Shown piece after piece: positions 1-34,021 of a stretch of 34,021 bases of DNA. A program made the position numbers and the translations under genes. The notes beneath the pieces are model-generated. The model made no database searches, was not told where the DNA came from, and worked only from the letters and a program-made list of their open reading frames with translations. Source of the DNA: an uncultured Lentisphaera sp. Lineage in GTDB: Bacteria > Verrucomicrobiota > Lentisphaeria > Victivallales > GWF2-50-93. The stretch is from NCBI GenBank assembly GCA_964638335.1, contig CAZXAC010000001.1, forward strand, positions 1 through 34,021. The letters run 5' to 3'. The number at the start of each line of letters is the position of its first letter. Within the stretch, counting starts at the first letter, position 1.

Positions 1-1
1 C

Positions 2-160
<159 letters not shown>

Positions 161-163
161 ACA

Positions 164-604
164 ATGCAAAATCCCTTGATAGCTCTGTTAATGGCGGCTG
201 ATGTATTTATAGCGCTGATAATTATTGCGCTCGTTCTTGTTCAACAGTCAAAGGAGGGTGCTTTTGGTTCTCCTTTTGGAGGGGTGGGAGAATCTGTCTT
301 CGGAGCTCACGCCACTGGACACCTGACTAAGCTGACGGTAGTGTTTTCGATACTATTCCTATGTATAACTCTTGCCCTTGCAATAATCATAGGTCACAGG
401 GCGCAGCCGGTGGGTATTGTTGACAGGGAGCTTGCGATAACCGAATCCGAATCAAAGGAAAAAAAGCTTGATACTGTAAAGACCACAGAAAAACCTGCAT
501 CTGAAATACCTGCTTCCGTTGAAAAGACTTCCGAAGAGGCAAAGGGTTTGTCCTCTGATGGGAAAGATCTGAAAATACCGGAAGACTCAACTGAAGAGAA
601 GTGA
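164..604 (+). CDS. secG: preprotein translocase subunit SecG with a long low-complexity C-terminal tail
   Basis: 146-aa ORF. The first ~77 aa form two hydrophobic helices flanking a Gly-rich loop (LVLVQQSKEGAFGSPFGGVGESVFGA), as in SecG. The position directly after tpiA supports the call. Residues ~80-146 are an acidic/Ser/Lys-rich tail. Confidence 0.8.
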   Translation: MQNPLIALLMAADVFIALIIIALVLVQQSKEGAFGSPFGGVGESVFGAHATGHLTKLTVVFSILFLCITLALAIIIGHRAQPVGIVDRELAITESESKEKKLDTVKTTEKPASEIPASVEKTSEEAKGLSSDGKDLKIPEDSTEEK

Positions 605-750
605 TCCCTCTGACGGATCCTTGTGAGCTTTCGCCTGGGTTCTACACGAATTGTCCTCCAGTATTGAGCAATCTCAGCTTTTGAATGCTTGATTTTTGAC
701 TGGCAAATGCGATATTCTACCCGTCAATACAAATTCAAAAATAGAGATAA

Positions 751-1704
751 ATGGGGTTTATCATGAAAGAATGCCTTCAAAAGACTTGCTCTATGAATAT
801 TGGAGATCCGAAACTTGATTCAATAGTATCCGATATATGCGCAACGTATTCAGATGCCAAGGGCATAAACCACATAGAAGGGTTCAATCTGCCAAGCGAG
901 AGCGAAGTCATAAATATATTGAATGACCTCATCGAAATAGTTTTTCCAGGATACGCCGGTAAAAAGGCGCTCAGCGTAAGAAACATAAAATATTTTGTCG
1001 GAGAGACCATCACGAGGGCTTATGCCCAGCTTTCAGACCAAATTGGAAGGGCTATGCGCTATAACTGCAGCCGGAACAATTGTGATGATTGTGATGTTCC
1101 TAAGCTTTCTGCAGAGGCTACGATGGGGCTCTTGAAATCTCTGGCTGGCGTGCGCGAACTCATGAAGCTCGACGTACAGGCTGCATACGACGGGGATCCA
1201 GCCGCCAAAAGCCTTGATGAAATTGCTCTAAGTTATCCCGGCTTGAAAGCGATAACCATACACAGAATAGCTCATGAACTTTTTATCCGAGATGTTCCGC
1301 TCATCCCTAGGCTCATGGGAGAATATTCGCATAGAATCACCGGAATAGACATACATCCTGGGGCGAAAATAGGAAAAAGCTTCTTCATAGATCACGGAAC
1401 GGGAGTCGTGATAGGGGAAACGGCGGTAATTGGGAATAGCGTCAAGATTTATCAGGGGGTAACTCTCGGGGCTCTGAGTTTTCCGAAGGATGCCAGCGGC
1501 AATATAATAAAAGGGAAAAAGAGGCACCCATCAATAGAAGATGACGTTACCATTTATTCCGGTGCGACCATACTTGGAGATATTGTAGTTGGCAAAGGCT
1601 CAGTGATAGGAGGTAATGTATGGCTTACGGAAGCTGTTCCTCCGGGTACAAAAATAACGGCCACGATGCCTGAGCTCAAGATAAGAAAGCCTTCCACAAA
1701 ATAA
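751..1704 (+). CDS. cysE: serine O-acetyltransferase (long form with N-terminal SATase helical domain)
   Basis: DPAAKSLDEIALSYPGLKAITIHRIAHELF followed by the hexapeptide-repeat block GIDIHPGAKIGKSFFIDHGTGVVIGETAVIGNSVKIYQGVTLGA. Alternative start at ATG 763 (MKECLQ). Confidence 0.88.
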   Translation: MGFIMKECLQKTCSMNIGDPKLDSIVSDICATYSDAKGINHIEGFNLPSESEVINILNDLIEIVFPGYAGKKALSVRNIKYFVGETITRAYAQLSDQIGRAMRYNCSRNNCDDCDVPKLSAEATMGLLKSLAGVRELMKLDVQAAYDGDPAAKSLDEIALSYPGLKAITIHRIAHELFIRDVPLIPRLMGEYSHRITGIDIHPGAKIGKSFFIDHGTGVVIGETAVIGNSVKIYQGVTLGALSFPKDASGNIIKGKKRHPSIEDDVTIYSGATILGDIVVGKGSVIGGNVWLTEAVPPGTKITATMPELKIRKPSTK

Positions 1705-1761
1705 AATAAGCGTTCTTTCTGGAAATGTGCCCATCTCTTTCCTTTTTTTTCCGGGTTTAGC

Positions 1762-1770
1762 TGTTATAAT
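1762..1770 (+). promoter_or_regulatory. candidate extended -10 promoter element (TGTTATAAT) upstream of the solute-binding-protein gene
   Basis: Sequence tgt-TATAAT at 1762-1770, about 45-55 nt upstream of the GGAGGA SD (1807-1812). No good -35 hexamer seen. Sequence match only. Confidence 0.35.
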
Positions 1771-1815
1771 ATCCGTCTGTCCAACTTGTGATTTTTACTT
1801 TTCATCGGAGGATCA

Positions 1816-3675
1816 TTGTTCGGTATGGGTAGGAATGCGTATCAAAATATTATTCTCTCCGTCTTCTTTGTAGTCTTTGCGATATTCGCACTTGTCCAGA
1901 TAAGAAATGTGGATTTGATGAGGCTCAGACTGGAGAAACTTGCGGAAGAGCTTAAGACAATTGAAGGAAAAATCAGCAACCTCCAAACGGGAACAGTAAT
2001 CTCAAATGCCACTTCGCCTGGATTGGAGAAAAAGTCCTCTGCGAAAATCGCAAACGTCGAATTCTATGACGCTAATGCCGTTGCCGGCGGCAAGATAACG
2101 AGCGCAGTATCGTCGGAAACTAAAAACATGAACAGCCTTGTAAACAACGAAGCATTTGTTTCCACTGTATATTCCTATGCGATGGATGCTCTCACTGAAA
2201 GAAATCTTGAAAAACCTGAAGTTTTTGAGCCTAAAATTGCGGAGAATTGGGAATTATCAGAAGATAAGCTGACTTATACAGTCAGGATAAGGAAAGGGGT
2301 AATCTGGCATGATTTTAAGGATCCAGTCAGCGGAAAAGAGTGGAAAGATGTCGAAGTTACAGCTGATGATTTCGCATTTTACGTCGAGGTTGTAAAGAAC
2401 GAGGATGCTGACTGCGCTCCGCTAAGGAGCTACCTTCAGGATCTCGACAGGATAGAGGTGATAGATAAATACTCATTCAAGGTAGTATGGCGGAAAAAAT
2501 ATTTTCTTTCGGAATCGATAACCCTTGGTCTAGAACCTTTGCCCCGACATCTTTATCACGACTATGAAGGACCATTTGATGGTAAAAAGTTTAATGAAGA
2601 TCACGAAAGGAACAGAATAATAGTCGGATGTGGTCCGTATCGCTTTGATCGCTGGGAAAAAGGTCAAAGGGTGGTAATGAAAAAATGGGGGAAATATTAT
2701 GGAAAGGAATATGGTGTGATGCCACCATTGGACGAGATCGTATTTGAAGTCATAAAGCATCCAAACACCCAACTTCAGGCTCTTAAATCGGGTAAGATAG
2801 ACAGAATGGGGTTCACTCCGGATCAATGGGTCAACAACACCGGAGGTCCGGAATTCGAAGAAAATTCTGATTTGTTGAAGAAATATAAATATCCCTCAAG
2901 GTCATACAGCTACATCGGGTATAACCTCCGCATGCCTCTATTCTCCGACAAGCGCGTGAGAAGAGCCCTCACGCACCTTATTGACAGGGAAAGAATATTG
3001 AAGGAAATATATAACGGGCTTGGCAGGATATGTTCGGGACCGTTTTTTATAGACTCTCCGTATTACGACAGCAAAATCGTTCCTTACGAATTTTCTCCTT
3101 CCAAGGCAAAATCTCTTTTGGGGGAGGCTGGATGGAAGGACAGCAATGGAGACGGAATCTTGGACAAGGACGGAAAGAAATTCGAGTTCACGATACTATC
3201 TGTGGCGGATCATCCCATTCAGATGAAAATGCTGCCGTTGATAAAAGAGGATATGGCTTCCGCTGGAATCGTTATGAAAATATCTCCAGTGGAATGGTCA
3301 GTGTATGTTCAAAGGCTGGAGAATAAAAATTTTGAGGTTTGTGTTCTTGGATGGGCGATGGGTTTCGAAAGCGATCCATATCAGATATGGCACTCTTCGG
3401 AGTCGGAAAAAGCTGCTTCGAGTAATCATTGCGGATTCGTAAATCCAGAAGCTGATGAGCTTATAATGAAAATAAGGGATTGCTTTGACCTTGACGAGAG
3501 AATAGCTCTTTGCCACAGATTTCATAGGTTGCTTCACGATGAGCAGCCATATACTTTTCTCATAACGCCGTTCAGTCTGCTTGGGCAAAGCGCCAGATAT
3601 CGCAACGTCAGGGTATTTTCAAGTGGGATTGAGACTAGGACAATTTGGGACGGCAAACAGATGCGGAGTCAGTGA
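1816..3675 (+). CDS. ABC-transporter substrate-binding protein, family 5 (OppA/DppA/NikA-like), membrane-anchored
   Basis: 619 aa. N-terminal hydrophobic anchor ILSVFFVVFAIFALVQI. Family-5 SBP-like stretches: GCGPYRFDRWEKGQRVVMKKW, YIGYNLRMPLFSDKRVRRALTHLIDRERI, LLGEAGWKDSNGDGILDKDGKKFEF. Start is TTG 1816 or ATG 1825, after GGAGGA at 1807-1812. Confidence 0.82.
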   Translation: MFGMGRNAYQNIILSVFFVVFAIFALVQIRNVDLMRLRLEKLAEELKTIEGKISNLQTGTVISNATSPGLEKKSSAKIANVEFYDANAVAGGKITSAVSSETKNMNSLVNNEAFVSTVYSYAMDALTERNLEKPEVFEPKIAENWELSEDKLTYTVRIRKGVIWHDFKDPVSGKEWKDVEVTADDFAFYVEVVKNEDADCAPLRSYLQDLDRIEVIDKYSFKVVWRKKYFLSESITLGLEPLPRHLYHDYEGPFDGKKFNEDHERNRIIVGCGPYRFDRWEKGQRVVMKKWGKYYGKEYGVMPPLDEIVFEVIKHPNTQLQALKSGKIDRMGFTPDQWVNNTGGPEFEENSDLLKKYKYPSRSYSYIGYNLRMPLFSDKRVRRALTHLIDRERILKEIYNGLGRICSGPFFIDSPYYDSKIVPYEFSPSKAKSLLGEAGWKDSNGDGILDKDGKKFEFTILSVADHPIQMKMLPLIKEDMASAGIVMKISPVEWSVYVQRLENKNFEVCVLGWAMGFESDPYQIWHSSESEKAASSNHCGFVNPEADELIMKIRDCFDLDERIALCHRFHRLLHDEQPYTFLITPFSLLGQSARYRNVRVFSSGIETRTIWDGKQMRSQ

Positions 3676-3676
3676 A

Positions 3677-4423
3677 ATGGTTGAGAACTATAAAAATCAA
3701 AAATCATGTCTTGGGGCATTTTTCTTTCCGGGTTGGGCGATGCCGTCGGACAAGAATCTCGCAAGACGTCTTTTGCCGGAGATAATTTCACCTTTAGAAC
3801 TCTGCGATTATGGTTTTTTTGCCGGATCCGGTAAGTTTGACTTCACAAATGCCGAATCAGAGATTGAGAAATTGGCCGGGCACAGGCACGAGGTGGCTGT
3901 GGGCTATTCTCTTGGATCTCAGTTTGCTCTGCGCATGGCTCTGGACAAACGGAATAAAAACTTGAAGGCTCTTATAATAATATCGGGATTTGCGAAATTC
4001 GCGGAATCTGAAGATAATCCGAGCGGACAGAAAAGGTCTGGGATAAAAACCATGCTTACGGGCATGCGGGTTCACCCTTCAAAAGTGCTAAGGGAATTCT
4101 ACAGACTCAGCTTTGGCGCGGCGAAGCAGATGATGGATTCCGATTCTCCGATTCCAAATCCTTCGACAATGATTGATGGGTTGAAATATCTTCTTGATTG
4201 CGATATTTCCGACGAGGTTGGGGCGATAAAGGTTCCTACCTTGATAATTGCCGGAGAGGATGATGTAATAGTAAAGCCATCTCTTTCAAGGAGTTTGTCG
4301 GAAATGATCTCCGGGAGTGTTTTTGTTGTAATCCCGAAGGTTGGACATTCTCTGCCTTTCAGCAAGACGGACGAGATAAGGAAGACTATAAATGAGTTCA
4401 TGCGCGAAAAAAATATATTCTGA
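3677..4423 (+). CDS. alpha/beta-fold hydrolase, BioH-like (putative pimeloyl-ACP methyl ester esterase)
   Basis: Nucleophile elbow VGYSLGSQFALRMA (GxSxG). C-terminal IKVPTLIIAGEDDVIV ... PKVGHSLPF (Asp/His region). Overlaps and precedes a BioC-like methyltransferase. I place the start at ATG 3677 (MVENYK), 1 nt after the upstream stop. The ORF-track start at 3581 overlaps the SBP gene and is unlikely. Confidence 0.55.
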   Translation: MVENYKNQKSCLGAFFFPGWAMPSDKNLARRLLPEIISPLELCDYGFFAGSGKFDFTNAESEIEKLAGHRHEVAVGYSLGSQFALRMALDKRNKNLKALIIISGFAKFAESEDNPSGQKRSGIKTMLTGMRVHPSKVLREFYRLSFGAAKQMMDSDSPIPNPSTMIDGLKYLLDCDISDEVGAIKVPTLIIAGEDDVIVKPSLSRSLSEMISGSVFVVIPKVGHSLPFSKTDEIRKTINEFMREKNIF

Positions 4424-5192
4424 CAAAGTTGGGAAAAACTTTTCCCAGGCTGCTTTCTCTTATGAGCGAGCCGCGTTTGTCCAGCGTTCCGCGGCGGAAA
4501 GGCTTGCGGATTTCATTTCGCAAAATATTCCTAGCGACTTTCATCCACGTCTTGTAATGGAGCTTGGTGCTGGCACCGGGTTTATGACCAGGAAAATAAT
4601 TCTGCGTTTTACTGGAGCGAAGTTTCTCATCACCGACATATCAGATGATATGTTGGGAATATGCAGGAGAAAAATTTTTGCGATGACTGGGAAAAAGGAG
4701 GCTTGGAGGATTGAATTTGAACTGCTCGATTTTAACACGGATTTTGAAATACAGCCGGACTGCGATCTGATGGTCTCAGGATTTTCATTTCAGTGGGCGG
4801 ATGACATTAGCAATCTAATGGGTAGAATTTACGAAAAACTTCCCAAGGGAGCGATCCTCGCTTTCAGCATGCTACAGGATGGCTCGCTTAGGCAGTTAAG
4901 AGATCTTTTCGCGAAGCTTGGTATAGAATATCCAGTTCCGAAGCATCCTTCAATGAGCGAAATTCGCAAGTTTTGTGGTGATTTTTCAATCATTAAAACG
5001 GAAGAATACAGCGTTACCAGCTCTCACTCGAGTCTACGGGCATTTCTCCAAGCATTAAAGAATGTGGGAGCGATCAATCCTGGACTTTCAAAAATTCAGC
5101 CCAGCAAGCTGAAGAAAATCATCTCCGAAGCACAAAAAGGAGAATTCAAGGCCACCTACGAAATCGTAAACATGATGTGCAGGAAAAGATAA
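4392..5192 (+). CDS. bioC: SAM-dependent methyltransferase, BioC-like (malonyl-ACP O-methyltransferase)
   Basis: N-terminal FSQAAFSYERAAFVQRSAAERL matches the BioC pattern F..AA..Y...A..Q. SAM motif I is ELGAGTGFMT. Also present: FSFQWADDIS ... LPKGAILAFSMLQDGSLRQL and LRAFLQALKNVGA. Overlaps the upstream esterase gene by 32 nt. Confidence 0.68.
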   Translation: MSSCAKKIYSDKVGKNFSQAAFSYERAAFVQRSAAERLADFISQNIPSDFHPRLVMELGAGTGFMTRKIILRFTGAKFLITDISDDMLGICRRKIFAMTGKKEAWRIEFELLDFNTDFEIQPDCDLMVSGFSFQWADDISNLMGRIYEKLPKGAILAFSMLQDGSLRQLRDLFAKLGIEYPVPKHPSMSEIRKFCGDFSIIKTEEYSVTSSHSSLRAFLQALKNVGAINPGLSKIQPSKLKKIISEAQKGEFKATYEIVNMMCRKR

Positions 5193-5223
5193 TCACATGC
5201 TTTGCGATTCAATTGGCAGGTAT

Positions 5224-6834
5224 TTAATCGCCCTTCACCTTTGGAGCGTAATAGTACATTGGAGGAGTGGGTGGATTCTGCGCGGCGTATGGTGGATCCT
5301 CAATGCATAATTGCCTGCTCATATTGAACATTTCGTCCTCCGTCCTTTTTCTATTGATCGGGTCATAAGCGGGGACATAGTTTTCTAAGATCCAAATGAT
5401 GAGAGGGTGATTTTGGGAATACTTCCTTGGAAGTACTATCAGAGCAGGCGGCGAGGCTTTAAATTCTTTGATTGTTTTCTCGGTCAATTCATCTTTTTTT
5501 TCTCCGAACAGAAAAGGAGCGTTGAAGAATCTTCCGGATCCGGGGCGTCTTTGGGCGTAGAAGTAGAGACTGGCCTCATAGCCCCATTGGAAGAAAGTTT
5601 CGTCCTCTTTCAATTTTTCCCCGATCTCAAGTCCGATTTGGCGGCAGTATATGAATATGGGACCATATTTTTTGTGCGACCACCAATCAGGAGGCATGGA
5701 ATATTTGGGGATTTGAATGATTGCGATGGAGCTAAAGATAAGCACTGCGAAGATCAATGTTATTTTTCCTGTCTCCCGCATCTTATCTTTCGCATTTGAA
5801 GATTCTAATATTCTCATTTCCGAAATCGCCCAGCCAGCTCCGATGCATATTGAAGGAATTAGGAGCTGGTAGTAGTGAGGATAGAATTTCCATGGCAAGA
5901 TTATCATAAGTGGAGCGGACAAGAAAAAGGCCAGCCATTCGAGCCAAGTTTTCCTATCCGAACGCATTCCAATGATAAAACCTGCGAAACTCGCAAGAAT
6001 AAGAGGCAAAATTGTCCAGGCGCTTTTGATAAAAAGTACATGGAAATTTTTGTACACGAATATAATTTTTCTCGCTGTAGAAATTTGTTCCGAGTCGACT
6101 CCAATGTAATAGAAAGGGTATTTGAAATTCATGTATGCGAAATCATTGAGGCCGCCGACGTAGAAAAAGTATATGAAAAGCGGCAACCAGCAGCAGAGGA
6201 CTCCGGCAAGGGATATGAACAGTCCAGTAAGAGTTCTCGCACGTGGCTTTTCCCCCGAAACGAGACCCGGAATGAACATCATCAGGAGTGGAACTATGGC
6301 AAATTGCTTATATATGCTGGCGATGCCGTAGGAAATACCCGCAAGTAAAAAGAAACGTATCCGCAAGTATCGCAAGGAAAGTATCGTAAAGTAAAATCCC
6401 CAGGACAGGGCGGCGTTTATGAAAAGTTCTGAATTTGGCTGATTTGCTTGCGTAAGTATGTCTCCGGATACAAGCACCCATAGAGTCGCCGAAAGAAGTC
6501 CGACTCGTGTTGACCCGGAGCAGGCTTTTGCGGAAAAAAATATTCCAAACATAACGAAAGAGGCTCCTGCCACGTTCAGAAAGTATATTTGAAATTCCCC
6601 GAATCCGGCGATGAGTTGACCCAAAACGTAGGTCAGGAATATTCCGGGTGGTTTGGTGTCCCATACATCCTTATATAGGATTTTGCCATGAATGATTTCA
6701 TTGGCTGCGACTGCGTATATCCCGATGTCCCTGTCTATAGGTTCGTGATAAGTTCGCAGACGCATGAGGGCAATAAGGGATAGCAGTCCCAGTAGCGTAG
6801 CGATTGCGTATAGATTTTTATTCTTTTTGAACAT
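5224..6834 (-). CDS. polytopic membrane glycosyltransferase, GT39/GT83 (ArnT/PMT)-like
   Basis: 536 aa with many predicted TM helices. First-loop motif EPIDRDIGIYAVAANEIIHGKILYKDVWDTKPPGIFL resembles the acidic loop plus KPP motif of ArnT/PMT-type GT-C enzymes. The C-terminal ~130 aa are soluble. Confidence 0.6.
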   Translation of the reverse strand: MFKKNKNLYAIATLLGLLSLIALMRLRTYHEPIDRDIGIYAVAANEIIHGKILYKDVWDTKPPGIFLTYVLGQLIAGFGEFQIYFLNVAGASFVMFGIFFSAKACSGSTRVGLLSATLWVLVSGDILTQANQPNSELFINAALSWGFYFTILSLRYLRIRFFLLAGISYGIASIYKQFAIVPLLMMFIPGLVSGEKPRARTLTGLFISLAGVLCCWLPLFIYFFYVGGLNDFAYMNFKYPFYYIGVDSEQISTARKIIFVYKNFHVLFIKSAWTILPLILASFAGFIIGMRSDRKTWLEWLAFFLSAPLMIILPWKFYPHYYQLLIPSICIGAGWAISEMRILESSNAKDKMRETGKITLIFAVLIFSSIAIIQIPKYSMPPDWWSHKKYGPIFIYCRQIGLEIGEKLKEDETFFQWGYEASLYFYAQRRPGSGRFFNAPFLFGEKKDELTEKTIKEFKASPPALIVLPRKYSQNHPLIIWILENYVPAYDPINRKRTEDEMFNMSRQLCIEDPPYAAQNPPTPPMYYYAPKVKGD

Positions 6835-7006
6835 TTTCTTGAATTAATGAATTAAGGTATTATTGTTGGGTTAGTAATTCAAGTCTTGGCTGGCATCTGC
6901 GTGGAAGCAAAACGGATTTGATAAAAGAAAAAGTACGGATAAATTGAAGAAGCTCGAGACGAGTTTGCGCGTGTTTTTAACTAGAATTATTCTTTGGAGG
7001 AATGAA

Positions 7007-7513
7007 ATGGGAAAGAAAATTGCCATACTGATGGGAAGTAAAAGCGATATGCCGCTTCTGCTAAGCGCTTTTGATACATTGAAGGATTTTGGGGTGGAAT
7101 TTGAGGCTAGGATTCTTTCCGCTCATAGGACGCCGGAAGAGGCGGCAAGTTTCGCGAAGGGTGCTGAAAAAAAAGGGATAAAGGTTTTTATATGCGCGGC
7201 GGGGATGGCGGCTCATCTTGCTGGTGTGATAGCATCTTTCACAACGATTCCTGTGATAGGAATTCCCATCGCATCGGAGCCTTTTAATGGCATAGATTCT
7301 CTGCTTTCAATGGTGCAAATGCCTCCAGGGATTCCTGTTGCTGTTGTAAGCGCAGGAAAAGCCGGAGCGCAGAATGCCGCTTTGATGGCAATATCAATTC
7401 TGGCATTGTCAGATCAGGACCTTTCTATTAAACTAAAGAACTACAGGGAAAAACAGAAAAACAAGGTTCTCTCTGCGGATAAAGAGCTTTCAATAGAACT
7501 GGAGAGTAAATGA
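7007..7513 (+). CDS. purE: 5-(carboxyamino)imidazole ribonucleotide mutase
   Basis: KIAILMGSKSDMPLL ... ARILSAHRTPEEA ... FICAAGMAAHLAGVIASFTTIPVIGIPI are canonical PurE motifs. Start taken at ATG 7007, 6 nt after GGAGG (6996-7000). The ORF-track start at 6944 adds a non-homologous leader. Confidence 0.9.
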   Translation: MGKKIAILMGSKSDMPLLLSAFDTLKDFGVEFEARILSAHRTPEEAASFAKGAEKKGIKVFICAAGMAAHLAGVIASFTTIPVIGIPIASEPFNGIDSLLSMVQMPPGIPVAVVSAGKAGAQNAALMAISILALSDQDLSIKLKNYREKQKNKVLSADKELSIELESK

Positions 7514-8526
7514 ACCCAAAATCGCGTATTTTATTTCTTGCGGTTTTAATTATTCTGTTTCAAGTAGTTGAGGGGCAGGATAATTCTTCCGTTGCTGCGG
7601 GTGTTCAGGTGAGCGATACTGTTTCATCCGCCGGACCTGACTTGGATAAGAAATTGAATGATGGACTTTCCGCAGGTAAGGTCTCAGATATAAAGCCAGA
7701 AGAGCCGTCTGTTTCGGACCAGCTATCCAAAAAGCTCTCCGAGATAATCTCAGAAATAGAAAAGTTCTGTCCCCAATTTATAGATAGGAAGCAGGAATTC
7801 TACTCCAATGGGATAAGAGGTTTTCTAGAGGAAGTAAGCCCAGAGCTTGATTATGTTCCCGATGAAAAGGATATCCCTAAAAGCAGTGAAGTGATAAGGC
7901 CTGAATTTCATAGACCTCTTATATTCTCATCGCATAAGATATTGTACATTAGGATTGATGGGTTTTCTGAAGAAAATTTTAAAAAGCTGAAGAGCGAGCT
8001 TTCTGACATATCAAGGCTTGCCAACCCTCCAGTAGGCGTCGCGATTGATCTTCGTTCATCGTCGGGAAACAATGGAATGGTATCTGCAGAATATGCATCT
8101 TTATTTTCTGATGATACTTCTGTTTCCTTTGTTAAAAATGAGGATAGGGGGATAATCAAACTTCCCCTGATGATACTAATAGGATCGAAGACATCCGGAG
8201 ATGCGGAGATATTTGCAGCCCTCATAATGAAATCTGGCAAGGCCTTACTGGTCGGAGAGAAAAGCGTTGGAGCTCCGTTTGCCAGGTTCCCGATAAAATT
8301 GAATAACGGCGGAATCCTGTTGGTGCCGGATATTCCCACAGACCTCGCATGGCTCAGACCTTCTCCTCTTCAGCCATCTATAAACATCAGGGCGTATCCG
8401 CAAGTTGAATATTCAATGATAAGCGGGTCGATTGGATCCGAAGAATCAGATGAATGTATAAGGCGCGTATCGGATTTGCTGGTGTCTCTTGATGCAATAC
8501 AAAAGGATAAAGAAAAGAAGAAATGA
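7510..8526 (+). CDS. secreted S41 (C-terminal processing peptidase)-like protein, possibly non-catalytic
   Basis: Signal peptide MNPKSRILFLAVLIILFQVVEG. S41-like core: ILYIRIDGFSEENFKKL ... GVAIDLRSSSGNNG ... LMILIGSKTSGDAEIFAALIMKSGKALLVGEKSVGAPF. No PDZ-like segment recognised. ATGA overlap with the purE stop. Confidence 0.55.
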   Translation: MNPKSRILFLAVLIILFQVVEGQDNSSVAAGVQVSDTVSSAGPDLDKKLNDGLSAGKVSDIKPEEPSVSDQLSKKLSEIISEIEKFCPQFIDRKQEFYSNGIRGFLEEVSPELDYVPDEKDIPKSSEVIRPEFHRPLIFSSHKILYIRIDGFSEENFKKLKSELSDISRLANPPVGVAIDLRSSSGNNGMVSAEYASLFSDDTSVSFVKNEDRGIIKLPLMILIGSKTSGDAEIFAALIMKSGKALLVGEKSVGAPFARFPIKLNNGGILLVPDIPTDLAWLRPSPLQPSINIRAYPQVEYSMISGSIGSEESDECIRRVSDLLVSLDAIQKDKEKKK

Positions 8527-9140
8527 CCGGCATAAAGTTTTTCTCACTGTCTGCAGATTCCACGCAGGTTTCAAACATTGCTGGGGAATGCGCTGCGTTG
8601 CTCAAAATAGATTCATGCGTAGGATTGATTCCAACTGAGACAGTGTATGGTCTTGTGTGTCGCTGGAACGATCAGAATGCTTACGAAAAAATATGGAAAA
8701 TCAAGAAAAGACCGAAAGATAAGAAGTTTCAGATGCTTGCCCTTTCTGTCGCTGATGCGGAAAAATTTGGTTTTGTTCCGGACGTTAGGGCGAGAAATCT
8801 TCTTGACAGTTTCTCTCCCGGTCCTCTGACTGTAATATCGCGTTCTTCTTTTGGTGGTAGCATAGGTCTTCGTATTCCATCAAACGCCTTTTCCAGAGCT
8901 GTCCTGTCGGGAATCCGATGTCCACTTGCGGCGACGAGCGCAAATATTTCAGGAGCTAAAGATTTTTCTGGGTTTGGCCCCATATTAAGTTCTCTTGCTG
9001 GGACTCCTGATTTCGCCGTCGACGCCGGGCTTGTTGATGGATGCCCTTCAACGGTAGTTGATTTGAGCGGCAGTGAAATAAGAATACTTAGGCATGGCAA
9101 GATAAGCGAGAAAATGATACTAGAGGCTATTTCAAAATGA
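8523..9140 (+). CDS. tsaC: L-threonylcarbamoyladenylate synthase (YrdC/Sua5 family, short form)
   Basis: GLIPTETVYGLVC ... IWKIKKRPKDKKFQMLA ... PGPLTVI ... GLRIPSN ... PLAATSANISG are canonical YrdC-domain motifs. ATGA overlaps at both ends. Confidence 0.85.
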   Translation: MTGIKFFSLSADSTQVSNIAGECAALLKIDSCVGLIPTETVYGLVCRWNDQNAYEKIWKIKKRPKDKKFQMLALSVADAEKFGFVPDVRARNLLDSFSPGPLTVISRSSFGGSIGLRIPSNAFSRAVLSGIRCPLAATSANISGAKDFSGFGPILSSLAGTPDFAVDAGLVDGCPSTVVDLSGSEIRILRHGKISEKMILEAISK

Positions 9141-10930
9141 ATTTTTCTTGTTCTGGAAACAGGAATAAGTTGGAAGAAGCTATAAGTAGGTCGGGCAGTT
9201 CTCTGCTGCGTTTGTCCGGAAGTGAAAGGTGGGCTCTGTTTCAGGATCCAGTTGAGATAATGAGGACTGAGAGCTTGGATGAAGTTGAATACGTGATTGA
9301 TGCGGCTGAGAAAAAGACCAAGGAAGGATTGCATTGTTGTCTCATGGTTCCCTACGATTCTGCTCCGGCTTTTGATTCCGCTCTTAGGTCGTCGAGATCA
9401 TATGAGATTCCGGCTGCATGGGCGGCATTATATAAAAAACCGGAACGATTAATTTCTTTTGACGATTTTCCGGATAGTGAAGATGTTGAGATCCGTGCTA
9501 AAAACGAGATAGCCAAAAGGGAATACTTTGATAGCATATCACGAATCAAATCTTTGATCAGGGATGGAGAGACGTATCAGGTCAACTTTACTTTCAGAAT
9601 CAACGCGGCAGCTCCAAGAGCGGCGGAGAATTGTTTTTTGAACCTTTTTAAGTTTCATAGGCCAATATATGGGGCATTCGTAAATACCGGAGATTTGAAA
9701 ATAATGTCTTTTTCTCCGGAGCTTTTCCTTATGAAAAAATCCAATATTCTCACTTCTTTCCCGATGAAGGGAACCGCCGCGAGAATGCCAGTATACGAGG
9801 AAGACCTGCGTGCGGCGCAAAAGTTATCCGCAGATTCCAAGAACAGGGCGGAAAATCTCATGATAACCGACATGGTGCGAAACGATCTTGGAAGAATTTC
9901 CCGCAATGGAACAGTGAAGACGGAGGCGCTTTTCAAGACGGTGACAACTCCGTCGGTACATCAGATGATAAGCATTGTGAATGGTACAATCAAAGGGAAC
10001 ACAGGGCTGATGGATATTTTTCGGGCGATGTTTCCTCCTGCTTCCATAACGGGAGCTCCAAAAGTCAGGACAATGAGCATAATAAAAGAAATTGAGAAAA
10101 GCCCAAGAGGGATTTATACTGGAACGATAGGACATATTTCTCCGAAGGGAGACTTTATTTTTAATGTGGCAATAAGGACCGCAGTAGTATCTGGAAAGAA
10201 TCTAGTGGCCGGAATCGGAGGAGGAATTGTCGCTGACTCCATGCCGAAATCGGAATGGGATGAGGCCTTGTTGAAATCTTCTTTTTTGAAATGTGGTGGC
10301 AGTGGATTCCGCGTGTTCGAGACAATTCTCTTCAGGAGAAATGAAGGCTGGCTATGGCTGGAGGAACATCTTGACAGGCTGGAGAAGTCTCAAAAATATT
10401 TTCTGCGTCGTTTCGACAGAAAAAAAATAAATTCGACATTGTTGAAAGTTTCTCCTAAGTTTCCTTCTGTTGCCAGAGTGAAAATATCTCTTTCAAGCGA
10501 TGGGACTCCGGACGTAGAGTTCAGGGAAATTGTAAAAAATGGATGGAGAGCAAAAAAAATAAATGCGCTCTTTTCAAAGATCAGGACTTCATCTAAAAAT
10601 ATTTTTTTATATCACAAGACAAGCGAAAGGAAGCTGTATGATGAAGAATTAAAAAAAGCGCAAACTGTTGGTTATGATGAAGTTATATTTGCCAACGAAA
10701 AGGGGGAAATTACTGAAGGCGCGATAACGAACATATTTGCGAAGATAAATGGCGGATGGATCACTCCACCGGTTGGATGCGGGCTTTTGCCTGGAATCTG
10801 GCGCTCAAAAATGATTGCCAAGCTTTCCGCGAAAGAGCAAGTAATTGGCATTGAAGAGTTTATGTCTTGCGAAAAAATAATGATTGGGAATTCTGTTCGA
10901 GATTTTGTCTTCGCCAAAATTATAAAATAG
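9137..10930 (+). CDS. pabB: bifunctional aminodeoxychorismate synthase component I / aminodeoxychorismate lyase (PabB-PabC fusion)
   Basis: Chorismate-binding motifs: GETYQVNFTFR, SFSPELFL, PMKGTA, ENLMITDMVRNDLGRI, FPPASITGAPKVRTMSIIKEIE, RGIYTGTIG, GGGIVADS. These are followed by a ~210-aa class-IV aminotransferase/ADC-lyase-like tail (FETILF..GWLWLEEHLDRL ... YDEVIFANEKGEITEGAITNIF). Confidence 0.82.
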   Translation: MNFSCSGNRNKLEEAISRSGSSLLRLSGSERWALFQDPVEIMRTESLDEVEYVIDAAEKKTKEGLHCCLMVPYDSAPAFDSALRSSRSYEIPAAWAALYKKPERLISFDDFPDSEDVEIRAKNEIAKREYFDSISRIKSLIRDGETYQVNFTFRINAAAPRAAENCFLNLFKFHRPIYGAFVNTGDLKIMSFSPELFLMKKSNILTSFPMKGTAARMPVYEEDLRAAQKLSADSKNRAENLMITDMVRNDLGRISRNGTVKTEALFKTVTTPSVHQMISIVNGTIKGNTGLMDIFRAMFPPASITGAPKVRTMSIIKEIEKSPRGIYTGTIGHISPKGDFIFNVAIRTAVVSGKNLVAGIGGGIVADSMPKSEWDEALLKSSFLKCGGSGFRVFETILFRRNEGWLWLEEHLDRLEKSQKYFLRRFDRKKINSTLLKVSPKFPSVARVKISLSSDGTPDVEFREIVKNGWRAKKINALFSKIRTSSKNIFLYHKTSERKLYDEELKKAQTVGYDEVIFANEKGEITEGAITNIFAKINGGWITPPVGCGLLPGIWRSKMIAKLSAKEQVIGIEEFMSCEKIMIGNSVRDFVFAKIIK

Positions 10931-10961
10931 ATTTTTTTTTGGTTTTTTTTGCATTTTATCT

Positions 10962-10991
10962 TTGACAATTTTTTTTTTTCACGGATATTTA
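10962..10991 (+). promoter_or_regulatory. sigma70-like promoter for the lysine-rich micro-ORF (TTGACA-N17-ATATTT, or N18-TATTTA)
   Basis: TTGACA at 10962-10967. The 17-nt spacer contains an uninterrupted T11 run (10969-10979). The -10-like ATATTT/TATTTA lies at 10985-10991, about 55 nt upstream of ATG 11045. Confidence 0.45.
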
Positions 10992-11044
10992 AACAATTAG
11001 TTGTGTGTGCCAAACAAAGTCCACAATCAACCGGAGGTGGGAAA

Positions 11045-11131
11045 ATGGCTACGAAGAAGAAGAAAGCAGTGAAGAAAGTGGCAAAGAAAGCTCCAGCCAA
11101 GAAAAAGGTTGCGAAGAAGAAGAAGAAGTAA
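11045..11131 (+). CDS. 28-aa lysine-rich basic micro-protein (histone-H1-tail-like composition)
   Basis: MATKKKKAVKKVAKKAPAKKKVAKKKKK*, 16 of 28 residues Lys. GGAGG at 11033-11037 lies 7 nt before the ATG. Own promoter upstream and a strong intrinsic terminator downstream. The ORF-track start at 10949 would include the promoter and is rejected. Confidence 0.55.
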   Translation: MATKKKKAVKKVAKKAPAKKKVAKKKKK

Positions 11132-11155
11132 ATCGCGTTCAAGTAACGTGAATGA

Positions 11156-11187
11156 CGAGCCCCGCGCAAGGCGGGGTTTGTTTTTTT
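11156..11187 (+). terminator. rho-independent terminator of the micro-ORF
   Basis: CCCCGC (11160-11165), loop GCAAG, GCGGGG (11171-11176). The stem is extendable by flanking A-U/G-U pairs. It is followed by TTTGTTTTTTT. Confidence 0.8.
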
Positions 11188-11381
11188 GTTTAGTCATTTT
11201 TTTATCCCTAATGAGATCCGCATTTTGATTTATTGATGATATCGCCATCTGTTCCCTCAAGTGAATTCGTTCGTTTTTTATTTTGCTTTGTGGATTGGGA
11301 AAGAAGCTTGTTGCAGATTTTACTACGGTTCAAGTCTGAGCATACTGTCAGGATTTTTTTAATTTCCGTTTGAAATTTTGT

Positions 11382-11402
11382 TTCGTAAGTTTAGCTTACG
11401 AA
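11382..11402. promoter_or_regulatory. candidate operator: perfect 8-bp inverted repeat TTCGTAAG-N5-CTTACGAA upstream of the DeoR-family gene
   Basis: TTCGTAAG at 11382-11389, spacer TTTAG, CTTACGAA at 11395-11402. A third half-site-like TTTCGTAA lies at 11422-11429. All are within 75 nt of the deoR-family start. Confidence 0.35.
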
Positions 11403-11456
11403 CTAGTTAAAGCATTTTTCGTTTCGTAATAAAACATCTGATGGAGGGTGAGTATC

Positions 11457-12215
11457 ATGCAAAATAGAATTTCCAAGATGAAGGATTTTCTTTTATCTCA
11501 GAAGCAGGCATCGGTTTCTGATTTGAAGAAGCTTCTTTGTGTGAGCGAAGTTACGATACGCAAGATGCTTTCCAATTTGGAAAAGGAGGGTTTTCTTCTA
11601 CGCAGGTATGGTGGCGCGATCATCGCCGAGAATCCAAAGCAGATGCGCAGTATACTTTCAAGGATGGATGTCGCAACGAAAGAAAAGAGGGCGATAGCTA
11701 GGGTATGTTCGAACATGGTGAATGACGGTGAAAATATTCTCTTGGATGCCGGGTCTACGACTTTGGCGATAGCAAGGCAGTTGCGTAACCGCAAGATAAG
11801 GATCATTACCAATAGTCTTCCGATAGCGGAGGAATTGTGTGATTCGACTTCGAATGACAACGTTGAAATACTTGGTGGGTCTCTAAGGAAAAATAGCGCA
11901 TCTGTCATAGGGCCGCAGGCCTGCAGGGCGTTGGAAAAAATTCGAGTGGACAAGTCCTTCATAGGGTGTTCGGGGTTTGATCACAAACTTGGTTTTTCCT
12001 GTGAAAATGCAATAGAGGCTGAGACGAAGAGGATGATGCTCAGGTGTGCGGCAAAGAAGATTATCGTGTGTGATCACAGTAAATTTGATCGTCCGGCGTT
12101 CGTGAATTTCGCCGGTCCGGATGAAATTGATGTGGTGGTGTCAGACCAGAGGCCTGACGCTGACACCTTGAGATTGTTTAGAAAGCATGGAAATGAAATG
12201 ATAGTTGCGAAATAA
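11457..12215 (+). CDS. DeoR-family transcriptional regulator (HTH plus sugar-phosphate-binding DeoR C-terminal domain)
   Basis: The N-terminus ASVSDLKKLLCVSEVTIRKMLSNLEKEGFLLRRYGGA is a DeoR HTH. DAGSTTLAIARQL and KSFIGCSGFD are typical of the DeoR_C sensor domain. ATG 11457 lies 9 nt after GGAGG. The track's GTG at 11448 sits inside the SD. Confidence 0.85.
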   Translation: MQNRISKMKDFLLSQKQASVSDLKKLLCVSEVTIRKMLSNLEKEGFLLRRYGGAIIAENPKQMRSILSRMDVATKEKRAIARVCSNMVNDGENILLDAGSTTLAIARQLRNRKIRIITNSLPIAEELCDSTSNDNVEILGGSLRKNSASVIGPQACRALEKIRVDKSFIGCSGFDHKLGFSCENAIEAETKRMMLRCAAKKIIVCDHSKFDRPAFVNFAGPDEIDVVVSDQRPDADTLRLFRKHGNEMIVAK

Positions 12216-12249
12216 TTTGAAAATAAAATAAAAAAAAGGAGAAATAGAA

Positions 12250-13110
12250 ATGTCTGTTCCATTCAAGATTGATCTCAAATCGAAGACTGCTGTGGTAACC
12301 GGAGGCGGGGGAATACTTTGTGGAGCGATGGCCGAGGCTCTTGCTGAGTGTGGTGCGAAAGTCGCGATTCTCGATCTCAAGCTGGAATTTGCGGAGAAAG
12401 TGGCTGCTGGCATATGTGCCAAAGGCGGGAAGGCTATTGGGGTTGACGCCAACGTATTAGACGCGGAGAGTCTCAAGCGGGCAGAAAAGAAAGTATGCGA
12501 GGCATTTGGTCCTTGCGATATTCTTCTCAATGGTGCTGGCGGCAATCATCCCAAGGGGACAACGTCAAATGAGTTTTTGACGCCAGAAGACATGAAGAAG
12601 ATAGGCAGCAAGGATTTTGTCAGTTTCTTTGACTTGGATCCGGAGGGAGTGAAATTTGTTTTCAATCTCAATTTTCTAGGAACGCTCCTCCCTACACAGG
12701 TTTTTGCCGCCAAGATGGCGGAGAGAAAAAGCGGAGTCATAATAAATGTTTCATCCATGAACGCATTTTGTCCTCTTACGAAGATTCCCGCATACAGCGG
12801 AGCCAAGGCGGCAGTCAGCAACTTCACTCAATGGCTGGCGGTTCACTTCTCAAAGATGAATGTAAGGGTCAATGCGATCGCTCCGGGATTCTTTATCACA
12901 AAACAAAATGAAGCTCTTCTTAAAAAACCTGACGGCAGTTTCTCCGACAGAGCCAAGAAAATTTTGAATATGACTCCTATGGGGCGTTTTGGAGAACCCA
13001 GTGAATTGATAGGAGCCCTTCTATGGCTTGCTGATGACAAAGCCTCTGGATTTGTGAGTGGGGTTGTTGTTCCTGTTGACGGGGCTTTTTCCGCTTATTC
13101 CGGTGTTTGA
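12250..13110 (+). CDS. short-chain dehydrogenase/reductase, resembling the D-mannonate/fructuronate oxidoreductase-type SDR subfamily
   Basis: Cofactor motif KTAVVTGGGGILCGAMA. Catalytic region NVSSMNAF ... YSGAKAAVSNFTQWLA. Also NAIAPGFF and the C-terminus VPVDGAFSAYSGV. The subfamily call is from memory of the long 'NHPKGTT' insertion and is tentative. Confidence 0.8.
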   Translation: MSVPFKIDLKSKTAVVTGGGGILCGAMAEALAECGAKVAILDLKLEFAEKVAAGICAKGGKAIGVDANVLDAESLKRAEKKVCEAFGPCDILLNGAGGNHPKGTTSNEFLTPEDMKKIGSKDFVSFFDLDPEGVKFVFNLNFLGTLLPTQVFAAKMAERKSGVIINVSSMNAFCPLTKIPAYSGAKAAVSNFTQWLAVHFSKMNVRVNAIAPGFFITKQNEALLKKPDGSFSDRAKKILNMTPMGRFGEPSELIGALLWLADDKASGFVSGVVVPVDGAFSAYSGV

Positions 13111-13143
13111 AAAATATGCGTTCTTGGGGATAATTTTCCAAAA

Positions 13144-14289
13144 ATGAAATTTGTTGTTGACGAAAAAATACCATTCCTAAAGGGTGTCCTCGAAACGGCT
13201 GGGGCGGAGGTCCTTTACCTGTCTGGTGCGAAAATCTGCAGGAGAGATCTGATTGATGCTGATGGTATTATTGTCAGGACACGAACGAACTGTGGAGAAT
13301 CTATCCTGGAAGGTACAAAGGTGAAATTCATTGCTACGGCGACGATAGGATTCGATCATATTGACACTGAATATTGTGATAGTAAGGGAATTTATTGGAC
13401 AAATGCTCCGGGATGCAATTCTTCTTCGGTGGCGCAGTACATCTGTTCAGCTCTTCTGAACTGGTCTGACAGCAGAGGAGTTGATATCAATGGAGCTGCT
13501 ATAGGTATTATTGGTGTCGGCAATGTTGGATCAAAGGTTGCGAAAGTCGCAGACGCTCTCGGGATGAAGGTTTTGCTTAATGATCCGCCTAGACAAAGGA
13601 AGGAAGGGGGGGATTTTGTTTCCATCGAAAAAATATTGCATGATGCGGACGTAATAACCCTACATGTGCCTTTGCAGGATGAAGGAACTGACAAGACGTA
13701 TCATATGGCGGACGATAATTTTTTTCGCGAAATTCGCAGGAAAGCTCTGTTTGTAAACAGTTCTAGGGGAGAGGTTGTTGACAGTTCAGCTCTGAAGAGG
13801 GCCATAAAGGATGGAATTATTCGCGACGCGATTATTGATGTATGGGAGGATGAGCCCGATATTGACCGGGAGCTTCTTGCCTTGGCGAAATTCGCAACTC
13901 CGCACATAGCTGGATATTCTACGGATGGAAAGGCGAACGGGACAGCGATGAGTGTTCGTGCGGCGAGTAAGTTTTTCAAACTTGGTCTTGATGGATGGTT
14001 TCCTGAAGGGGTTCCTCTTCCCTCACAAACGAAGATTGATGTTAGTGATACAGAGTCATGGGCTTCCATACTGAAAGCTGTTAATTTTTCCTATGATATC
14101 AAACGTGACGACAAGTCTCTGAGGAGTTCTCCGTCCGACTTCGAAAAATTGCGCGGTTCATATCCGCTTCGGCGAGAGTTTCCATCATTCTCAGTTGTTT
14201 CTGATAGCGAAGATGATAGAGTTAGGAAAATTTTTAATAAATTAGGATTTATACTGAATTGCGTTCAAAGAGATAGTAAACCCCGCTAG
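13144..14289 (+). CDS. pdxB: 4-phosphoerythronate dehydrogenase
   Basis: Co-linear with E. coli PdxB hallmarks: MKFVVDEKIPF, IVRTRT, FIATATIGFDHID, NAPGCNSSSVAQY, GIIGVGNVG, LNDPPR, DVWEDEP, TPHIAGYSTDGKANGT, and the C-terminal dimerisation region YDIKRDD ... FEKLRGSYPLRREF. Confidence 0.85.
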   Translation: MKFVVDEKIPFLKGVLETAGAEVLYLSGAKICRRDLIDADGIIVRTRTNCGESILEGTKVKFIATATIGFDHIDTEYCDSKGIYWTNAPGCNSSSVAQYICSALLNWSDSRGVDINGAAIGIIGVGNVGSKVAKVADALGMKVLLNDPPRQRKEGGDFVSIEKILHDADVITLHVPLQDEGTDKTYHMADDNFFREIRRKALFVNSSRGEVVDSSALKRAIKDGIIRDAIIDVWEDEPDIDRELLALAKFATPHIAGYSTDGKANGTAMSVRAASKFFKLGLDGWFPEGVPLPSQTKIDVSDTESWASILKAVNFSYDIKRDDKSLRSSPSDFEKLRGSYPLRREFPSFSVVSDSEDDRVRKIFNKLGFILNCVQRDSKPR

Positions 14290-14315
14290 GCGGGGTAAAG
14301 ATTGCGAAATATTCA

Positions 14316-14337
14316 GATGCGGAACTGGGATGCGGAA
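14316..14337 (+). repeat. tandem direct repeat GATGCGGAA (x2, 13-bp period) in the pdxB-gnd spacer
   Basis: GATGCGGAA at 14316-14324 and again at 14329-14337. The second copy runs into the 5' arm of the adjacent long hairpin. Confidence 0.6.
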
Positions 14338-14370
14338 TTCTGCCGCTACTAAAAGTAACGGCGGGATTTC
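14334..14370 (+). other. 17-bp imperfect RNA hairpin (strand-specific), function unknown
   Basis: GGAATTCTGCCGCTACT (14334-14350), loop AAA, AGTAACGGCGGGATTTC (14354-14370). This gives 13 Watson-Crick pairs, 3 G-U pairs and 1 C/A mismatch. The G-U pairs become A/C mismatches on the minus strand, so the structure favours a + strand transcript. No U-tract follows. Confidence 0.5.
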
Positions 14371-14399
14371 GCGACACAGAAGCTGCGCTGAATAGACGC

Positions 14400-14435
14400 A
14401 ACCGCTTAGCGGCAAGGTTCTTTTGAGTTTGTTTT
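14400..14435 (+). terminator. weak candidate intrinsic terminator downstream of pdxB
   Basis: AACC-GC...GC-(AA bulge)-GGTT hairpin at 14400-14419, followed by CTTTTGAGTTTGTTTT. The stem is short and bulged, so confidence is low. Confidence 0.3.
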
Positions 14436-14573
14436 GATAAATCGCTCTCGGACGATATCTATATCGCCCTTCAATCAATTTACCAAAACATCCCTCAAAG
14501 TATCTCTTGTCCTTCCTAACTCTTTGAATGCAACTCAGTATTAGAATCAAAACCAAATCAAATAAATAAGGAG

Positions 14574-16037
14574 ATGATGATGAAGAAGAAGGCGGACATT
14601 GGTCTTGTCGGATTGGCTGTCATGGGTGAGAATCTCGTTCTCAACATGGAAAGCAAGGGATTCACTGTAGCGGTTTTTAACAGGACGACCAGCAAGGTGA
14701 GCGACTTTGTTAACGGCAGAGGCAAAGGAAAGAAGATTATTGGAACTATGACAGTGCAAGATTTTTGTGCCAGCCTGGAAAAGCCAAGAAAAGTGATGAT
14801 AATGGTGAAGGCTGGTAAGCCGGTTGATGATACTATCGCAACGGTGATGCCCTTCCTGGAAAAGGGCGATATCGTGATAGACGGAGGCAACAGTCATTTC
14901 CCTGACACCATAAGAAGAACAAAGGAACTCGCCGGGAAGGGAATTCTATTTATTGGAACTGGAGTTTCTGGTGGAGAGGAAGGAGCATTGAAGGGACCTT
15001 CGATAATGCCTGGTGGAAATCCCGACGCATGGAAACATGTGAAACCAATATTTCAGGCGATATCTGCTAAAGTTTCGGATGGAAGCCCGTGCTGTGAATG
15101 GGTTGGAGATGACGGGGCCGGACATTATGTCAAGATGGTTCACAACGGCATTGAGTACGGCGACATGCAGATGATATGTGAAGCGTATTTCCTGCTGAAG
15201 AATGTTCTTTCAATGGAAGCTCAAGAGTTGCATAAGGTCTTTACCGAATGGAACGATGGAGAATTGGACAGCTATCTTATAGAGATAACTCGGGATATTT
15301 TTGCCAGGAAAGATCCTGAAACCGGAAAGGCGATGGTTGATGTTATTCTTGACACTGCCGGACAGAAAGGAACTGGAAAGTGGACAAGCCAGAGTGCTCT
15401 TGACCTCGGAGCTCCTTCTCCAACGATAGCTGAAGCTGTTTTTGCCAGATGCATATCGGCGATAAAGGAGGAAAGGGTTGCAGCATCGAAGATTCTTTCA
15501 GGCCCAGCGTCGAATTTCAAAGGAAACAGAGCTGAATTCGTTAACGACGTAAGGAAGGCTCTGTATGCTTCAAAGATATGTTCCTACGCTCAAGGATTTC
15601 AGTTGCTGAAGCTGGCCGCCGCGGAGCATAAGTGGAGCTTGAAATACGGCGAAATTGCTTTGATGTGGAGAGGCGGTTGCATTATAAGGGCCAAGTTCCT
15701 TGGCGACATCAAGGCGGCGTTTGACGCTGATCCTAAGTTGGCAAACCTGCTTCTCGCACCATTTTTCAGGAAGGCGATAGACGATTGTCAGGCTTCCTGG
15801 AGAAAGGTAATTGCAACCGCGGTTCAGTTGGGTGTGCCTACCCCGGCATTTTCGAGCGCTCTGTCCTATTATGATTCATACCGTTGCTCTACGCTTCCGG
15901 CGAATCTATTGCAGGCACAGAGGGATTTCTTTGGCGCCCATACTTATGAGAGGATTGACAAACCAAGGGGACAATTCTTCCATACCGACTGGTGTGAACT
16001 TGGTGGAACGACGACGTCGTCGACATACACTGCATAA
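14574..16037 (+). CDS. gnd: 6-phosphogluconate dehydrogenase (decarboxylating)
   Basis: [87 protein letters not shown] and [14 protein letters not shown] are canonical Gnd motifs. Three consecutive ATGs (14574/14577/14580) follow AAGGAG, so the exact start is ambiguous. Confidence 0.92.
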
Positions 16038-16061
16038 TAAGTCAGGATTTGTCTAAATCAT

Positions 16062-16098
16062 AAACGGTGGGGCAATAAAATTGCTCCACCGTTTTTTT
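16062..16098 (+). terminator. strong rho-independent terminator of gnd
   Basis: AACGGTGGGGCAA (16063-16075), loop TAAAA, TTGCTCCACCGTT (16081-16093). The 13-bp stem has one G-U pair and runs into a T7 tract. Confidence 0.85.
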
Positions 16099-16202
16099 AT
16101 ATTTGTCATAAGGAATTTTCCTATCTGTTTTTGATTGTTTTTCACGGTTGATGTGGTATATTTCCCGATGTAAAAATTTTACATTAAAAGGAGGTCCTTT
16201 CC

Positions 16203-17123
16203 ATGAAGCGTTTTTCTGCTATCCTTGTTCTGTTCCTAATATGTGTTGGTTCTTTCGGGGCTGATCGCCCGACATTGGCGGTGATGCCATTTATAATTGA
16301 TCAGAGCTTGGAAATTCGCTTTGGTGACACGATAATACAGCCAACAGTTGTGGAGACGGCTTTTTCAGACCAGCTTATGCAGAATTTGGTTAAGTCCAGA
16401 AAGTTTGATGTTCTTGAGAGGGCGAATATAAGAAAGATAATGAATGAAAACAATCTTACCGAATCTGATTACGCGAAGCCGGGAGAGGCTGAGAGGATAG
16501 GGAAATTACTTGTCGCTGATTACCTTGTTGTGGGGTACATAGACAGAGTGGAGTATATGGCCGAGCGCAAGGTTATAGAAATTACTGGAGAAAACAGGAT
16601 TGATATAACTGGCGTACTTAAGACGCACTTCAGGGTTGTGGAAACAAAATCGGGCAAGATAGTTTGCGCGCACAGCATCAACGAGAAATTGAAGAGTAAA
16701 GATATTCCTGCAATTGAGAGGAAGGAGCTTTCCTTTGGGGAGTTTCAGGACAGATTTTTTGAATCTGCCGCAGTTAAGGCGTCGAATTATGTTCTGGAAG
16801 GAATTTATCCGGTAAAAGTTGCTTCTGCGACGGGTGATGAGCTTGTGCTTAACAGAGGGGACGGATCCGGTATTGTAAAGGGAGAAAGATTTTATGTGTA
16901 CGAACTGGGAGACACGGTCAAGGATCCGGATACTGGCGAGGTTCTGGGGGCGGCGGAGTCTAAGATTGCGGAAATTGAAATAACAGATGTTCAACAGAAA
17001 TTCTCAAAGGCCAAGATAATTACATCTACTGGCGTAATCGCGGAAGGAAGTATCTGCAGAAGATCTGAGAAGTCCGTAGAAAAGGAAGCCCCAAATTACC
17101 CAAGAGTATCTCCGGGCTGGTGA
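16203..17123 (+). CDS. secreted CsgG/LpoB-like periplasmic protein with an extra C-terminal beta-rich domain
   Basis: Signal peptide MKRFSAILVLFLICVGSFGA. COG1462/CsgG-like pattern: TLAVMPF ... FSDQLMQNLVKSRKFDVLERANIRKIMNENNL ... IGKLLVADYLVVGYI. C-terminal ~110 aa: GDELVLNRGDGSGIVKGERFYVYELG ... AEIEITDV. Confidence 0.55.
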   Translation: MKRFSAILVLFLICVGSFGADRPTLAVMPFIIDQSLEIRFGDTIIQPTVVETAFSDQLMQNLVKSRKFDVLERANIRKIMNENNLTESDYAKPGEAERIGKLLVADYLVVGYIDRVEYMAERKVIEITGENRIDITGVLKTHFRVVETKSGKIVCAHSINEKLKSKDIPAIERKELSFGEFQDRFFESAAVKASNYVLEGIYPVKVASATGDELVLNRGDGSGIVKGERFYVYELGDTVKDPDTGEVLGAAESKIAEIEITDVQQKFSKAKIITSTGVIAEGSICRRSEKSVEKEAPNYPRVSPGW

Positions 17124-17200
17124 GTTTTCGTTCATATTACCGGCGTATTTCTCGCTTTTAGCGGAAAACTGTTTCCACTTTTTTTACAATTTTATCTTTT

Positions 17201-18337
17201 ATGTGTAGTACGAAATCTTTTGATCTCTGTAGTATTTTTAAAAAAAATACGCTGTTTTCCCCGCTGATATTGATTATCTTGATTTTTACGTCTACAACTG
17301 TTTATGGAGATGGAGACATATCTTCGATAAGCGTCGAGGAATTGAATCTGGAAATAAGCATATTGGGTATATATATGCTTATAGCTTTGGGCTTTTCTTT
17401 CATCTGTTCGATTTCTGAATCGACTCTTTTGTGCATAACTCCGTCGTATGTTGAGGGGCAGAAGATAAAACGCCCCAAATACGCTAGTATGCTGAGGAAA
17501 TTGAGATTTGATGAGGTGGACCGTTCCCTTGCCGCTATATTGACTCTAAATACCATAGCAAATACCATTGGAGCGATAATCGCAGGCAACAAGGCCGCAG
17601 AAGTTTTTGGAAGCGCATGGATTGGAGTATTTTCAGGTATCATGACAATTCTGATACTTTTCTTTTCGGAGATAGCGCCAAAGACCATAGGGGCGATATA
17701 CTGGAAAAAACTGGCTTGGTTTGTGGCTGTATATGTTCGGATACTGATATTTTTGCTTTATCCAGTGGTTTGGATTTCCGAGAAGTTCACAAAATTTATT
17801 TCACAGGGCAAAAAAGCTCACTCATTTAACCGAGATGAAATTGTGGCGATGACGAGAATTGGTAAACAGTCCGGGCACGTAAATGAAATTGAATACACCA
17901 TATTGGGGAATCTTTTTAAGCTAGATCTGATGAGGGCCAGAGATATCATGAAGCATCGTACCGCGGTCTATGCGTTCCCCGAGGACATTACGATAGCGGA
18001 AGCCGCGGAGAAAGTGGACGAGAAGTCTTTTTCCAGGATTCCTATATACAGCGGTGGCATAGATCAGATAACGGGCTTTGTTCTAAAAACTGAAGTATTG
18101 TTAAAGAACATAAACCAAAAAGGCTCTGAAAAATTATCATCAATAAAGAGAGAAATATTGATGGTGCCGGATACGATTTCCTTAATCGACATTATGAAAG
18201 AATTGCTCGACGAGGGGCAACATATATTCGTTGCTCTTGATGAACACGGCGGGACAAGCGGTATTGTGACGATGGAGGACATTCTTGAAGTTTTGGCCGA
18301 CATGGATATTCTTGACGAGAAGGACAGCGTGAAATAG
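17201..18337 (+). CDS. CNNM/DUF21 transmembrane domain plus CBS-pair protein (HlyC/CorC-family transporter, lacking the CorC_HlyC C-terminal domain)
   Basis: DUF21-like TM region (FICSISESTLLCITPSY ... LAAILTLNTIANTIGAIIAG ... FFSEIAPKTIG) followed by a CBS pair (ARDIMKHRTAVYAFPED ... FSRIPIYSGGIDQITGFV ... HIFVALDEHGGTSGIVTMEDILE). The protein ends right after the CBS pair. The start could be downstream of 17201. Confidence 0.78.
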   Translation: MCSTKSFDLCSIFKKNTLFSPLILIILIFTSTTVYGDGDISSISVEELNLEISILGIYMLIALGFSFICSISESTLLCITPSYVEGQKIKRPKYASMLRKLRFDEVDRSLAAILTLNTIANTIGAIIAGNKAAEVFGSAWIGVFSGIMTILILFFSEIAPKTIGAIYWKKLAWFVAVYVRILIFLLYPVVWISEKFTKFISQGKKAHSFNRDEIVAMTRIGKQSGHVNEIEYTILGNLFKLDLMRARDIMKHRTAVYAFPEDITIAEAAEKVDEKSFSRIPIYSGGIDQITGFVLKTEVLLKNINQKGSEKLSSIKREILMVPDTISLIDIMKELLDEGQHIFVALDEHGGTSGIVTMEDILEVLADMDILDEKDSVK

Positions 18338-18390
18338 GGACGAGAGGATCTATCAGGAATATCTTTGGTTTGGGACCAATTAGTGAAGAA

Positions 18391-19434
18391 TCATTCCAAT
18401 GTCTTGAAGAATTTCTCGAGAGGGTAAACTTCTTTTATTGCGTCCACATTGCATCCGCTCATATATAATCCGTTTTCAGTATCTCCGCGCCAAGTTGCGA
18501 GCAGGGCTTTGGCTATGCAAAAAGGGACCTTGCCTGGATTGCATGTCCTAAGACACCGGTACGGGCAAGTAAATTTTTCGCGGTTCCCGGATATAACTCT
18601 TTCAACTAAGGGGGTCTTCAAGACTCTCACTGGGAGCCCAACCGGACTTTTAATAACCGTTACGTCTTTGGATGAAGCCTTTACGTAGACTTCCTTGGAT
18701 TTTCGGTCTATACCAGCCTCTTCTGATGCTATGAAATGCGTTCCTACCTGGACTCCATCATATCCGATTGATATCATCCTTTCTATGTCAGCTCTTGAGG
18801 CTACCATTTCCGCGGCTATCACTGGTTTATCCGCGCAATCCATATCTTTTAGCACCTGTTTTACTTCATGGAGGAGCTTATCTATAGAACATGATTGAGG
18901 GTCACTTATTTGTTCCATACTGAAACCGAGATGTCCGCCATTCATAGGACCTTCCACTATTACAGCGTCAGGCTTTCTGGCATATCTTCTTGCCCATGCC
19001 GATAGAAGGACTTGGAGAGCTCTGCCTCCCGATACTACAGGGATTATGGCTACATTTGAAGTTCCGACATACTCTGGCAGGGGAATCGGGAGACCGGCTC
19101 CCGAAATTATAAAATCTGCTCCGCTTCTTACACTTTCTTCAACGAGTTCGCGGTAATTGGAAAGGGCAACCATTATGTTTACGCCGATAGGACCTTTTAC
19201 GCAGAGTTGCCTGGCCTTTGCAATTTCTTCTCTAAGTACGCGATTGGATTCGTTTATAAAGTCTGTTTTTGATTTTTCGATGTCGCCGAGGCCTACGCTT
19301 GCGATGGTGCCATATCCTCCAAGCTTGGCTGTTGTGGCGGCGAGGAGGGCTCCTCCAACTCTTACCCCCATGCCGGCCTGGATCACAGGGAAACGGCTCT
19401 CAAGGTCTCTTATTTTCAAACTTGGCAACTTCAA
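18391..19434 (-). CDS. NAD(P)H-dependent flavin oxidoreductase, nitronate monooxygenase / FabK-like family
   Basis: FPVIQAGMGVRVGGALLAATTAKLGGYGTIA, ISGAGLP, IVEGPMNGGHLG and YDGVQVGTHFIASEE are NMO/FabK TIM-barrel motifs. The ORF-track start is a TTG with a weak SD, so the start is uncertain by a few codons. Confidence 0.75.
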   Translation of the reverse strand: MKLPSLKIRDLESRFPVIQAGMGVRVGGALLAATTAKLGGYGTIASVGLGDIEKSKTDFINESNRVLREEIAKARQLCVKGPIGVNIMVALSNYRELVEESVRSGADFIISGAGLPIPLPEYVGTSNVAIIPVVSGGRALQVLLSAWARRYARKPDAVIVEGPMNGGHLGFSMEQISDPQSCSIDKLLHEVKQVLKDMDCADKPVIAAEMVASRADIERMISIGYDGVQVGTHFIASEEAGIDRKSKEVYVKASSKDVTVIKSPVGLPVRVLKTPLVERVISGNREKFTCPYRCLRTCNPGKVPFCIAKALLATWRGDTENGLYMSGCNVDAIKEVYPLEKFFKTLE

Positions 19435-19488
19435 TTTTCAGATCTCTTTGTGAATGTTCTTAAAGGGGTTAAGATGGCATTGGAGCAG

Positions 19489-19527
19489 ATTTTTGCAAAC
19501 GGAGACTTTCCTAATATTTGCAAAAAT
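19489..19527. promoter_or_regulatory. perfect 11-bp inverted repeat ATTTTTGCAAA-N17-TTTGCAAAAAT between murI and the FabK-like gene
   Basis: Arms at 19489-19499 and 19517-19527. Each arm contains the self-complementary octamer TTTGCAAA. The repeat lies 55-95 nt upstream of the FabK-like start on the minus strand. No U-tract follows on the minus strand, so it is not a canonical terminator. Confidence 0.35.
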
Positions 19528-19555
19528 AAGGCTAAGTAATGGTTTTTGGCGGCTC

Positions 19556-20362
19556 TCATTCGAGACTGATTTTCTCAAATGATTCCAAATCTCCTCCCAA
19601 AAATCTTCTCGCTTGGGCGTAAAAATTCCCGGGCATATCTGTGACGAAGAATCTTTCGGAACCTTTCTGTCCTGAGCCGGCTTCAATTCCGAGTTCTGAT
19701 ATTTTTGAAGTTGCGAATTTCGCGCATGACTCCGCGCTATCTATTATGGACACACTTTGAGGCAGCTGTTTTTTCAGAGTCTTTTTTATTAGAGGATAGT
19801 GGGTGCAGGCAAGAAGAAGAATATCCGGGGGATTTTTACTTATTCCACCCAGGTAAAGCTGGACAGCGGCTTCGGCAATCGGCTCATCCTGAAGTCCCTC
19901 TTCGACTATTGGAACTAGCAGTGGAGCTGCCACGCTTTTCACTATTATTGCAGGATTTAGTGAATGCATGCCTCGCCTGTAGGCATCGCTTGATATTGTG
20001 GCGCGTGTGCCTATAATCATTACCAAATTCGGTTTTCGTTCAACGCAAGAATTAATCCCAGCCTCCAAAACCCCGATTAGTGGGATGTTTGGAAATCTGT
20101 CTTTAAGCGCCTGCATCGCCACGGCGGACACGGTATTACAAGCCGCAATTATGGCTTTTACTCCTCTTTCTATCAGAAATTCCGCGTCCTGAATTGCGAA
20201 TTTCGCGATGTTTTCAGGTGATTTGTCTCCGTAGGGGACTCTTGCGGTATCCCCGAGGTATATTATGTTTTCGTTGGGCAATGATTTCCTAAGAGAGGCT
20301 ACTACGGTCAATCCTCCGAGTCCTGAATCAAATATCCCGATTGGTCTGTTGTCTTTTTTCAT
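19556..20362 (-). CDS. murI: glutamate racemase
   Basis: IGIFDSGLGGLTVVASL ... IIYLGDTARVPYGDKS ... IIAACNTVSA ... LLLACTHYPL are canonical MurI motifs with both catalytic Cys contexts. The start overlaps the upstream gene by 35 nt. Confidence 0.9.
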   Translation of the reverse strand: MKKDNRPIGIFDSGLGGLTVVASLRKSLPNENIIYLGDTARVPYGDKSPENIAKFAIQDAEFLIERGVKAIIAACNTVSAVAMQALKDRFPNIPLIGVLEAGINSCVERKPNLVMIIGTRATISSDAYRRGMHSLNPAIIVKSVAAPLLVPIVEEGLQDEPIAEAAVQLYLGGISKNPPDILLLACTHYPLIKKTLKKQLPQSVSIIDSAESCAKFATSKISELGIEAGSGQKGSERFFVTDMPGNFYAQARRFLGGDLESFEKISLE

Positions 20363-22286
20363 AGTCTTTTATTCTCCGGTTTGTTTCTTCTATTTGTTCT
20401 TTTATGCTTTCCAATATTCCCACTCTTCTTGGATCTAACTTCCTTACGGAATGTTCTTCGTGAAGGCCTTTTTCGACTTTAGCCACGAAACTTTCTATCG
20501 CCTTATCGCTCAAATGTTCAGGTTTCTCCGACCATTTTTTTAAGAATTCTTGTTCTGGGGAATTCTTTCTGTCGATAGTGCTGCGAATAGGTTTTCCGTG
20601 CGTATAGAACTGGTATCCTTTTAATGCGAGAATAATATTTTCGTAATCAAAATCAGCATTGCTTGGCTTTCTAAGTCTTATGAATTTGAATTCCATAACT
20701 TCCGAAGCTTCGCTTTCGTTCTCATCTATTTTCCGAAAATGGTGCTTTCTGTCTGAAAAATTGAGGCTCTGTCTGCCGTTAGTATCCAATTCGTTGTTGA
20801 AAATTCTTTTTTCACGAAGGATTCCGTTCTTGTCCTCCGAAATGTCTCCGCCCAACATGAGAAGGCATGCTAGATCTTCAGGCTGGTGGTTTTTATCGGT
20901 TATGTTGCTATGGTTTTCGCTTCTAAGTTCCATTGATATGTGCAGGCTGTGAGGAGGGATTTCATTTAAGAATTTTACCGCCTCATTTATCAATCTTGAA
21001 AGTGCCCATGGACAGTCAAATATAGGTCTGGAAAGGTCTCCGACGATTTGGTAGCGTCCAAAGGCATATTCGAAAAAACCTCTCTGTCGTTCCTGTCCTG
21101 GAAGTATTTGATGGTGAGAATCCACGTGGGCGCCATACCTCCAAGTCCGTCTATACAGATCGAAGTCCTTAAACCAGAAAAATCCATCGAAGAAAGGATC
21201 TTTTCCCGGAGATGAGTTTACTGCGTCGACGCCGAGATGGCTGAATTCAAGTTCTGCCCCGAGCGGAGTAGGAGTGGAGAACCACATCTCATCCGTTTCA
21301 GCTATGATTTTTGACATGTTTTCCTGGAAATATATTCGGTCGGAAACTTTTATTGAGGCTCCGATATAGTCCAAGTAAGATCTGGAAGGATCAAATTTGT
21401 CAAGATTATCCCTGACAATCATGCTTTCCACATTTTTTGAATGTCGGTTGTAATATATGAAAGCCATGAGAACGGCGAGGCCGTGCCTGAAATAATGTTC
21501 TGATAGTCTGACATCGTCTGGGAAATCGGATCTTACATGATCAACGAGCTGATTCATTATCACATGCTTGCATAAGAGCCTGATATAGTTGTCCGCGTAG
21601 GGAAGTATGTTTTTGTCGTCGGCTATTTTGGAAAGATCCGGGGGGACGATTTCCTTAAGCGCCTGCGCCGCTATGTAATTGCATATGTAGTTTCCTTCAA
21701 ATTGGGAGCGTATTATTTCGTCGGCGGCGGATCCTGCAAGTTCGTGGCATATTCGCCTGTCGGAACAGTTTCCGTCCTTGTGCATCTGCAGGAAAAGTTC
21801 GTCTATTTTTTTTTCTAGGAAGAAGCCGTATCTGTCTTCAAATTGGGTGTGTTTCCCGAAGGACTTTTCGAGCATATTTATGTTTCCGACGTATGCCATG
21901 CACCTTTGGCGTGCGTTGGCTGTCCTTGCTACGACGGTCTGTCTTTTGTAGAGTCTGCCTTCGTCCTCAAATTCGTCAAGAGTCTTTATTTCGTCTTTTG
22001 TAATCCCTTTAAGGATTTTTCCATGAGTGACGGCTCCGTGATATTTTACTATGAAGGGGAAGCTCCATTTGGGTTCTAGTCGCATGAAATTGTGCAGTTC
22101 AGCTTGCGTTGATTTTGGAATTCTTTTCAACAACATCTGTAGATTGCTGTCGACCATCAGAATTCCGTACACGAAAAGATCTATCTTTTCGCCTTTTGTA
22201 GCCTTGAAGGCTTGGGATATTATTTCCCTTGGCCGGTTTTGCCGGCTGGCGTTATCGCGCGGCGCTTTTGTTTTTGTAAGAGGCAT
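20328..22286 (-). CDS. 652-aa uncharacterised multidomain protein: N-terminal gamma-glutamylcyclotransferase (AIG2/GGACT)-fold domain plus a ~500-aa region of unknown family
   Basis: Residues ~35-135 (nt 21882-22184) show the AIG2/GGCT pattern: IDLFVYGILM ... HNFMRL ... PFIV ... THGKILKGITKDEIKTLDEFEDEGRLYKRQTVVART..RCMAYVG. I recognise no family for the rest. It is a long uninterrupted ORF with an ATG start, 7 nt after the GNAT stop. Confidence 0.7.
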   Translation of the reverse strand: MPLTKTKAPRDNASRQNRPREIISQAFKATKGEKIDLFVYGILMVDSNLQMLLKRIPKSTQAELHNFMRLEPKWSFPFIVKYHGAVTHGKILKGITKDEIKTLDEFEDEGRLYKRQTVVARTANARQRCMAYVGNINMLEKSFGKHTQFEDRYGFFLEKKIDELFLQMHKDGNCSDRRICHELAGSAADEIIRSQFEGNYICNYIAAQALKEIVPPDLSKIADDKNILPYADNYIRLLCKHVIMNQLVDHVRSDFPDDVRLSEHYFRHGLAVLMAFIYYNRHSKNVESMIVRDNLDKFDPSRSYLDYIGASIKVSDRIYFQENMSKIIAETDEMWFSTPTPLGAELEFSHLGVDAVNSSPGKDPFFDGFFWFKDFDLYRRTWRYGAHVDSHHQILPGQERQRGFFEYAFGRYQIVGDLSRPIFDCPWALSRLINEAVKFLNEIPPHSLHISMELRSENHSNITDKNHQPEDLACLLMLGGDISEDKNGILREKRIFNNELDTNGRQSLNFSDRKHHFRKIDENESEASEVMEFKFIRLRKPSNADFDYENIILALKGYQFYTHGKPIRSTIDRKNSPEQEFLKKWSEKPEHLSDKAIESFVAKVEKGLHEEHSVRKLDPRRVGILESIKEQIEETNRRIKDYEKRQQTNRDI

Positions 22287-22293
22287 GTCACGA

Positions 22294-22782
22294 TCAGAGT
22301 TCGATTAACACCGCAATTTCATCGCAATTATTTTTTTTTCTGCATTTTGCGCAGTCGGACCATATTTTTTCTGGGAACATATCTTTGGAAACAACTCTAA
22401 AACCGAGTCTTTCAAAAAGTTTTGGTCTGTATGTTAGGGCGAAAATTCTTTTGGCCGCATTTTTTTTCAGTGTTCTGAAACAGGCTTTTACCAATTTGCT
22501 TCCAAGACCCTTTCCGTTATGTTCCTGGAGTACCGCGAGAGATCTTATTTCAAAAAGTCCCTTTCCGAAGTCTCTCGATGCGCAGCATCCCAATAGCTTT
22601 CCGGCCAATTCCGCGACTTTGAAAGATGCTATATGTTTTTCTATTTCCTCTCCGCTCCTCGGGAGCAGGAGATTTTTTTTAGCATAATTAAGTAATATTT
22701 TCTCTATTTCTGCAACGTCTTTTTTTTTGGCGGCGCGGATGCTATAGGAGTACTTTATCTTTCCCTTTTTTTTTGGGGTCAT
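22294..22782 (-). CDS. GNAT-family N-acetyltransferase, short ArgA-like (COG1246-type amino-acid N-acetyltransferase)
   Basis: IRAAKKKDVAEIEKIL ... LLPRSGEEIEKHIASFKVAE..GKLLGCCA ... EIRSLAVLQEHNGKGLGSKLV (acetyl-CoA Q/RxxGxG motif) ... FALTYRPKLFERLGF ... C-terminal Cys pattern WSDCAKCRKKNNCDEIA. ATGA overlap with the accA stop. Confidence 0.7.
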   Translation of the reverse strand: MTPKKKGKIKYSYSIRAAKKKDVAEIEKILLNYAKKNLLLPRSGEEIEKHIASFKVAELAGKLLGCCASRDFGKGLFEIRSLAVLQEHNGKGLGSKLVKACFRTLKKNAAKRIFALTYRPKLFERLGFRVVSKDMFPEKIWSDCAKCRKKNNCDEIAVLIEL

Positions 22783-23732
22783 TCGCTGAAGAAACCTATT
22801 TTACGATACTTGGCGTATCTTTTTTCTATGAGCTTGTCTACGGGCATTGATGATAATTCCTTGAGGTTCTTTTTTATGTATTCCTTCAGCAATGCGGCGG
22901 TTGCATCCCAATCACGATGAGCTCCTCCGAGAGGCTCAGGTATGATTTCATCTATGATTCCCAGTTCGGATAAATCTTTCCCAGTAAGCTTTAGAGCTTC
23001 TGCCGCTCTTGCCGAATATGAGCGGTCTTTCCAGAGAATTGCCGCGCAACCCTCAGGGGTTATAACGGAATAATACGAGTTCTCAAAGAGGGCTACCTTG
23101 TCTCCGATTCCTATTCCGAGGGCTCCTCCGCTGCCTCCTTCTCCTATGACCACGACAACAATGGGGACGCTAAGTCCGAACATCTCCCTGAGATTTACCG
23201 CTATGGCTTCTCCGATGTGTCTTTCCTCAGATGCTATTCCGGGGAAAGCCCCTGGAGTATCTATTATGGATATTATAGGTTTCCCGGCTTTTTCTGCCAA
23301 CTTCATTATTCTCAATGCTTTTCTATATCCTTCCGGATGCGGGCATCCGAAATTTCTATGTACATTTTCCTTTATATTTCTTCCTTTTTGAGTTCCGATG
23401 ACGACCACTGGCTCCCCATCTAATTTCGCGAAGCCTCCCACAATTGCGGGATCCTCGGCGTAGCGTCTGTCTCCGTGAAGTTCTATAAAATCAGTGAATA
23501 CTCTCGAGATATAGTCGAGCGTATACGGTCTTTCCGGATGTCTGGCGAGTTGAACTTTCTGCCAAGGGGAAAGAGATTGATATATGGTCTTCTTGGTTTC
23601 GTTCGCTTTTTGCCTGAGTTTTTCCAACTCCTTATCGACATCGAGATTGCTATTTTCTCCCAGCTTCTGTAATTCCTCTAATTTTGCTTCGAGTTCGTAG
23701 ATGGGCTTTTCGAATTCAAGAATTGCAGGCAT
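22779..23732 (-). CDS. accA: acetyl-CoA carboxylase carboxyltransferase subunit alpha
   Basis: LEFEKPIYELEAKLEEL, LSPWQKVQLARHPERPYTLDY, FIELHGDR, GGFAKLDGEPVVVIG, PHPEGYRKALRIMKLAEKAGKPIISIIDTPGAFPG, VVVIGEGGSGGALGIG and SVITPEGCAAILWKD are canonical AccA motifs. Confidence 0.92.
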   Translation of the reverse strand: MPAILEFEKPIYELEAKLEELQKLGENSNLDVDKELEKLRQKANETKKTIYQSLSPWQKVQLARHPERPYTLDYISRVFTDFIELHGDRRYAEDPAIVGGFAKLDGEPVVVIGTQKGRNIKENVHRNFGCPHPEGYRKALRIMKLAEKAGKPIISIIDTPGAFPGIASEERHIGEAIAVNLREMFGLSVPIVVVVIGEGGSGGALGIGIGDKVALFENSYYSVITPEGCAAILWKDRSYSARAAEALKLTGKDLSELGIIDEIIPEPLGGAHRDWDATAALLKEYIKKNLKELSSMPVDKLIEKRYAKYRKIGFFSE

Positions 23733-23733
23733 T

Positions 23734-24783
23734 TTAGTCCTCTATTATTACTTTTGTTCCTTGTGGCACTATTGCAAAAAGTTCATCAATGTCTTCATTT
23801 TTCATTCTTACGCATCCGTTGCTGGTAGCTTGTCCAACGGAATCAGGCTCCCATGTCCCGTGAATTCCGTAGCCTTTCAGATTCTTGCCGGCTGAGCCTA
23901 CTGGTGTGAGAGCCATCCAGCGTGTTCCGAGTATATTGTCTGGGTTGCCGTAGGGGATTGATTTTCCGTCAGCGTACCATACGGGATCTTTTTGTTTCAG
24001 TGTTATTTCAAACTCTCCATCTGGAGTTCTATCCTGTTTGCCTATTCCCACGACATAAGACTTGAACAATCTGTCTCCATCCATCAGGCGGAGTGTCTTT
24101 CTTGTTTTTGAGACCATTATCTTCCAATCACCCTGGTAAATGCAAAGAGTTTTTCCCGGAAATATGGTGTGTTTGCCTGGATCTATTCTGTTTGATGTCT
24201 GTATTGCTTCTACTGTGGTGTTGAATTTGTTGGCTATTTTTATGAGAGAATCTCCCTTGTCTATGGTATAGAGTTTCTTTTCTTCGGAAGGGATGTCGCT
24301 TTTGAAGATTTCGATATTTATCTTGCCGATAATTTCCTCTATCTTCTCTTTGGCGGCGGAATCCTGCTTCTCGGCAGTATATAACTCGTATAGTACTTTT
24401 CTTGCTTCCATGAGATTTCCAGAAGAGATAAGGCTTTCTGCTGCTTGTATGCGAGCTCCCAGATCTCCGGGAATCTTTATGTCTGTTTTTTTTGGGACAT
24501 CAAGTTTTGGAGAATCATCCACTTTCTTCTTTGGTTCTTCTTTTATAGGCTTCTTTGGGGTTTCCTCTATTTCCTTTTCAATTTTCTTTGGGACATTTTC
24601 TTTCTCCTCCTCGATTGAAGAAGAGTCCTTTCCTAGCTGGACAATGAAGTAGATTATGCCGACGGTTGTGGCTCCTACAACTAGTAGTATTATCCAGAAA
24701 AATGGTGTTTTCTTTTCCGCCTTGTATCCAGAGAACGGGGGCGTTTTTTGCCCAGTATATATCATATCATCCTTTTTAGGCAT
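23734..24783 (-). CDS. membrane-anchored LysM plus YkuD-domain L,D-transpeptidase
   Basis: N-terminal TM helix FFWIILLVVGATTVGIIYFIV, then a Lys/Glu/Pro-rich linker. LysM domain: YTIDKGDSLIKIANKFNTTVEAIQTSNRI. YkuD catalytic region: YGIHGTWEPDSVGQATSNGCVRMKNEDIDELF (His ... Cys). Confidence 0.85.
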   Translation of the reverse strand: MPKKDDMIYTGQKTPPFSGYKAEKKTPFFWIILLVVGATTVGIIYFIVQLGKDSSSIEEEKENVPKKIEKEIEETPKKPIKEEPKKKVDDSPKLDVPKKTDIKIPGDLGARIQAAESLISSGNLMEARKVLYELYTAEKQDSAAKEKIEEIIGKINIEIFKSDIPSEEKKLYTIDKGDSLIKIANKFNTTVEAIQTSNRIDPGKHTIFPGKTLCIYQGDWKIMVSKTRKTLRLMDGDRLFKSYVVGIGKQDRTPDGEFEITLKQKDPVWYADGKSIPYGNPDNILGTRWMALTPVGSAGKNLKGYGIHGTWEPDSVGQATSNGCVRMKNEDIDELFAIVPQGTKVIIED

Positions 24784-25006
24784 ATTTTACCAAGACCTTT
24801 CTGCTTTTGTTAAGCGGGTAATATATTCTTGAAACTAAGAATGTCCAAGTTTATATGAGCCTGTGTCCGAAAAGGTATGAGAGGCAATTGTTTGGTGGTC
24901 TTGCGATTTTCGCGGTATTTGATTTTATTTTGATTGAAAAAGATGGGGAATAAAATAAATTCGGTATAACTAACGTTTATAGGTTAAACAGATAGGAGGT
25001 GGCTAG

Positions 25007-27112
25007 ATGAAAAAGTTTTCCATTTTTTTAAGAAGCGTATCTTTGGTATTTCTTTTCCTCATTATTGGAATTATTTTATGCTCGGCGGAAGAACTGAAAA
25101 ATCCGCTCGAAATGGTGCTTGCGGACAATGGAAAGAGTCTTGCTCCGGTCATTATTCCAAATGATGCTACGATGTTCACCCGACGCGCGGTAGATGATCT
25201 GGTGGACTACATAGGCAAGGTTGGCGGAGGGAAACCAAATATAATTGAAGGGATGCCAGATCCTGTTCCTGAGCATGCGATATGGGTGGGGTTCCAGACT
25301 AAACTGAAAGAATTATTCCCCGATACGGACTTTGACTTCAAGAATCCGGAGGAGATCCTTATAAAAACTGACGGCAGGAATCTTGTTATTGTCGGAAGGG
25401 ACGTTTGGGATCCTGTTATAAATAAATCGAAAATAAGCAAAGAAGGTTTTCAATTCGGTAACCGCGATGTGGAGGGGTTTCAGTTTGAGTACGGCACGGT
25501 TAACGCTGTCTACAGTTTTCTTCAGAAAAATTTAGGTGTTCGTTGGCTATGGCCGGGAAAGGACGGAGAGGTGCTAGCAAAAAAAGATAGGATCGCGTTT
25601 AAACCTTTTGAGTTCCGTTATCATCCCAAGATTCGCCAGAGGCACAGCATATTTGCCCATCTAGCTCTTTTTAAGAATGGAGGGAAACCTGGCACTGACA
25701 GCGGAAACTGGGTGATGAGACAGCGTCTGCTGTTGGATTCGCTTTATGCTCCTGCCTCCGGGCATGGATTTGGAAATTGGTATGAGAGATTTTACAAGAC
25801 CCATCCGGAGTACTTCGCTTTGCAGCCTAACGGCTCTAGGAGCGGTTCAGACAAGAATCCGAGTGGAGCGAAAATATGCGAGTCAAATCCTGCTGTATGG
25901 GATCAGTGGATCAAGGACGTAGAAGAAACAGTAAAAAAATATCCGCATAGGAAGGTATTCAATGCGGCAGCCAATGATGGATATACATACGGTCATTGTA
26001 CTTGCGAAAAATGCAGATCTTGGGACAGCCCAGAGGCGGAGCTCAGAATATTCATATATGGTCCGGAACGCCCTAAGCTTCCAGCATTGTCCGACAGACA
26101 AGTCACTTTCGCGAATAATCTTGGACGTCTTCTGAAGGAGAGATTTCCTGGAAAGGATTACAAGGTGCTGATCCATGCATATGGATTTTCAAGACCGGCT
26201 CCGATAAAAGCTGTCCCAGCGGACAACGTAATAATATCTAATGTGGCCAACGTCTTTTCGGATCCTGATGTTTCGGACAAGAATTCTCTGATTGGAGCCA
26301 AAGCGATGGACTATTTCGATGAATGGGCAAAAAAGACCAAGAACCAGATATGGCGTCCAAACACTGGGGATCCGGCCCATTGGCGCACCGGAGGACCTCC
26401 AGACATAACAGGTGCCGGTAAAATTTTCAAAAGAATGGCTGAGAAAGATATTCTCGGGATATCGATAGACATGGTATGGTTTTACTGGGCCACCCAGGGA
26501 CCTCAGTACTATCTGATGGCTCAGCTCGCGTGGAATCCCGATCAACAAATTGATGAGATTATGGACGACTACTATAAGTCTGGTTTTGGTCCTGCGGCGG
26601 AGGAAATAAGGCATTATTGGGAGAATTTGGAGAGCAAAAGAATTGAAATACAGAAAAAGAATGTGCCTTGGACTGAATCTTTCAATCCTGGATTTTTCAA
26701 TGAGGCATACTCCATCCTTGACAAGGCGGCTGAAAAAGTTTCGATGTCGGGCAAGGAATATTCCTACAAAGTTTCATTTGTAAGGTCAGGCCTCGATTAT
26801 CTCCGCTTGAACACCGAGAACCAAATTCTGGCGAGACAGATAATTAACTCAAAGACTGCCGATTCAGCGCTTAAAGACAAGATGCTTGCAAACTGGAAAC
26901 AGATAGAGGAGATTTCGGAAAAATTCCCGAACTCTTTGAACAAGGGGCATGTAAGCAGGAACGCTTCGACTGGTCATTTGAGCTATATACATCCGGACGC
27001 CGATCACAAGGCTATGGAGACCGAGAGATTGAAAAAGCAAAAGAGGGAGGAGAGGAAGGCAAATTTTAGAAAACAGCAGCAGGAACAAGAACCCGATCTG
27101 GGGCTGGAGTGA
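25007..27112 (+). CDS. secreted DUF4838-like protein (putative glycoside-hydrolase-like; family named from memory of the architecture)
   Basis: 701 aa. Signal peptide MKKFSIFLRSVSLVFLFLIIGIILCSA. Cys cluster GHCTCEKCRSWD. Conserved block WRPNTGDPAHW ... YYLMAQLAWNP ... DDYYKSGFGPAAEEI, shared with the partial ORF at 33161-34021. Strong AGGAGG SD at 24994-24999. Confidence 0.55.
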   Translation: MKKFSIFLRSVSLVFLFLIIGIILCSAEELKNPLEMVLADNGKSLAPVIIPNDATMFTRRAVDDLVDYIGKVGGGKPNIIEGMPDPVPEHAIWVGFQTKLKELFPDTDFDFKNPEEILIKTDGRNLVIVGRDVWDPVINKSKISKEGFQFGNRDVEGFQFEYGTVNAVYSFLQKNLGVRWLWPGKDGEVLAKKDRIAFKPFEFRYHPKIRQRHSIFAHLALFKNGGKPGTDSGNWVMRQRLLLDSLYAPASGHGFGNWYERFYKTHPEYFALQPNGSRSGSDKNPSGAKICESNPAVWDQWIKDVEETVKKYPHRKVFNAAANDGYTYGHCTCEKCRSWDSPEAELRIFIYGPERPKLPALSDRQVTFANNLGRLLKERFPGKDYKVLIHAYGFSRPAPIKAVPADNVIISNVANVFSDPDVSDKNSLIGAKAMDYFDEWAKKTKNQIWRPNTGDPAHWRTGGPPDITGAGKIFKRMAEKDILGISIDMVWFYWATQGPQYYLMAQLAWNPDQQIDEIMDDYYKSGFGPAAEEIRHYWENLESKRIEIQKKNVPWTESFNPGFFNEAYSILDKAAEKVSMSGKEYSYKVSFVRSGLDYLRLNTENQILARQIINSKTADSALKDKMLANWKQIEEISEKFPNSLNKGHVSRNASTGHLSYIHPDADHKAMETERLKKQKREERKANFRKQQQEQEPDLGLE

Positions 27113-27265
27113 TTATATGAGTGTCCTTTTCGATAATTTTACTATTCTTTTTGTTGATTTTTGGCAAAAAAGGTTTGTCTTTTCTTTCATAGTATTGCAT
27201 ATTCTTACGGAACGAATGGGTGAGTTTTTTAACAGATATGCAAAGGATAAGGATAGGAGGGCAAC

Positions 27266-28225
27266 ATGAGAGTCGCTATGTTTTCTTTTGTGGCAAAGGG
27301 AGTCAAAGGGAGTTTTTTTATTCTTGTGAGTTTATTGTTGGTGTTGAATCTTTTCGCGGCGGCAAAAAAAGAAAAGCAAGGAGAAAAGGCAAAGGGTAAA
27401 AAAAATGAAAAAGCTGTAGTTGTTCCTGATGGCGGTGAGATAGTTTTTCCAAGAGAAGGTTCGATAGATTACAATGAAGGAACCTTTGAAATCTGGTTCA
27501 AGCTCGCCTATAACATAGAAGATCCTATGGTTGAGGATAAAAGTTTTCGCGTTCCAGTCAAATTCCTTTCCTTTCACAGAAAAAATGACGATAAGTATAG
27601 CAAGGAGAAAGATAAAAAAGGCCCACCATACAAATTGATTAACCATGTAGATAACGAAGAAGCTCCGACAATCACCATATACATTGAGCACAGGGAGGCT
27701 GGAGGAGGAGTTATTGTTTGCGCATCAAATCTAATTGACAGGAAGATTCTTGACAGGAAGGTTCCTCAGATTTATGCTGTGAAAGGGCTGACATTTAAAG
27801 CCGACGAATGGCACTTTATAGCATTGTCATGGAAGAAAGTTGGTGAACAGTATGAGTGCAATATGAGAATTGATGGAGAATCCTTGCCGACTATTACGGC
27901 GTCAGCATGCAATATATCCGATATGAGTCCGGAAGGTGCGATAATCAAGATCGGGTCAACTGAAGACTCTCTTTTCGCAGTGAACAGCTTCAGAATTTCC
28001 AAAACAGCAAGAACCGAAGAACAATTAAAGAACAGTTTTGAAAAAGGCCTCTCGGCAGACTCAGACACCTTGTTATTTCAAAACGGAGAGAGCTTGGCAA
28101 AACTTAAAAAAAGCGAAAAACTTACGGCGGATGTAGACAAAAAGGGGCAAATTTTCGGAGCCAACAAATTCATAGACGGCAAATTTGGTAAAGCTCTTCT
28201 TCTTCACGTGCCAGGCAAGAAATGA
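27266..28225 (+). CDS. secreted LamG/concanavalin-A-like lectin-fold protein, tandem paralog 1
   Basis: Signal peptide FFILVSLLLVLNLFAAA, then a Lys-rich linker. LamG-like hallmarks: GTFEIWFKL ... ADEWHFIALSWKK ... GSTEDSLFAVNSFRISKTARTEEQL. AGGAGG lies 6 nt before the ATG. About two-thirds amino-acid identity to the next ORF by eye. Confidence 0.6.
   Translation: MRVAMFSFVAKGVKGSFFILVSLLLVLNLFAAAKKEKQGEKAKGKKNEKAVVVPDGGEIVFPREGSIDYNEGTFEIWFKLAYNIEDPMVEDKSFRVPVKFLSFHRKNDDKYSKEKDKKGPPYKLINHVDNEEAPTITIYIEHREAGGGVIVCASNLIDRKILDRKVPQIYAVKGLTFKADEWHFIALSWKKVGEQYECNMRIDGESLPTITASACNISDMSPEGAIIKIGSTEDSLFAVNSFRISKTARTEEQLKNSFEKGLSADSDTLLFQNGESLAKLKKSEKLTADVDKKGQIFGANKFIDGKFGKALLLHVPGKK
28149..28225 (+). 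repeat. 77-nt near-identical segment (copy 1) shared by the 3' ends of the two LamG-like paralogs
   Basis: 28149-28225 versus 29250-29326 is 76/77 identical. The only difference is 28204 T versus 29305 G, which is synonymous (Leu). The 60 nt immediately upstream differ at many positions. Confidence 0.85.
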
Positions 28226-28360
28226 CAATCTTGCCAGGAGCAGGAGTTTTGCAAAGTGAATTTACTTTCCTCTTAGAGTATTTTGTTGAAAATAAGCTTG
28301 CCATTTGGCTGAGAATGTCGCATATTGACCGTGGGGCAATCTTTTAAAAGGGAGACAAAG

Positions 28361-29326
28361 ATGAAAAGGAATATGTTTTTTCTGATGGGGAAGGTTTTTA
28401 GACAGTGTCTTCTTGTTGTCGTCGGATTGATGTTGATGGTGGAGCTTTCTGCTGCCGCAAAAAAAGAAAACGAAAAGACGAAGACAAAAAAAATTGAAAA
28501 ATCAGCGGTTGTTTCCGAAGACGGCGAGATAGTTTTTCCCGCCAAAGGTCTCATAGATTACAATCAGGGGACTTTTGAAATCTGGTTCAAGCTTACCTAC
28601 AATCTGGAAGACCCTATGACGGAAGAAAAGAGTTTTCGCATAATTCCTATTCTTTCTTTCTATAAGAAGGAGGATGATTCTGTTTATAACAAGGAGAAAA
28701 ACAGGAAGCCTGGACGTTACAATGTGATCAGTTGTTATGCGGACGAGGCAGAGGCTCCGACAATAAATTTGCTTATTGAGCACAGGCAGTCAGAAGGCGG
28801 ATCCATCCTTTATGTATCGAATCTGATAGACAGAAAGACAAAGGGATTGGGCATAAAAGTTCCTAACGCCTATGTAGTGAAAGGACTTACGTTCAAAGCT
28901 GATGAATGGCATTTTATCGCCATATCATGGAAAAAAACAGAAAATGAACAATATGAATGTTCGATGAGCATTGATGGCGAAGCGCATCCGCCGATTACCG
29001 CGTCGGCATGTAAAATAGCTGACATGGATCTGTCTGACGTGTTGATTAGGATTGGTTCAATAGAAGATGCTTTATTCGCGGTAAACAGTTTTAGGATTTC
29101 CAAAATTGTAAGATCTGAAGAGCAGATAAAAAGCAGCTTCGAAAAAGGTCTTTCTGCGGATTCAGATACTTTGTTTTTTCAAAACGGTGAGAGTCTGGCG
29201 AAATTGAAAAAGGGCACTAGACTAGGCACTGAAGTTGACAAGAAGGGTGAAATTTTCGGAGCCAACAAATTCATAGACGGCAAATTTGGTAAAGCTCTTC
29301 TTCTGCACGTGCCAGGCAAGAAATGA
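28361..29326 (+). CDS. secreted LamG/concanavalin-A-like lectin-fold protein, tandem paralog 2
   Basis: MKRNMFFLMGKVFRQCLLVVVGLMLMVELSAAA signal peptide, then GTFEIWFKL ... ADEWHFIAISWKK ... FAVNSFRISKIVRSEEQI. I place the start at ATG 28361 (GGGAGA SD at 28350-28355) rather than the track's 28325. Confidence 0.6.
   Translation: MKRNMFFLMGKVFRQCLLVVVGLMLMVELSAAAKKENEKTKTKKIEKSAVVSEDGEIVFPAKGLIDYNQGTFEIWFKLTYNLEDPMTEEKSFRIIPILSFYKKEDDSVYNKEKNRKPGRYNVISCYADEAEAPTINLLIEHRQSEGGSILYVSNLIDRKTKGLGIKVPNAYVVKGLTFKADEWHFIAISWKKTENEQYECSMSIDGEAHPPITASACKIADMDLSDVLIRIGSIEDALFAVNSFRISKIVRSEEQIKSSFEKGLSADSDTLFFQNGESLAKLKKGTRLGTEVDKKGEIFGANKFIDGKFGKALLLHVPGKK
29250..29326 (+). repeat. 77-nt near-identical segment (copy 2) shared by the 3' ends of the two LamG-like paralogs
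   Basis: See 28149-28225. It encodes the identical C-terminus IFGANKFIDGKFGKALLLHVPGKK* in both genes. Confidence 0.85.
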
Positions 29327-29342
29327 TGGAATTGTAAGGCAA

Positions 29343-30719
29343 ATGAAGAAAAACATAATAATGATAATGAGCGACCAGCACAGTCCTTCTGTGCTGGGAT
29401 GTTACGGAAATAAAGAAGTAAAGACTCCTAACATTGATAAGCTTGCTGAAAATGGTGTAATGTTCGAGAATGCCTACTGCAATAATCCGGTCTGTGTTCC
29501 ATCGCGGATGTCCATGCTTACGGGGCTTCATTCGTCAAAAATAAATGTTTGGTGCAACGCTGACTGCCTCTCTCCGCATTTTGCCACTTGGCCATTGCTT
29601 CTCAGGCTCTCGGATTATGAGACCGTAATATGTGGGCGAAATCACATGATTTGGGGTGATAGGTTGAACGGATTCAGCAAAAGGCTTTGTGGAGATGAGA
29701 GCGAGAGCATACCACTAATATCGGCTGGGAAAACCCAACAGGGCGGGAAATCCCCTCAAGCGATTGATTCTCATCTCGGTTCAGTAGAGAAATCTGTACA
29801 TTCAAACCATGATATCAACGTTACCAATCATGCTTTAGAATATTTGAAAAATCCACCCGGCAAACCTTTTGCGCTATATGTCGGTTTTTATCAGCCACAT
29901 GCTCCATTCGTGGCGCTAAAAGAATATTACGACATGTATGCAGGCATGCCTTATAGATCATACAGGAATGAAAAATTTGAAGAGCCCCACGACAAAATGA
30001 TAAAAAAACTGCAGCTGGACAGAGAAATTCCTGACGAAAAGTTGGCCTCTGCTGTTAGAGCCTATTATGGGATGGTTTCGCATATAGACAATCTAATAGG
30101 GAAGATAATCAGCCAAGTGGAATCATCCGGGCTTCTCGATAATACAGTAATAATTTATACTTCGGACCATGGAGACATGCTTGGCAGGCATCGTTTATGG
30201 CATAAGATGTGTTTTTATGAGGATTCTGTAAGAGTTCCACTGATTTTCTCCTTTGAGGGGTGCAAACGTGGAAAGACTGTTGACTCGAATGTTTCTCTTT
30301 TGGACTTGTTTCCGACCTTTCTTGAAATTGCCGAAAGTGAAGAAAAACCTGAATTAGATGGACAATCCATTCTGCCTTTGCTCAATATGGACGCAAAATC
30401 TCTTCCAAAAAATTCTGTAATTGCGGAGAGTATTGGAATAGAGCTTGGAAGGCCGGGCAGAATGTTAAAGAAAGACAATTTCAAACTTATATATTATCAC
30501 AATGAGAAGCCTATACTTTTTGATTTATCGAAAGATCCTGACGAACATGAAAACCTAGCTGAAAGTCCCGCCCACAAAGATATTCTTGGAGAGATGATGG
30601 CAGAAATCATGCAATCTTGGGATGTTAATAAAATAAATAAGACCTTCGAAGAATGCCGCAAGCACAGCTGCTATCACAGCGCCGTTTCAAGGCTTTCAGC
30701 AGCTGAAAAAAAATCCTGA
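29343..30719 (+). CDS. Cys-type (formylglycine-dependent) sulfatase, no signal peptide
   Basis: MKKNIIMIMSDQHS ... CVPSRMSMLTG (C-x-P-x-R) ... IIYTSDHGDMLGRH ... DLFPT are sulfatase family S1 hallmarks. Start placed at ATG 29343. The track start at 29286 overlaps the upstream gene's 3' end. Confidence 0.88.
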   Translation: MKKNIIMIMSDQHSPSVLGCYGNKEVKTPNIDKLAENGVMFENAYCNNPVCVPSRMSMLTGLHSSKINVWCNADCLSPHFATWPLLLRLSDYETVICGRNHMIWGDRLNGFSKRLCGDESESIPLISAGKTQQGGKSPQAIDSHLGSVEKSVHSNHDINVTNHALEYLKNPPGKPFALYVGFYQPHAPFVALKEYYDMYAGMPYRSYRNEKFEEPHDKMIKKLQLDREIPDEKLASAVRAYYGMVSHIDNLIGKIISQVESSGLLDNTVIIYTSDHGDMLGRHRLWHKMCFYEDSVRVPLIFSFEGCKRGKTVDSNVSLLDLFPTFLEIAESEEKPELDGQSILPLLNMDAKSLPKNSVIAESIGIELGRPGRMLKKDNFKLIYYHNEKPILFDLSKDPDEHENLAESPAHKDILGEMMAEIMQSWDVNKINKTFEECRKHSCYHSAVSRLSAAEKKS

Positions 30720-30750
30720 CACGGAATATACTATTCAAGCATGATTATGA

Positions 30751-32205
30751 TCAGGTGAACATAGGACGAACAATTCCGTCGTATTCATAACTGCGTCCAC
30801 GCAAATGCTCGCAATCCGCCAAAATGCGCTCAAAGGTTTTTCTAGCCCAGTCTGGCAGTGTTTCCCAAGTGACATCGCATCCGCGATTATTGAGTTCTTT
30901 CGGATCGCTTTCAAGATCGAAGAAATCGAATTCCTGCGTCTGAGGATAGTAGTTGTACTTCAGGTTCGCCTGTCTTGCCATCAGACCGTGACCATAGATC
31001 CCGCTTTCCGATAACATCACGCGGTCTGCTGGCAAATCCTGTCCCTGCAGTGCGGGTTCCAGACTCATGGTGTCTGGGGCTGGCGCCCAATCTGGTTCAA
31101 TCAAGACTCCGTTGTGATCTCGCAGTCCTGGCATGCTAAGGCTACAGCGTTCCAACACAGTAGGTTTAATATCGCAAAGCGAAGCGAGACCGCTGACACG
31201 GTGTCCCTTCTTTACTCCTGGACCGTTGAATATCAGGGGCACGCGGCTGGATGGTTCATGGAAATAACCTTTTTGCAAGAGGTGGTGATCTCCTAAGTAA
31301 TCTCCATGGTCGGAGGTAAAAATAAATAATGTATTTTCGCGCAAACCCAGCTGCTCGAGTTTCTCTATGACCCTGCCAACTTGTGCGTCAACCGCTGAAA
31401 CATCACCCATATAACGGGCACGAAATGCGGCGATGGAGGTATCGTCCAAAGCGCGCCAACCTCTTTTCCCTTCTAACAAAGGCTTAGCGAAAAATTTGAG
31501 TTCGGCCTCGGATTTGACTGGTGGCGGCAGATCCTCCGGTCGGTACATATCATTGTACGGAGGAGGAGGCTTGCACGGAGAATGTGGTTGTAGAACTGAT
31601 ATCCACATGAAAAACGGTTCGCTGGCGCTGTCGCGGCAGGCGCGAGTGGCGGCAATCCGATCGAGTTCCGCCAAAGCGTAGGTGGTGTACATTACTGGCG
31701 GGTAATCTTCCAGCTTTGTCTTAGCATCCCATACATGATTATAATGTCTGACAACCATATTGTCCCAGTCTCGGCCGGTAGCTCCCGGTTCAGGCATTTT
31801 CTTTTTGCCAAAGTCCTGGTTTTTATCGGACATGAATCGTCGAAGTTCCTCTGGCGTCATGACCTTGTGAAATCCTCCGTGGCGCTCTGGTGGGAAAAAA
31901 TGTGTCTTCCCGACCTTTACCGTGTAGTAACCATTCTCCGCAAGGACTCCCGGCAATGTTTCCATGTTCTTCGGCCAGGACATACTGTTGTAATACACCC
32001 CGTGACGGCAGGCGGGCAGACCAGTCATGATCGAAGCTCTTGCCGGTACGCACATCGGATAAGGTGTATATGCATTGTCAAATATAGTACCTCCAGCGGC
32101 AAGCGCATCCAGATTTGGCGTTTTCACAGGGAAAACTCCCAAATGTCCAAGACAGTCATAACGGAACTGATCAGCAGTAAAAAGAATAACATTCTGTTTC
32201 ATCAT
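30751..32205 (-). CDS. Cys-type (formylglycine-dependent) sulfatase, no signal peptide
   Basis: MMKQNVILFTADQFRYD ... CVPARASIMTG ... GKTHF ... FIFTSDHGDYLGDHH ... DIKPT. AAGGTG SD upstream. Convergent with the previous sulfatase, with a 31-nt spacer. Confidence 0.88.
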   Translation of the reverse strand: MMKQNVILFTADQFRYDCLGHLGVFPVKTPNLDALAAGGTIFDNAYTPYPMCVPARASIMTGLPACRHGVYYNSMSWPKNMETLPGVLAENGYYTVKVGKTHFFPPERHGGFHKVMTPEELRRFMSDKNQDFGKKKMPEPGATGRDWDNMVVRHYNHVWDAKTKLEDYPPVMYTTYALAELDRIAATRACRDSASEPFFMWISVLQPHSPCKPPPPYNDMYRPEDLPPPVKSEAELKFFAKPLLEGKRGWRALDDTSIAAFRARYMGDVSAVDAQVGRVIEKLEQLGLRENTLFIFTSDHGDYLGDHHLLQKGYFHEPSSRVPLIFNGPGVKKGHRVSGLASLCDIKPTVLERCSLSMPGLRDHNGVLIEPDWAPAPDTMSLEPALQGQDLPADRVMLSESGIYGHGLMARQANLKYNYYPQTQEFDFFDLESDPKELNNRGCDVTWETLPDWARKTFERILADCEHLRGRSYEYDGIVRPMFT

Positions 32206-32348
32206 TACACCTTAAATTTTATTTTGCCTCTAACTTAAGACTTTATTCTTTAAAATACAAATATCGCGAATTTTCTCGATGAAATCCTTTCTTTGCAAAC
32301 TTGGTTGGGAGAAATAAGCGGTTAATTTAAGGTCCCGTGTGGGCCCGA

Positions 32349-33143
32349 TCATTGATTGCTACCAGCCTTCGGCTTGTAGAAAACCCCCAAAACTTTAGCT
32401 AGAGTGTTAATATCGGAACCGGGTACTTCGCGATAGAGTTCCCTGATCGAAACCCATTTCGCGGAAGCGTCCACGAAGAGAATATTCGCCCCGGAATTGA
32501 ACTGGGTTGTTCTCTTGTGGTTGGTCCTGTAGTTTTCCAAGTTAGAGGAAGTTACCGGATCCATGGTTGATTGATCAATGACCCAGTCCTGAATTAATGC
32601 CTCGGAAGGATTGAAGCTCGACCATTTCCCGCCGTTATTCGGTACTTTCTTGTACCGATTCAAGATAAAATAGGTCGTGTGTCCGCCAGTAATTCCTGCG
32701 TTGTCGATGATTTTGCTCTTGTCCGCTCCCCAAGTTTTCGAAAGCGGAGCGGATGGACAGAAGAAGACCTGTCCTTCCGACTTCCATTTGTCTGAGTTGA
32801 TATAGGGGTTGGTGTAAATCGGTTGGTCTTCGGGAGGGGTGGTGGCGAGATCGTCATTGTACCAGGATATCCTTGTTCGGTGTGGTCGGTTGCTGATGCT
32901 GTTGCCAGCCAGCCAACCATCGTTGTCTGCGGAATATCCAGTCATGAAAACGTGTACCTGTTTGAGGTTCGACATGCAAAGGATTTCCTTCGCTTTTTCC
33001 TTGGCGTTTTTAAGCGTTGGCAGTAGCAAGGCCGCCAAGATTGCGATTATGGCAATCACAACTAGGAGCTCAATTAAAGTAAAAAAAGATCTCCTAGCAA
33101 AGGCGTTTTCATTTTTTTTCCTGTTTTTTTCGATTCCTTGCAC
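32349..33143 (-). CDS. prepilin-type N-terminal cleavage/methylation-domain protein, DUF1559-like (pseudopilin-like, PVC-expanded family)
   Basis: [46 protein letters not shown] is a type IV pilin/T2SS pseudopilin-like leader and helix. The C-terminal [14 protein letters not shown] resembles the DUF1559 'H-X9-DG' end motif, with DA in place of DG. GTG start preceded by AAGGGG. Confidence 0.82.
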
Positions 33144-33160
33144 GTTTTGGTCCCCTTATT

Positions 33161-34021
33161 TTAGTCCAGATCCAGACCGGATCTGGAGATGTCACGCAAC
33201 ATCTTCTTCGACACGGGTGACGAAGGGTGTAATCCATTCATGCGATTAGTGCCCTTCTTGCCAGGAGTAAGACGTCTCAAGTTGATGGCTGATTCCGGGA
33301 AAGAGGATGCCATTTTAGTGAGATCGTCCCATTTCCCTAGAATTGTCTTTTCGAGTTCCTTGTCCTTCAACTTGCTTTCTTCGTATTTTTTCATCAGGGA
33401 TCTTATTTCGACAATTGATTTTGCGAAGCGGAATCCGCAGTTCGTGAATTCAACTCGGGCTGCGTATTTCGGAACTGCCGCAGCAAGTTTCTGCGCTTCG
33501 GCCAGATGCCCTTCAGCTTTTGCAATCACCTCGGCGTTGAAATACTGATCTACGTTGATGACCCGGAATCTCGATTCGACGCTGTCCACTAGGCGCTGGC
33601 GTGTATCTTCCATTAGCTTCCAGTATTTTTTCATTTCCGGGGCAGCAGGTCCGTAGCAACGAGCGAAATAGTCCTCAAGGATGGCATTTCCGTCGGCCTT
33701 TGGATCCCAGGCAAGCTGGGCTATCAGATAATAATACGGGGCGAGTGGCGCCCAGTGCTCAAACAAAGTATCGAAGAAGATGGCGGAGGCTCCGCGGTCG
33801 GCTACGAAACGAAAATCCTCCATCGCCTGCTTGAAAGGAACATCCGGCAATGCCCATTGCAATCCTGCTTGGTTGCCGAGGTTGGGGCGCCAAGCGATAT
33901 TCTTGGATATGCCAGCCCAGTCGGCAAACTCCTTCATGCCTTCTTTCCTATCTTTCGGATGGCGCATGTGAAAGTTGGTAACACTTATGATCATGACGTT
34001 GTCCCTAGGTCGCGTTTGCAC
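33161..34021 (-). CDS. DUF4838-like protein, C-terminal ~286 codons only (N-terminus beyond the window end); paralog of 25007-27112
   Basis: WRPNLGNQAGLQW ... YYYLIAQLAWDPKADGNAILEDYFARCYGPAAPEMKKYW aligns with WRPNTGDPAHW ... QYYLMAQLAWNPDQQIDEIMDDYYKSGFGPAAEEIRHYW at residues ~440-545 of the 701-aa protein. The reading frame is open to the window edge, so the track's 'M' at 34021 is an internal GTG. Confidence 0.6.
   Translation of the reverse strand: MQTRPRDNVMIISVTNFHMRHPKDRKEGMKEFADWAGISKNIAWRPNLGNQAGLQWALPDVPFKQAMEDFRFVADRGASAIFFDTLFEHWAPLAPYYYLIAQLAWDPKADGNAILEDYFARCYGPAAPEMKKYWKLMEDTRQRLVDSVESRFRVINVDQYFNAEVIAKAEGHLAEAQKLAAAVPKYAARVEFTNCGFRFAKSIVEIRSLMKKYEESKLKDKELEKTILGKWDDLTKMASSFPESAINLRRLTPGKKGTNRMNGLHPSSPVSKKMLRDISRSGLDLD

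Follow-up and report, generated by a model that had tools for sequence, protein, structure and literature searches.

A free-standing micro-gene for a lysine-rich peptide of 28 residues was found at positions 11045-11131 (+ strand) of the window, by which we mean the whole 34,021-nucleotide stretch of Lentisphaera DNA that was analysed. Comparison with orthologous loci showed that it is a genuine gene, with a reading frame under purifying selection, a lysine-specific composition and selection at the codon level.

The micro-ORF has 28 codons and a TAA stop, and it encodes MATKKKKAVKKVAKKAPAKKKVAKKKKK. As claimed in an earlier note on this DNA, lysine makes up 57% of the product (16 of the 28 residues), and the residue make-up is Lys/Ala/Val/Pro. 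The computed mass is 3.1 kDa, the computed pI 11.2 and the charge about +15.5. The gene lies in the 517-bp spacer between a fused pabB-pabC gene (9137-10930) and a gene for a DeoR/AgaR-like regulator (11448-12215). With its expression signals it forms a unit of about 229 bp, in agreement with the ~230 bp proposed before. At the DNA level, the MAG contains one copy of the micro-gene.

All elements of the unit lie on the + strand. Directly 3' of the pabBC stop codon there is a T/A-rich tract (10931-10961) that may act as an UP-like element; comparable T/A-runs precede TTGACA in 8/8 orthologous units. The sigma-70-type promoter (10962-10989, 10 of 12 matches) was resolved by a promoter scan into a -35 TTGACA (10962-10967), a 16-nt spacer consisting mostly of a T-run, and a -10 GATATT (10984-10989). 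This is the same site that had been described as TTGACA-N17-ATATTT, read one base over. The putative 5' UTR (10996-11044) would begin near a conserved ATTAG motif, and it contains the Shine-Dalgarno (SD) sequence GGAGGTG (11033-11039), 7 nt that are perfectly complementary to the anti-SD. Between the GGAGG core (11033-11037) and the ATG at 11045 there are 7 nt, exactly the distance reported previously. Two nucleotides after the stop codon, a small conserved hairpin of 7 bp begins (11133-11151). It is followed by the intrinsic terminator (11154-11192), a GC-rich stem-loop at 11154-11182 with 12 pairs, 7 of them G-C, and then a T-run; the strong terminator of the earlier note was therefore found again. 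That note had placed the elements correctly, apart from the ATG, which it put one base off. High and probably constitutive expression is suggested by several features together: a -35 that matches the consensus, the UP-like tract, the perfectly complementary SD, and Ala as the second codon.

Relatives were gathered by a protein scan with PabBC, keeping one genome per species. The scan placed the window among Lentisphaera-like Lentisphaerota. The four closest loci (L003, L004, L005 and L006; PabBC 52-60% identical) each had a Lys-rich ORF beginning with MATKKK downstream of pabBC, at a distance of 95-140 nt, and three more carriers were recovered via PabBC homologues and their contigs (L109, 60%; L111, 56%; L110, 52%). 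With the window counted in, the unit follows pabBC in 8/8 lineages at a PabBC identity of 52% or more. At the pabBC locus, the micro-gene was missing from L112 (47%) and from every Victivallales or other Lentisphaerota locus with a PabBC identity of 47% or less. The earlier note had proposed a search of this position in relatives, with a broken frame as the refuting outcome; the gene was found after pabBC in seven other lineages, and no broken frame occurred.

The upstream genes purE, an S41 peptidase-like gene, tsaC and pabBC (window 7007-10930; also in L106-L111) form a string that is syntenic with the micro-gene. L109 and L111 keep the full string, and in L110 no tsaC was called in an otherwise conserved string. 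Conservation of this block ends with the micro-gene. The gene downstream of it varies: a deoR gene in the window, a membrane protein gene in L003, L005, L006 and L111, and a convergent gene in L004, L109 and L110. Two of the loci with a membrane-protein gene after the micro-gene also have a tmRNA gene ~1.5 kb downstream of it (L111:5754-6137; L005:7354-7703).

Selection on the reading frame was visible at several levels. The eight orthologous peptides are 26, 26, 27, 28, 28, 30, 30 and 39 aa long, and all the length differences in the DNA are multiples of 3. Compared codon by codon, most pairs had more synonymous than non-synonymous differences; between the window and L004, 8 codons were identical, 13 differed synonymously and 6 non-synonymously. 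Variation between A and G was restricted to the third positions of Lys codons which, together with the in-frame indels, argues for selection on the protein. AAG was enriched over the bulk Lys codon usage of the surrounding long genes in 7/8 lineages (p 1e-6 to 0.012), with fractions of 0.75 versus 0.43 in the window and 0.64 versus 0.10 in L110. Runs of A did not exceed 6 nt in the eight orthologues and reached 7 nt in L092, a look-alike described below. Both the AAG excess and the short A-runs fit a translated frame in which slippery poly(A) is avoided or efficient decoding is selected for. With the frame kept in 8/8 lineages, the indels in frame and the synonymous excess, the earlier claim of a real, self-contained gene was borne out.

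Between the -35 and the terminator, DNA identity with the orthologues was 67-75%, on a par with the 3'-terminal 300 nt of those pabBC coding sequences that were sampled (65-69%); past the terminator it was 46-53%, which is noise level. To set the background, the 0.9 Mb of fetched loci was read in six frames for ORFs of 15-60 aa in which Lys makes up at least 45%; a single unrelated one turned up, and it had no SD. Within the peptide, the MATKKK N-terminus is invariant in the orthologues and a KKAPAKK core near-invariant. The 39 aa of the longest orthologue (L109:4397-4516) come from tandem 12-nt GTGGCAAAGAAA-type repeats encoding VAKK/VVKK, an expansion that indicates an evolutionarily plastic peptide length. 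Two other orthologues (L005:5905-5985 and L111:4161-4253) have an in-frame (K/T)NCGCP insertion mid-peptide, which gives them an extra C-x-C pair.

The untranslated parts of the unit are conserved too. In 8/8 orthologues the promoter consists of TTGACA, a spacer starting with a T7-T11 run, and a -10-like hexamer (GATATT, GACATT, AATATT or GGATAC). About 7 nt after the -10 there is a conserved ATTAG/GTTAG motif, which probably marks the transcript start. The T-tract of the spacer (10968-10983) was considered as a phase-variable element and rejected, since it is identical in four independent assemblies of the strain and its counterpart is present in all the orthologous promoters; it shows no sign of a contingency switch and looks like a fixed promoter feature. 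The GGAGG is invariant across the orthologues, 5-7 nt before the ATG. An inner hairpin sequestering the SD was unsupported, with only 50% of cells paired. In the window, GTTGT (11000-11004) in the 5' UTR is able to pair with the start-codon segment ATGGC (11045-11049). Across the eight sequences, G(C/U)(C/U)GU near the 5' end and AUGGC were paired in 95% of cells, and the changes in this helix were one-sided C/U only, none of them compensatory. Pairing between the 5' end and the start codon is therefore consistent with the alignment rather than proven. The hairpin just after the stop codon recurs in 8/8 orthologues with 5-7 bp, and two of its stem positions vary on both sides between G-C, A-U and G-U (L004, L109, L110). 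The terminator core GCCCCGC...GCGGGG-TTTGTTTTTT is nearly invariant.

Annotation has failed at this locus. The true peptide is missing from the protein collection searched, one pipeline extends it and another picks the wrong frame. The exact peptides of five lineages (26-30 aa) had no entry among 15 billion proteins, and to that extent the prediction that gene callers would miss the gene held. It failed for two other forms, which produce conflicting calls over window positions 11003-11151 (as called in L106-L108). In the NCBI assembly GCA_035399925.1, a 42-aa GTG-extended Lys frame was called (GTG 11003), and in two JGI assemblies of the strain a 48-aa Glu-rich overlapping frame. JGI samples 3300009780 and 3300010355 contain this strain. 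The GTG-extended start was rejected because the extension is unconserved and the ORF starts at the ATG in L004 and L005; it is the ATG (11045), not the GTG (11003), that is conserved as the start codon. The Glu-rich frame, also on the + strand, runs into stops in L004 and L092. Antisense Phe-/Leu-rich frames were rejected as well: they are open merely as a mirror of the Lys codons, they lack signals, and the variation fits the + frame.

The window peptide had no match in Pfam and NCBIfam. When 10 family members were searched against these databases, only sub-threshold echoes were obtained, namely HC2, Burkholderia H1-like, Rv3852, DUF6465 and the K-rich tail of a ValRS model. A profile search with a six-sequence alignment against 1.84 billion representative proteins gave 0 matches at E up to 0.001, as is expected for 28 low-complexity positions, and the family is hidden from profile searches by low-complexity filters. 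No statistically significant homology to characterised DNA-binding proteins was found in Pfam, NCBIfam, the PDB or the protein profile search. No Rfam family reached the gathering level in the whole window, and the tRNA/tmRNA scan found none. A literature search retrieved no description of free-standing polylysine micro-genes.

We give an even chance to the reading in which the peptide is a free, abundant polycation that binds polyanions, chiefly DNA and/or RNA, like the C-terminal tail of histone H1 or a protamine. The unit would be transcribed independently and translated efficiently, yielding an abundant 28-residue peptide with a net charge of ~+15. This peptide would bind polyanions by charge and non-specifically, would be disordered alone and helical once bound, and would serve to neutralise and compact nucleic acid, not to recognise a specific partner. 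With its variable length and repeat number, it is better suited to binding by charge than to lock-and-key recognition. Taken with the use of Lys rather than Arg and with the KKAPAKK core, the variable length points to an H1-tail/protamine-like, non-specific coat of nucleic acid. Matches to HC2, Burkholderia H1-like and Rv3852, all sub-threshold, were the sole database echoes of an H1-like kind, and the composition and the HC2/H1-like matches would fit a nucleic-acid binder. High expression, nucleic-acid binding and a physiological role of the peptide are what we infer.

For the 39-aa orthologue, AlphaFold2 predicted a helix, a Pro kink and a second helix at moderate confidence (mean pLDDT 72.8). 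The C-terminal tails of H1 are helical when their charges are neutralised on a polyanion, and the predicted helix would be plausible only with the charges neutralised in this way. Three points count against a free polycation. The searches turned up no significant homology to characterised DNA-binding proteins, the invariant MATKKK and the near-invariant KKAPAKK could reflect a specific partner such as the ribosome, and the distribution at the pabBC locus is narrow.

Chlamydial Hc1 and Hc2 are Lys/Ala-rich, histone-H1-tail-like proteins that compact DNA in PVC-related bacteria, and they are much longer than the micro-protein. The micro-protein resembles Hc2 (HctB, PF07382), Hc1, AlgP and the Burkholderia H1-like proteins (NF038053) in its Lys/Ala(/Pro/Val) low complexity with AKKAx-type periodicity and in its use of Lys rather than Arg. 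With Hc1 and Hc2 it also shares the PVC-superphylum context. By analogy with the H1-like group, electrostatic binding and compaction of a polyanion would be expected. Unlike that group, the micro-protein has no folded or N-terminal domain, and its 26-39 aa contrast with the lysine-rich pentamer-repeat array of Hc2, which is 165-237 aa long (PMC2848022). No model score supported Hc1/Hc2 membership. The window peptide did not match PF07382 at E up to 1, and 2/10 family members scored 11.7 bits (E 0.11-0.28) against a gathering score of 40 bits; for NF038053 the best score was 14.9 bits (E 0.025, 2/10 members) against an equivalog cut-off of 80 bits. The gene also looks like a constitutive stand-alone unit, unlike the developmentally regulated genes of the Hc1/Hc2 group.

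Similar micro-genes were found outside the clade. A pattern scan of metagenomes retrieved L092, which encodes MATKKKTVKKAACKKTACKKATKKVAKKKK and has its own promoter, SD and terminator. In this contig (L092:11545-12376), the stand-alone 30-aa MATKKK... micro-gene lies between rsfS and ribE, and the micro-protein carries two Cys residues. The RsfS (ribosome silencing factor) encoded there has a C-terminal Lys-rich tail of ~70 aa. For word-based protein searches, extended forms were used as queries, the 42-aa GTG-extended ORF and then an alignment. These revealed a group in metagenome contigs of 61-64% GC, with the form (M)AKKKAVKKVAKKAPAAKKVAKK...CCCK and a length of about 30-45 aa (L099:6073-6195; L100:8088-8207; L103:6070-6189; also P0001, P0003-P0005, P0009, P0011, P0013, P0014 and P0016). 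The CCCK genes have a GTG start after GGAGG and their own conserved leader and terminator, and some end in CSCK or CCCGK. They are represented among gene calls only by N-terminally over-extended ORFs. In 4/4 contigs whose DNA was examined, the gene just upstream of them encodes a Peptidase_M50 (site-2-protease-like), and in three contig contexts a convergent gene for an Mrp/ApbC Fe-S carrier follows (in P0001, as seen from gene calls only). An AT-rich form, MAAKKKAAKKVAKKAPAKKK...AKRA, was also found. The 61-64% GC contigs, too, use Lys (codon AAG) and not Arg for the positive charges, so lysine itself is selected, not just positive charge or an AT bias. At such length and composition, homology and convergence among the look-alike groups look the same in the sequences.

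The main rival to a free polycation is a lineage-specific ribosomal or ribosome-associated micro-protein like bS22, bL37, bTHX or eL41, bound as one copy per ribosome in an rRNA pocket; we consider it rather unlikely. Size, extreme basicity and strong, constitutive-looking expression signals all match such proteins, among them bS22 (33 aa, pI 12.75; PF08213/DUF1713) and bL37 (24 aa, pI 12.02), which like bTHX and eL41 are comparable to the micro-protein in size and pI and suggest, by analogy, a role in neutralising RNA phosphates. Tiny polybasic ribosomal proteins are encoded by free-standing micro-genes that annotation pipelines often miss (10.1101/2023.03.31.535098), and they were themselves long unannotated. 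The invariant N-terminal MATKKK also speaks for a ribosomal role, as does the L092 look-alike directly after rsfS, whose product has a similar K-rich tail. Against it, ribosomal families including PF08213 gave no match in Pfam/NCBIfam at E up to 10, and a PDB sequence search that included ribosome chains found no chain at E up to 10. The micro-protein has no sequence or profile match to the known ones. Its basic residues are Lys, with Arg rare, and aromatic/Gly anchors are lacking. Whereas ribosomal micro-proteins have a fixed length, the orthologues range from 26 to 39 aa, one having gained repeats and two others an insertion that contains Cys. In the Lentisphaera clade, moreover, the gene is unlinked to ribosomal genes.

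The peptide might instead bind a polyanion or surface other than nucleic acid, such as polyphosphate granules or acidic membrane lipids, or be exported as a cationic antimicrobial peptide. We regard this as improbable. Polycation chemistry is generic, and there is a precedent for polyphosphate in the H1-like AlgP, which is reported to organise polyphosphate granules in Pseudomonas (PMC9239181). The CCCK-ended micro-genes, in addition, sit after a gene for an intramembrane Peptidase_M50. The helical hydrophobic moment of 0.27 is within the range of shuffled sequences, however (0.19 +/- 0.10; 19% of shuffles reach 0.27), and membrane binding is disfavoured by this lack of an amphipathic moment above shuffles. 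Ala and Val are the only hydrophobic residues. A cationic amphipathic antimicrobial peptide was rejected on the same moment and on the lack of a signal or leader peptide and of any conserved partner gene; beside the micro-gene, genes for transport, immunity or modification are not conserved.

Still less probable is a function of the RNA, or of its translation as such: a lysine-sensing leader/attenuator, or a regulatory sRNA such as an RsmY-like CsrA sponge. Such a function could draw on the conserved untranslated parts, with the possible 5'-end/start-codon pairing and the compensatory changes in the 3' hairpin, and with 16 Lys codons to read, translation would depend on how much Lys-tRNA is available. 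In a permissive Rfam search of 10880-11460 (581 nt), the only match was RsmY (RF00195) at 11072-11180, at 25.6 bits (E 3e-4) against a gathering score of 57 bits. It was rejected as spurious, being carried by a terminator almost identical to that of RsmY (CCCCGC...GCGGGGUUU) and by purine runs and not by GGA loops, and RsmY gave no match in six orthologous loci at E up to 0.1. An amino-acid-sensing leader/attenuator was rejected as well: no segment is complementary to the 5' arm of the terminator, so there is no antiterminator, and the downstream gene differs (deoR, membrane protein) or is convergent, which leaves nothing constant to regulate. The A/G variation in third codon positions and the in-frame indels are marks of protein-level selection. 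Finally, a fortuitous, functionless ORF in a purine-rich spacer, for which its very short length, low complexity and lack of a matching family model might speak, is effectively refuted by the comparative data: it holds one conserved position in eight lineages whose neighbouring PabBC is only 52-60% identical, its expression signals and frame are kept with codon-level selection visible, and such ORFs are close to absent from the 0.9 Mb of background.

The free-polycation reading can be extended, tentatively and with the balance of probability against it, to the look-alikes. The Lentisphaera gene, the rsfS-linked L092 gene, the CCCK genes next to Peptidase_M50 and similar polylysine micro-genes would then form a widespread, overlooked class of 'protein polyamines' or 'bacterial protamines'. 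Made by ribosomes, these oligolysine peptides would be free and abundant, and they would determine how the charge of the nucleoid and/or the ribosomes is balanced and how far these are compacted. In the Cys variants, cross-links or metal bridges like those of sperm protamines could join the peptides. The eight orthologues and the look-alike micro-genes in three other genomic contexts provide a comparative set. If the peptide is made at the level suggested by its signals, this clade has a major cellular polycation without any record in annotation, which would bear on the ways in which bacteria neutralise and compact their DNA and RNA.

Follow-up and report, generated by a model that had tools for sequence, protein, structure and literature searches.

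A predicted ligase-like domain, previously unannotated, accompanies a gamma-glutamyl cyclotransferase domain in a conserved 652-residue protein

The window (the whole 34,021-nt stretch of DNA that was analyzed) contains a block of five minus-strand genes, listed here from upstream to downstream:

23734-24783, minus strand: LysM-YkuD L,D-transpeptidase gene, with YkuD and LysM domain matches
22779-23732, minus strand: accA (PF03255, ACCA, E = 7e-146), given as context within the conserved gene block
22294-22782, minus strand: small ArgA-like GNAT gene (NCBIfam PRK07757, 163.9 bits versus a cutoff of 154)
20328-22286, minus strand: 652-residue open reading frame (ORF) encoding a GGACT domain followed by a helical region, a predicted carboxylate-amine-ligase-like core, and a helical domain at the C-terminal end
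19556-20362, minus strand: murI, glutamate racemase (Asp_Glu_race; TIGR00067, 207 bits versus a cutoff of 146.65)

The tight packing of these genes had been claimed in the original prediction, and both the ORF coordinates and the junctions read directly from the sequence agree with it. The LysM-YkuD gene is separated from accA by 1 nt, accA overlaps the GNAT gene by 4 nt (ATGA), the GNAT gene lies upstream of the 652-residue ORF across a 7-nt gap (TCGTGAC), and murI overlaps the 3′ end of this ORF by 35 nt. The GNAT also matched ArgA/NAGS-type models, more weakly and below the cutoffs of those models.

The 652-residue ORF is a real conserved gene, since it has 166 full-length homologs, a mean column identity of 58% over its whole length in the homolog alignment, and 67 species-level genomic loci from at least six phyla that carry a fusion of the GGACT domain with the C-terminal module. 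A database protein annotated as “gamma-glutamylcyclotransferase [Victivallales bacterium]” (P0001) is 100% identical to it. The AlphaFold model of the full protein has a mean pLDDT of 81.9 and a pTM of 0.77; the isolated C-terminal module was modeled with a pTM of 0.85. In profile searches, PF06094 (GGACT) was the only domain match in the protein. For residues 140 to 652, neither the model collections searched (Pfam, NCBIfam, PHROG, and PADLOC) nor the PDB sequences gave a match, even when family profiles were used, as anticipated by the earlier statement that ~500 C-terminal residues lie outside recognized families. The following parts of the protein can be distinguished:

21885-22187, minus strand: GGACT/AIG2-like gamma-glutamyl(amine) cyclotransferase domain, residues 34 to 134 (PF06094, PDB sequence, and Foldseek matches)
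22158-22169, minus strand: YGIL pocket motif, residues 40 to 43, equivalent to YGSL in the GGCT superfamily
21966-21968, minus strand: E107, predicted catalytic Glu of the cyclotransferase (alignment with PDB 1vkb)
21285-21881, minus strand: all-helical region, residues 136 to 334 (secondary structure of the AlphaFold model)
20592-21284, minus strand: predicted glutamine-synthetase-fold carboxylate-amine-ligase-like core, residues 335 to 565 (Foldseek, order of strands and helices)
20334-20558, minus strand: C-terminal helical domain of ~75 residues, 577 to 651 (helices 577 to 587, 594 to 612, and 619 to 651, pLDDT >90)

The assignment of a GGCT fold to the N-terminal domain was borne out. PF06094 matched residues 37 to 134 with an E-value of 3.2e-13 (50.7 bits versus a cutoff of 22.8), the PDB sequences 2g0q and 2jqv were recovered, and Foldseek retrieved GGCT, GGACT, ChaC2, and AIG2 structures. 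The pocket motif, for which the superfamily YGSL definition was taken from bioRxiv 10.1101/2025.01.15.633182, reads YG[TI]L across the family; Y40, G41, and L43 are nearly invariant in alignment A1 and invariant in alignment A4, which includes the partners from split systems (see below). E107, located in the LDEFEDEG segment (residues 103 to 110), aligns with Glu94 of the 1vkb chain, i.e., Glu82 of native GGACT after a 12-residue tag, and is invariant in both alignments. Both the catalytic Glu and the pocket motif, on which the original prediction depended, are thus intact, and the domain is predicted to be a catalytically competent GGACT/AIG2-type cyclotransferase. In a reaction of this type, the free alpha-amine of the glutamate itself would attack the gamma-glutamyl amide, yielding 5-oxoproline and a free amine.

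The C-terminal module was compared with known families by sequence and by predicted structure. An hmmscan against Pfam, including the Pup_ligase, GCS2, Amidoligase_2, COOH-NH2_lig, and Gln-synt models, found no match for any of 40 members at E ≤ 10, nor for any of 10 remote members at E ≤ 1. Family profiles run against PDB sequences recovered AIG2/GGACT chains only, and hhalign of the family with PafA/Dop and YbdK gave P values of 0.14 to 0.66, below significance. Among 350,542 PDB chains, the five best Foldseek matches of the C-terminal model were all Dop or PafA structures (9cku_G, 4bjr_A, 7oxy_A, 7oyh_A, and 4bjr_B; probability 0.97 to 1.00 over 360 to 385 columns), and the next match had a probability of 0.14. 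The E-values of these matches are modest (8e-3 to 2.7e-2), the TM-scores low (0.26 to 0.40), and the rmsd is 8 to 10 Å. When the full 652-residue model was searched, PafA (probability 0.91) and the GshF ligase (probability 0.72) were found, while the viral structure library BFVD gave weak matches to the module (“Amidoligase enzyme,” probability 0.35). Neither structure nor sequence searches gave a match specific to the helical region of residues 136 to 334; its C-terminal half is common to standalone module proteins, whose alignment to the family profile starts at about position 93. Since no sequence-profile link reaches significance, the module is predicted to be ligase-like by fold and motif. 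The faint resemblance to glutamine-synthetase-like COOH-NH2 amidoligases noticed at the outset is nevertheless backed by the predicted structure, and this ligase-like domain was previously unannotated.

The motifs of the module are as follows:

21246-21260, minus strand: G343-A-E345-L-E347, GhExE motif on the first core strand (342 to 348), predicted metal/ATP site
21114-21128, minus strand: H-V-D389-S-H391, predicted strand 2 (387 to 389), acidic residue; D389 is the candidate catalytic Asp
21066-21080, minus strand: G403-F-F-E406-Y407, predicted strand 3 (404 to 409), acidic residue; helix 426 to 439 comes after the strand
20928-20954, minus strand: P-H446-S-L-H449-I-S451-M-E453, His-bearing predicted strand 4 (445 to 454), from conservation and the model
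20802-20819, minus strand: L-R491-E492-K-R494-I, with R494 and E492; candidate arginine finger
20673-20699, minus strand: V-M-E532-F-K534-F-I-R537-L, predicted strand 6 (528 to 537), similar to the superfamily's Ex[RK]x2D strand; helix 548 to 562 comes after it

Conservation was counted over 44 sequences, down to 20% identity. G343, E345, E347, G403, R494, R537, and L538 are invariant in all 44; D389, F404, E406, H446, S447, and H449 are each kept in 43, and H391 in 41. E492 is Glu in 39 sequences and, like R494, invariant in the deep core alignment A5; E532 is Glu in 38 and Gln in 6. Position 451 is Ser in 26 sequences, Asn in 13, and Thr in 5, and standalone forms read H-[VIF]-N at this strand. 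Overall, E345, E347, D389, E406, H446/H449, E492, R494, E532, and R537 persist down to 20 to 30% identity. Mapped on the model, the invariant residues occupy predicted strands in the same succession as the superfamily's defining motifs (PMC2588565), among them GhExE and the acidic, His, and Arg motifs. There are two deviations from its consensus: H-x-S in place of H-x-[NH] in the 652-residue protein and E-x-K-x2-R in place of E-x-[RK]-x2-D. Relaxed hhalign, in alignments that are not significant, paired GAELE with GIETE of PafA and GIELE of YbdK, D389 with PafA D57 (P = 0.14; Asn at this position in the 4bjr chain, Asp in 4b0t), E406-Y407 with PafA E63-Y64, and R537-L538 with the RL of PafA YRRLHVIVGD. 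We infer such equivalences with Dop/PafA-type enzymes rather than read them from superposed structures. All the motifs quoted in the original prediction were found at the positions given there, and the three segments singled out in it, GAELE (343 to 347), HVDSH (387 to 391), and PHSLHISME (445 to 453), together spanning nt 20928-21260, turned out to be three predicted active-site strands (GhExE, HVD, and H-x-S/N).

The closest solved structures to the module are those of actinobacterial Pup ligase PafA and depupylase Dop (PDB 4b0t, 4bjr, 7oxy, and 9cku). Shared with them are a curved six-stranded sheet with a helix cluster and a subsequent helical C-terminal domain of ~70 to 75 residues (PMC3511204); the strand order, in which a first GhExE strand is followed by one bearing an Asp, then by an E-Y and an R-L strand; and, potentially, gamma-glutamyl-amine (isopeptide) chemistry, the bond type cleaved by GGACT enzymes. 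In contrast to PafA and Dop, with which it has no detectable sequence homology, the module carries H-x-S/N rather than H-E-N on strand 4, is fused to a cyclotransferase, and is distributed over PVC bacteria, related phyla, and Desulfuromonadales rather than Actinobacteria. Its GhExE strand lies ~190 to 200 residues in instead of being N-terminal, and no Pup or proteasome gene is found near the GGACT-module loci. GCS2/YbdK enzymes, GshF gamma-glutamylcysteine ligases, and glutamine synthetase belong to the same predicted superfamily. Motifs of the GCS2/YbdK type read LG-IELE-M, H-V-H, and E-V-R-V-M-D, whereas those of the module read LG-AELE-F, H-I-S/N, and E-F-K-F-I-R, with the strand-6 Asp replaced by an invariant Arg; hhalign with YbdK gave P = 0.53.

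An association of such ligases with AIG2-type enzymes has precedents. In Firmicutes, an uncharacterized carboxylate-amine ligase family neighbors Aig2 cyclotransferases (PMC2588565), and in LUZ24-like phages a single cluster holds the genes for Amidoligase_2, COOH-NH2_lig, an ATP-grasp enzyme, and AIG2 (PMC3890496). Amidoligase_2, the “new CAL” family (PF12224; Iyer et al. 2008/2009) linked to Aig2 cyclotransferases in both of these settings, is a glutamine-synthetase-fold carboxylate-amine ligase coupled to an AIG2/GGCT-fold enzyme. It differs from the module, which matched neither PF12224 nor PF14395 in hmmscan at a threshold as loose as E ≤ 10, forms one polypeptide with GGACT in most lineages, and is encoded among chromosomal housekeeping genes rather than on a phage or mobile element. 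Human GGACT (A2LD1), plant AIG2-like proteins, and BtrG belong to the same superfamily as the N-terminal domain (PF06094, YGxL, catalytic Glu, and fold); the known members are single-domain or, in YkqA, double-domain proteins, and none has been described as fused to a ~500-residue ligase-like module. BtrG removes a protective gamma-glutamyl group installed earlier by a ligase (bioRxiv 10.1101/2025.01.15.633182).

The conserved unit is the GGACT domain together with the C-terminal module, either fused or encoded by adjacent genes. Fusions were found in Lentisphaerota, Kiritimatiellota, Omnitrophota, Poribacteria, Auribacterota, and Chlamydiota. In Desulfuromonadales-type metagenome-assembled genomes, a separate module gene adjoins a separate GGACT gene in all five evaluable loci (L074, L075, with an 8-nt overlap, L076, L078, and L079); the other neighbors are unrelated, and a Peptidase_M23 gene adjoins the pair in L075. 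Because the two parts are kept together across several phyla, they probably constitute one enzyme pair.

We give an even chance to the reading that the 652-residue protein is a fusion of two enzymes, with the ligase-like module making and the cyclotransferase breaking gamma-glutamyl amide bonds. It starts from the domain identities, conservation, predicted fold, and fusion or adjacency pattern described above, from which we infer ATP dependence, the ligase direction, glutamate as acyl donor, and the order of steps. E345/E347 of the GhExE motif, D389, E406, H449, and E532 would hold Mg/Mn-ATP on the concave face of the six-stranded sheet. The next step would be phosphorylation of a carboxylate, for which the gamma-carboxylate of a glutamate is the likeliest candidate; the acyl-phosphate would be stabilized by R494 and R537, and attack by an amine would yield a gamma-glutamyl amide, from which the cyclotransferase domain would later take off the gamma-glutamyl group as 5-oxoproline. 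Such a put-on and take-off cycle on some amine would be analogous to protection and deprotection in butirosin biosynthesis, where BtrJ, the partner ligase of BtrG, is an ATP-grasp rather than a glutamine-synthetase-fold enzyme. In Lentisphaerota, the upstream ArgA-like GNAT probably either shares the substrate of the fusion protein or acts on the glutamate. With no intervening step, opposing ligase and cyclotransferase reactions at one bond would amount to a futile cycle in which glutamate and ATP end up as 5-oxoproline.

Dop shows that the same fold can be that of a hydrolase, which speaks against the ligase direction. The module could then resemble Dop in being a nucleotide-assisted amidase or deamidase, or it could be some other phosphotransferase, and the protein would combine two degradative activities on gamma-glutamyl or glutaminyl amides. 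This purely catabolic pairing would sidestep the futile cycle; the best single structural match is Dop (9cku_G), as are three of the top five; Dop and PafA catalyze opposite reactions with a common fold and active site (PMC3511204); and strands 4 and 6 depart from the ligase consensus. However, Foldseek does not separate Dop from PafA (E = 8e-3 versus 1.1e-2), every residue that should bind metal or nucleotide or stabilize the acyl-phosphate is invariant, and most characterized superfamily members are ligases (PMC2588565); we consider this alternative unlikely. It is also improbable, in our estimate, that the PafA/Dop resemblance is a coincidence of predicted alpha/beta architecture and that residues 140 to 652 represent a new fold or family that carries out some unrelated chemistry, or serve the cyclotransferase by regulating it or recruiting its substrate. 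The lack of a significant sequence or profile link, the TM-scores and rmsd given above, the weak viral-library matches, and the long helical stretch before the GhExE strand (N-terminal in PafA and GCS2) would fit such a coincidence. Yet the five best PDB matches come from one small family and are followed by a steep drop in probability, the full model independently matched GshF, another member of the superfamily, and the invariant acidic, His, and Arg residues are colinear on predicted strands with the published motif list; a regulatory domain would not retain at least nine invariant charged residues over several phyla.

The original prediction combined GNAT, the fusion protein, and MurI into one possible gamma-(D)-glutamyl module. 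In this reading, a dedicated three-gene system would process gamma-D-glutamyl linkages in peptidoglycan stem peptides or D-Glu-containing metabolites, with MurI supplying or consuming D-Glu. All three proteins plausibly bind glutamate, the packed block begins with an L,D-transpeptidase gene, and the Peptidase_M23 gene in L075 would fit a peptidoglycan role. The GNAT part of this proposal stood in close relatives, where 50 of 55 evaluable loci have the gene directly upstream; murI directly follows the fusion gene in just 31 of 51, and its overlap recurs in several loci (e.g., L012, L023, and L026). In the six evaluable distant-phylum loci, the GGACT-module pair is retained, but neither gene was found at its respective position; GNAT is also missing from several loci of Victivallales and Kiritimatiellota. 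The link to murI, itself a housekeeping gene, is weak, being lost in ~40% of close relatives. The compounds on which GGACT/GGCT enzymes are known to act are L-gamma-glutamyl ones (bioRxiv 10.1101/2025.01.15.633182), and neither promoters nor terminators gave evidence for or against the three-gene system. Since the unrelated fatty-acid gene accA, present upstream of GNAT in nearly all GNAT-bearing loci, is as conserved in the block as GNAT, much of the synteny may be gene order inherited within one bacterial order, Victivallales. Together, these observations make the three-gene system quite unlikely. The neighbors of GGACT-module loci vary, with the exception of GNAT, which is a lineage-specific partner of the fusion and, in one lineage (P0053), is naturally fused to it in frame.

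A database entry named "gamma-glutamylcyclotransferase [Victivallales bacterium]" has exactly the sequence of the window protein. Hundreds of database entries carry this bare name, which covers the GGACT fifth of the protein, four fifths of the sequence being unannotated. An initial search gave 166 homologues, about 630-670 amino acids (aa) long, from metagenome-assembled genomes (MAGs) of Lentisphaerota, Victivallales, and Kiritimatiellota, all annotated through the GGACT domain only. In an alignment of 40 homologues (A1), the whole length is conserved with a mean column identity of 58%, and the unannotated part contains dense invariant charged and His motifs: GAELEFS, HVDSH, RxRGFxEYAxGR, PHSLHISME, LRExR, and EYKFxRL. 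The family is narrow: among 1.84 billion representative proteins, an exhaustive profile search recovered no more than 121 relatives. In species-representative genomes, 67 loci were located, mostly in Victivallales or Lentisphaeria and otherwise in Kiritimatiellota; loci at 31-36% identity were found in Omnitrophota, Poribacteria, Auribacterota, Chlamydiota, and one "delta proteobacterium" MAG. MAGs labelled Victivallis vadensis are also among the matches (loci L010 and L023). Full-length conservation and confident models rule out a gene-calling artefact, and the absence of PADLOC and PHROG matches together with the housekeeping context rules out a phage or defence element. The literature searched contains no description of this GGACT-module family.

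Judging by sequence and predicted structure, the N-terminal domain is an intact GGACT/AIG2 cyclotransferase. Residues 37-134 match PF06094 (GGACT) with an E value of 3.2e-13 and 50.7 bits against a cut-off of 22.8, and the same model is matched by 40/40 aligned homologues. The defining features of the GGCT superfamily are the pocket motif YGSL and a catalytic Glu, which is Glu82 in human GGACT (bioRxiv 10.1101/2025.01.15.633182). In the window protein, the pocket motif reads Y40-G41-I42-L43, with Y, G, and L invariant in an alignment that includes separately encoded GGACT proteins (A4) and nearly so in A1. E107, invariant in both alignments, aligns with Glu94 of chain 1vkb, which corresponds to Glu82 after a 12-residue tag. 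Family profiles searched against PDB sequences found plant AIG2-like proteins (2g0q and 2jqv) and GGACT (1vkb, 2kl2, and 3jub), while the predicted structure matched GGCT, GGACT, and ChaC2 structures, with a probability of 1.00 for 2g0q, 2jqv, 2i5t/3cry, 1vkb, and 3jub/3juc. The original prediction of a GGCT-fold N terminus is thus borne out, and the catalytic Glu and the pocket motif are not lost, being invariant even in distant and split forms.

The C-terminal module (aa 140-652) is a member of no named family. Searches of Pfam, NCBIfam, PHROGs, and PADLOC with the protein, its C-terminal part, the 40 homologues, and 10 remote homologues returned nothing for this region. No Pfam ligase family was matched at E <= 10 in the 40 members or at E <= 1 in the 10 remote members; the same holds, at the same thresholds, for PF12224 (Amidoligase_2) and PF14395 (COOH-NH2_lig), and the PHROGs scan gave no amidoligase family. 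Searches of PDB sequences by phmmer and by hmmsearch with the family profile yielded AIG2/GGACT chains only and nothing for aa 140-652. When a profile of the core alone (aa 335-565) was used in a second large-database search for bridging matches with named domains, the best 120 matches were all family members. Foldseek comparison with BFVD gave weak matches only.

The predicted structure was more informative. The AlphaFold model of the full protein has a pLDDT of 81.9 and a pTM of 0.77; aa 140-652 alone reach a pTM of 0.85. Outside GGACT, long Foldseek matches of the full model were limited to PafA (4bjr_B; 382 columns, probability 0.91) and to GshF in its gamma-glutamylcysteine-ligase part (3ln7; probability 0.72). 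When the isolated module was compared with 350,542 PDB chains, the top five matches were all Dop/PafA (9cku_G, 4bjr_A, 7oxy_A, 7oyh_A, and 4bjr_B), with probabilities of 0.97-1.00 and E values of 8e-3 to 2.7e-2, and the next match had a probability of 0.14. Enzymes in the superfamily of carboxylate-amine ligases have a six-stranded saddle sheet with strand order 231465 and conserved helices after strands 3 and 6 (PMC2588565). In the model, six main strands (342-348, 387-389, 404-409, 445-454, 511-516, and 528-537) are predicted, helices 426-439 and 548-562 follow strands three and six, and ~75 helical residues close the protein. The predicted fold of the module is that of carboxylate-amine ligases (glutamine-synthetase fold).

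The superfamily is further recognized by its strand motifs: strand 1 carries GhExE, strands 2 and 3 carry acidic residues, strand 4 carries [HQD]x[NH], strand 5 has an Arg with another in the preceding loop, and strand 6 carries Ex[RK]x2D or [QH]x4D (PMC2588565). Residue invariance was judged in two deeper module alignments (A3 and A5) that reach 20-30% identity. The candidate counterparts in the window protein are as follows:

Candidate counterparts of superfamily motifs in the C-terminal module
G343-A-E345-L-E347, strand 342-348: GhExE; G, E, and E invariant in 44/44
D389, strand 387-389: acidic residue of strand 2; 43/44
E406, strand 404-409: acidic residue of strand 3; 43/44
H449-I-S451, with H446, strand 4: [HQD]x[NH] counterpart; at position 451, 26 sequences have S, 13 have N, and 5 have T
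E492 and R494, segment 490-496, before strand 511-516: Arg/Glu segment; R494 invariant, E492 invariant or nearly so
E532-F-K534-F-I-R537, strand 6: Ex[RK]x2D counterpart; E in 38 and Q in 6, K in part of the family, Asp replaced by an invariant Arg

There are two deviations from the consensus: H-x-S in the window protein and E-x-K-x2-R in place of a terminal Asp. Forms of the module encoded without GGACT read H-[VIF]-N on strand 4, which fits [HQD]x[NH], and R491 and R513 are conserved in the fused clade only. The conserved set comprises four Glu, one Asp, and one His, plus two Arg; the first six equal in number the six ligands of the two-metal site of glutamine-synthetase-type enzymes.

The original prediction had noted a faint resemblance of three segments to GS-like COOH-NH2 amidoligases, and both the Dop/PafA matches and the motif congruence argue for it. 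The module probably works like, and belongs to, the superfamily of carboxylate-amine ligases. This claim relies on a predicted structure and motif congruence; the sequence comparisons gave no significant link. An alternative is that the resemblance to the ligase fold is coincidental. The hhalign comparisons of three family profiles of rising diversity with PafA/Dop and YbdK are compatible with it: probabilities were <= 0.4 and P values 0.14-0.66, the templates being sequences recovered from the PDB search whose profiles are thin (Neff about 1-2). On the other side stand the motifs, placed on the predicted strands in superfamily order. A relaxed, nonsignificant hhalign alignment with PafA is also co-linear, pairing GAELE with GIETE, D389 with D57, E406-Y407 with E63-Y64, and R537-L538 with the RL of YRRLHVIVGD; it is chemically sensible and suggestive, the individual pairings carrying no statistical weight. 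A conserved Asp of PafA/Dop was proposed as the catalytic base (PMC3511204), and we infer that this is D57 of PafA, which is Asn in the 4bjr complex. The match to the ligase part of GshF, another superfamily member, speaks against coincidence. The module could also be a Dop-like hydrolase: the closest structures are Dop/PafA chains, and Dop and PafA have a common fold and active site but catalyse opposite reactions (PMC3511204). Pupylation itself is ruled out by the absence of Pup and proteasome genes: neither the window nor any of 12 inspected contexts holds a Pup-like or proteasome gene, and the Pup_ligase Pfam model was unmatched by the window protein and the 40 homologues.

The GGACT domain and the module are fused at the 67 loci, including the distant-phylum ones that were checked. 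The deep search also revealed standalone module proteins of 420-490 aa, without a Pfam domain, in Desulfuromonadaceae and "Deltaproteobacteria" MAGs. A separate GGACT gene adjoins the standalone module in 5/5 evaluable contexts: it is convergent with the module at L074, L078, and L079, overlaps it by 8 nt in the same orientation at L075, and is convergent, with an extra N-terminal region in the partner, at L076. These split-system partners retain the YGxL motif and the catalytic Glu, and the remaining neighbours in the five loci show no relation to each other. Fusion in one set of lineages with adjacency in another is a classic sign that two activities cooperate. The pairing has parallels: in Firmicutes, an uncharacterized ligase family neighbours Aig2 cyclotransferases (PMC2588565), and LUZ24-like phage clusters encode Amidoligase_2, COOH-NH2_lig, an ATP-grasp enzyme, and AIG2 (PMC3890496). 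What these systems share with the present one is the genomic coupling of a (predicted) ligase to an AIG2/GGCT-fold protein; a profile match to PF12224 or PF14395 is absent here. Two split loci have further features. The L076 partner (1711-2898, minus strand; 395 aa) carries ~200 extra N-terminal residues with a weak methyltransferase-like Pfam match. At L075, a Peptidase_M23 (peptidoglycan endopeptidase-type) gene (5285-5959, plus strand) lies immediately upstream of the module and GGACT pair; outside the Victivallales block, no other neighbour related to the cell wall was seen.

In the window, the fusion gene is part of a tightly packed run of minus-strand genes:

Genes of the cluster
23734-24783, minus strand: LysM-YkuD gene (ORF call; confirmed by Pfam/NCBIfam)
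22779-23732, minus strand: accA (ORF call; confirmed by Pfam/NCBIfam)
22294-22782, minus strand: GNAT, 162 aa (PRK07757 above cut-off; N-acetylglutamate-synthase-type models below theirs)
20328-22286, minus strand: 652-aa ORF (PF06094 as the sole domain match)
19556-20362, minus strand: murI (ORF call; confirmed by Pfam/NCBIfam)

LysM-YkuD and accA are 1 nt apart, accA and GNAT overlap in ATGA, 7 nt separate GNAT from the 652-aa ORF, and the latter overlaps murI by 35 nt. The accA/GNAT junction reads "...GAATGACC..." and the GNAT/ORF junction "TGA tcgtgac ATG." ORF calls, junction reading, and the Pfam/NCBIfam assignments of the neighbours show that the layout and spacings originally described were exact. 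An NMO/FabK-like enoyl-ACP-reductase-type gene (18391-19434, minus strand) follows downstream of murI after 121 nt, in the same orientation; together with accA, it shows that housekeeping genes for fatty acids and for the cell wall are mixed in this cluster. A promoter and terminator scan gave chance-level results, which say nothing on co-transcription, and an Rfam scan of the window found no RNA family.

Conservation of the neighbours was estimated by tblastn of the window neighbours against all loci, with close relatives defined by >40% identity. GNAT is directly upstream in 50/61 evaluable loci (50/55 in close relatives and 0/6 in distant phyla), and MurI is directly downstream in 31/57 (31/51 and 0/6, respectively). 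Both are present in 28/52 evaluable loci overall. The GNAT-fusion-MurI order does not, therefore, accompany the gene wherever it occurs, as the proposal of a three-gene system would have it. Neither GNAT nor murI is found in the contexts of homologues P0115, P0109, P0099, and P0054. Almost everywhere GNAT occurs, accA lies upstream of it; since accA is a functionally unrelated housekeeping gene, the gene order may largely be inherited. In one lineage, P0053 (794 aa, 42 member sequences) is a true in-frame GNAT-GGACT-module fusion, in which the normal GNAT C terminus ("...LLEL") leads through an Asn into the next protein, beginning with its start Met. Taken with the neighbour counts, this fusion makes a link to GNAT plausible, though lineage-specific. 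For murI, the link is weak.

Loci without GNAT and murI have no common neighbour, except that three related distant loci share a divergently oriented malic-enzyme gene. It lies directly upstream of the fusion gene at L066 (3367-4671, minus strand), L072 (3311-4666, minus strand), and L073 (3518-4822, minus strand), from Auribacterota, an unclassified bacterium, and Chlamydiota; this adjacency is probably local synteny. A CNNM/CBS (CorC-type) transporter gene lies no more than a few kb away from the fusion gene, both in the window (17201-18337, plus strand) and at L003 (8034-9296), L072, and L073; its proximity in the window and three unrelated loci may be chance. On one Lentisphaerota-type contig (L005, 8112-12930), a type II CRISPR-Cas system (Cas9, Cas1, and Cas2) lies directly downstream of P0099, replacing murI.

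The most likely scheme for the two activities would be as follows. The module would bind Mg/Mn-ATP on the concave face of the sheet, phosphorylate a carboxylate, most likely glutamate's gamma-carboxylate, and ligate an amine to it, yielding a gamma-glutamyl amide from which the GGACT domain would later free the amine and 5-oxoproline. Since a ligase and a cyclotransferase alone would form a futile cycle, an intervening step is expected, which could be acetylation by GNAT or a reaction elsewhere on the substrate. A comparable put-on/take-off logic is known from butirosin biosynthesis, where GGCT-fold BtrG removes a protective gamma-glutamyl group (bioRxiv 10.1101/2025.01.15.633182). The alternative of a peptidoglycan or D-Glu module, as in the original prediction, would draw on the adjacency of murI in close relatives; its absence from the distant phyla speaks against this, and no gene of the window outside the cluster could be tied to glutamate, 5-oxoproline, arginine, or polyamine metabolism.

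The ligation and removal scheme can be drawn more specifically. The textbook substrate of GGACT is epsilon-(gamma-glutamyl)-lysine, and PafA makes the same type of bond. A PafA-like module might gamma-glutamylate amines with free glutamate as a one-residue tag, with GGACT as a built-in eraser releasing 5-oxoproline; PVC-group bacteria would then have a reversible, ATP-driven marking, and the ArgA-like GNAT would compete or cooperate in modifying amines. We consider this version a long shot. Candidate amines would be lysine or diaminopimelate side chains of proteins and cell-wall peptides, or polyamines.

If the remainder of the protein is, as is probable, a glutamine-synthetase-fold ligase-like domain, it represents a new, deeply divergent family in the superfamily to which glutamine synthetase, glutamate-cysteine ligases, and Pup ligase belong. 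What appears to be new is this very divergent ligase-like-fold family and its fused architecture; the ligase-plus-AIG2 theme was already noted. That pairing, seen first in Firmicutes and phages, would thus have a chromosomal, often fused counterpart spanning Lentisphaerota, Kiritimatiellota, Omnitrophota, Poribacteria, Auribacterota, and Chlamydiota, with the split form in Desulfuromonadales-type MAGs. An opaque ORF is turned into a testable hypothesis of ATP-dependent amine gamma-glutamylation followed by cyclotransferase removal, and if the substrate is a protein or cell-wall amine, this would amount to a reversible modification of a new kind.

Two other parts of the window deserve mention. 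Adjacent ORFs of 319 aa (27266-28225, plus strand) and 333 aa (28325-29326, plus strand), without a Pfam match at E <= 1e-4, sit between a DUF4838 protein and two sulfatases. A single 597-aa ORF (9137-10930, plus strand) combines chorismate-binding (PabB-like) and class IV aminotransferase (PabC-like) domains and looks like a PabB-PabC fusion.
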